Made by a program: the position numbers and the translations under genes. 64,000 nucleotides of DNA from Bispira polyomma (lineage: Eukaryota), in NCBI GenBank assembly GCA_965649765.1, contig OZ287748.1, positions 68,386,001 through 68,450,000 of the forward strand, given 5' to 3'. Below, one piece after another: positions 1 to 64,000 of the stretch. Under the pieces are notes generated by a model. That model was given only the letters and a program-made list of their open reading frames with translations, searched no databases and was not told the DNA's origin. Numbering within the stretch: position 1 is the first letter of the stretch; each line of letters starts with the position of its first letter.

Positions 1-1649
1 AAGCTCTGTATCGACTCTTTTTCCGCCTTAACATTCGTCTACCAGTTACGACTAAACTCTAATCACGAACCATTCCTGCTAATGGACTATTATTTTGCAT
101 ATTGACCGAGCTATGCACCACAGAAGATGCCTGGTCATCGATTGTGCCACTATAGAAGTAAAACATTTACATACTTTCACATACATTTTGACTTTATGCA
201 ATTTTTGCTTTGCAGTTTTTCAGTCCTAAAAAACCAAAATCTCAGTTTCTTGCTGGGAATCAATTGTTTGTAGAATAGGCTACAGGCTGAGTGCTAATGT
301 TTTGATTACAGTGAACTCATTTAAATTAAACATCAATTGGCTATGTGCAATACTTCTGCTTAAGTTAGTTTTTGCACCGTTTTTGGCAGCATGGCTAGTA
401 TGCTTCCTGAGGAAGCTGAGACTGAACAATTGGTTGACAAGTGGAAGAACCCAGTAATAATGTCAAATTATATTACATAACAGTGACATTTATAAATGCG
501 CTATATCAAAATAATAATAATAATTATACTTATTATAATTATGCATGTATTATTATTTATCAGTGTAGAATAACCTATAGCACACCCCACTTATAATCCT
601 TATATACCCCGCAGAAAGGTCATGCGTATTTTAGTGGAAAATCAAGTATGACACAATAATAGAATTAATCTTCTTAGCCAATTCACCCAGTCTATTTGCT
701 AAAGGGAGTTTTGTCAGTTTCAATATACAGATATATGAGGTCTTCACAGATTGTGGGTTAGATTACATGAACAAGGAGTTTTCCTTTTGTGTCACATTAA
801 CTTACTTTCTGTCTAATTTGATCCTATATATTCTCTTAAGAAACTCTTAAGTTCATACTCAGACTCAATTCAAGTGAAGGCTATCTGTAACTTCTGTTTA
901 TGGAAATAACCCACACTTGTGACCATTCATTTTAATGGAGTTTTCAAGGCTGAATTCAAATATGCAGCCAGATTGCATTTATTTTTCCTCCCACCAGAAA
1001 TGGAGAAACTTTTGAATTAAGCTTAAGTTGCAGAGAATAAGGACATTGGGGTCTGTCCATCCACTCACTAAATCCGGAGGCAATATTTGAGAGAACAAGA
1101 AAAATTGTATATTCTACTTTATGGTGTAAAACAATTGCTTTCCATTTGTTTTTGCTTTCTCTAGCTATGTTATAAATGATAACTATTTGTATCTACAAAA
1201 ATAACATTTTGTTTAGAAATGATACACCTTTATTCAAGTAAACACAAATATAAATACCTAGAACTGAAAATTCGATTTTAAACCTTCACAGTTTCATTGT
1301 GGTGTGAAACTAGATTCTGCATTCTCCCACAAATTGCACCTGGTATGTAACTATGGTAAACAGGTTTTGTTAAACTTTTCTAATTACGAGATGTAACTAT
1401 GCTAATTTGTATATACGGTACATATATATATATGTATCTGTGAATCGTACTGACATAAAACCCTTCACAATTAATGATATAACCCACAGTGCAATATCTA
1501 ACTACCTCTAACTATATTATGTGTATACTGTTATAAGTGTTAATTTTACAATTGCCATAAATTTACGATTGCTTTGTTAAAAAAAACATCAATTTCTTTG
1601 GGAAATTATTTTCACCATAATTCTGTTCTATTCTCTCAATCTCACACAG

Positions 1650-1954
1650 ATCCTGTGGCTCGCATCACACTATTGGTGGAAGGAAAGCCAATCAAGCGTA
1701 AGAAGACATCCGTGCACAAATCTGCCATCAACCCGGTGTGGAACGAAGCCTTTGTCTTCAATGTCCCGCCCCACATTCTGGATAGCACCTCTCTGGATAT
1801 TTCCATCTCTGACCGTGACCTGCTGGGGCCGGGAGGAGGGTTGGGGACTTGTCTGATAGGGTCGGGTCGCCCCGGACTCGAGGGCCAGCACTGGGCGGAA
1901 ATGAAGAACAATGTCAGAAAGGCTGTTGCCAAGTGGCAACCACTGCACGTTTGA
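1650..1954 (+). CDS. Terminal coding exon of a synaptotagmin-like protein (C-terminal part of C2B domain); upstream exons not found in window
   Basis: Acceptor ...ctcacacag|ATCCT at 1649/1650; DPVARITLL..KRKKTSVHK..NPVWNEAFVF..SDRDLLG..LG..IG..GQHW.EM....RKAVAKW.PL* fits the synaptotagmin C2B pattern (polybasic KKT, NPxxNExFxF, HWxxM); TGA 1952-1954. Confidence 0.9.
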
Positions 1955-4900
1955 TTGGTTACTGTATATAGAATTCTATTATATATATACCACAGCTGAA
2001 CCTCTATTATATGAACATTTCTTCAGGAAAGTAATACTTTCTGCTTGGGATAGTTTGGATTTGATTTGGTGTTTAACATCACTTTCAACATAGTGTATAG
2101 GTCATATCACAATTGGCAGTCTTTTTTATAGTGCTGAAGGCAAACTAGTCAGTATTCTACACTTGAAACCATCGATCATTGGCAAGGAACTGCCAACTTT
2201 CCCATTTAAAGCCCCGGTCAGGATTTTAAAGGTTAGAGGCGAGTGTGTTAGCAATGTTCTTAGTATAATAAAAGGTTTATGAAATAAAAGAGATACAAGC
2301 ATACAAGCAGAAGAGTGGGGGTCAGTAGGAAAGTGTTTCTTTGGCAGAGTAAAATTTAATATTTGGATAATACAACTTCAAACAATAGAGGTTTCATTTC
2401 ATCTACTACAGCTGTCTCAGCCAATGAGATTGCTTGATACATAACTGCATTGTTATGGTTCCGTCAACGTATTTTTGTATATTCATAACGTTTTATGTTT
2501 AAGAGTTTTGTTTGAGGGAAGCGTATCACAGTTTCATTTGTCACTAATCTATAAACTGTAGTTTAATGCATTATTTTGTCAAATTTCTTATATATTGTTG
2601 TTAGATAAGGACAAATCCTAGACCAGAGCAGAGTAGAGTAGTCTAAAAGGTCTGCTCAGTATATAATCAGACACCATAGTTTGAGGTGTCAAAGGTTATT
2701 TTAATTGAGGTTTTCAATTTGACAATGGTGAATGCTCAGAAAGGTTATATATGTATTATTTGAAGCATAAAGGGTGTACATGATAAAAACAAAACTTTAA
2801 AAAAATAACAGATAAAAATCTGTGATTTGTTGGCCTTGCTGAAAACTATTTTTGGAATTGTTTATTTTCTTACTTTTCTAAATATTTATTTTCTTATTTT
2901 ATGAGGGTAACATTCTGTTTTGTTACATGTCAGGCGACAATATTTCAGCCAATAAAACTTTGAGGATGTTACACGTGTCTGCAGCAAATTTCGAATGAGG
3001 ACTTTATTTGATTTGTTTTAGCATGTCCAGTCTGTTACCTATTGAATCCACAAACATGTGGGGAAACTTATTTTTGCTAGAATCACTTTTTGGTATATTA
3101 ATTGAATTGGAATGTTGTAAAACTAGAATTATTTATTCACTCATCAGATATATTTGGGTGTTATCAGCATACATGTTGTGTTGAACATTGTGATTATTTA
3201 TTGATGTGCTGAGGAGATGTATATAGAGGGTAAAATTAAGGTAGGTCCCTTTGGTACTCCAAAAGGTCAATTTGGTTCTTATCCAATCAAGGACAGTGCC
3301 ATCAAGACCAAATCACTGTCTAAGGGTGTCATATAGTAAAACCATGGTCAATGGTATCAAAAGCTGTTAAGCAATCTAGAAGGGTGAAGGTTACAGTTTC
3401 AGTACATTTTATCTTACATAGGATGGTGTTGTGTAGTTGTTGTGTTACAGTGGAATAGCGTACAGTGAACTTGGTGGCAACTTGTGACAACTGTTACTTT
3501 TAACAGTAGATTTTACCCATCCATGCTAAGTGTAAAATTAACCTGGTGTCAGTAGTGTGTTTGTTTTCAATGTGTATTTTACTTCAAACTGCCAAGTAAC
3601 AAACTTAAGATAAGATAATAGTCAAATTATATGCATTTTAGAAATACTTAATATGAAAAAAACGTAAATTCTATTAAATTTTCTTGAACTGTAATCAATA
3701 ACTGCTGGTTATATAGTTTGGTTCATGGTTTCAAATTCATAGTTGGTTTGACGATTTATGTTTATGTTCATATTTTCATATATTTTTTGTATTTTGAATT
3801 ATGTATGTGTATTGTATTCATTTACATGTAGTTTTCTTATTTTTACCACAATAACAGGATTAAATATGTGTGTACTTTAGTACTGTTATTGCATTGCTTT
3901 GTAGTATATCAAATTTGTATATGCTACCAGAATTGATTGGTACATGTAATAATCACATCCACTGGAAATAAACCTTCAGAACTTTGCCTGATAATGCGTT
4001 CTTTTGTATATCAGCACAACTAAAACCTGAAATGTGAAACTACACTGCAAACCAACCCTCTTGACATTTGTATTTGATGATGTGTTGCAAACTAGATCAT
4101 TTGTTTCACCTTTTTTGTGTTGAATATCTTCAAACTGAAGAAGTCAGTCATTGAATAATATTAGAAAGTATATTTTTAATATCAAGATATTACAGGTTGT
4201 TTTGCGTGATTTTTTTGGATGGATTTTGTTTTTCACATTTTTTAACACCCATTGGACATTAAACCAATGACACTCTCACATGGGGGAACTTTTAACAACC
4301 TATTATAAGTTATACATTGCTGTCTGGTACCAAATTATGGACTATTAATTATGTTTACGATATAAGTGACAAAAAGTCCATAATGGTTTCAATTGTAATG
4401 CTATATTGTGCATTTTGGGGAGAAGTGGTTAGTTTTAGTGTTCAAACAGTATTTAGTTTTCACAATCTTCAGTTGTGGTAATTTACATAAATACTGTATA
4501 TTTTCGGCAGTCCTCATTAGTCGCATTCATGTATTCATAAATTGAAAATATGCACAACGTGACATGGTCCATAAGAGCTGCCATTACTTACCATAACTTT
4601 ACAAAGCATACAGAAGTTGGTAAATGACGAAAAACAGAACATTTGTTCGAATAAAATCGTTATACCCTAGTGGTGAAATGCACTGAGTTGACAGATTGTT
4701 TTAATGATGTTATACTTATTTGTTTTATTCTCTATTTGTATTTATTTATTTATTAATACACAATGTTGAAGTTTTCGTTGTCATTATTTCATTCAGGGAT
4801 GAGTAAGTTAAGTATGATAATTAACAATTCTGGGGCATTTTTTTTCAATGCATTTGTTTGAACGTTATTTCACATTTTTATACAAGTTTTTTTTTTTATT

Positions 4901-5041
4901 GAAGCATTGTTAGTATGTAATCTAGTAAAAATTAGTTCAATAGCTTATAAACTGTTTTAAAACTGAATTGATATTGGTGCTACAGTTATGGAAATGTTTA
5001 CAAGTATTTACTGATTTGTGTTCTATAATACACAAAACTTC

Positions 5042-5456
5042 TGCCTAGGTCACACCTACATTCAGATACCCTGATCTTGGAATGTGACACGTCAAAATGT
5101 CTATCGTGGTCGAAATGTAAAATATTATGATGATGGCGATATTTTAGTGAAGCAAGTTAAGGGATACGCTTCAGTTGTAAACAGATGTCATTTCATAATC
5201 ATCCTCCTACATTGTCGCATTGTCATAAATTGGGAGCTGCATAAACGTTGAATAATTCTTTTACATAAATTCCTAATCATACCAATTCAAACAGTACTTT
5301 GTGTTACATTGGTGCGATGCTGTTAAAATGATAACAAATGCATCCATTCATTTTGGAGAAAACATAGCAGGTTCAGGCTTTCGCCGCAGGTAGTTTGATC
5401 CATTTGTCAGAGTTGAACTGGATTCTCGCGAGAACTGGAAAGGTGTGACCTAGGCA
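5042..5456. mobile_element. MITE with perfect 16-bp TIRs
   Basis: tgcctaggtcacacct (5042) / aggtgtgacctaggca (ends 5456); similar terminus gtgtgaccaaggcatta near 28650. Confidence 0.75.
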
Positions 5457-6210
5457 TTGCCTTCTAATTTAATATTTAGTAGTTTAGATGAAATTTGTCA
5501 GATAACTTTAAACTAACTATTAAAAACAGCTTCCTAACGTTATTTACCGGTATATTAGTTAAGCTTACATTTACAGTACAGGATAATGAATGACTGTGGC
5601 AAGTGGCTTCCCTGTGAATAAAACATTATGATATTTACTGGGTTGTTGAGGTCTAATCTCCAATAAAGAAATGTACACCATCATATCCAAGTAGACGTTT
5701 GACATCAATTAATGTTTTAATTAAGGCCGTATTAAGTTGTCTTCATTTCGGATTGATGTACCACATGTCAGTACTACCTAATTTGGTTGTAAATTGGACA
5801 GAACTGTGACTACAATATGATGCCTAAAGACACTAATGTAACAGCTTATGTTATTGGTACAATGTCATGTCATTAATTGGTATAAGTAATAAACTGACAG
5901 AAAAATTAAATGTGTTGAAATACTAGAGCAACTATTGGGTGGTCTAAATGATAAATGTTTGTGTTGAAAATATTATGTATTGAATTCAATGTCTTGAATG
6001 TACTGATCAGAGTGTTAGATATATCATTGTTGGAAACCTGATCTTATTAAATGGTATATATTATAAACTGGCAGACATTTAAGTAGTTATTTTATTGAAA
6101 TACTGGAGCAGCAGCCATTGAATTAAATATTATGTTATGCTAAAATACACTGTTATTGTTATGTCATGTTTATTTAAACTTAAGTAAATTTTTGGCTGCA
6201 ATATTTTAGT

Positions 6211-6481
6211 ATTTTTTTTTTTTTTTTTTTTAATTGGGATATTTAACGTCTACTCTAGTACCTGTTTATGTGATATTGGGATGGGTAGTTTGAAACGCTG
6301 GAGGAAATATTGCATACAGTTGATCAAGGTTCTGCACTAAAACCAGTGGCCCACAGTAAGGAACTACCACCTTTCCCACATAGGCATCGACGGGAGTCGA
6401 ACCTACGCCAGCCAATCCCATAGGTGAGAAACCATTGATTTTGAAGCGCAATGCTTGCTAACCACTAGGCCACCGCGGCCC
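6211..6481 (-). mobile_element. tRNA-derived SINE, full length, poly(A) tail, 15-bp TSD
   Basis: Minus strand A-box TGGCCTAGTGG, B-box GGTTCGACTCC; T tract 6212-6231; TSD ctgcaatattttagt at 6196-6210 and 6482-6496. Confidence 0.92.
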
Positions 6482-6965
6482 CTGCAATATTTTAGTGGAT
6501 AACGCCATTGTTACAATCGAATGGTATTACAAGTCAGAACTATTGTATTAGACCTCGATAACTATGCCATTGAAAGGAGTGTCCTCTATTTTCAAATAGT
6601 GTACATTAATTATCAGGCAGAGTCTGATATTATTTCAATTCTAAAAAGGGTACGGCCATGTTGTAAAGTGCCATTATGTTGGAAATAATATGTAAGGCCT
6701 TCATGGATTGACTGGAAGCAATTAACCAGGCCAAAATTAAGGGGTGTCATATTAATATTTCTCACGTCATGCCTTTGTCATGCGCCTTTTTAAAAAGACA
6801 ACTCTTGTTTGTGTCATTAAGAACCACAATAGGAATGGTATATAAGATATATATAAGATATATATATACATTTATATATAAGTGTAATTTAAGAAGATTA
6901 TTGACCTAGTTAGTGTTCTCTTTTTAAAAATAGAGTACAGTTACTCAGTTCCTTCAGTATTCCAT

Positions 6966-7215
6966 GGTCTCTGTGGCCTAGTGGTTAGAGTATTGGATTT
7001 TGGATCTGAGGATCCACGTTCGATCCTCGCTGCAGGCCTGCAGATTGCACTCTTGTACACATAAAATTGTCCCTTTCCACCAAGGTATATAAATGAGTAC
7101 CTGGCTGTTCATGGGTGTGTTAGTGTTTGTGCGCCGTATGTGGTAGCATCGCTAGTGTATGCTCCCCTAGGGAGCTGAGAGTGAACAATTAGATGACAAG
7201 TAGAAGAACCCAGGC
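6966..7215 (+). mobile_element. tRNA-derived SINE, second family
   Basis: tggcctagtggttaga A-box, gttcgatcc B-box; 3' part recurs at about 365-455. Confidence 0.75.
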
Positions 7216-8125
7216 TGGGGGAGTAAATGTATGGACTAAATCTTCATAAATACAAATTTACATTTACACCATGTACTCTTTTTTCAAAGTGAACACTAAC
7301 ATGGACCCTAGCCTATACCAAGCTGGCATACAGCAACTGGTTATATATTGTGCTGAAATATTGGGAGTACAATGTTTTTACTTTACCTGACACATCTTTA
7401 CACAGTCATATACACATTTGTAAATAGGTGTAGTCATTCTTTATTGTTTGTGCACCTCAGTGACCTGACCTAGTTGTGATACATTTGTGGTGACCTTTGT
7501 GATGATTTTATTGTTTGTTATTATGTAAACAGAAATACAATATTTTTTTTGGGCTCATGTGTTTAAATTATAAATGCTACTCTGAAACCATATACTCTTT
7601 GTGAAGTACTTCTGTATACAAATACATGTACCTCAAGTAGTATTCAGTAGATGTACTTGTAAAAGGCAAGGTCTGAACTGTCTCTTTTTCCCCCTTTTGA
7701 ATCTTTGAAGTTTGGTGTGCACACTCGATTCCCGTGACCTATGGATATGAGATTGCAACACATTTTATCAGGCGCAGATTTTGTTTTCATTCTGAAAAAG
7801 GATGTTGCCATCTTAAAAAAAAATAGAATGTAAGGTTGTCATGGATTGGTTGGAAGCAATCGACCTGGTCAAACTGAGTGGTGTCTGATTTATTGTTATC
7901 AGGCACAGCTATATATATAGTGGCCATATCAAATGTTAGTGTAATTTACACTGTAAGCCTGTTTCTTTCTTAAAAGACAATTCTTATTTTCTTGTGCCGG
8001 ACCTAATGCCAGACTTAATGGTCAAAGCAAAATATATCTATACTGCCTGTAAAGTGCCACAGTGCTGTACATGTTACACATTTGGAGTAATACAGGAAAT
8101 CAGTGACACAACAGTCTCTCTATTT

Positions 8126-8419
8126 ACAGGAGTGGACAGCTTAGCGGACGGTGGACAGCTTAGTGGACAGTGGGCAGCTTGCGGATGGTGGACAGCTTAG
8201 CGGATGGTAGACAGCTTAGCGGATCGTAACTTAAAATGTACACAGTTTAACCATTCAACAAGTAATCTGACCTATTTTGGATGCAAAGTCTTTATTCATA
8301 ATGAAATTAGTGGGTTAAGTACTTTATATTTTACTGATGGCTTTTTAAATGCAACAAATTTTATGGTTTAAGTTACTGTACGCTATCGCTGTCCCGTCAG
8401 CTAAGCTCTCCACCCCCTG
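8126..8419. mobile_element. TA-flanked MITE with subterminal 19-bp repeats (ggacagcttagcggatggt)
   Basis: ta|caggagtggacagcttagc ... gctaagctctccaccccctg|ta; about 5 repeat copies 8131-8225. Confidence 0.65.
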
Positions 8420-8679
8420 TACTTATACAGCATAGAAGGGTATTCTGAAGAGGACACCCCTCTGTCACATGAAACAATTTCTGGATCCCTATGTTTGGCC
8501 TATATCCCTACATTTACAACTAAGTTCATCTAATTTGGTTCAGTACTATTTGTGGAATCCTCAAAAAACAAACAAAACAGTGACAAACAAACAAACAAAC
8601 AGCACACAGATAGGCGTGAAAACAGGCAGAAGTGATTCGGGTAGAATTTACTATTTGTTATAACGTCTGTTTGATCTTT

Positions 8680-10265
8680 GATATCATTTTTGATGACTTT
8701 AACCTTGAAAAGCCTAGCTAATTTAACAATTTTATTTACATTATTGACTAGTAAAATAAGTAATATCTCGAACTATGAAGAGATACAGTTCCGGTTGTAT
8801 AATAATTGTGCATATTTTGCAGGGCTGACAGGTTTAGTGTACACATGTTTAAGGCAGGGGTGACAGGTTTAATGTACAAAAAACAGCAAAGATCTACATA
8901 TATATTATTACTATAGTTTCTTCTGGGTTATGTGCAATACATGGTCGCCTATATGAAATAAAATCTTTCCTTTTTTATCTGTTTTATTGTTTCACATTAC
9001 CCTTTTTCCTTTCCATCAGGTTATTTTCCTTTTTTGTGTGTAAGGGGTGGTTTATACATGTATTTTTAGCACATTTGATCGTTGCTTACGTCATAAGTAC
9101 ACAAAGGAGAGGATAAAAATTCCCAAGTTGCATTGTTCAGCTAGATCTAATTGCCAACTGCAGCTCAGGTATATTCATTTGACAGCTATATTTCTGGGTC
9201 AATTTCCTTGTAAAGCCTTTCTAAGGCATTTACGATTACTGTAAAACTTCAAAATTTGGCTTGCTTATAATATTCTCATCATCGTCTTTATGTTATCACT
9301 GAAGTTTGGTTGTGAATCTGTTCCAAATGCTTTCGCTTATAACTGCAATTCTTGTATTTTGTAAATAAAAATTAGCAATGGTTCAAATTTACCTTTAAAA
9401 TTTCTAAATATACATTTAACAACAGAATCAACTTTGTAAGAAGTAAAAATAGAGGAGCACTCAGTGGAGCGCACACCTCTGCTAAGTGAAATGAAATATT
9501 TCTGGATCCACCATTCTGCCCAGATGCAGACCAAAATTTAATGGATTTGTCCTTGGTCCATGCCCCCATTTTTTTTTTCATTTTTTTTTACCTTATTATA
9601 ATTTTTAACTTTTAGAAGTTGGTTTGGTTCAGTACTTCTTGCATAATTCTCAGGACAAACACAGACAGGTATAAAAACATAACCTTATCTTTGTACTTAT
9701 ATTACAGCCTCTGTTTTATCTTTGACCTCCTTTTGATGAACTTTAACCTTGAAAAGCTTGCGTTTGCTATTTTCCTGTGCATATTTCGAATGGGTTTAAT
9801 GAACAAATAGTAGGGAAATATCATATAACTACGTCTCTTGTGAGTTTTGCCCAAAACATGGTCGCCTATATGAAATAAAATCAGGAGAAAATGCATTATT
9901 GGTCACAAAATCAAAAACATATACAATACTAGGAATTGAATTTATGTTAGCATAAAAACAAACATAACCTTTGGATAAATTGGGTAAAATCCTAGCTACT
10001 CCCCTGTGGTATCAAACGATCACTTGCATGTATTTTTAGCACATTTTGCTATTGTTGACGTCATAAGTACAGAAAAAAAAGGGGAAAAAATCCCCCGAGT
10101 TGCATTGTTCAGCTAGATCTAATTGCTTGCTACAGCTCAGGTATAATCATTTCACAGTTAGTTCCAGGTCAATTTTCTTGTTAAATCTTTTTAAGTTATT
10201 ACTGTAAAACCTCAAAACTTTCCCTGAGATATAAGTTTCGTATCATATGGTCAGGATCCAAATGC
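8680..10265 (+). repeat. Diverged local direct duplication (about 8680-9330 vs 9715-10265)
   Basis: Shared blocks ctttaaccttgaaaagc, acatggtcgcctatatgaaataaaatc, catgtatttttagcacattt, gttgcattgttcagctagatctaattgc. Confidence 0.75.
9445..9690 (+). mobile_element. Dispersed non-autonomous element, HINE/Helentron-like family A
   Basis: gcactcagtggagcgcacacctc head, ggatcca...aaatttaatgga, aaacataacct tail; same layout at 31565-31800(-), 43537(+), 46950-47178(+), 52670-54113(+). Confidence 0.6.
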
Positions 10266-11079
10266 TAAAAGTAGGAATAGTGTTTGTAACCATTAAGTAG
10301 AATTTAACTGCACTTTTCTGTCAGCAATACAGCTTATATTTTGTAAGAATTATGGCTTCGTATAAATTTATCTGTCAGATGTCTTCTCTGAGCCTCTCAA
10401 CAAAATCAAAATTGTCAGAAGAATATTTATCAAGCAAGAAAGGTATTCTGTAGCCAAAGTGCCAAAGAGTGAACAAAACTCCTGCAGTTCGCAATACATC
10501 ATAATATTTTTGCAGGACTAGCCACAACAAAGTCAATGTTGGATCTCATCAACAGCCATCATTACAGGTGATTAACATATTTATCAGGTTGTCAAGGGTT
10601 CTTTCACAATACAGCAATATAGCTCCATAATAGGCCTTCCTTAACCAATGTTAGATGCTTATCTGATATTTAAAGTGAAATACATTAATTGAAATACGTT
10701 ATCCTAGCATGTTTTCTGTGTGGCTATCATGCACTCAGCAATATTATCCACAAGTGGTCGAGATTAAGAACCCGGGGCCTAAGGCACCAAGTCGCCTAGC
10801 AGAGGTCAGATCCCACCTCCCATTGCCCCTATTTTTACTCTGGAACCCTGATGAAGTGAACTCAGAGGGGGAGGTTAATGAAGGTGGCATCCGCCTTCAC
10901 AAGGCCCTGGGTTCAAATCCTTCATTCGTGATGGTGATATTGCTGAACATTAAGAATGCTCCATTGTTACAGTGAGTCGGGCCAGAGGGGTTCAACAACT
11001 ATACTTACACAAAATTTCTGGTGCTTCTTAAGGTGAATGGATGGGGGGGGGGGGACAAAGGGCACCACATAAAGACATA

Positions 11080-11470
11080 ACTTCTGGCAGGGAAACTATT
11101 CCATTCAGCAGGTGCTGCAATTTCAAATTCTTTGGAACCTGCTATTTTGGAGGGTACGAAATCTGAGTTGGATAAAAGATTTTCCCTGGTGAGATTGCTG
11201 AGAGATAACATAGATAATAGATAGGCTGGTTGTTGCACAGAAACATTCTTGATAATGAGGACATTTACTTTTGAATTTTTATACGGAACTCAATCTGTAG
11301 CAAGTGCAGCTTTTGAAGAAATGGCGTTGTGTGTATGAATACGGACCAGCATGGCATACAATTCTGCAGAGTTCGTTTTGAATTGTCTGCGGCTTGTTTA
11401 TTTCACATTATCTGATGCCATATAGCAGTGAGTTGCAGTAAACGAGTCTGAATGTTACAGTAGCAGACAT
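11080..11470 (-). pseudogene. Decayed LINE (L2/CR1-group) ORF2 C-terminal remnant
   Basis: Minus strand gives RLVYCNSLLYGI*..KPQTIQN, TPFLQKLH.L.I.FRIK, PAYL, AAP.EWNSFP; resembles L2 pattern RLDYCNSLL.GL..LQ..QN / TP.L..LHWLP..RI.FK / AAP..WNSLP, with stops and frameshifts. Confidence 0.8.
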
Positions 11471-12342
11471 CATAGTCTAAAGTGATTCTCTTGGTTTTGG
11501 CAGTGTGGGCAGGCATAGTGTTTGTTACCATTAAGTAGATTTATGTTTTCTCTAGGTTTAATTTCAATGAGAATGGTTTGTTGTTTTTTTGTTTTTTTTT
11601 TAGAATTTAGTTGTTTGTTCTTATACAATCAAATCTATATTTAAAGATCTCTCACAAACAGGACTAACTGGTTTATGCAGTCAGGTGGTCTTTTTATATC
11701 GATTAAAAAGAACGAAAACATGTAACAAAGAATATTGTTCTTTTAATTGTGGTACAGGTTTGCCATTTATGGACATGAGATTGCTCCACACAGATCGTGT
11801 CTTTGTAGAACCTTTACTGTTACTTTGTTCAATTAAAATCTTTTTATAGTCTGTTTTTAAATGGCAACTTTTAAGCTGGAATGTTGGTAATCCATTAAGT
11901 AATGGCAATTCAAACTATATAACTTCATTATATTTTAATAAAAACATGTGTTCAAAATACTTTGGCAGTCATTGCTCAACCAATTTAACACCCAGAAAGT
12001 ATATTTTCGGTCAATGGCCTGCAATTACAAGAAGAATATTTTAACATACTGTACGAGTGGGAATTTTCACTGGGAATTAATGTTAGGTACTTATCTTGGA
12101 TAGTAAAAATTAATTTAGAGAAAAAAATAATTTTCATTAATTTAAAGGTAAAAATGGCCTCTTGTGAAATTGAGTTCCAGTTGATTTTCTAAAAATTGTA
12201 AATTGGTGAAATTTTATTCCACCTGAAATTACTACTTATATAGTACTTCCAGGTGCACTTATAGCACTATTAATTTCTATAATTGTCACAAATGTTGTTT
12301 AATGTAAGGAAAAGCTGCTGAAAGCTCTCTTTCAATTGAAGT

Positions 12343-12546
12343 TGAGTAAGGAAATTAAAATTTGCCACCGTATCTTAAATTCGCCTAAAATTTAAGCCAA
12401 ATCAATAAAAAAACAAACTCTGGAAATTAGGTAAGTAAAGCAAAATAGTCACAAAAATCTCAATTTCAGCAAATATTAACCACAGTTTTACCAAAACTTT
12501 TCTAGGTGGCGAATTTCATATACAGTGGAGAATTTTATTTGCTCTA
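12343..12546. mobile_element. MITE family B (about 200 bp)
   Basis: Reverse-oriented copy of the element at 34691-34893 and 37598-37820. Confidence 0.65.
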
Positions 12547-15500
12547 TATCTTTGTGAAAACAAGTAAAAATATAAAATGCCTAAAAACATTTACGAATAA
12601 GCTCACAAAAAAGAACAACATAGAATAATAATAAGTTAATATCTATGATACTGTATATATTAAGGTAACTCTAAATACTAGTTTCAACTATGATCTCATA
12701 TACAATTAAAAAACTAGTTTTACTGTGACTACAGATAATGGTGACCTTATTATTGATATGAGTTCCAATTTGCAGCTTCAGTAAGAGTTTTGTAACCATA
12801 GTCTGCAGACGAATCTCAAAACGTCAACTCTAGCCTTAAGGTCAAGCTTTGCGGTCTCCATATCTTTGGCTTAAGGTAGAGCCAAAGTAGAATATAAGTA
12901 GAATCTGACCACATCTTTGAATTCAGTGATAAAATCTCTATTTAAATAAATGTGTATAGGTTTTTTTCAATATACAGGAATTACACACAGACTTCACTTG
13001 AGTTGGGTTTAAGTTTAGACCTTTGGTTGAGTTTGGTTGTATTTGTGTAAAATCCTTTTGACGTGGGCACAGCACTGTGATAATGAGCCTAAAATAAAGA
13101 ATGGTAACTTCATGCAGGTAGAATGTCCTCTTGTTTTTCGAGGTGTTATATTTCCCAGGTGCCACCTTGATAAACCTGTCCATGTGATAATTATTACAAC
13201 AACAAGAAGCTATATGTTAACTAAGTGATGTTTGTACTATATCTTGACAATTAAAGCGTCTACTCTTATTCAGCTAGTATATTTTGATGGTTTCGCCTAT
13301 AGAAAATACGTAAGAAGACGTTTCAATTTATGATTTGTGTTGCATCAACAACGTTGATGATAATATGAATAAAACAAATGTTCTATTTTCTATTTTCCAA
13401 TCGCTGGAGTGTTTTGTTTTTTTTTGTTTTTTTTTTAATAATGTTTTGAAGTTATTCCCTAATTAAAAGATATAGACATAGTATTGTACTAGAATAATTG
13501 TATGTCAAAAAAATATACCTAATTGTTTGTGTAAATTAGGTAAATAAATAAAATTATGATTATTATTATTATTATTAATTGGGGAATCAAAAAAAAACTT
13601 TAATGTTATAGAATGTTGACGTTTGATAACCTGAGGCTACCCTTTGATTTATATTTATAATGTTATATCATTTAAATTACAATTTGATCACAGATAAATT
13701 TGGTACTATCTCTGAGTACCAATATATCTTGATATTGTTTTGGACAAGCCAACAAAATAACAATGAACTTGTACACATATATTGGGCGCCTAGTTTTCAT
13801 ATCATATCATAGTTCTACATTTTGTATAGCTTGCAAAAATCCACAATGTGCTCGTACAGTTTTTTTTGTCATGTCTAATGCTAACAACATCCGGGGCTCT
13901 GTCCAAACACACTTTATATTTTACTTATCTCTGAGATTTCTTTATATGACACAATAGATAAAACAATGAAAATTTACATCATTATAGTATATTACAATAT
14001 ATATTACTATTATAAATAGATTAAGCTGAATAAAGATATTGTACGTAACAAGCTACAAAAAATTGCCCTATTTAATCAGTTTCCACTTTAGTTTGACTAA
14101 TAATGCCGTTAATTATGTTGTATTTAAAACTTAAAATATTTAAAAACCACTTCTTTGCATATCTCGAGCCCGGACTATATCTGATATTGGGAAGATTGTG
14201 AGAAAGAAATCCAAGAGTCGTGGGGGGGGGGGGGGGGGGGATAAAATTCAGAATGTCCTCGTGCATTACAAATCCCCCAAAAAGTTTAAGTATATGTCTA
14301 TTGTGTGAACATGTATTACCCATTTTTTTTTAATAAATCTACATAAATGTAAGCTTTGTCCACAGTTAAGAAACAAATCTCTATTGAGGGTATTTCAATG
14401 CAATCCATTTTTAAGCACATCAGTACCTTTTGTGAATATTCACGAGCTCAAGGAAATAAAAAAAACTAGCCTTCAGGCGTATATCTCACTTTGGGAAACC
14501 AGACCCTTGTATACACACTAGACCATCATGCACCATCGTAATGCTCTCGCTCAGATCTCTCAACTAAATACACTGTAAATCAGTGGACACTTTAGATAGA
14601 AGAAAATTTCACTAATTTGTAATTTTGAGAAGTTCACTGGAATAAATTTTTACTATTATTGGCTGTTGATTTTTAGGTAAAATAGAAGTTTAAATTTATA
14701 ATGGAAATTTATTTTCACCACCCAAATAAATTAGCTAAAATTACTTTCTAGTGACACTTTCCAAGGTGTGTTTACAGATTAGTATGTTAAATAACACTAA
14801 GATATACATGTATTTAAGCAGAGGTAAAACAAACTATCTAATTGTTATTGATACTTCAGTGAACATGTTACTCTCATTGTAAGGTACAATGCAAGTTTAA
14901 ATGTTTACCAGAAATTAATTTTCACTATACCAACCCCATTTGTTAGCTAATATAACTAAAACTAATTCTCAATAAAAAAAATCATTTATACAGTAGTTGT
15001 AGCCCACCATTTAAGGTTAATCAGAAACTGTCCCTGTTCCCTTTACTGGTGCTCTGAATGAGTCCATAACTGACTATATAAACCTCAGACTACTTATGCC
15101 ACATTTTAAGCGGTAAACTAGTTTGGCTTCCAGAAGAAAAACTAACATCCATAAAGTTCACATATATGTAACTACTTCTTGTAGCAAAAGCAGATGTAGT
15201 GGGAAGCTTTCCTTCTGAGGAAACGATTCTGAGAAAATGTCTTAGATGTCAACATTTTTTTTTTTTTTTTTGATAGTGCCCGATTAAAATGACATGGTGT
15301 GCTTCTATATTTATCATGTAATACACCTGGTCTCTGGATGTATTGACAAACTCAACTTATCTAGAAACCTAAAAATATATCTTAGTGTTCAGTGGCGAAT
15401 TATGTATTTAATCAAATACAAATTATTCTTTTTTAGATTAAAAGTTAAAAAAAAAAAACTTAAGCTGAGGGCAAGGCTAATGTCAATGCATCACGTTTCA

Positions 15501-16613
15501 AAATAGACAAAAAACACGTCCACATTTTACTGTCGTTTCACAGCCCTAAAAGTACAGGACAGAACTGTTAAATGTGTCTTTATGCTGATCAAATATCTTA
15601 TATATATACTATATAGCTTAGTTAAGATTCAGATTAAAGACCAAAAGACTAAAAAAATAATTAAATGGCCAAATTTCGTTATTGCTGGTAAAAAAAAACT
15701 AATAAAGAAAACTATATGCATATAAAAGTAAATCTAGGCAAATCTATTCAGTTAGCAGGTGAAACTTTTCAATGTTTCTTCATGTATTTTAATGGGAAAA
15801 AGTAAGGTCACATTAATTTTGTATTATAAATAAGGAGGCATTATCAAGTGTAATTATAAGTGACACTGTGAAAAAGGTAGTCAATCATCAAAAGGTGGTA
15901 GTTTTGATTTTTTACCTCAGATGGCCTACATAAATATCTATCACATCTGGATCATTTCTTCACCAGTATTAATAAACAACTCCAAGTGTTTCAGTGCAAT
16001 AATGTCTTATCTATAAACAAGAACATCCATATACTGTAATTTATATAAAAAGGGCCCCGGGGCTTTGTGTTATTCCGAAAGGGGGCGCCATTATTAAAGA
16101 TAACAAAAATCAGAGTAGTATGTAAAACAAGAATTACCCTTTAAATAGGCAGATCGGAATGACATGAAGGCCACTTTATGTAAGTCTATTATAGCTAGCT
16201 ATTTTAATATCATCTTAATTTTACAGGCACCGAGCTAACACGTCAATTAAAGTGTCAATTAAAGTGTTCCGACCCCCCCACTGGTTTTGGACGTTATGGT
16301 GTGTTAGCTTTGTAGACCTGTCGTACAGCTAACCCTCTAGTTCGAGGTCTTCCGACTAAAAACAATTCGGCATCCAGACATAGCTTAACTGAAGGCCAAT
16401 CAAATTACACTCTGATCACCATTAGCATACAATTATCTAATAATACAAGTCAATATTTTAACATTTCCAACACTGCCTCCCTAGTGTAGAGCCTGCTCAA
16501 ACATTGTCATTTAAGGCCTTCCTAAGGCTCCAGTTTCGTGAATAATAAAGTTTTACTGAGTTTTAGAAATAGTCACCTAAATATAGATTTTACACCTGAA
16601 TAACATAATGTCC

Positions 16614-17118
16614 CCTTAATGGGCCGGTCCCACCGGATTTACGTTAGGATTTGTAAGTCATGCATGGCCTTGTAAAATATTTGATGCAAAACGTCAGGCA
16701 AAACTAGAAATTAGCGATTTTCTCCACGTTGAAGGCTTCAACAGACGTTGAAAATGATGTATTAGTAGGTCAAAAGCTGTAAAGTCTCGCAGGGGATGCA
16801 TAAGTTTACGTCCAAGTACGTATTTGAACCCCCATAAGACATGTATGAGTACGCCAATACATGTAAATGGACTTCATAATGATGCACATTTACACACTGT
16901 GACGCATATCCACGTTTCAGTACGTCATATTTTTGCATCTTTTGTGTGTCCAAATTTCAAACGGTTTAAAATTATAAATTAGTTGCATCTCATCTCTCAT
17001 GCCAGATTATGTATATTTATGTATGTTATGTTAACTCCTGCATATTCCATGCAAACCCTTCGCAAATTAATTTTCTAACGAGTCCTAACGTGACGGCCAG
17101 TGGGACCAGGACATAAGG
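16614..17118. mobile_element. CpG-rich MITE just upstream of the candidate ferroportin promoter
   Basis: Imperfect TIRs ggtcccaccgg...acgttagga / tcctaacgt...ccagtgggacc; related end at about 18230. Confidence 0.65.
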
Positions 17119-17200
17119 CTGGTTAACATAAAGCATGGTGTGAACCCTGACTTTCATGCCACTTTTGTCTCCTTCAACTGTCGCATAGAATTACAGTGTT

Positions 17201-17379
17201 CCAATCACATGCACCAAGGGCAATAATATCAGGAGTTGTATGTACCTTTTGTCTCAAGCGATTATTGGCATTTGATTATTGGCTTCCTGCAAACCACCCT
17301 TAACGTATATCACTCTTGCCATTTTAACTAAAGAAGCTAGCTATGTATATAGAGTGACAACATCTGGTTAAATCATTTT
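17201..17379 (+). promoter_or_regulatory. Candidate ferroportin core promoter (CCAAT boxes, TATA-like, Inr-like)
   Basis: CCAAT 17201, ATTGG 17264 and 17278, TATATAG 17346, TCATTT with A at 17375 (29 nt after TATA start), followed by consensus donor AAG|gtgagt at 17533/17534. Confidence 0.45.
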
Positions 17380-17533
17380 TACTTATGTTGCTCAAAGGAA
17401 ATATCGGTTCAGGTTCTGCAGCATTTCTTTCCTTTGGGATAATCAAATGAGAAGTCTACATATACTTGGCTTCAAAATAAATGCACCTCCTTATAGAAAG
17501 AAATTAGTACACGGTTTAATGATTCTTTTGAAG
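17375..17533 (+). other. Candidate upstream first exon of ferroportin (5' UTR or alternative N-terminus)
   Basis: Donor AAG|gtgagt at 17534; pyrimidine-rich acceptor ttctgtttactttaaag| ends at 17811, directly before ATG 17812. Confidence 0.5.
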
Positions 17534-17811
17534 GTGAGTATGTATAAAGTATTTGTGAAGAGAAGTCAGACTCTCTGACAAACTCTAGCCTTTATCAGTA
17601 GTGGAGGGTGTCTCTGTATCAGACTTGTGTACTTAAAAATAAAATCTCTCCGAGAGAGCTTGGACAACCAATCATCGTGTAAAGGAGATGACATACACAC
17701 AAGCTTGACACGGAGTTTCGGTATCGAGTGTAGAGGCATTTGGACTGGATTTTAATTGTTACATATTTGTTTGTGTATTTTGGTGGAGGGTTAATTCTGT
17801 TTACTTTAAAG

Positions 17812-17833
17812 ATGGCAGGTGAATCCAGATCTG
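17812..17833 (+). CDS. SLC40A1: Ferroportin coding exon 1 (MAGESRS-)
   Basis: aagATGG in strong Kozak context; donor G|gtaagt at 17833/17834; phase 1 matches exon 2. Confidence 0.7.
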
Positions 17834-20800
17834 GTAAGTTAGTTGTTTAAAATTTATGTAAAAATAGTGAATGACAAAACATGTGTACAATCAATATTCA
17901 GTAAAAAGAGCTGGCAATGTTTTGTGTGTTTTATGTTTTTATCAGTGAACTAGTTCATTTAAATACAAAGATTGCATTGTTATAGTTTATGGTCAGTCAA
18001 GGTATTATTATTATAAATACAGGTACAATCGATACTGGCAGTGAATGTGGTTCTATATGAGGTCTTTTAAGAGTGTTTGTTTTGTTGTTAATCCACCAAT
18101 GCATTTATTTTGAGAAAAAAAAACACCCATCCAGGACAGTTGTTCATTGTTCCATGACGTATAAAATATCTGTGGATTGGTGATAATACTCAAACCTGTC
18201 TTTAAAGTCACATACTTGTGAGGCCTTAATTATGTCTGGGTCCCACTGTGGCGAATTTTGATTGCAAATGCCAGCAAATCCCGATTCTTCATTATTCTTC
18301 CCTGTTCTTCATTCCTCGTGTTGGGCTCCAAGAATTGTTCAAATCAAGGCACTACACCTATTATTCTTAAAAGGTTACACAATTCTTGTATGCTATTTAA
18401 TTGTGTCAACCAACGATATGCGACAGTGAATTTGTTATCTCTTTATAATTTTTTTTAAAACTCATATATAAAAGTTTTTGGGAATGGGAGTAAACGGCTC
18501 TATAGAACCCAAAGGTGTGAAAACTTCATATAACAGACTTAGTACACAAGTGTTTGATAAATAAAAGTAAATGGCTCTATAGAACACAAAGGTGTGAACA
18601 CCACATAACTTAGCAAAGTCCTATTAGGCTTAAATATAATATATGGGCCAAGATGTTAGATGTTAACTCCAGTTCATACAAGTCCTTAAGAATGGGAGTA
18701 AATGGCTTTATAAAATACAAAGGTGTGGACACCACATAACAGACTTTAATCTAGTATACGTAAATAGACTTGTTGACTACATTTAAGAGCTTTATAGGTA
18801 AAGATAGACTGGTTGACTGTATTTAAAAGTATATATATAGACTGGTTGACTGTATTTAAAAGTATATATATAGACTGGCTGACTGTATTTAAGAGCTCTG
18901 TATGTAAAGATGGACTGGTTGACTACATTTAAGAGCTCTGTATGTAAAGATGGACTGGTTGACTACATTTAAGAGCTCTGTATGTAAAGATGAACTGGTT
19001 GATTGTATTTAAAAGTACATATATAGACTGGTTGACTGTCGAACTGATTGCATCCTGTTTTAATGGGACACCTACCACGATCGAACTTGAGATCTGTACT
19101 AAAACTTCCCCGGCCTTCCCGACCTAGGTTAAGATCGAACTTACTGGCGATAGGATCTAACATATTTAGGATCGAAATTATCAGCAATACGATCTGACGC
19201 ATTCATATCCCTGACCATAAGAATCGAACTTCTGAAAAGTCAAAGTCGGGACTGTTATTGTAAAATATCTGACAAAATGTGCTAAAATAAAAGAAATAAA
19301 TCTGTTTTGACCTCATTTTCGATGAAAGTTTGTTGCAAATACGTTTTATCGTTCATAAACTGCACCGGAAGTGGGTTTGATATCGCAAAGGTAAACAACT
19401 TTTAAACTGGGCCCGTATTCACTAACGGTCTTAAACTAAGTCAAAACTTAGGCTAAGCCCAGTCTTAAATCTAAGACTTTTGTCTTAGCTAAGTTTTGTC
19501 TTAAAATGGTATTCACAAAAGGTGACTTAGCTAAGACTATGTTAAGACAAAAGTCTTAAATTTAAATTGTTCTTTTTACTATTATACAAAATATTATTTA
19601 CATTTTTACACATACACATATACTATATAATTAATTATGGCTATATGAACTTCCCAGAGTAAAAAAAAAATCATTAAATAAGAAATTATTTTCTTTCATT
19701 GGACTTAGACTTAAGAAATGCCTAAGACTGGCTAAGTCCCCTTCAAAGAATATATGATTCAAAATATGTTAGGAATAATACTACTTTTTGTTTGACTTAT
19801 CACAGGTTACAGTAAGGATTGTTTGCTATTTGATACCATAATACCATAGTTAAATGTTTATAGTTTGTCATGCACTTCAAATTTACAATGTTTTATTTGT
19901 AAAAGTTGTGTAAAAACCCTAAGACTTTTTACTATAAAGTTAAGCCCACTACCTACCTGTCTTAAAGTTAAGCCCTTGGCTAAGCTAAAACTTAGACTTA
20001 GCTGCTTTGTGAATACCGCTAAGACTAAGACTTTTGTCTTAGTCTTATTTCCCCAAAAGTTAAGACAAAAGTCTTAACTTTAAGCCTAAGACTTGGCTAA
20101 GTCTGTTAGTGAATATGGCCCCAGGTATCCGCTATTGCAACTATTATTGTAAAATATCTGACAAAATGGGCTTATATAAGAAGTTATGTGTTTTCATACA
20201 TTTATTCTTCCCAACCTTCCAGACCACCCCGTTTTCCCCCCCGACCAATACGTTTTAACAGGCTAGTAATAGGACAGGCCTGGAGTGAGATAAGACCTAT
20301 CAGACAGAACGTAATGACAATCCGATCAAACTTATTTGCCGAAGTCGTTTTTACAGGTCCAGGACGCAAGTCAGTACACTTTTTGAAAATATTCAGCATG
20401 TTGAATATTCTTCCCGACCTTCCCGACAAGCCCACTTTTTGCCCCTAACCTATATGTTTCACCACTTTTTCTGTTATCGATCACAAAGTCGGGAAGGTCG
20501 GTGACCAAATCCTGATAGTGGAACCACCATTTGCATGCTGATGATATAAATGCTATTTGTTCTGTTCACAGAGAGGTTAGGTGATTGGTTCCGAGGACCT
20601 CTGTTCCTGTTGTATATCAACTATTTCTCTGTCACCTGGGTGAGTACTTTATACAAGACTATATAAGACCACATCACTGTTATGTTATAACTTACTCATC
20701 TTGTGTAATATACTTTGTGTATAAAAAACTTATATTGACAGTCAAAATGTGATAGTACAGTCAAACCCCTTTAAGTGGAACTTTCTTAAATAAATTTCCT

Positions 20801-23800
20801 GATTATAAGGACCACAATTTTGCAGTCAGGCCTTTCATTTTAAAATCGACCACGTTAAGTTGCATCCTACTTAATTAAGTAGAAGGATATCTTCTGGTCT
20901 ATTGACTTAAAAGGATACACTAATATATATATAAATACAGTAGATCTAAGCTGTATGATGGGAACATATCGAGAAAGCAAGATTTTGTTTGGATAACAGA
21001 AGATTCATAAAATAGAAGAGTCATTACAGTATAACAAGTACTAAAAAATACAAAAGTGGGAGAGTAAAATTTTGTTCATAAAATGGAATATTTGGATAAC
21101 AGAAGTTCAGATAATAAAGGTTTCACTATAGTTATGCTGCATGTACTTGTCTTTTGTTAGCTCTTATTACAAACTGAATATTCTGCTTTTATATCACAGA
21201 AGAATATCTGTTATCCAAGCTTCTATTATCTTAATATTAAATTTTATGAACTTAAGGTATCAATGTGGATATCCTATTCCATAGCTCTTACAAACTGAAT
21301 ATATTCTGTTTATATATTACAGAAGAACCTCTATTATCCAAACGTCTATTATCTAAATATTTAATTTTATGAACTCACTTTCTCTCTCTCACAACTTAAG
21401 AGTTTTTCATATTGTGCCATACTTTAATACCTCTTCTATTTAATGAACCCTCTACTATTATTCATTTATCCAAACAAAATCTAGCTCTCTAAAGATGCTT
21501 CAATAATAGAAGTTCTAATGTATATATTGTTGTCATTTCAGGGCAACCGTATGTGGAACTTTGCGCTTGGTTTATTTTTTGTGAATATTGCTGACCAAGA
21601 GCTCAGATTAACAGCCATCTATGGCTTTGCTATGGGAGGATCTGTGCTGTTGTTTGGAGGGATGGTGGGCAACTGGGTGGATAGAACCAACAGGCTAACA
21701 GGTGAAAGTAGTACATAAAGGCTCTCAAAGTTCTCCTTGTATAACATAACATAAATGTTTTATATAGCACTCAACTGGTATGGTTTGTTTTCTTAACCAA
21801 ATTGTAACTCTGTATGTTTTTGATATCCTCTTGCAAACTGTTCTATGAATTTGGTCCAAAGACACTAACACTACGGTCTGCAAATATTTTACAAAATTTA
21901 CCCACTATTGCGAGATCCAAGTGAATATCCAGTGTCTTTCCTCTCTTTGATTAAATTTTGAAAATACTTAGGTGCCATGCTGTGAATGTATCTATGGACC
22001 AATGTTAAAACTATGAAGATTATCCTGTAGCGAATTGACAACCAGTGCAGAGTTTTCGTTGTATCAAAACGTTCAAAATGTCAAGCTAATGCCTTGCTTC
22101 CATCCATACACAAATGTCATCCATACACATCCGATGTAGCCTAAATTTTTTGACTCCTTGTATATTCTTTAGAGTATATCCATGTCACATATATCTGAAA
22201 AATCACCAAAATACTAGTTTTCTTTCAGTCGTGTGTACTTCTTTTATTGACTGACTTTTTCCTGTACTTTTCTTTGACCTAGTGGTCAGCCAGTTGGTCT
22301 GGTAATCAGAAAGTTCCCGCTTCAATGCCAAAATGGCTATTGGGGGATAACATCCTTGGGCTAGATGTGTACACTGTATTGCCTGTTGATCATGACTAAT
22401 GATATGTTGTAGGAATGTCCCTCAGGACCTTTGTTAGGATGTGTGCCACAGAGGATGCCTTGGTAGTGATCGTAATGCTATAGAAATAAAACAATTAGTA
22501 AAAAAAAACAATTACATTAAGATACTCAATCAGTACTTCTATAAGATCTTACTTCCAGCAGGCAAAGTGGTCTGGTGGTTATAAGTGGGTGTTTTATTGT
22601 ATCCACTGATCCGGTGGATACTTTGGTTTTGCGTACCCTATGCCGCCGCAGAGAGATTTTCGCCGTTAACACTCTCAGCGGAAAACTAGACCAGCCAGTT
22701 TCACCAAATTTGCAGGCTATTTCATTGGAAGGTAAGCTTTTATGCGACTGAAATTAGCCTCATTCTGAAAAACAAGATGGCCGCCATCAGCATTTCTTTG
22801 AAAATTATCCACCTTTTTCTACTGGCTTGTTCTCATAACTAGAAGGTTAAATCTCTTCATAGGTGATATGTATAATATATATATATGTCCTCTACAAGCA
22901 TGCAGACATTTGACCTTGAAGCTCTTCATTGAAGGTTTTCCATGGAGTGCCAAAGTACCCCACATAGCGAACTTTAAAAGTATTTATAACTCGCTTATTA
23001 TTGGTCCTAGAGGTTTGGCATGTGAAGCCTACCTATAGGAAATCATGGGCTGGGAATCTTCTGATGTGGTCCGGTTTGACCTTGGGCCCCTCATTCAAGA
23101 TCAAACACAGTATCCAAACTTAAAAGTGCTTATAATTCGCTTATTATTGGTCCTAGAGGTTTTCATTGTGAAACCAACTTATAGGTAATCATAGGCTGGG
23201 AGTCTTTTGATGTGGTCAGATTTGACCTTGGGCCCCTACTTCAAGGTCAGACGAGGGTAGCCACAGCTTGGGTGCTTCCTACCTAGGGTGCTCTGTCTTT
23301 CTGGTGGATACAAATATGCATCAGTTCTCTGATGTGCTAAGTCAAGTTATCATTAGTTTGTCACCTTAACTACCACTGCTTCTTTTATGTGGAAAAGTGT
23401 GCGAGGTATTCGCTGTAGGTTTCCTTTCAGTGCAAATACTCAAAGATGTTGAAAGTGACGTAAAAACCGAAAACCCCAAGAATTAAGGATAACAAATTTA
23501 ATTTTAATATGTACTTTCAGCTGTGCATACATCTATTAACTCTCAAATACTTATTCAGTACTTCACCTCTAGCTATCTAGACCTATTGACTCCCTTTTTC
23601 CCCCATAGTATCTTTTTTGGCATACTGGTTAAGGAATTGGTCTAGTGATCGAAAGGTCCCAAGTTCAACACTTAGCAATGCCACAATGGTTATTGGGGCA
23701 TAACATCCTTGGGCAAGATGTTCCAGGATGCTCGCTTCCAGACCTTGATGATACCTTAAGCAATTGTTTACAAATCTGACACTGAACTTTTGCTTAAGGT

Positions 23801-26800
23801 AACAGCCCGGTCTAGACCTTGACTGGAACATCCACTGCAGAACATACCTGGATATTGATTTAAGCTTTATACAAGTAGAAAAAAAAACATTTAATGGTAA
23901 TTTAACATACTCACTCAGTGTACTTGTATTATATTTTTGCAGCTGTGCGTACCTCTATTATCATCCAGAAGGTAAGTGTAGCTCTGTGTGCTGCAGTCAT
24001 CTGTCTCCTGCTCCTGTTCCAGGCCGACGTCAAGTCTCTGTGGGACGGCTGGCTCTATGTGCTGTGTCAGGGACTAGTGGTGGTATTGGCCATAATAGCA
24101 GAGCTAGCTACCATGTCCTACCTGAGGATAGAGCTGGAGAAAGACTGGTTCATTGTGGTGACAGACGGAAAGAAGGCAAAGTTAGCCAGTAAGTGTGCTG
24201 GGAGGGTGTGATGAGGGTGTGATGAGGGTGGAACATACATAGCAAGGCTGTAAAGAATCTAAACTTCACCACATACAGTGGAAGCCCTATTATCCATTAT
24301 ATATTATTTGGATAACAGAAGGTGTTTTTCAGCATAAAACAACAGGGAAAACATAAATTTGGTGTAGTAAAAAAAGAGTTAATAGAATCATTACTGTATC
24401 TACAAATGAGTAAAAGAGGTAAAACTGTAGCCAAGAAAAAAAATTTAACAAAGTTAAGAGAAAGACTATTAGTATTGCATAATGATTGTGCATTATCCAT
24501 CCTTATACCTAGGTCTCATTTACATGGATGGCCGTTATAAACCCATCATAACCGTCTTTGTATCAATCAGTGACTGAACATTGCAATTTTGTTTCAGGTA
24601 CGCCGACATTACACTTCAGAAACTCTACGGTTTCATGGCATCTTTGTCTTTGCAGTGTTAATGAGACTGTGCTACTCTATGCGGATAGCACTTGATTTAA
24701 ACAGTATTAGAACAAAAACATACAATAAGTGCAGTAAACTATCATGTAAAGTATGAGTCATTTATAATAATATCCCTAAAATAACTGAATAAATATATTT
24801 TAATGTTCAACTAAGCTATGACCACCAATCCAGTTCAATGTCGTTCCAATTAAGTTTGAATGTGTAGGACTATAAGTAAGACTAAACAAGCCCTTTATGC
24901 ACCGTATTGTAATTGCTATCTTCAATTTAGTTAAGCACCATAGTAAGTTGTGAAAACTACAGCCTGTCTGTCGTAAATCAAGATGATGATGAACAATAGG
25001 CTAAGACCAAGACTGATGGTTGATTAGCAACTATAATGACTGAGTTACATGTCCTTTCATCTCTGTCATTAATTAGCTATTTCTTGGTGACATTTTAATT
25101 AATAATGTTGCAATTGCTGTCTTCGATTAAGTTCAGCACTGTCGTAAATTGTAAAACTACAGCCATCCTGTTGTAAATTAATATGATGAATGATGACATT
25201 GTCTCAAGATCAGTCTAAATAGTTGATTGGCAACTATAGTGACCGAGTTACATATACTTTCAACATTAATTAGGGATTTCTTGCTGGCATTTTAATTCAT
25301 AATGCTGCAAAGTTAATAAATCACACACTGAAGCACTTGAACTACCTATAATATTTAGCTGAAGTAGAAAGCCACTTGAAATAGATAAACATTAGTAGCA
25401 ATAAATCTAATTTCTATTTGTAATAACTCACGTCATAGTACAGCTAAGTGGGGGTTATAATAACTTAGTGTAACTATCATTTCCAACGATGACAAAATGT
25501 AATATGGCCTTCGACGAACCTTTTTTGATGTTTGTAGAGTTGTTAACTAGTCAATGAATGTTATGTAGGTTAATTAATAATGGATGTACCAAATATTGTC
25601 AACTTGGACTGAACTGTTATATGTGAAGCCTGGGACGCAAAGTCCACTAGCATTTACAATTTCTGCAGTCTAATTTGTGCATAAAGATACAGTTATATAT
25701 AGTCTTTAGAGATAATGAATTCTTTGTTTAGAGGTCCAGTAAAACCTCTCTTATCTGAGATTTTTTATGAAGTCAGTTGTTTTTTGAATTTGGAATGTTC
25801 ACTTTTCTGTTTGTTTCTTACTAAAATTACTTCTATATCATTAACCTTCTACTATACAAAGAAAAGCTAGCTCTGCCAAGGTTCATAGTGGATTAAAGTT
25901 CTTAATATGACTTTCATTCAAGATTTCGCCTAACAGAAATTTATTTCTAAACTAGGTGTACAACATTAACACAACACTCCCAAGTAAACAAATGCATCAG
26001 CATATTTGCTTATCTTGACAGAACAATCTACATCAACAAGTTATGATATGAGGTAATATGTTATACCAATAGAAGCATAAACTTCAAATATGAAATCTTC
26101 ACCAAGTTTTTGATGGGAGTAAAGGACACTTATAACTAAACTGGAGGATGTATTGTGTATGGTTTTAGTTCAAAACAAATCGAAAGATAAGAATGTATAT
26201 TTATCCTTGTACAAATAACTTAACACAAAACAACATCATATAAATAGTTTTATATTGCTGTACATGAATTTTCGAACAAAGGCACTTCATCTTTTCCAAG
26301 AAAATAATTATTATAGAGGTAACTATATATCAGGCTGCTTTCTGAATAATGTGGGGTTCACACTATGACGGTATGGAGTGGTGGTAAGAGATGTTTTGAA
26401 AATGTAGCACGGAGAACACCCAGTAACTGTGTGTTTCCACCCGTTTCCAAGTATTTCCGAGTATTTCCAAGTATTTCCGTACCACTACTGTAACTCTTTC
26501 ATGCTAGCAATCGTTTATTTTCATGTATTTCTGTCTGTAAAACTTATCTAGATAGAAGTAGAGGGGGTATATTTCGCCTAGATGGAACAGCCGATTTATT
26601 AGGCGGAAAGACAAGTTGCAGTACCTTCTTCTACCTTTCAGTACTGCCTACTATACCTCTAATGTGTGAACGTAGCATAACATGTTGGATTTAGTTCTAG
26701 AATACGATAGTGTAAAAGGATAACGATAATCAGCAGTTTGAGTTCCATACTGTTTGGGAGATTTAACACCTGAAAAAAAAAGAAAGGAATAGAATAACAC

Positions 26801-29800
26801 CCCATCGTCTTCTGAAGTAATTAAAATAAGATCACTGCATTGTTGCATAACAGTAGAGGACATCAAATATTCCATTACATTATTTTACCACAAATGTTCC
26901 TTGTGCATTGTAATTTGCGTGGTCAAGTATATTAGTAAATATGAAAATATTATAGATTGCTAGTGTCACAATTTCATTGTTGTCTTTCATATTTATACTA
27001 GATGTGATTGTAAGTATTTTTAAACAACTGTATGATCAGTATGTCTGTTAAAAAATATCTCGTTTGCAAATGTCCTGTAAGATATAGTCTGTATATTTTA
27101 GATAACCATCCAGTTAACCACACATATATTGCCAACATAATCAATTTACGTCGTTTCCATCCACATTCGTAGAAAAGGGTTTGGAAGCTTTTTCTATGGA
27201 TGTGGACGCGAATGACGTAAATCGATTGTGTTTGCGGTATATATGGTCATATGTATGGCTAACTTCTTTGAATATATATACAGATATGTACACAGGTACA
27301 GGTGACCACTGATAGGTCTAGTTCTCCACTTAGGCAACTTTCAAGTTCTCCGAAAAGACTAGTTCTACAACATTATAGTCTGGTTTGTTATCAGTAGGCA
27401 ATTGTGTTCACATCTGGCCGTAGGATGTTATCCCACTAATTAACTTAGCAGCATTAATGGGATTTAAAACCTGGAGACCTTCTGATCGACAGACCAGCTC
27501 CCCAAACACTATTACCACAGAAGACAACATCTTTTGTAGCCTTCACAAGGTGCACTTCCCACCTTCCCAACATAGGATATGACAATGCTCCATCAGCCAT
27601 TAATATAATAGGATATATGAGTTGTTCAGTAGAGTTTCGGAAGAGAGTAAATGAAACTTCTCTCTGTATCACTGAGTTCAAACCCGGGGACCTTCTGATC
27701 AACGGACCAGCTCCACAAACACTATGGCCACAGGAAACCATGTGTATATGTACATGTCTGTATTATGTTTTCACAGATCTCAATGCCAGCACTCGAGCAG
27801 TTGACCTGATCACGAATATAGTGACTCCAATCGTCACTGGACAGATCATGACCTCTATGTCCCAAGTGATTGCTGGGGTAACCATAGTAGTGTGGCATCT
27901 GCTGGCCATAGTCATAGAATTTATCCTACTTACACAAATTTACAAGAAGGTACCACAGATGGCTCAGAAGAATACAGGTTAAGATTTTTATTTAAGGTAT
28001 AACGCATGACAAACAAGGTATATATATATACAGCATTTTATGATTCTAACATGACTATTCTAACATGAAACAGAATTGTAAAAAAGCGCAATATCAAATC
28101 CATTATGTTATGTTATATTTATGACTAATTCCAATAATTACCTGAATCCTACTACAGTTACTGCAATATTACGTTCCTGGGGGAACTATTTTCCTTTGGG
28201 CCGAAAAACCCAATGAGTATATACTGAATTTTACCAAAGCTTTCGGCCAATCAGAATCACGGACACATCCGTGTCACGTTAGACGTTAAAAGAATAAAAC
28301 AATTGTTCGTACAAAAAGCATGTATGGCTTAGACATTTAGGCAGAAAATAGGATTTTTCTGTCGGCAAGTCAATTGTGTAGAGTGTGATTTTCTGGTATG
28401 CACTTTAATGCAGAATTATACACATAGAAGATCCAGAAAGTTCCGCGAATGCACCAACTGTTTCAGGAAAACATTCAAAAACGTAAAAAGTTTACAAAAA
28501 AAAACGGGACATTAAGTGACCATCTTACTCACGTATGCTTACGTTTACTTAAGTACTGCTTACATTTCATTATGTTTCATTACATTTTACCTCACGTTAG
28601 CCATTTTTTTGTGCGTAATCGAAACGTAGGCCCAGTGTGACCAAGGCATTAAGCTGTAATATGATCAAACATTTTACAGTCTTGGCTCTTCAACGGAGAG
28701 GTGTGACTGGGCTATAGTAAACACATTTTGCCAATCTCTTTTTGCCATCCCTGAATTGTACAGTACACCTCTGAATAGCAAATACCTCCTTAATAACAAA
28801 CATTTTAGCTGGCGTCCTGTGAGTGTTCACTAATATGAAAGTTTTACTGTCCATTTACAAAAGAGCAAGAAGAGCAGCAACATCTGAATATCACTGAGGA
28901 GAAGGAGATGTCCATTAAGCCCCGGTCAAGCTCAATGAACGGCCATGTCAATTCCCACGAAAACCACATGGACAAGGAGCAAGAAGCCAACCAAAGTGAT
29001 GGGCAAAATAAACATGGCTGCTGTCATGTGATCTGTTCCCCTTGTACTATATTGTGGACTGGCTGGAAGACATATGCAAGGCAGTTGGTTGTGTTTGCTG
29101 GCTTATCTCTAGCACTGTTGTACATGACTGTACTTGGTTTTGATGGCATTACAGTAGGTAAGTGATCACACAAATAGGCTTGGCAAGCCATATTTCATGT
29201 ATACTGGGGGTATGTGGGGGTAGGTATTGTTCTAGTCAAATTTGAGTTAGTCTGGTGAACAGAATGTTCCCAGTTTGACTCTAAATTTGGGGAGTTGGTG
29301 TGGTGATCAGAAAGTCCCTGGTTCAACTCTTGGTAAGGCCATAATGGTCATTGAAGAATAACATCCTTGGGCAAGATATGAACATATCACTGCCTACTGA
29401 TGAAAAAAACATTTGCAAAATTTTTGTGTAAATTATGTAGGAATTGAAAATTTTAATGAAGTGTAAATTTTACCATTTCTTTACCATCTGTCAAAAAACC
29501 CACAGTACAATACAAAAATGTGTCACAAGTGAAAGGATTCATAGGAATTAACTGTCAATATTGGTCATTTATAGTTTTAAAGAAATATCACTGGAAATTA
29601 ATTATCACTATTTAAAAATATTTGCTCAAAATATTTAAAAAATCAATTTGTGTTGAACATTTCCACTAAATACACATATTGTCTTTTCCTGTTATCAGGT
29701 TATATCTATGGCAATGGTATTCAGGAGAATATGGTTGGCGTGGTGATGGCAGTGGGGAGTTTAGCAGGGGTGCTAGGGGCGTTTCTCTACACACAGTTCA

Positions 29801-32800
29801 GAAAGTGCCTGGGTCTAGAACGTACAGGCCTGGTGTCCTTGACCTGGCAGAGTTGTTGTCTGATTCTCTGTGTGTTGTCCGTTTGGTTACCAGGCAGTCC
29901 CTTTAGACCAGAGACGCTGTGGAAAGGTCACCAAGAGGTCAACGCTACATCGGGAGAAGCAGGGGACTTATTATGGTGCAGCAATACAAGCCAAATATTA
30001 TTTACGCACAGTGATAACAGTGGCAGTAGTAAGAATGAGGCTACTATTTTAAATGCATTCAATAGCAGTTATAGTGACTTTGACAGTCTTAATGTAACAA
30101 CACTTGGAGGAAATGCCACAGACTGTACTGCAACTGAAGCAGAAGGCTCGAGCATCATCAGTCAATCTATTACAGTATTTCTGGTAGGAATTACTAGTTC
30201 GAGAATAGGTAAGTGAGTTACCCTGTTAAGAGTATATGTGCTATTCATAATATCTGTAAATATATTATCATGTAAATTTGGAGAAAAACCATTAGTTATT
30301 TTGAAAATGTAAGCTTATTTTGTGACCTAACTACACACAGTATGGCATATTTGTCATTAAGTAACAAGTACAGATTCTTCACTCTACCTCTGGTGGCCTA
30401 TTTAAGCAATTTCCGGTAAGAGGCATTTTGGGATAAAACAAGAGTTCGGACAGAGGAATGAGTTTCATGCAATCAAATATTTAGACAATAGAAAGATTGG
30501 ATAAAATAGAATTAAATGTACTGTGATAAATTAAAGATCAATACAGTTATCTATATCTTCCATTTATAATATATATCCATATATCATTACTTAAATCTTG
30601 AAAAAAAACATTTGATTTTACAAACTCAACAAGATTTCTGCAAATTTTATCAATATTTTATCAATATACCTCTTAATTACTAATTTTACCAAATAATGTT
30701 CCTCTTAATTACTAATTTTACCAAATAATGTTCCTCTTAATTACTAATTGTACCAAAGAATGTTTCTCCTAATTACTTATTTTACAATATTCTTCTTTAT
30801 TACACAATTAAGGTCTACAGTGTAGCTTATTTATATAATTAGCAAATGCAAAAACGGTTTAGAGCTAAAGAAGACACCAGTAAATTTTGGACCGGATCAG
30901 GATGACAAGAAGCATCCGAGTATTTTTAAGCTACTTATTTGGCACTTTGGTGCTTTGGAAGAGATATAACTCTGACATGGTTGTTTCATATAATCTTATG
31001 CCCCGGTCACACATTGATGGTAATTAAGGTGGTGGTACTTGAAGTTAGCAGAAGATACTGTAACTTGTCTCGCCGCGTATTAACTCGGCTGTTTCATCTG
31101 TACAAAATATACCCACTGAAACTTGTCCAAATAAGTTTTACAGTTTGGAAAAAAGGGGAAAAGATGATTACTACTATGGTAGATTTACAGTAGGGAAACG
31201 GAAATACTCAGAAATAGTCAAAAACAGGGGGAAACCGGAGAAAGAGTTACAGTAGTAAACAGAAATACACGGAAATAGACACAAATAGTCTGAAATGGAG
31301 GAAAAACACGATTGCGGGGACAAAAGACTTTACAGTAGTAGAATTTTTTCGCCTTTTTCTGCTTTGGTGAGGTGGAAGTTTTGATATAACCAAAATCTCC
31401 GCCTCCCATGGCCAACTGTAGAAGATTTGGGAAGGAAGCCAAACTTTGGGGAAGTTATAAGATAGGTTTCCCAGTGCCACAAGGTGATTTCAAATCGTCT
31501 CTATTACCGCCTTTCCATACCGCCATAGTAATACCGGGGCTTCACTCATTTAATACGTTAGGCAGTAGTTTCCTATCTCCTTGAAGGAGGTTATGTTTTC
31601 ATCTGGGTTTATTTGTTTGTCTGTCACCAGGTGTGTACACAAAAATTACTGAACTAAGTGACATCAAATTTAGTTGAGCGACAAATAAAGTATCTATTAA
31701 ATTTAGGAGAAGATCAGTTTAGTAAAAGTGTTCAGGAAATTTTTTGAAACTGTGGTGCATTGGAGGAGGATCTGCGCTCTACTGATTGCCCTTCTAGTTT
31801 TGATTACGTGTACATTGACAAAAAACAAATCTCAGTCACACACTTCTAATTTTACACGGGAAGCTGTAGTGAAGTGAAATGGGGATAATGTTCACTTGAA
31901 AACCGTTATCATGCTAAATTTCTACCTTTTTATGCTTAATTGTTGCTGAGTCATTACCTTATATAAGTTGTTCCGATTGAAGAAGATATTATTATTAGTC
32001 AAGTGGCGAAATATATATACTTCTACTTACGCCAGATTTACACTTAAACAGGATAGATTTTAAAAGAAACAGGCTTTGACTCTGGGACTGCTGGTTTCTG
32101 TCAATATAAAAGGAAATTGACTTAAAAGTGTTTTACTTAAATGGTTTCAAAACTGTAGTGGCTCTGTTGTGAATATGAAAGGTTTATATGACTGTTCAAA
32201 ACCGTACATTTATAAAATCACTAAATCCTGTCATTGACCATATTTTATTGTGATCTTATGGTCTAAATTTCTTCATACAGATACATGTATTAAACTCCCA
32301 ATTCAGCTGCACTTAAAGTCCTAAAGTCCATTAAGTTGTCAATGTGCATTGCCTTTTACTCTGTTTTGTCTGGGGGAGACCAACTGAAAATTTGTCCTTT
32401 TTTTGTGAAATTCCTCACTGTTATTTAGAATAGCCATCAATTCGACAGAATATACTGTCTATCTGTCTATCCCAGTTCCAAGTCAATATCATAACTGAGT
32501 GATACATATACAGAGAGAGGTTTCATTTACCATCTCCCTAACTGTAGGAAATTAACATATTCAATCAAAGTCCAGTTTTATACAACAACTTTATTATGAT
32601 TTACATATCAGCATGCATCCTCATGCGTCTGGACAGAAATATATCTTACAATATGTAGCCATTTAAGTGACTCTGCGATATCACCAACTCTGCTGAAGAA
32701 CTCATATATCCCATATTTCCAATTCAATTTCATAACAGATATGCAAAGAGAAATTTCATTTACTTTCTTCCAAAACTCTACTGAAGAACTTGTATGTCCC

Positions 32801-34303
32801 ATGTATCCTATTATAGTAACCGCTGATCGAACAATGTCATTCCCTGTGTTAAGAAGGTAAGAAGTGCACCTTGTGAAGGCTACAAAATATGTTGTCTTCT
32901 GTGGCCAAGTGAATAGGGTGTTGGTCTGGAGATCAAAAGGTCCGGATTCGACTCCTGCTAATGCTGCTAACTTCATTGGTGAAATAAAATCCTTAAGTAA
33001 GATGCGAACATGCTATATCCTGTTTGATGATGACCCAAAGGCTATACAGCCTATACTGTGGGACTATTCCTGTCACAAAAGGAGCGGCTTAGAGGATATC
33101 ATCTATCAGTAGGGCATTACATAACTGCTACAATAATACTAATACTAATAACAATATGAGGGACCATTTCTCAAAAGAAAGTTCAGACATAAGGGTAAGC
33201 ATCTGCTTAGATGGCACTATCTTTCACCTCTGAGAACAGTGTGAGTTCTACTCCCACTGCTTCCTTCATGTAAAAAACTTTGTCAGGTACTTGCCCTTAG
33301 TTAGTTGGTGGGGTTCCAATACAAAGAGTACTTCAATGCAGTTTGATCTAACAATAAATCTAGCCATCACAATATGACTTAAGTGGCATCAAACCCAAAA
33401 TAATTCAAATTCAACCATAAAGGGCTATACAAACCGCCGACTACACTACACTGCATCACACTACAGGGGACAACATATCACTGCAAGACAGCTACATTCA
33501 CACCAGTCACGACAGCACAATACATATTCCATATAAACTACATGGAACAAACAGTGTGAACAATCAATAGGTATTATCTTATTTCTACTTTTTTGAAAGT
33601 CAGCGGTTGTAATGTAAGACCCTTGAGGGTTTTAGGATTAATTATGGAGTCTATTACACTTTTGATATCAAAGTTTTATCTATTTAATTATACAGTCAAC
33701 CCCCTTTAAGTAGCACCCTAATAAGTGGAATTACATGTTAAAAAGAACTCATTTTAAGGTCCTATGGCTATATTTGCTACCTTTAAATTAAAAATAGAAT
33801 TTACATTGTTAAGGTGTTAATAGAACTTTATAACCCCTTAAGTAGAATTTGTGTTAAGTAAGACAAATTTGTATGGTCCCTTTAGATTTGATCTAGATGT
33901 AATTTACTGAATTAATCTCCCTCTCAGTCTGTGTATAATTTAGCTTCTTTTCAACTGTGCTAATATCTGCATCTATTAATTATTCTTTTCAGGTTTATAC
34001 CTGACAGACTTAGTGATTTGCCAGATTCAACAGGAGAATGTTCCCGAAAGAGAGCGGGGTATCGTAAATGGAGTGCAGAACTCTCTCAACAACTTCATGG
34101 ATATGTTAAAGTTCATCTTGGTCATTTTTCTCCCAAGAATTGAGACTTTTGGCTTCCTGATTATCTTGTCGTATTTGGCTGTAACCACCGCATGCCTCTT
34201 TTATGCATATCACTGTTTTAGGGTCAGTCAGCATTCAATAATAAGGTGCTTAGCGGGCAAAACTGTCACAAGTACTAAAGAAGTTATTGCAGTGGATGTA
34301 TAA
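17812..34303 (+). CDS. SLC40A1: Ferroportin (SLC40 family), join(17812..17833,20572..20639,21542..21701,23943..24188,27777..27977,28864..29157,29699..30208,33993..34303), 1812 nt, 603 aa
   Basis: All introns GT-AG and phase-compatible; motifs LLY...TWGNRMWNFA, LTAIYG, GNWVD..NRL, EKDW, NA..R..D..TNI..P..GQIM, LALLYMTVLGFD.IT.GY, SRIGL..DL..Q..QENVPE.ERG.VNGVQNSLN..MD.LKF.LVI.LP..ETFG.LI.LS. Confidence 0.95.
18481..18750 (+). repeat. Three diverged copies of an about 55-bp unit
   Basis: gtaaayggctctatagaacmcaaaggtgtg near 18490, 18567, 18698. Confidence 0.7.
18764..19038 (+). repeat. Minisatellite with 32/39-bp variants (agactggttgactrYatttaa...), about 8 copies
   Basis: Visible tandem repetition in ferroportin intron 1. 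Confidence 0.85.
19407..20124. mobile_element. MITE with TIRs and many ctaag/cttag subterminal repeats
   Basis: ctgggcccgtattcactaac / gttagtgaatatggccccag; short relative at about 47633-47740. Confidence 0.8.
20572..20639 (+). CDS. SLC40A1: Ferroportin coding exon 2 (ERLGDWFRGPLFLLYINYFSVTW); not in ORF track
   Basis: ttctgttcacag| acceptor, TGG|gtgagt donor; aligns to human FLLYLGHSLSTW. Confidence 0.9.
21542..21701 (+). CDS. SLC40A1: Ferroportin coding exon 3
   Basis: tttcag|GGCAACCGTATGTGG ... ACAG|gtgaaa; GNRMWNFALG...GNWVDRTNRLT. Confidence 0.95.
22597..23348 (-). mobile_element. HINE/Helentron-like element with two internal 145-bp repeats
   Basis: Terminal hairpin gtatccac-tgatccg-gtggatac, matching subterminal gtggatac near 23305 plus hairpin gcatcag..ctgatgt; ttattattggtcctagaggt near 22996 and 23141; caagatggccgcc motif. 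Confidence 0.7.
23943..24188 (+). CDS. SLC40A1: Ferroportin coding exon 4
   Basis: ttttgcag|CTGTG ... GCCA|gtaagt; QKVSVALC...ELEKDWFIVV. Confidence 0.93.
24909..25305 (+). repeat. About 200-bp tandem duplication (2 diverged copies)
   Basis: aattgctrtcttc...aaaactacagcc...gcaactatartgacygagttacat repeated. Confidence 0.75.
27090..27281. mobile_element. About 190-bp fold-back palindrome (MITE-like)
   Basis: aatcaatttacgtcgtt..tccacattcgtagaaaag / tttttctatggatgtggac..aatgacgtaaatcgatt. Confidence 0.7.
27385..27675 (-). repeat. SINE-containing repeat, inverted partner of 32740-33035
   Basis: Reverse complement matches gaagtgcaccttgtgaaggctacaaaa.atgttgtcttctgtgg and flanks; SINE part also near 22280, 23630, 29295, 62128. 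Confidence 0.8.
27777..27977 (+). CDS. SLC40A1: Ferroportin coding exon 5
   Basis: tttcacag|ATCTC ... ACAG|gttaag; NASTRAVDLITNIVTPIVTGQIM...IEFILL..IYKKVP. Confidence 0.93.
28864..29157 (+). CDS. SLC40A1: Ferroportin coding exon 6 (cytosolic loop and TM7)
   Basis: tttacaaaag| acceptor (phase-compatible but less certain), GTAG|gtaagt donor; GWKTYARQ.V..AGLSLALLYMTVLGFDGITV. Confidence 0.88.
29699..30208 (+). CDS. SLC40A1: Ferroportin coding exon 7
   Basis: gttatcag|GTTAT ... ATAG|gtaagt; GLERTGL..L..Q..CL.LCV.SVWLPGSPF...S.TVFLVGI.SSRI. Confidence 0.93.
30668..30786 (+). repeat. About 32-bp tandem repeat, about 3.5 copies
   Basis: cctcttaattactaattttaccaaataatgtt. Confidence 0.85.
31565..31800 (-). 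mobile_element. HINE-like family A copy
   Basis: ggaggttatgtttt...ctgcgctctactgattgcccttctagtt, reverse of the family consensus. Confidence 0.65.
32740..33035 (+). repeat. SINE-containing repeat, inverted partner of 27385-27675
   Basis: See 27385-27675. Confidence 0.8.
33993..34303 (+). CDS. SLC40A1: Ferroportin terminal coding exon 8
   Basis: cttttcag|GTTTATAC; GLYLTDL..QQENVPERERGIVNGVQNSLNNFMDMLKF...; TAA 34301-34303. Confidence 0.95.
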
Positions 34304-34690
34304 CAGTCAGTGTTGTAGCATTAATGAGATTATTATCTCATCAATACTTAAGGCCATTAAGGTAGAAGTTTGTATTGTCTATTTTTCTTTTCAGAGAACA
34401 AGATTTTGATTGGTTCATTGGAGGTTAGTGACACAATAGAGGCATTTCAGTATCAAACAACAGGAAAATTTCAATTTGTGAGAGTGAAAGTGTATGTTCC
34501 AATTGACAATATTCCTATAATAGAAGTCCAGGTGCTGTAGTCACAAATAGAATTTTTTAGTCTCACCCAATCAAATCCTTTGACACATTTTCAGTAAATC
34601 AAATTGGTTGACACCAAAATTTACCAATTAGAATTTTTCTGAATACGAGCACAGAATATAAAGGTTCTACTGTACTTTGCTGATATTATT

Positions 34691-34893
34691 AGAGTAAGAA
34701 ACCTAAAATTGGCGACTGTATCTGAAATTGGCCACTAAGAAAATGTTGTGTTTTTAATAGAATTGTGGGTAATATTTGCTAAAATCAAGATTATTGTAAC
34801 TATTTTGCCTTACTTATACAGATTTTTTTGATTTAGCTTAAATTTTAGGGGTGGCGAATTTGAGATATAGTGGACAATTTTAGGTTCCTTACT
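34691..34893. mobile_element. MITE family B
   Basis: agagtaagaaacctaaaattg / caattttaggttccttactct TIRs. Confidence 0.75.
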
Positions 34894-35114
34894 CTACCTC
34901 AGAAATTAGCAAGTCATAATCAAATGTCCAATCATAGTAGAATGTCTATTATCTGAACATTTTGGGAGATTTGGTTAGGTTGATTGATGTTTTTATATAA
35001 TACAAAAGGTTGGGGGTTGTTTTCAATATAAAGAATAGGAAATTTAAATTGGGAGGGTAAAATGAAAATGTGTTTATAAAATTTAAAATTCTATTATAGA
35101 ACTTTAGATTCGTT

Positions 35115-35395
35115 AAACCACAAATTTCAGTAATTACACAAAATGACTGAAAATTTTAGTCATTACACGTAATGACTAGTGGTTTCAGGCATTACACAAA
35201 ATGACTAGAAGTTTTAGTCATTACGCGGAATGACTGGTCTCACAGATTGCCAAAGACATGCCATTTTTACTTTACTGATTACATCTTATCACAGAAATAC
35301 AATACCAACACCATGAAATTAAACCACAAATGCCAGTCATTACGCAAAATGACTGAAAGTTTTAGTCATTATATGTAATGACTGGTTTCACAGAT
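35115..35395. repeat. About 29-bp units with palindromic core agtcatt-N6-aatgact
   Basis: About six copies in two clusters. Confidence 0.7.
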
Positions 35396-35410
35396 TGTCT
35401 GTAACATATA

Positions 35411-36180
35411 CACTGGTCAAAATGAAATACGACTCAGTCGTATAAATGTAGGTAATTTCAAAAGTGGAAAATTTTAATTATTTTGATATGTATTTGTATT
35501 AACATATCCATTTTCCCTATTCTAAGCTACTGTAGCTTCCAAATTTTTATTTTCCTTAGAACATTACACAGAAAATCGTGTGATGGGAAAGATATCTAAA
35601 TTCACAAGAACACAGATTTACAGATGTCAAAAAAACCGAAAGTTGTCTTTAACTTGCCAATTTATTAAAAAATATCCTTTTTAAAGTGGGTTCTGCTCTC
35701 ATTCAGGTTTATACACTCCATACAATGTCTTTGAATGGTCACAACAGTGTTATGGATGACTTGCTTATCCAAGTTGTCCCATTCATTCCTGAGGGCTTGG
35801 AGCAGGATGGCGACATTGGAACAGATGGATTATGATCTGGAACACTGTTGTGACTATGCAAAGACATTCTACTGAGTGTATTGACTTGAATAGGGCCACA
35901 ACCCACTATTAACAGTTTTTTTCAATAAATTGGCAAGTGAAAGACAACTTTCATTTTCTTGGCAACTGTTTTCCTGTGCTTGAAAATTTGGATTTCTCAC
36001 CCATAGCATTCTTTGCTTGGTAATTCCTTGAAGAAATTTTTTTTTGGGGGAAGCAACAACAGCATGAAATAAGGAATATAGATATGTTAATACAAATAAA
36101 TATCAAAATAAAAAAAATTCTCCGTACTCTTGAAATTACCAACATTTATATGTCTGAGTTTTATTTTATTTTGACCAGTG
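35411..36180. mobile_element. Tc1/mariner-derived fold-back element, TA TSD, arms about 340 bp
   Basis: ta|cactggtcaaaat ... attttgaccagtg|ta; arms complementary inward to 35751/35841; Tc1 transposase C-terminal remnant on both strands. Confidence 0.88.
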
Positions 36181-37597
36181 TACATTAGATATTTTAGAAC
36201 TGGCTATTACTTAGTATAATCTGTTATATATACATATACAGTCAAATCTCTATTTTCTGAACTTCTGTTATCCGAATGTTCAGTTTTATGAACACAGGTT
36301 CACTTTCCAAAATTCACATTTTCATATTGTTTTAAACTAATACTCCTTTTCTATTTCATGAACCTTCTATTATCTGAACAAAGTCTTACTTTCCCAGGTG
36401 CTACTGTATTTATTATGTATTTAGAGTAGACCAAATCAGTCCCTAGACAAATGATCGCTGACAAACTGTCTCTGGATACAATAAGTTTCAGCAATCACAT
36501 TTATAATTAGTTAAAATTATGAGGTAAATCTAAGACCATGTATATTGCATGTAATGAATTTTTCATCGAGAAAATACAGACGTAGAATATGTGCAGAAAT
36601 TTGAGACACAGACACCCTCTTCTAGGGCACGTTCTTATTTTCCATACATACATTTTCGAACCTCCCTAGGGGAGTATTCTTATTTTCCATACATGCCTTT
36701 TTTCGCCTTTTTGACATTCTTATTTTTGGTAAAAAATAGATGGCCAATTTCGTTTACATTCTTATTTTTGGTAAAAATTAGCAAAGCCTTTGCAGGGTCT
36801 TATTTTTCTTATTTTTAGGCGTTCTTATTTTTGGTGAGAAGAATAAATTTTTACAATCGTCAGTTTCGCTTTGGCTTGAAAAAGTGGGATCTTGTTCAGT
36901 CTTGCTACTACCTTGATTGTGTGAGGTTTGATAGTTTAATAGTGTGGAGGGAAATTATTATTCTTAACACTGATGCACTTGGCTACTTTATTGGTCATAC
37001 ATAACAATGTACACTGCTGTACTACGACTTATTATTTGGAGAAGGTGCTTAAAGTGTTATATGTGTAAAGTAAATTAACTTTTTAATATAGGCTGAGTCT
37101 TTGCTTGAACTTATTTTTAGGTTTACGCTTACAATATTCTTCTGTGTATACTGAGCATTTGTCAATGTGGGATATTGTTATGAAGGTTAATTAATATTCG
37201 GAAATATTCAAAATATAGTAGAACCTCTATTTTACGGACATCTTGGGAGAGTCAGAATTTGTTTGGCTAAAAGAAGATCCGTAAAATAGAAGTGGCATTT
37301 TAGTATCAAAGAATAGCCAAAAATAAGTTTGGGAGAGTGAAATTGAGTTTGTAAAATCAAACATTTGGATAATAGAGTGTCGGATTATAGAGGTTTTAAT
37401 GTATTTGCTAAAACTGGGTAGTATTGGACAAATGTGTGGTATTAAAAACTCAAATAGTTATGAATCACTGGAAAATCATGAAGTACTTGAACTCTCTCTG
37501 TAAGTTTATAGGTTATAAACTGTAACTTTAACAAAGTAGGGGGTGGGCTCTTAAGAGGTCTTAAGTGGTCTTTTGGCTTCAAATTGAAACTGTATTA

Positions 37598-37820
37598 GAG
37601 TAAGGAATCTAAAAATGGCCACTGTATCCGAAATTGACCACCTAGAAAATATTGTGTTTTTGGTAGAATTGTGGGTAATATTTGCTGAAATTGACATTTT
37701 TGTGACTATTTTGCCTTAGTTACCCAGATTCCAATTATATTTCGCCAGTTTTTATTGATTTAGCTTAAATTTGAGAAGTGGCGAATTTCAGATACAGTGC
37801 CAATTTTAGATTTCTCACTC
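37598..37820. mobile_element. MITE family B
   Basis: Collinear with 34691-34893. Confidence 0.75.
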
Positions 37821-39857
37821 CAATAGAAAATTCGGTAGACTATTATAAAGGTGTGGGTCTTTTTAAGAGAGTTAAAAACTAAGGATGTTTAATACTTTCT
37901 CATAAAAACAAAACAAATAGTCTAATATTTTGTATTGAAAAAATCAGATATGTGTAAATATATATAAATTTTTTGTAAAAGTAGATAAATTGTATTCTGT
38001 GTATTTATATTCAAGCAAGCCCATTAATTAAATGATGTTAAAAATATAATAAAGTACAAAGATATTGACTTCATTTAATTGCACAATGTAGTTAATAACA
38101 ATGCACAATGCAGTTAATATTCATTCTTTTTGTGATAATTTTTATCTGAACAGTAGTACTATAAGTAAATCCTGGCAAAAAGCTTTGTTTACATGAAGCT
38201 GAAAAGTTTTTTTATCTGATATGTTTCATCTTGTATGTCTATATTTTAAAGCCTCACATACAGAACCGTTTTACTTGCGTACAAATTTATTATGTTTTTG
38301 TGTAATACTGTTTTATTTTATACAAGTTATATTTAAATATGGGCTCTGGGCCTTTAATAACATCTATCTATCCCCCCCCCCCCCCCCCCCCCCCATCTAT
38401 TCAGTGAACATCTTCATAAAATGTAGGATCAAGCAAGACCATGAATATTGTAGAGCACGTTTCTAAATAATAAGCATGTACATATCCATGAATACAGCTT
38501 TAATTCCCCTCCAGTACTCTTAGATATGAATGGATACTGCTATATTTGCTTATAATGTATCTGTAGTTATGTTCTAAATTGGAACAAGACTTGACTCTGA
38601 TTATTTAACGGTTCACCAATGATTTAATAGCCACTTGTATTTCTGATAAGACATGTCTAAATGTTAATAGCTAGGTCTATATATCAATCATTATGAGACA
38701 CTAGTCAAGTTATGGCATACTTTTACAGTAATTAACTACATTTCAAACTGTTCAGTCTGTACTTGAATGGATCAAAAAATGAGCTCCATATAAATAAAAA
38801 TGTGGCTTAAGTGGTACAATTAAGATCAGTTTGGTGTAAATCTGGAAGTCCTTACAATTATAGGTTTTACGGTAATGTTGATCGTGTATAAACCTATTTT
38901 ACTTTGTCTGATGTCAGTCTGTATTGAAGACTTGTATGTATATGGTGTACAGGCTGTGTGGTTAACAGGTCTGGTGGTGTGATGGTGTGAACAGAGAATT
39001 ACTCTGTAGCTAATAATAAAGGTTGAATGGTGGGGGCCCTATACATGGGTTTGTTTAAGGTGGAATAGTTCTAGTCTGGCTGTAGCCATACATTCAACCT
39101 CTTGGGTAACCTAACTGTTCACTTTATAAATTTGCTCAGGTCTTGTGGCCCTAGTGGGGATTTTGCTCAGGTCTTGTGACTACAGTGGCTAGACATGTGG
39201 GCTTTATAAAAGCTGAAGCATGCATTGGCTTCCCTCAGTTTTAATAAGATACCAGTGTGTATGTATGAATTCCCCACCCATCACACCTATTTGGTTAATT
39301 TTATTATTATTTTAGTTAACTTGTTGTAAGTGGGGGTCACCCCCTTTTATTCATATCATATGGTTAGATTTGTTGTGTAATATTACTAAAAAATACTAAC
39401 ATGTAAATGTGTAGCAATGGTATGAATAAATGGCCCAAACTATATATACTTGTGGTTATTATTGTGTTATATGCTCATATATATTCCTGGCCTTGTTTGG
39501 CTCATCCCTTACTTGGTGATTTACCTGGTTTACATTGTCACCTATACTTGCTTGAGATCTTAAGTGGTTTACATCCGCATTGGCACACACCTTGGTCTTG
39601 CTTCAGGATTGTAACAGAAACTGAGACAGGAAAAGATGTCCTTTTAATTGTGCTGTTCCAGTCAACTATATACAACATATCATGCCAGTATCATTCTTTA
39701 TCAATGTGATTATTTTGTAACTGGTAAAACAAATTGCAAATTGACAGTGTTCATTCATACTAACAAGTTTTTGTTTTGTTTGTTAAATGCTTTAATAAAC
39801 TGAACACTTATTATGTGTGACATTTTTATTTCTGTTTAGTCGTTGTGTTCTGGTCTA

Positions 39858-40329
39858 CAGTCAAAGCTGTACTAGTGACCACTCTTAAAAGATACCACTC
39901 CTACTTATAGACCAGTTTAAATTTCTCCCACGAGTTTTCCTAAAATATACACATAAGACCACTCGTAAGTTGTTACCAGAGACCACCTAAATTATGCCCC
40001 ACAGCAATATCTCACATGTATAGGAGAGACCCCTTCAAAATATTACGAGACATATCACAAGTTTTAATAGCCTCAAAGTTCTCAGTTATTTACATTTCCC
40101 TTCTTTCTTATAATTTTAAGCGCCCAGTTTTCACAGTAACAAGGCCAAGAAAATAGAAGAAGAGTATTAATTTTAAATCATTCATAAGTAACCTTTGATG
40201 TTGTTGTTCAAGTCTTGGCATCAGTATCAATGTCTGGACAGCACATACAGTTCACTAGAAAGACTGGCACATAGATGAGACCATTTTAAAGCATACCCTT
40301 GAGCAGTCATTATGTACAAGTTTCACTCT
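39858..40329. mobile_element. TA-CAGT-ended Tc1/mariner/pogo-type MITE; many short relatives (about 20757, 20937, 33691, 36238, 37217, 44455, 62740, 62920)
   Basis: tacagtcaaagctgtactagtgaccac / gcagtcattatgtacaagtttcactcta, degenerate TIRs. Confidence 0.55.
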
Positions 40330-41313
40330 ATATAGTCTGCATGTATGCCATGCCTTCTTTTGAATTTACAACATTTTAGATCAAAGTCAAAAGGTCAAAA
40401 TGAAAATTTTTGTTAAAAATCAGTGACCATTTTGTGCACACTGGAATCCACAACAGTTTCCTGGCCTAATTTGCAACGGTTTTGAAGTTGTCGCTAGATG
40501 TATTGCTCCAAAATATGATGGAACTTTTACATTAAATTTAATGTACCTGACAATAATGAGATAAAGCCAGTTGCTAGACACTACCACAGTAGGCTAAAAA
40601 TATGCTGTTTGCTTCAATTTTTTATTTAACTTTGGCCTGTTTAAAAAAAAGACAATTTTTCTAAAGTTTAAAAGAGAGCACTTCACATCTTGCAATAATC
40701 AAGCACATCTTAAGGCAGGTTATTTGTTGCTCTGTTTGGTTCATTGTTGCAATACCTAGAACATCTTATAATTAAGGCAGATCAAAAGGATTTCTATCTT
40801 AAACTCATAATCAAATATTACTTCCCTTTTTTGGCTTAAAGTTTTCTTAACTACCGTAACTGGTTCACTAAGTAAAAACATGACACTTGTGGATGACCAT
40901 AGAGCAAAAGGACCTTTAGTCATTGTACATACAATTCTAGAATGACCTACATTACAGAAGACGACTATTGTCTATAGCCTATGAAACCAATATTTTTCTG
41001 CCAGTTTAGCACACCAGATATGTTTTAAAGGGGAATATGGAACAACCTATGGCCTCAAATGCACATGAAATCTAATCTAGACAGTGTTCTAGTCTTTTAG
41101 CTGAAACATGGTAAAGATGTGTCACTCATCATCTATAACATTCTTAGAATTTTCTGAAGCTCAGCTAATCAGATTCCTTGGAACAATATTTTTAGCCAAT
41201 CAGATCGGTTGGACCAATTATCAAAGAATAAGAATAGTTGTGAATACCAGCCCAGATCCGTCAAAAACTGTAAGTAGGATTTATATCTGTATCACAATTT
41301 ATACTGTATGCAG

Positions 41314-41440
41314 TTGTATACCTTTTGTCTGGTATTCAATTGTGTAATTGTATACCTTTTGTCTGGTATTCAATTGTGTAGTTGTATACCTTTTGTCTGG
41401 TATTCAATTGTGTAGGTGTATACCTTTTTTCTGGTATTAA
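41314..41440 (+). repeat. 34-bp tandem repeat, about 3.7 copies
   Basis: ttgtataccttttgtctggtattcaattgtgta(a/g) at 41314, 41348, 41382, 41416. Confidence 0.9.
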
Positions 41441-44400
41441 ATTAAGCTTTTATTAACCAATAAACACCAGAAACTGGCATTACCATAACTCTTTTTAAAA
41501 CTAATAGTTACAAATATTGGTTATTTCCATGTACAAGGATTTCCACACATGACCTATACTTGAGTCTGAATTTAAGCATGAGTTTATCTGGAGAATACCA
41601 ACCCAGGTTCTTTAGTTAACGCCACTGGGGAAAGGATCTGATCACAAAAGACCAGCATTTTTAATGGTCACATCTCAAGCCACTATGTACCTGGCTGTAC
41701 CTGGGAGTCCTAACCTGTGTTTATTTAAGTGAGTGTGTCGCCTACAAGGCCACACTGGCAGATGTACTGAGGTACAGGCGCTTGTGCTATTTGTGGGACT
41801 TGCTACCTCAGGAAGTATTTTAACCCCTTTCTGTTTTATCTTATACATGCAACAAGAGTGAACAAGTCATATTGATTTTCTCAGGTTACTATAACTAGAA
41901 GAAAAACGACATTAATATCCACTATAGTCCATTTCGTCATAAAATTAATAACCACTTCAAACAATTTCTAATACAAGATTGATGTGTGACCTACCAAAGC
42001 GTCTGTCTCAAGGTCAAACTAAGAACATATAATAAAGGGACTGGTATCGGACACCTCTTCAAAATGAGTGATGTCTGTGTACTTTTTCATTATAAAAATT
42101 ATAATGAGACAAATTTATGACCCAATTTATATCGTCTGGAATTGATTGGATATGTGTACTCTTTTCTAAAAATACATGCAAGTAAATTATCTTTATTCAG
42201 CTGTCCTACATCTGTTATCATAAAAAAAATGTAACCGTCCTTTTTATATAGATGTAATATCACTGTGTGGTGACCATAGTTATTTAATGACAAATAAAAG
42301 ACAGACAGTGTTTAGGGATGTTTTTCTGTAAAGGCGAAAACAACTTAAAATCAAATTCTGGACCTGTAAATCTACATCACCAGCATTACACAAAACAGTA
42401 CTGAAATAATCCACATGTAATTTGATGAAGGAGTGTCGCATATAGTTAACTTGAAGGAAGAATCCAATACATTTTAAGAAGATCCCACTGGCAGGGCAAT
42501 TTTGGGGTTTTTTTTTTCAATATTTAGTATGGTGGCACCTCGGCAAAGGTATTGTATTGTATTTTGCATTTTTAACGCGCATTATTGAAGCTCACCATCT
42601 TTTAAAGCACAGCAACAGAATCAATTAATTAATGTCCGAAAATCTAAGCTCTAAGCATTCTAAGCTAATGCGCTCTGCTGAGTGCCATTCTAAGCTTTAA
42701 CTCAGAGGCTGTTTGTATTTAACCCTTTTGACTCCCTATGCTGTCGGCAAGCAGACAACGACAATTGGCACTTCCAGGACCTGTCTTTCGGCAAGTAGTC
42801 GACACTCCTAAAATATTATTTTATTTTCCTTTAGTTCCTCACAGTAAGAAATTGTTAATACACCAGACTCCCCTGTTTTAAAAAATTATACAGAAGGTCA
42901 ATATTAAATGGAAGTAGTTTGTAGTGTGGTTTAATGACTAGGTATGTGGAACCTATTGCTGTAAAATTTCCATCCATTTCTGGCAGTTACTTTTTTTCTG
43001 AAAGGTTTAAATGTCTAGACATATAAATGCATAAAAGCAAGATATAAATGACCATTTAAATTTATGATTTTTACACAAATGTCTAATCAGCTTGGTACAC
43101 CAATGTTAAGTAAGTGCATGAAGTTCTCATATAAGTTCTCTATAAGTACAAACAGTTCAAATTTGAAATAAAAACCAAAACTAACTATATTTTCCGAATA
43201 TCCAAACACTAGTACTGGTTATCAATGATGAGGTACAATGTATTAATAATATATGTAATCTACTAATAATTCATATTTTAGGCACAGACATCTTATCTAC
43301 AAGTGCAAGTTTATTAAATTATGTGCACTTATCAGACAGATTTTTAGTTCACAGAAGTTAATCCAATAAATTGGCTGATTTCTGTGGGTTACAAGTGACA
43401 TTGTGTAAGGTTAAGTACCAGTAAATTAGTCAAGTGGTCCAGCTAAAAATTTTTTAATTATGATATTTTTGAGTTGGTATTTTATCAAAAAAAAATCTAA
43501 GTTATCTTTTTGCCTGTTATAAAACCAAATGATGTCACTAGAAAAGCACTCAGTGTAATGCATACCTCCACTAAGATGCCACAGTGCCAAAAATTAAAAC
43601 AAAAATCCTGTGACCTTCATAGTGTACATAAAGCAAATGCAACTTATATTTGGTTCAGAAAAAGCTTTTTTTCCACCCAAATGGGTAATTTTTTCAAGGC
43701 TAACAGCAAACTTATGTAATAGTGTGAACTTAAACATAATCATTTGTGGTTTGCTTAAATTATACCAAATTTTTCAGAATAGGTCTGGGCTTATATTCTC
43801 AGGTGTAAACTCAAACTCCACTAAAGGCTGTGTGGAAGTTCTTATACTTAGAAAAGAGATTTTATTTGTGACTATTCACTGCTGAACTCATTTAAGCAGT
43901 GACATTTTTAAATATGATTATATTCAAAAGACATACATGGTGACCTCAAGTTTAAGTTGAGTATAAGCTTTAACTTAAAGATACTTTACTCTGATTTAAG
44001 AAGCTAGGACTTGTAGGGCTTTTCTGACCAAAGTGTACATAGTGTCCTCATGTTATCCTAAACAAGACATAACACAGCAAACTATCTAAATAGGCTATAA
44101 TTGGTATACACATGGACCACTTAGAGTCCTTGTGTAATCCTAAACACGACACAACACAGATAACTATTGAAATAGGCTATAATTGGTATACACATAAGCT
44201 AATCAGCGTTGTTATTTTGCCCTAACATTTCTTGGGACATTGCATTTGGCTTAAAACATGAAAACAAAGGCTTAAAATTAAAACTGCAGTGTAACTATAT
44301 CTAGGATGATCCCTATATGCATTGTCATTTTTGTGTAATTTACCTCAGAGAATAACTACTTTTGACAGCCTTGACATTAAAGGACTAAACCTTCCAAAAT

Positions 44401-46598
44401 CTAATGATAAAAGTAAATTTTTTTATACATAACCCCATAAGGTTTACTTGGTATACAGTCAAAACCTGTTAAGTAGAACTTCAAGGGACCATACAAAATA
44501 CTTCTACTTAAGCAAGATTTCCAGTTAACAGGCTAAGGTTTAATGGAAAAGGTCTGGCTAGGACAACAAATTCACTTCTGCCTATCAGGGAATTCAACTT
44601 GACAAAGTTCTACTTAAAGGGTTTTGACTGTGTAAGATCAGTTAAATTAATTGTATTAATCTGTATTAACTTAAGAAGAAAATTATAATCTAACCCAAAA
44701 TATAACAATTTGTATACCCGTTCGTTTTTGAGGCTGATTTTATGTTAGATTTACTGTTACAATATCTAGTAAATTGGGCTACATAGCCAATTATGTAATT
44801 TAGAATAATTTTGTTTCTATATATTTTTTATTATCATGAAGTATATTAAAAATAAAAACGAGCAAAGTGTTCAATAATATCCACTTTGATTTTGAAAATT
44901 TAAAGAAACTAGTTTCCTTTCTGTAATAATTATGAAATAATTTAGATCTTTTTACCATTTATTAAATGTGGGATCATACAACCTATTTTATTAAGTACAC
45001 ATTCAAAATAAATGGTAGCTCTAAATAAGCAAATATTATGAAAAACTGAAAAAATCATTCCAATTCATATCCATGGGTGTACATAATACATAGAAGGCAA
45101 CTGAACAACGTTTTTCAAAGATTTTCAAGTCAAATTGCGGTGCAGTGTCATGTCGTGCTGGAACATACCTGAATAATCAATACATGTTGTCTTATTTCTA
45201 TTTCTCTGTAGTGTCGTGCCGTGTAGTCAGCGTTCTGTAAGGCCCTTTAGCCTAGCCAGAGTATTACACTTTAGATAGATTACTTCTTGAAAAAGACTTT
45301 ACAAAATTTTAACAGTATTCCTTTAAATAAGTAGAGGAAACATAGGTGGCAAGGAGTATTATACAAAAAAAAAGTTAGTTATTAAATTGCATATAGCTTT
45401 TTTTCGCAAAATCAAAATTTCCCTGAAATTGTATCTTTGGAGAAATTAATATAGTTTTTGAGATTATATGTTATGTATTACAGATTAATATAAAAATAAC
45501 TTTGTGTTTTAATTTAAATGTTTAAAGTGTGATTGCAGTTGCATCCTTATATATTTCAAAGGGATGACTAAAAATAACTAACATTGGTCAAGTTGTCACC
45601 AAAGCAAATTCAAACACCAACCAACTCGGCACCAATCAACCCGGCATCAGAATTGGTGCCTAGAAGATACGAAACACTCACTTGGAAATGCAGACCATTT
45701 AGTTCAATGATACGCAAGGTACCGTCAGATACATAGTGGCTCTGTCAAGTGGACCTATCACCATTGGCAGGCTAAAGAATCTTAAGGACATTGATAAATG
45801 GTCATCCTCAAGCCTCTATGTTCAGTCATTGCCTTATTGCATGGCCTTTCAATGTTGTGTATCTATTACAAAGTAATCTAATGTGCAGTGGGATATATGT
45901 CAGATGTACTGACATTCAACAGTTTGTTTTTTTAGGGTAACTTGCTTAAAATTTTTCAATTGAAAAAGATAGACTGCAGGGAATATACCTTTATTTTAAC
46001 ATCACAATTACAATAATTATACAAACATTATACACTAAATATATATATATATATATATATGCAAGAATATTTTCCTAAACTTAATTTTCTACAAATATAA
46101 CGTGGAACCACTACTAGCATTTTACAGTTACATGTCTTTCATACTAAAAGCTATTCAAAACGACACCAACAAAAAAAACAACGAGTATAACCGGCTGGAT
46201 CCAGAAAACAAGAATTTCTGATCAAAATCTATTTGTGATTTGTTATTCTTTTTGATCTCCAGTGGATCGATTTTTTTCTCTCTAAAGAAAAGCATAGGAC
46301 AGTTTCAAAATCAAAACAAAAAGGAACTAAAAAAACTGCTGGAAAAAAGATCTAGTAGATAACTAGATATAAATTATTTTGTTGGTAGGTTTTCATATCT
46401 GGAATGCCAGTCAAAAGTCCACATTCAGGGAGAATGAAATCATAGACAGCCATAAAACTGGCCAATAAACAAAAAAAACTGTAGCAGTATCCTTTACTAT
46501 AAAGGAATTATGCTGCTATAGCTGTAAAAGATTTAACTAAAGATATAATTTTAGGTATCCTATTTTAAAAACTATATATAGGTTTCCCTTTGGATACA

Positions 46599-46812
46599 AG
46601 GGGGGCCACAGTGGCCTAGTGGTTAGAAGCATTAGCTTCACAATCACTGGCCTCTCACTAATGTGGGTTCGAATCCCATTTGTTCCTTCATGTGGGAAAG
46701 TTTGTCAGGTATTTACCGTAGGCCAGTGATTTACACTGGCTTCTTCCACCTTTTAATCTGGCCATCGCAATATGACCTATTGAAAGCGACGTAAAACCCA
46801 ACTAATTTCAAA
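46599..46812 (+). mobile_element. tRNA-derived SINE with TSD, related to 6211-6481
   Basis: gtggcctagtggttag A-box, ggttcgaatccc B-box, atgtgggaaag core, gacgtaaaaccc tail; TSD tttggataca at 46589 and 46818. Confidence 0.88.
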
Positions 46813-46949
46813 TTCCATTTGGATACATACTGAAACATCGAGCTATTTCACAAAGTTTTAATTCCATTAATGCTGTGATATATATCAAATGTGAATAATG
46901 TACTTGCATAATAAAATTTATTCTATACCGCTGATGACTTCTCAAAGTG

Positions 46950-47178
46950 AACGAGAAGGGCACTCAGTAAATCGCATACCTCTGGCAAGGTGTGAAAGTG
47001 CCAAAAGGTAAAAAAAATATAAAAATCCTGGATCCACCCATCTACCCAGATCTGCTCAAAAAATTATTGGATTCTTTTGTGGTCCATCTTTCCACCAAAT
47101 TTAATGTAAATCAGTCCACTATTTTTTGTTACAACCAATAGATACAGGAGAAAATGTAACCTCCTTGGCAGAGGTCAT
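46950..47178 (+). mobile_element. HINE-like family A copy (complete)
   Basis: aacgagaagggcactcagt..gcatacctctggcaagg head; 3' hairpin acctc-cttggca-gaggt. Confidence 0.7.
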
Positions 47179-49404
47179 CAGTTTTACAATCAAGGTTATA
47201 CAAAGGATGTTTCTGAATTTGCACCAATTTATTATACAAAGATTCATTCACTGTAGAACCTCTATTATCCAAATTTTGGGCTGATTATATTATTGTAAAC
47301 TGCCTTCTGTCCCTGAACTTTAAACTATACTAATAAGCATAATTTTCTTTTCTTGTTAAGTTAAGAGTTGTTGAAGCCTTGTGCATCAGGAAAATCTAAT
47401 AATAAGTTGTTAGGACTGTTTGAATATGATGTCTCATATCCCCTCTCCCAAAGTTTATGGTTACAATTATTTCATTCTTGTAACTAAATCCATCTATTTG
47501 CTAACTGTTCAATTATTCAAATTTACTCTCTCCCAATATGTCTTGGATGTAACAGAGGTTCTACTTTATCTGAAAACAAAACTCTGCTTATCTGCAATTA
47601 TGGCAAGGAAAGTCAATAACATACGCCTTATGGTGGTATCACAAAAGGGCTAAGTCTAGACAATGTCCTAAATCTAGCATAAAAGTATACTAGATCTAAG
47701 ACAAAGTCTTGGCTTAGCCCTTTTTGTGAATACCGCCCCCGGGGCGGGGGTGGTGACAGTCATCAATGCTGAGATTTAAGCCTTGAGATTTAGGCCTAGC
47801 GAGTAAAAACAGTTAACATCGCCCCCCTGTTTGGCATTTTACTACATATATAGATGATATACAAACAGCAAACATTTAGATAGAAAAAAAACTGCATTCT
47901 ACATTTATTAGACTTGTTTTTTAACATATAAATACCATTGTTACCCAAAATGAGATTCACAATTTGGTTAAATATAAGGGTATAATGTTGTTTACATGTA
48001 TGACACACCGGTTGTATAATTACACCACAAGACTACAGATATGTACACATTATCATTTTCAACTGTATCTTTTTTTAGTTTTTTTTAGAGATTTGTATCT
48101 CCATTAATAACACACAAAAACTTGTAAAGTTAGAGAGATGAATGAACTAACACCCTTTTCCTGAGTTTTACGTCCCTTTGTAAATTAATAAATAGTAAAT
48201 ACACTGGTTTTAGGTGATAAAATTAAGAATAAATAAGTTATACTTCAAAAAAAAAAATACATAAAAATGCACGAGATTCTTTTTCTTCAATAATAACATC
48301 AGTGCTATGTTACTACCAGTACATGGGAGGAATGTTGGCCTAATGTTATATACATTTCACTTGTTTTCACAGAGATTCCTTCTAAATATCTATGGCAGCC
48401 GAAGTTATTGAATGAGTATTAGCGTACGTAGTATTACATGTATCAAGGATACTAATTGGGTAGAACACAAAATATGAAGAATTGCATGAAGAATTGTATA
48501 TTACATAATCCATAATTCAAAATGAAAATATGAGATTTTCGTGCTATGTAAAAGTAATATTAATATAACTGGCTTGGGACACAGATTCTGATGGGTTCTG
48601 TACTGTGGCAGAATCTAGAACTACAATGTTGAAACCGTAGTTCTTCGTGATATTCTTTATGCTCAGTTAAATAGTTCAATCAGCAATTAAATTTAAATGT
48701 TCAAAAATTTAGATAATATAATTTTAATGTTTTAAAAATTTAGATACCATAATTTTAATATTTTCAAAATTTAGATAATACAATCTTAACATTTAATGTT
48801 AGAATCGTAACCAATTAATAACCCATTCCTAACAAGGATATATGGGGATTTTACCACTATTAAGAGTTCTAGAACCATACTATGCCTCACATTGTGGTAA
48901 AATTCCTGTATATCCTTGTTTGGAATGGGATATTCTTTCATTAGATGTTAAAGCAGATCAATCATTTTGTAAAAAATGGAATACAAGTTACACACTCTGT
49001 ACTAAAGAGAATAAGTTAATATAAAGCTTGTAAATAAGTCTAGGTTCTAGAAGCAATAATTGAAAAACACCTGATTCGGGAATTTTGAAATTGCGACTGA
49101 GATTTATCACCAAAAATGACTAGAACTTAAGATATGTTATCAAATTGTGACTAAATACAAATTACAATTTCAATGATGCAGACATACTGTAAGCAAAACA
49201 TAAAGGATATATTCAAAGGTAACACAAAAAACGCTAGTTTACAATTTTGACTGTTTCTTTCCTTTTGTTAACCAATATATAATGATGGTCATTACCCACA
49301 TTTGACTAAACACAACAAACAGTTGAATCAACATTTGCCTTTAGTAAAATTTATAACACAAACTTTGGACCCTAATATTACAAGACATTTGGCAATAAAC
49401 TCCA

Positions 49405-49770
49405 TCGATATTTAACAGAGTTCACATCAGTTTTAGCTGCCCTCATAAAACAAGTACACAAATTATACATGGGAAAATTTTTTTCATATTTAACAGAATT
49501 TACAACAGTTTTAGCTGCCCTCATGAAAAAACTGGAGCATTATACATGGAAAAAAAATTTCATATTTAACAGAATTTACATCAGTTTTAGCTGCCCTCAT
49601 GAAAAAACTGGAGCATTATACATGGAACAAAAATTTCATATTTAACAGAATTTACATCAGTTTTAGCTGCTCTCATAAAACAATTATAGAATTTTTCATG
49701 AGGAAAAAATTTTCATATTTAACAGAAATTACATCAGTTTTAACTGCCCTCATGAAACAACTGGAGCATT
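49405..49770 (+). repeat. About 76-bp tandem repeat, about 5 copies
   Basis: atatttaacaga...cagttttagctgccctcat near 49408, 49486, 49562, 49638, 49715. Confidence 0.9.
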
Positions 49771-50709
49771 ACAGAACATTACAGTTATACACACTGTCAA
49801 AGGGCTATTAAACTTAAAAGTTATACGTAAACTTAAATATTGTGAATGTTTATGTTTTACTTCTATAGCGCCACAATTGATGACCAGGCATCCTTTGTGG
49901 TGCATATCCTAATTAATATACAAAAGAATAGTCCGTTAGGAGAAAAAGTGTGTGATCAGAGTTTCAGTCGTGACCACCAGAAGAATGTTATGGTGGAAAA
50001 GTCAGTTGATACAGATTTGTAAAAAGCTTTTACCTGGAGCCTGTAGATGTACTACATGTACTTGTATAGATTTTAGTGGATAAATCGTTTGGGTTGGTGG
50101 AGATCAATATCGAACCTAAAATTACTTCAATATCGGCCGATATTAGGACAAAGAAAGAAAGCTGTGAAGAAACTAGAACGTATTTCAGAAACGAAAAACC
50201 TGCCCGAATAAAACCGGAAGTGAGAACTGCTAAATATGTTTACAGGTAAAACCGGACTTAAACTGGTCATCATTCATTATTTAAAAGGTATTAACAATAA
50301 AATATATGGTTGTATAAATGTTGTCCCAAGGTGTAATATGTGTCTATCATGATATCGATGTGTTTGTATTACAGTTAGTGCCAGGCAAGATATTGATAAA
50401 CAATTTACCCACTAATAGATTTAGTTATTACTGAAAATCACCTAGACACAGTGTGAGCTTATTGTAAGTTTTAGAGCTTTGATAAATACGAGCACTTTTG
50501 TTGAACAGGATTAACTATTCATCAAACACTTTAGTTTTACAAAGACAAAGCAACCATGATAAATACAATCCAAGAACTGCAATAATACTCAAACTGTAAA
50601 CATTTTTACACTGTAGATGGATTAATTGAAATTGTTTACCCAGACACAACCTATTGGCATTCCTAAACATAAAAGTAGAAAACAGAGATGTATAACTAGA
50701 GATTTATAA

Positions 50710-51212
50710 GTAGAATCACCAACAGGCAAGCATGAACAACTTCAATCAAACAGAATTCTTCACAAAATATTTTAGTAAATATGAGTTATATAATTATTGG
50801 TTTTTAGAATAAACACCATACAAGCTTTAACATTTAGACAGCTTTAAGCTAACACAGTTCTTCACAAAATATTCTAGTAAACATAATGTTATAGTTGTAC
50901 AGAAATTAGTTTTCAGAATGAACATCAGGCAAGTTTTAATATTTAGACATCATTATTCTAACAGTTCTCCACAATATTTTCCAGTAAATGTGAGGCATAC
51001 CATTATTGAATTTTAGAATCAGCACCAGGCAAGCTTCATCATTTAGAGAGCTTAAATCTATCAGAGTTTATTCACAAAATATTTCAGCAAATGTGAGATA
51101 TACCGTTATTGGTTTTTAGAATAAGTGCCAGAGAAGCTTTAACATTTAGACAGCTTTCATCGAACACAATTTTCCACAAAATATTCTACTAAAAAGGAGT
51201 TATAATTATTGG
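50710..51212 (+). repeat. About 104-bp diverged tandem repeat, about 5 copies
   Basis: cacaaaatatt and aagctttaacatttagaca recur at about 104-bp spacing. Confidence 0.75.
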
Positions 51213-51288
51213 AATTATATAAATATTTTGGCCACAAAGTGAGTTTCACACTCCAAAAAGTAAGAACATGGGACTTGTAACAAATTAG

Positions 51289-52654
51289 AACTAGAAAACG
51301 GTTTTTGATAACAAAAACGAAGCGTCCCTAAAGTTGAAATAATAATGAAATTGTTTAGTGTACAAGGTTTGATATTGTTTAAAAGTTGACATATAAGCAG
51401 AATCAGCACTTTTGGTCAATGTAAGCTCGAAAAGGATCACAATTTCCGAGTTAACAGACGTTTTCTAAAAAGACGCAGAAATTGAAGATGGTTGCCCAAA
51501 TCAAAAATTACTATAAAAATTTACATAAAAGAAAAATCAGCCCTATGAGTCGAAAAAGAGCTTGAAATCGCTCTATCTAGCACCGTTTCCGAGATAACTG
51601 ACATTTTCAAAAAAGACGCAGAAATTCAAGATGGCCGCCAAAATTGAAAATTTTTTAAAAGTTTACATATTAGCAAAATCAACCCTGTGGGTCAAAAATT
51701 AGCTCAAAATCGCTCTATCTAGCACCGTTTCCGAGATAACGGACGTTTTCGAAAAAGACGCAGAAATTTAAGATGGCCGCCAAAATTGAAAAATTTTTAA
51801 AAGTTTATGTATAAGCAAAATCAACCCTGTGGGTCGAAAATGAGCTCAAAATCACTCTATCTAGCACCGTTTCCGAGATAACGGACGTTTTCAAAAAAGA
51901 CGCAGAAATTCAAGATGGCCGCCAAAATTGAAAAATTTTTTAAATTTTTTTCCCCATTTTGTATGATTGATCGACCCTGTCAATCAGTCAATTATCACCA
52001 GATTGATCTAAAAATTTACGGACATCTATGCTTTGGTATTTGCAATGTGCAGGCCAAATTTCATTGAACTATGACAAGTACTTCAAAAGAAAAGTTGATA
52101 AAAGTGCAAGATAGAGCAAAATAGAGCAAACTACTCATTTGAAGTACTCAGTACTCATTGAGTACTGGACTTAGAACTGTGAAATTTTTACATCATACAT
52201 AAAATCAAAAAGTAGATGAATAACTTATACCAAGATAAAGCCGAAATCCCAATAGTTTCCGAGATAGCAAAAAAGTACAGATTTTTCGCATTTCAATAAA
52301 AATCAATCGGTTGGCAATCGGTCAATTATCATCCGATTAATCTCATCAGCGTCTCCCGTCCTGAAAATTGCCTTACCAAGGTACATACCAAATTTCATTA
52401 AGCTATGATGAATACTTTTTGAGAAAACCTAGTGACAAGCACTTTTACACCCCCAGGGTCACCTGACATTTAAGTAGGTCAAAGTTCAAAGCCAAGAATA
52501 TGAAAAAAATTTCCCACTCCTGGTTAAGAGAACTGCCAAAAATAATTTTGATGCAGATAATATTGAAGGAGATATTCAAGGAAAACCATGCGGCGGCGGT
52601 GGCGAGGAAACCAGGGGTGAAACCAAATAAGCGCCCTTTTCAAGGGATACTTAA
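51289..52654 (+). mobile_element. HINE/Helentron-like element with internal 142-bp tandem array
   Basis: aactag start, 5' hairpin gtttttg-ataa-caaaaac then aagcgtccct; 3' hairpin aagcgcccttttcaagggatactt; ctctatctagcaccgtttccgagataac at 51571, 51713, 51855. Confidence 0.72.
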
Positions 52655-52669
52655 TTACAACATAGAAGC

Positions 52670-53969
52670 AACTAGTATGTCACTCAGTGGATCAAACTAG
52701 TATGTCACTCAGTGGATCCAACTAATAGGGCACTCAGTGGATCAAACTAGTAGGGCACTCAGTGGATCAAACTAGTATGTCACTCAGTGGATCAAACTAG
52801 TAGGGCACTCAGTGGATCAAACTAGTAGGGCACTCAGTGGATCAAACTAGTATGTCACTCAGTGGATCCAACTAGTAGGGCACTCAGTGGATCAAACTAG
52901 TAGGGCACTCAGTGGATCAAACTAGTATGTCACTCAGTGGATCCAACTAGTAGGGCACTCAGTGGATCAAACTAGTAGGGCACTCAGTGGATCAAACTAG
53001 TATGTCACTCAGTGGATCAAACTAGTAGGGCACTCAGTGGATCAAACTAGTAGGGCACTCAGTGGATCAAACTAGTATGTCACTCAGTGGATCCAACTAG
53101 TAGGGCACTCAGTGGATCAAACTAGTATGTCACTCAGTGGATCAAACTAGTAGGGCACTCAGTGGATCAAACTAGTAGGGCACTCAGTGGATCAAACTAG
53201 TATGTCACTCAGTGGATCAAACTAGTAGGGCACTCAGTGGATCAAACTAGTAGGGCACTCAGTGGATCAAACTAGTATGTCACTCAGTGGATCCAACTAG
53301 TAGGGCACTCAGTGGATCAAACTAGTAGGGCACTCAGTGGATCAAACTAGTATGTCACTCAGTGGATCCAACTAGTAGGGCACTCAGTGGATCAAACTAG
53401 TAGGGCACTCAGTGGATCAAACTAGTATGTCACTCAGTGGATCAAACTAGTAGGGCACTCAGTGGATCAAACTAGTAGGGCACTCAGTGGATCAAACTAG
53501 TATGTCACTCAGTGGATCCAACTAGTAGGGCACTCAGTGGATCAAACTAGTATGTCACTCAGTGGATCAAACTAGTAGGGCACTCAGTGGATCAAACTAG
53601 TAGGGCACTCAGTGGATCAAACTAGTATGTCACTCAGTGGATCAAACTAGTAGGGCACTCAGTGGATCAAACTAGTAGGGCACTCAGTGGATCAAACTAG
53701 TATGTCACTCAGTGGATCCAACTAGTAGGGCACTCAGTGGATCAAACTAGTATGTCACTCAGTGGATCAAACTAGTAGGGCACTCAGTGGATCAAACTAG
53801 TAGGGCACTCAGTGGATCAAACTAGTATGTCACTCAGTGGATCAAACTAGTAGGGCACTCAGTGGATCAAACTAGTAGGGCACTCAGTGGATCAAACTAG
53901 TATGTCACTCAGTGGATCCAACTAGTAGGGCACTCAGTGGATCAAACTAGTAGGGCACTCAGTGGATCA
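52670..53969 (+). repeat. 25-bp minisatellite, 52 near-identical copies (aactagta[ggg/tgt]cactcagtggatc[a/c])
   Basis: Counted directly; no spacers between units. Confidence 0.97.
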
Positions 53970-54113
53970 AACTTTAAATGGACTCTTTCTTGTTCCCTGC
54001 CTCATCCCTCTAGTGAATATTCATTTGAACTAATTCTTTGGATATTGTTTACTTCCTGGCGACAAACAAAGAAATGGACATAGCGTAAACATAACCTCCT
54101 TTGTGGAGGTAAA
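53970..54113 (+). mobile_element. 3' part of HINE-like family A copy following the minisatellite
   Basis: actttaaatgga...acaaacaaa...aaacataacctcc-tttgt-ggaggt hairpin 54094-54110. Confidence 0.65.
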
Positions 54114-55358
54114 TATAAAAGTGGGTGAAAAGAATATGCTAATAATTATTGAACATTCAGCTACCATGGGCTGGTATTCTTAACATAACATCGATGCTTA
54201 AACTCATGCTCAACTCAAATAAAGCCTTTGTGAAAGTCCTTGTATACATGGGAATACCCTCTACTTGTGATGTTTCATTTTAATAGAGCTATCAATACTG
54301 AATTCAAATATGAAATCAGATTCGATCTATGTTTACTGTATCCAGAGTTACAGAGAATCTAGATTTGAGTTGAGTATCAGTTTAAGTTGTGTATATATTC
54401 AAGAATACAAGCCCTTAACTTCACAACATAGAGATTCTACTGTACAATATCTAATAGTAAGTAGATGGAGAATTTCTTAAGAATTCCTGAAATAAGTTTT
54501 TTTCCGAATATTACAATGACTGAGATTCGCCTGTATGTTACCAGGTAGGAATGGCATTGTAATTATACACAAAACATAAAATACAGTAAGTTAGTCAGCT
54601 TATTAATGAGTTGAATAGATTAAGAAACATAAACCTTAACAGGATACATGAAAAGAAATCAAATTATTTGCTGACAAGAACACAAATAATAAATAAGAAG
54701 ACAATATGTTTTTCTTTTCAAAACAATAGTGACATAATCTCAGAGAATACCATAACAGACTGTCTTTATTAGAGAGATTTAATCCTCATCCCTGTACTTC
54801 ATTGACGACTATGACTTTCAGATCATACATTATTTATGATTTGAATTTGTGATTCTACATCAATTTCAACATCATTGGTCATATTGTCACAGCCAGATTT
54901 ATTGGCAAAGAAAACCAGTAGTATTTCTACTGGAAACGACCCACCTATGGCAATTACTTGGCTAACTTTCTCACATGCAGCAAGCATAATTCGATTCTAC
55001 TGTGTCCTCAGAGGTAAGAGGCAAGTGATGTTTAGATAACCACTAGATCACCACGACTACTTTATTCCACTGGAAGCTCATCCTGTAATTTCCAAAGAAG
55101 TTACAATAGTACCTCTTTTATTCAAACATATTTAGGAGAGCACGATTTTGTTCAAATCATAGAATGTTCATAAAAGAGAAGAGGAATTTCTGTACCAAAA
55201 AATAAGAAAGCATCAATTTGGGTGAGTCGAAATGAGTTCACAAAAGTTTAATATTTGGATTACAGAAATTTAGATAAAAAGTTGTTCCACTGTGTATGCT
55301 TTGTCTGTCTCAACCCATTTACAGAACATACAAAAACGATGGTAAACCCTTTTCAATT

Positions 55359-55562
55359 TTATATTTCACTTGTGTTCTTCTCTTCAGAATTCAAGTCAAA
55401 GGTCGCTGTTCCTCTACCATTTAGTGGCATATTGGCCTCTTTTCCATCCTCTTCAAACACAGAATCTGGACCTATATCCAAGGCTTTACCCTCTTGTATT
55501 CCCGTACTACATAATATTCCAGGACCCCAATCTTTTGCTGGCCTGCTGAGCTTTCTTATCCG
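55359..55562 (-). CDS. SLC6 terminal exon ([14 protein letters not shown]...NTSEI*)
   Basis: ctttcag|CGG ATA; P..DWGP motif typical of SLC6 C-tails. Confidence 0.9.
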   Translation of the reverse strand, partial: RIRKLSRPAKDWGPGILCSTGIQEGKALDIGPDSVFEEDGKEANMPLNGRGTATFDLNSEEKNTSEI

Positions 55563-58500
55563 CTGAAAGAACAATAAAAAAGTTTTGTTGGGGTTTTAAT
55601 GTCTCTCTCGACACGATTGTGTGTATATCACAATTGGCAGTTCACCTGCTCGAGGGCAATCAGAACAGGGTTGTTGGATAAAATTTTCTTTTCTGAAACT
55701 ACTACCAGCGTAGTCTAGAGGATGTCTGCTACTTTGCTAAATACAGGCCCAAGATCTCTACATTTCAAATAGGGTTCTAAACTGTAGACACAAATAATTC
55801 AGACGATGTTACCAGTACACTTGTTTATTTAATTTGTCAAAATAGATCAGAGATAGTGACAATTTCTATAGATAATTCATTGCAATGCATTACCAAATTT
55901 ATTTTTCACAATACAGCATTGACAAAGTATGGAGAGTATTGTAACATTAAATATTTAGATAGTAAGCAATTCAACTGAGTAAAAAAATTTGACATCCGAT
56001 TCTATTACAGTTATTGCGTCTTATGATGTCATCATAATATATTATTGCAAAATGGCGAGCAAGTTAAGGCGTTGTGATTAAAGTAACAAATAGTGATATT
56101 GTGGGGACTGGTTTTGATTTTAGGTAGTTACATAATCAGATCACTTATTTATAATTTTACAACAATAGATAGAATAAGTAAGGAAAATGTGTGCCAGTAT
56201 CTCCTTAAATGTGACAGTTGACCTTAACCACAACATTGATATAAATTGAGGTTTTTAAGTATCCTATATATGCAGTGTTTTAAATTTAAAAGTGAAAGAA
56301 AACAAGACTTGATACTTTTAGAAATTAATTGTTTCGGACTCTCCTTTTTGCAACTGGTTGAGTGAGCTCTGGCCATTCAGTATTTGTGGATCAGATTGCT
56401 ACTAATGGGTTCTTGTGCAGCTGCATACTTTGGATACCAGGATATATTAAGTTTTCACATTCTAACCACATTTGACAATAGATGTTACAAAACCTCTATT
56501 ACCTGTAGTATTGTTAGGTCTTGTTCCTGTGTAAATATCTTGAACAGTGCCACTCCAGGAATACACAAAATGGCTGACAGGGAAATACACCAGCCCATGG
56601 CCTCAGCCCAGGCAGGAAACACGTACATACGGTAACGGTTGGACTTGAATTCTATCAGTTGAAAAGTGAAAATACCCTGTCAGAAGAAAGAGGAAAAAAA
56701 CATTACTATTACATGAAATGGTATATTTTGACTGATTTTATTATTAATATGTACAGAACATTTTTCTGAAAAACAAACAGACAGACAATACTTCTGGCTG
56801 TACTACAAGTGACATTAAAATTTGGACAATTTTCCTGAAACAAACCCTCACAGTATATCATATACAAAATGATTTTCAATTCAATTTTTAAATAACCATA
56901 ATGACCTCTCTCATCTTGTAACAGGAGATAATTGACCAGAATTATATGACGCCTAGTATTTCTAAAAGTAAACAACTCAAACGGTTCCTTATACAAGCAG
57001 GAGATCTTTTTTTTTCAGAAACAAGGATATGTAAAATATTATTAAAAAATATATACACCCACAATCCAAAGTTCATTTTACTGATATTTCTTTGTATGCA
57101 AACAGCCAACCCTGGGCAATTGTTGAACGCATTTTGTGTACTTAATAACAGGTATTATTACTCATAAATGCAAGAACAAGAACATCCCTGAGAAACTATA
57201 TATGCACTACCCAAAACAGTGGAACATATTATACAAATATTCAATTTTATGAAAACTGTCTGAATTGATTTCATATAAAAAAGTCTTTTCTATTTTATGA
57301 ACCATCTATTATTTATACAAAATCGTACTCTGCCAACATGTTTGGAGATAACAGACGCACCTATTAATAACTTTCCCACATGAAGGAACAAACCGTCACA
57401 CTACCCATATTGTTGAGAGATTTCACACTTCTAACCACTATGTATGGACCCCCCCATATGGAGCATAAGAGTGTGAGTTTGAGTTTAACTAAAGAACACA
57501 GAGCCTAAAACTGTATGTTTGTAGAACTATACAGGCTGAATTTAAGTATGCAGACAGATTATATAAAATTTTCACTCTAGCCAGATATGTGGACCATACA
57601 TTCGAAACTCGCGACTTTTGGACAATATGACCGCAGACAATAGTAGGTTTTGCTGTATTTTGGACTGAAATGTACATACCACTAGTGCCAGCGGACAGAC
57701 AAACTTCCAGCTGATCTTCCAAAACAACCCAATACTCTTTCCCAGCATGAGTTTAATGTCTGCTTGCAGTTGATCAAAGCCTGAATTTAAAAAATGAAAT
57801 CTGTTTATAGTAAAAAAAAACTAGTTTATAGTCAAAATGTATGGAAACATTACATGATTTGAGAACATAATCTATACACATCTGGAAACCTAAATACTTC
57901 AGTCAATACAGGTAATCCAGCTTAAGTATTTATTACACAACATACGTATGATTCCATGTCTTAGAGTGGTCTGTGTAACAGTTGAGTAAAACATAAAAAT
58001 GTGATGTATCTTTGTCAAACCGGTTATAAACAGTGTTTGATTTAGTACACTGAAGATATTGACTACTGTATTGTATTTAAAAGTATACCATATTTGTTCA
58101 CCTTAATTTAGTATTTAAACCTCTAGTTAACCTTTTCTTGCTCAAATACATTCAACAAGCAGCAGTAACTGTCATTTTCTTGACTGAAGAAAGAAGCTTG
58201 GAGATGATCACTTATCAACAAACCCAAGGTTCTATAGCCTAGGACTGGAAATAGGTCACATTGACAAAGGATCGCCATTTTAAGTCCTCATCTGAACCAT
58301 TATGTATATGTCATGGTAGAAAGTCGAATGGTAGAATTTTAAATGAAATTCTACCGGTAGAAACTCCAATTATTCTGTTTGTTATAAGAAAAAAAAATAA
58401 AATTATATTTTACATTACTGACTCAAAAATCTTTTTATGATAAACCAGATCTAGCCCATCGGAGAACTGATGCATGCGTACTGCAAAACAAATATGCAAA

Positions 58501-61500
58501 CCAAATTAATTAGTCAAGGTATCTTTTAGTTTTTAGCAATGTTCTGCATTTTTCAAAACAATAAAACATAAATCACAGGTTGTGTTTTCTTTTTAGTTCT
58601 TATAATTTTCCAATTGGACTTTCTACCGGTAGAATTTCAAATTCTACCAGATTGGACTTTCTACCATGACATATATGTATGCATGTCTCTTGTTACCCCA
58701 GACAAAGATCGAAACCCGGTCCCGCTGTGTTTTTAAGAGAGTTACCCACAAGGCTATAGTATAGTGTCGGACTAAGCAATCGGTGCAACATGTAACTGAT
58801 ATTTATACTATTAGAAGTACTGTAACATGTTTACATCTCATCAACATCCTCTTTGACTGATTCCAACACTTGCCAATATTGACTGTTGCTGTTACTGTGT
58901 AATATTGTCATAAAATTTACCCCTTGTAGTACAAAAACCTGATTTTCTAGATCATAAACTTGCTTGAAGTTTACAAATATTTTACATTGGCTCCTACTAT
59001 TTCTGAGTAGTATATGCTATTCAATAAATAGATTGCGACATCTACTGATGCTGCAAAAAATAGGGATGACATAATGACAATGTCATCTAAATTATAATCT
59101 GCCATAGCCAAAACAACAACCATAGCTGGCCTTACTTTGTGATCTATCAACAAATTTTCACTTTCACTCGTTATGCACCTTATTTTAGGACACCATTATG
59201 GCTCTAAAATATGGTACAATGTCAGGTAAATATCTGTGTCAAATTATAACATCTTGAATAACAGTGACCTTATTCTCCAAAAATCTCAAGTCTATCTGAA
59301 GCTCAAATCTCAGTCACATAGACTCTGACTAGAGTGTAGTCATGTTAAATCTGACTGACTGAAGCTCAAATCTCAGTCATATAGATCTGACTAGAGTGTA
59401 GTCAGATGAAATCTAACTGACTGAAGCTCAAATCTAAGTCATATAGATCTGACTAGAGTGTAGTCAGATGAAATCTAACTGACTGAAGCTCAAATCTCAG
59501 TCATAGAGATCTGACTAGAGTGTAGTCTGACTGACGGAAACTTGACAGACTGAAGCTTAAATCTAAGTCATATAGATCTGACTAGAGTGTAGTCAGATGA
59601 AATCTAACCGACTGAAGCTCAAATCTAAGTCACATAGATCGGACTAGAATGTAGTCAGGTGAAATCTGACTTCATATTTGAATTCAGTCCTGAAAATTGT
59701 TTTAACATGAGTGGTCACAATTATAAATTATTATTTCCATAGAGCATAGGAATTTAGAATTTAGTTGAGCTAAATTGCAACGGTCAGATTTAATAGTGGA
59801 AAAAACCGGTGCTGAAGCACTTTCAAATACCGACCTATAGCAAGTACTTGACAAGCTTTCCCCACAAGGATCGAACAATATTCAAACCCATATTGGTAAG
59901 AGGCTAGTGATTGTGAAGGTAATGCTTCTAAGCCCAAAGCCACCGTGGCCCCTACATAGAGAACATAGGAACTGAGTGCAATTTTGAGCTTGAATTTATT
60001 TGGAGAATATTGGGCCTGACTGTAACTAGAAGACCTTACCATAGACCCAGGACAAAGCCAGACTTTCAGTGAGGGCAATGATGAGAACAGAGTAACTGGC
60101 AGAGTAAGCATCCATGAGCTGTAACATGTACATCCCTCCCTGAAACAGAGAACACACACATATAAAAACACAGGGCATCAGAGTTAGTTCAGCAGTGTCT
60201 TTTCTCATTTGTTTCTTTGACATCACAAAGCCAATTACACGATTCTCATTGCCAACATATTCTATAGCTTGCGCTCTCAACAAATATTTTTTTTCCCCAA
60301 AAAAATATATATTGTACTTTTTCTACACGGTAGAACTTGGTACAAAATACTAACTTGTACACAACAGATTTTACTGGTCTATATTAGGGTGGTCACAACA
60401 AGAAAAATTAGTCAATCATTGATATTTTTCATCAGTGGCTAATATATTCTACTCCAGTGGCAAACGTGTCACATACTGTGCCTGATATTACAATCTAACG
60501 TATCCCTTCACATAAACCGCCATATTTATTGATTTACTTTTGTTGTGGTGTTTTAGATTTTTTTTTTTTTCAATCTAAAAAATTTATTTAATGGCATTTT
60601 TATGATTATAAGTGTCGAAATCTTTACTGTGTCATTTGCTATTTTACAAAATGACTAGGACCACCTAAGTAATCAAGTGCGACTATTTGATGACATGACA
60701 GTCTTAAGTATAGATCAGCCTTTTCAATACACTGATGCACCCTTAGTATAGTGTATATGTTACGCGCCATTTCGACACCAAGCGCCGATTCGAATCGGCA
60801 CCCTCTAGAAGGGGTGCCGTTTAGACACCCAACCCCAGTACTTACTTGGCGTGGCCGTTTTGACACCCAAAGAATAAATGTTTAAGATTTATTTTAATTA
60901 AATTACTATTTTTTGCTTGATTTTAACCAATCAGATATCATTTTAAAGTGTACAACACAAGGAACTAAAATCTGCCATAGTTACAACTGATGGATCCAAC
61001 AAATACAGAGTAAATCGCAATTAAAATGAATTTAATTAAATTTAAATTTTTTTAGCTGGTTATTAACATAAGTTTAACAGTGATTTACTTAATAAACCAG
61101 CTATAATTATGTAATATTAAAATCTCTGTGTTTTAAGCTTTAAAATGATACATTATTTGTTAAAATTAAGCAAGAAATGATTATTATATTAAAATAAACC
61201 TTAAACATTTATTCATTGGGTGTCAAAACGGCCACGCCAAGTAAGCACCAATGCAAATATTTGAGGGTGTCAGAAAGGCCCCCCTAGCCGATTTGAAACG
61301 GCGAGGGTGTCGAAATAGCCCCCTACATATATATACATATATACTAACCGGTGTACACATGGAGAGACCAAGGAGAAAGTTCACAAAACAGAGCCCAGCC
61401 ATCAAGTAACTGGGACGGAAACCAATTCGGAAAAACTTAGGAAACACATCCATGATTGTTGTGTGTACGGTATTTATCAAAGCAAACTGAAATACAGAAT

Positions 61501-63911
61501 ACAGGAATACAATTACCTATAATATATTTTGTTAGACAGAATAGACAAATTTTATATAGTTTTACAAGACACAGATTATAATTCTGGTGAAAAAAATGTG
61601 AAACAGGTCTCATTAAATGTGATCTTTTGGATTAAAACATTTAAAACAAATATCATTGTATCATATTGTAAACAATATATCCAAAATAGGCTCTTTTGCG
61701 TGAAGATTTACATAACAGAAGCCTATTGCTGTGTTTTCTACAATAGTAACTATTTTAAGACTTTCTTGAAATCTCTTTCTCCCAAATCTTTTTCTTGTCT
61801 ACAGACAGTAGAATACCTACTATCGAAATAAATTTTCGATTCAGTGAATGGTTCTTATTTTTTTCTAAAAACCATGCTTTTTAAAAAAAAATTATAGTAA
61901 AGATCAACATTACTTAATTTTTTATTTCCAACATAAATTGTCATGATTCCAAATTAATATAAGATTGGAAGTTCTGCAGTAAAAGTTAAAGGTAACAGTT
62001 AAACAGAAATTTGTTGGTACATTGTAACCTCTTTTATCTAAATATGTTGGCACAGCATGATTTCGTTTGGATATTGGAAAGCTTATCAAACAGAGGAGCC
62101 ATTTATAGACTAAAACAATATAAAATGGCTGGTGATCAGAAGGTCTTCGGTTTGACTCCTTCTAATGCTGCTAGGTTTATTGGCGGGATAACATCCTTGG
62201 GCAAGATGTGAACACACCATTGCCTACTGATGACGACCCATGATTTGTTGATTGATTTGGTTGTTGCGTTTTAGAAGATGCCTCAGATAATCAGAGGTTC
62301 TGGATGTTACTAATAAAGTTTTTGTTTGTATCTACCTGTGTCCCAATACCCAGGGTAATCAGCATTAAGAAGAAGAGTATCGCCCACAATGGAGATACCG
62401 GTAATCTGGTCACTACTTCTGGGTACACAATAAAGGCCAACCCTGGACCTGAGAAAGGAAAACAGTATATTGTGTACTGGGTAAAAGCTTCTGAAACAAA
62501 ACACAGCATCAGAGATGCCAAAACCATACAATCTTTGGGTAAAATCATGCCAGGACATTGCACACATACACTGACTAAGGAATATTTGTTCAAAATATAA
62601 ACCTAAGGTCTCAATCTTAAGCAGCTTTAAACTGCACCTTATGTTGACCTGGCAGGATTAGAGAGACAGGTGTATAGAGATAAAGAGTAAAATATTGCCT
62701 AAAAACATAAAAGTGTCTTAAAAGACTTCCTAGCTTATATAGTCAAACCCTTTTATGTCGAATTTCATGGAACCACAAAAATGTGTTCTACTTAACAGGA
62801 ATTCTACATAACAGGGTAAATTTTAATCACAAATATAGCAAAGGGACCTTGTAATACCTTCTACTTTACAGGTCACAGAACACAGTTCTACTCAGAGAAG
62901 TTTGACTGTATATGTACACTTCAACCACTTTAAGTCGAACCTCAAGGGACCAGTAGAAGTATTTTCCCTTACCAAGGTAGATTTTAAAAGAAAAGGCCCA
63001 CATAAGAGGAACATTGAGTTATACTTAAGGGGGTTTCACTGTATATAATTCTAAAACGCTAAATATTATGCGTCTAAAAGTCTAAAACTAAAACAGCTAT
63101 ATTTGGTGTCTACTATCTGCAGCAGTGAAAATGAAATCTGTTTCAGCAAAGAATCAGTGTGTGTGTGTGGGAAGGGAAGGGAAGGTACAAAGCTGTGCTA
63201 GTTTAAGGGACTCTTTGATGTGTAAACTTTATTAAAGGCATACATTATACATACACAAGCCTATACTTAAGAGATACAATCATGTACATTATAAAACTCA
63301 AAACAAGTTTTGACCAGGAAAAAGTCTTCTCAAATATAAAGATAATGCAATAAAGTTTATCAAAAGCCAAATAATAATATAATCATCAGATCTGCATTCA
63401 GTTATTTATGAATTACTATATTCTGCAAATCTCACCTTTGTTGTTTGATCAATATGTTCAGACTACACTGTTTGGCTTGTAATTACAACCACATCTGTCA
63501 AAATGTATCTGAGCTGATATTCTGTAATGTATACTCAGCTCAAACTTATACTCAACTCAAATCTGGATTCTCTATAACTCAGGATACAGTAAACATATAA
63601 TAATCTAAATTCTGACTTCATGTTTGAATTCAGTGTTAAAAGCTCTATTGAAATGAATGGTCACAAGTATAGGTTATTTTTATGTGCAAGGTTTTCCACA
63701 CAGCCTATATTTGAGTTGAGTATAAGTTTAGGCATGAGTTTATTTCGAGAATATCAGCCTAGTTGTTTTATGTGTGGGACATTTACCTTCATCTAACACC
63801 TTATCGATGTCTGTGTCCAGTTCATGTGCCATAAAACCAATGATAGAAAAGATAACAAGCCCCGCAAACAGTGACGTCAGACAGTCTCCAACAGTAACAA
63901 TGTAAGCATCT
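55359..63911 (-). CDS. SLC6 neurotransmitter/amino-acid transporter, GlyT-like, 3' part: complement(join(55359..55562,56503..56676,57680..57780,60040..60139,61349..61486,62336..62448,63787..63911)); 5' exons lie beyond the window
   Basis: Seven phase-compatible GT-AG exons: [23 protein letters not shown]; [11 protein letters not shown]....[21 protein letters not shown]; GG.Y.LQLMD.Y.AS; E.LALSWVYG; DI.LMLG....FWK.SW.FV.P; FP.WA..MGW; WGP. Confidence 0.95.
56503..56676 (-). CDS. SLC6 exon (TM11 to TM12): [10 protein letters not shown]...[24 protein letters not shown]...ILQ
   Basis: ctgacag|GGT ATT ... CTA CAG|gtaata; 174 nt. Confidence 0.92.
57680..57780 (-). CDS. SLC6 exon (IL5 to TM11): [34 protein letters not shown]; frame absent from ORF track
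   Basis: attcag|GC TTT GAT ... CTA GTG|gtatgt; 101 nt. Confidence 0.92.
58306..58674. mobile_element. MITE with long TIRs and ggtagaa subrepeats
   Basis: atatgtcatggtagaaagtc / gactttctaccatgacatat. Confidence 0.85.
59296..59670. repeat. 62-66-bp tandem repeat, 6 copies, each with an internal hairpin
   Basis: ctgaagctcaaatct.agtca.atagatctgactagagtgtagtcagatgaaatct. Confidence 0.9.
60040..60139 (-). CDS. SLC6 exon (TM10)
   Basis: tttcag|GGA GGG ATG ... TAT G|gtaagg; 100 nt. Confidence 0.93.
60754..61331. mobile_element. MITE with about 140-bp imperfect TIRs in an SLC6 intron
   Basis: cttacttggcgtggccgttttgacacccaa / ttgggtgtcaaaacggccacgccaagtaag perfect core; atttcgacacc / ggtgtcgaaat near the ends. 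Confidence 0.85.
61349..61486 (-). CDS. SLC6 exon (end of TM8 to TM9)
   Basis: tttcag|TTT GCT ... ACA CCG|gttagt; 138 nt. Confidence 0.92.
62336..62448 (-). CDS. SLC6 exon (EL4 to TM8)
   Basis: ttctcag|GT CCA GGG ... ACA CAG|gtagat; [11 protein letters not shown]; 113 nt. Confidence 0.95.
63787..63911 (-). CDS. SLC6 exon (TM7)
   Basis: tttcag|A GAT GCT ... GAA G|gtaaat; 125 nt. Confidence 0.93.
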
Positions 63912-64000
63912 CTGAAACACAAAGTAAATGATGCACAACACTGTTATATAGCCTACGTTTCCAGGCAGAAGACCGTTTCTGGCGATGGCTGACAACGGAT

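Follow-up and report, generated by a model that had tools for sequence, protein, structure and literature searches.

The 64,000-nucleotide stretch of Bispira polyomma DNA analyzed here (the window; contig OZ287748.1, positions 68,386,001 to 68,450,000) carries a predicted ferroportin gene on its forward strand (17812-34303), with eight exons whose splicing was read from the DNA, GT-AG boundaries at every intron, and an open frame of 603 amino acids. Also in the window are the last exon of a C2-domain gene (1544-1954, forward strand; Pfam C2), presumably synaptotagmin-like, and, on the reverse strand, exons of an SLC6/SNF sodium-symporter gene (59770-62602; Pfam SNF); neither neighbor has an evident link to the ferroportin gene. 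Intron 1 includes a ~40-base tandem repeat at 18770-19030, recognized by eye, and read depth indicates high-copy repeats at ~19200-20500 and ~22600-23340.

Residues are given here in human numbering, obtained from human chains found in a PDB search and from two mammalian rows (shrew and bilby) at a constant offset. Exon 1 (17812-17833), which provides the ATG and a phase-1 donor, is placed by its open frame and GT donor; exon 2 (20572-20639), covered by one genomic contig, begins TM1 and carries H32Y (20622-20624) and S35V (20631-20633). Exon 3 (21542-21701) encodes TM1-TM2, with D39N (21545-21547) and H43N (21557-21559) beside retained R40, W42, D84, and R88, and is spanned by genomic contigs (21352-21766) that show no other letters in three of three runs. 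Exons 4 to 6 are supported by frame and contigs: exon 4 (23943-24188; TM3-TM4) retains Q99 (23966) and D157 and has N100K (23969-23971), N144E (24101-24103), and a one-residue insertion (24122-24124); exon 5 (27777-27977; TM5-TM6) retains N174, R178, D181, and E219 (27917) and has N212H (27896-27898) and S215A (27905-27907); exon 6 (28864-29157; the cytosolic loop and TM7) retains Y318, T320, and D325 and has C326G (29145-29147). The last two exons are supported by frame. Exon 7 (29699-30208) covers TM8-TM10, including a long outer loop with five N-x-S/T sequons, and retains R466, while exon 8 (33993-34303) runs from TM10 through TM12 to the stop, with W470Y (33998-34000), H507K (34109-34111), and retained D473, Q478, Q481, E486, R489, and D504. 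For exon 6, two alternative in-frame acceptors lie 6 and 9 bases further along, and using either would alter the loop only. At 23498-23537, 420 bases 5' of the acceptor of exon 4, a 40-base segment resembles that acceptor and the opening codons (~78%); splicing there would stop the frame after 40 codons.

Read contigs from three runs match exons 1 and 3-8 without any other letters, and exon 2 in one run; the runs are genomic, with contigs that span introns, and represent at most two samples from one study, possibly the source of the assembly itself. Assembly error as the origin of the substitutions is rejected, given that the genomic contigs agree letter for letter. An initial annotation of this DNA had proposed a splice-consistent 603-residue frame at 21542-34111; that frame is borne out, with exons 1 and 2 lying 5' of its start. 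The codons it had singled out at 21545 (Asn), 21557 (Asn), 27896 (His), 29145 (Gly), and 34109 (Lys) are in frame, and both its further substitutions (H32Y, N100K, N144E, and W470Y) and its list of retained residues (D84, R88, D157, N174, R178, D181, E219, D325, R466, D473, and D504) hold under human-chain numbering. The TM4 insertion that it reported corresponds to Leu144 in the protein's own numbering and is absent from all 246 homologs aligned; S35V and S215A had been overlooked.

By profile, tree, and inner gate, the predicted product is a ferroportin (SLC40). Each of the five exons scanned against Pfam PF06963 (FPN1) passes the 24.6-bit cut-off by itself (43.6-67.4 bits); the five cover the profile at 17-213 and 282-430, and exon 6 covers 212-288. 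At the level of sequence, the spliced protein aligns colinearly with the family, which is built as a 12-helix MFS fold with an unwound TM7, and the TM7 motif and hydrophobic segments are present. The predicted gene fails the tests for a vertebrate-type, hepcidin-regulated FPN1. No Rfam match to a 5' iron-responsive element was found in the 64-kb window, and no IRE-like stem-loop pattern was found at 16000-17840 or 34300-37000.

The proposal that the gene is a paralog proved correct, as the genome contains at least three ferroportin loci, all on the same contig (C1): paralog A at 10.83 Mb, the present gene at 68.41 Mb, and paralog B at 87.78 Mb. Exon reconstruction, which is missing exon 1 of paralog A and exons 1-2 of paralog B and hence their first residues, yields D39, Q43, N99 (Q99N), N100, N212, N326, and K507 for paralog A, which also has N144D, S147D, N174S, and Q481L. 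Paralog B has D39, M43, Q99, N100, N212, S215, E219, C326, and K507, with all five Ca2+ ligands retained; because it keeps D39, Q99, N100, N212, S215, E219, and C326, a canonical ferroportin copy exists in the genome. At C1 ~87787531-87788040 (L021/L022), paralog B also contains about six tandem copies, each of 81-89 bases, of the acceptor and first codons of its TM5 exon, several of them open and with small codon changes, which may be alternative acceptors or decoys.

In a quick tree of 36 rows from which the seven pocket columns were excluded, paralog B and proteins of Helobdella, Capitella, Lamellibrachia, and Dimorphilus share a 17-row clade with the gene (SH-aLRT 98), a placement that points to a probable annelid host. 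Paralog A groups outside this annelid clade with mollusc and nemertean ferroportins (SH-aLRT 96), and the tree identifies it as an apparently old second lineage. AU tests reject a sister relationship to paralog A (P = 0.009) and reject neither paralog B (P = 0.26) nor Owenia P0075 (P = 0.139) as sister. The best matches are annelid proteins, the closest being from Lamellibrachia at 41% identity; word-index searches and the best 150 of the 5,397 matches of a full profile search, which are of limited sensitivity and make absence weak evidence, returned no closer ortholog.

To place the substitutions in the family, we counted residues in an alignment of 181 proteins of 340-900 residues (from 215 fetched, 34 dropped by length), extended by 65 rows, with 32 near-identical ones left out, to a 246-row set; counts refer to rows that are not gapped at the position in question. 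The mammalian metal sites S1 and S2 (PMC7655804) comprise positions 39/43 and 326/507, which here read N/N and G/K. His43 occurs in only 15 of 156 homologs, Cys326 in 7 of 178, and His507 in 31 of 170, Lys (93 of 170) being the commonest residue at 507. All four mammalian ligands are present in 4 of 128 homologs, of which the three named are all fish; H43, C326, and H507 are together absent in 105 of the 128, and D39 as well in 23. On these counts, S1 and S2 are mostly vertebrate traits. They agree with the initial annotation that loss of C326 and H507 is unsurprising outside vertebrates, and they divide its claim that both canonical metal sites are remodeled: D39N is unusual, but the losses of H43, C326, and H507 are ordinary losses of vertebrate-specific ligands. 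H32Y is ordinary as well (Tyr32 in 11 of 132 homologs, including four close relatives). By comparison, neither D39N nor N212H is the ordinary invertebrate state, with Asn39 in 3 of 142 and His212 in 2 of 176 rows. W470Y is rare as well (Tyr in 1 and Trp in 169 of 174 rows), at a residue that lines an inhibitor pocket (PMC10030120).

The larger change is in the Ca2+ pocket, which the initial annotation underestimated while its headline overstated the transition-metal sites. Published work defines an N-lobe cation pocket of S35, D39, N212, and S215 (PMC4633820) and Ca2+ ligands D39, Q99, N100, N212, and E219, with N100 one of five residues within 4 Å of the ion and the bound Ca2+ buried in a four-helix bundle, inaccessible to solvent (PMC9883014); D39/Q99/N212/E219 has been termed strictly conserved (PMC6079014). 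Here, the pocket reads V35, N39, Q99, K100, H212, A215, and E219, so that five of seven positions are changed (S35V, D39N, N100K, N212H, and S215A) from states that prevail in the family: Ser/Thr35 in 122 of 137 rows, Asp39 in 114 of 142, Asn100 in 145 of 156, Asn212 in 163 of 176, and Ser/Thr215 in 159 of 176. The five Ca2+ ligands are all kept in 92 of 136 homologs, and at least three are changed in 6 of 136. One of 133 homologs also has five of the seven pocket positions changed, making the state rare rather than unique, and no homolog in the 246 rows combines any two of N39, K100, and H212. By these counts, the Ca2+ site is a common but not universal ferroportin trait, and the gene is a family variant.

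The changes are also concentrated: of the seven pocket positions, which were taken from published work but selected once the substitutions were known, 5 are altered, vs. 7 of the 89 further columns with ≥75% conservation (Fisher P = 2e-4) and 0 of 25 conserved polar columns (P = 1e-4), and the seven non-pocket changes are all mild (such as I/L, I/V, and W/Y). In the 246-row set, the corresponding figures are 12 of 103 other conserved columns and 3 of 28 polar ones. Since single changes at D39, N100, or N212 are reported to abolish Ca2+ binding in human ferroportin (PMC9883014), and single site changes do so in the bacterial protein too (PMC6079014), Ca2+ binding has very likely been lost here. 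Other departures from the canonical pocket were seen in the alignment. Bivalve ferroportins (Ylistrum, Mercenaria, and Ruditapes among P0007, P0069, P0074, P0098, P0019, and P0237) have Ala39, some with Asn99 and Ala215 in addition; having no basic residue at 99/100, they represent a second route to pocket loss. Lamellibrachia satsuma P0009 has Lys219 in place of Glu with Asp39 kept, while the 80%-identical P0008 has Glu; the difference could reflect either a genuine swap of charge or an error in the sequence.

We tentatively propose, at a confidence just short of even, that this intact, anciently duplicated ferroportin is a Ca2+-independent exporter of divalent metals, with a predicted Lys100-Glu219 pair taking the place of the ion. 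In its favor are the clustering of changes in the pocket, the complete inner gate, the open frame, and the canonical paralog B. The rebuilt N-lobe pocket would no longer bind Ca2+; Lys100, at a residue within 4 Å of the ion, could pair with Glu219, which in the bacterial protein is a bidentate Ca2+ ligand that together with N212 kinks TM6 (PMC6079014). The formal charge of the 39/100/219 set is 0 here and −2 in 111 of 139 rows, and because a neutral Asn39/Lys100/Glu219 set needs no balancing cation, Asp39 would become dispensable. Metal would instead be bound by the retained carboxylates D181, D325, and D504, as in other non-vertebrate ferroportins, perhaps helped by Glu144; in simulations, Fe2+ resides near D325, D504, and H507 (bioRxiv 2020.03.16.993006). 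H+ coupling may be weaker. A lysine acting as Na+ surrogate has been described at Lys191 of GkApcT (PMC5803215).

The family offers a partial echo of this arrangement. Where position 99 or 100 is Lys/Arg, Asp39 is absent in 7 of 8 homologs, vs. 20 of 131 that have no such residue (139 homologs, the present gene excluded), and the basic residues appear to have arisen about eight times (8 tree changes for 9 rows), in Owenia, Pinctada, Notodromas, Euglena, Monosiga, and fungi. After correction for the tree, the covariation is not significant (8 independent pairs, 5.0 in the same direction and 0.1 in the opposite one, median P = 0.0625), and with Glu39 counted as kept the raw figures become 5 of 8 vs. 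18 of 131, with a corrected P of 0.375; we regard the association as suggestive only. Counting against the surrogate, the Lys100 homolog P0197 keeps Asp39, and 20 homologs lose Asp39 without gaining a basic residue. Functional data on Asp39 point in two directions. In liposomes, D39A or D39A/H43A has a modest effect on Co2+ transport (PMC9883014, PMC7655804), whereas in cells D39A gives no iron export (PMC12594662, PMC8232785); in oocytes, D39E is reported to abolish and N212Q strongly to cut efflux. Because D39A, D39E, and N212Q abolish or strongly cut export in cells, this paralog may export iron poorly.

It is possible, though less probable than the Ca2+-independent exporter, that the pocket changes accompany a new substrate or altered coupling, the idea of the initial annotation, in which case Glu144, Asp181, Asp325, and Asp504 or a new His212/Glu219 site would handle a different metal, a chelated metal, or an organic solute. 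The D39 loss takes away the last S1 ligand, S1 mutation is reported to weaken H+ coupling (PMC7655804), and the bacterial protein binds a metal-chelate complex (PMC6079014); a canonical paralog frees this copy to change. N144E, the unique TM4 insertion, C326G, and W470Y all alter the cavity region, within which we take position 144 to face the cavity. Yet 21 of 178 rows share C326G, and position 144 varies across the family (Asn in 49 and Glu in 8 of 160). The suggestion that Glu144 compensates for loss of Asp39 finds no family signal: residue 144 is acidic in 13 of the 116 homologs with an acid at 39 and in 2 of the 23 that have lost it. His212, which the initial annotation had placed in the cavity as a gained ligand, lies in the buried Ca2+ pocket instead, beside Lys100. 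Human ferroportin, moreover, already carries Co, Zn, and Ni (PMC6079014), so that a shift among these metals would be modest.

The inner gate, as its residues are named in PMC12246770, is retained throughout: D84, R88, D157, and R489; R178, D473, N174, Q478, and Q481; and Y318, with R156 present as Lys, the commonest family state (93 of 162). D181, D325, and D504 are retained as well. An improbable reading of such a protein is an expressed, conserved, but nearly inactive transporter that serves as a slow leak, a sensor, or a trafficking factor. In cells, iron export requires D39 (PMC8232785), and D39, H43, C326, and H507, all four mammalian metal ligands, are missing here, which also counts against an exporter. 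The published mutants of the second site diverge by assay: changes at C326 and H507 spare efflux in cells, where D39 and D325 changes reduce it (PMC8232785), and the C326/H507 double mutant is much slower in liposomes (PMC7655804). Against near-inactivity, 23 of 128 homologs are likewise without all four ligands, and retention of every inner-gate residue points to selection on alternating access.

Codon-level comparisons bear on whether the gene is maintained at all. Identity to paralog B at the three codon positions is 0.56/0.69/0.33; third positions are saturated against both paralogs, and second positions remain 66-69% identical. In a neutral substitution simulation, in which indels are ignored, 12% of runs still have an open frame after 40 amino-acid changes and 1.2% after 80. 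Because second positions are kept, third positions are saturated, and the frame has stayed open relative to this simulation, the gene has likely been under long-term purifying selection, with very recent loss possible; dS is ~2-2.4 to paralog A and not computable to paralog B, and is thus saturated and uninformative for recent selection. That the gene is a relaxed or recently dead duplicate whose pocket changes are decay is the least probable reading, for although the end branch is long (1.47 changes per column in the quick tree vs. a median of 0.7), no ortholog turned up in the word-index searches or the best 150 of 5,397 profile matches, and saturated dS would hide recent relaxation, the substitutions cluster in a single pocket and spare all 25 conserved polar columns elsewhere, the distance from the clade base in FastTree is ordinary (0.83 vs. 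0.67-1.20), and the eight exons, with frame and all splice sites intact, contain no stops, frameshifts, or broken splice sites that would mark a pseudogene.

Extended to the family, the Ca2+-independent exporter reading becomes a bolder and rather doubtful conjecture, in which ferroportins would have traded the Ca2+ cofactor for a built-in Lys/Arg about eight times (in fungi, protists, annelids, oysters, and ostracods), giving an undescribed Ca2+-independent class of which this gene would be the cleanest animal example. N100K would then rescue iron export of human D39N, and Asp39 would be needed in cells for a structural cation rather than for iron binding.

Among characterized systems, human and tarsier SLC40A1 (PDB 6w4s, 6wbv, 8dl6-8, 8bzy, and 6vyh) share full-length homology, the inner gate, and D181, D325, and D504 with the present protein, which differs in being without D39, H43, C326, and H507, in having three of five Ca2+ ligands changed, and in the absence of an Rfam IRE from the window. 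The nearest relatives are annelid ferroportins of the same clade, with up to 41% identity (Lamellibrachia P0009, Capitella P0013, Helobdella P0020, Dimorphilus P0003, and paralog B); they have in common with this gene a non-His residue at 43, mostly a non-Cys residue at 326, Lys507, and in some cases Tyr32, but D39, N100, N212, and S215 are kept throughout the clade wherever the row is not gapped. Within the clade, Capitella P0218 has Met99 and Lamellibrachia P0009 has Lys219. The closest parallels in the pocket are Owenia fusiformis P0075 (I39, A99, and K100) and Pinctada imbricata P0085, in which Lys100 accompanies loss of Asp39 in a duplicated gene, as here; K100 is carried by both Pinctada P0085 and P0097. 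These three proteins keep N212, unlike this gene, and the best trees place them apart from it (AU P = 0.139 for a clade with P0075). Bdellovibrio BbFpn (5aym-o and 6btx), which defines the N-lobe pocket T20/D24/Q84/N196/S199/E203 (PMC4633820, PMC6079014), keeps that pocket, binds Ca2+, and has Phe at the N100 position (PMC9883014), whereas the pocket of the present protein is changed. GkApcT and MjApcT, which have a lysine at the Na2 site, show how the amine of a lysine can substitute for a structural cation (PMC5803215), by analogy only, as these are unrelated proteins of the LeuT fold in which the ion is monovalent Na+. In the open-access literature covered, we found no description of ferroportins with Lys100 or without the Ca2+ site, of annelid paralogs, or of characterized Owenia or Pinctada copies.

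Because S1 and S2 are largely vertebrate traits, metal must be bound by other means in most ferroportins. What Ca2+ does in the family is disputed: work in oocytes and cells describes a cofactor that is required but not itself transported (PMC6079014) and, in contrast, liposome work describes a separately transported ion that iron export does not depend on (PMC9883014), and D39A likewise kills export in cells with a modest effect in liposomes. A natural, gate-intact paralog that appears to be without the Ca2+ pocket, beside a paralog that keeps it, would provide a direct test of both Ca2+ models.
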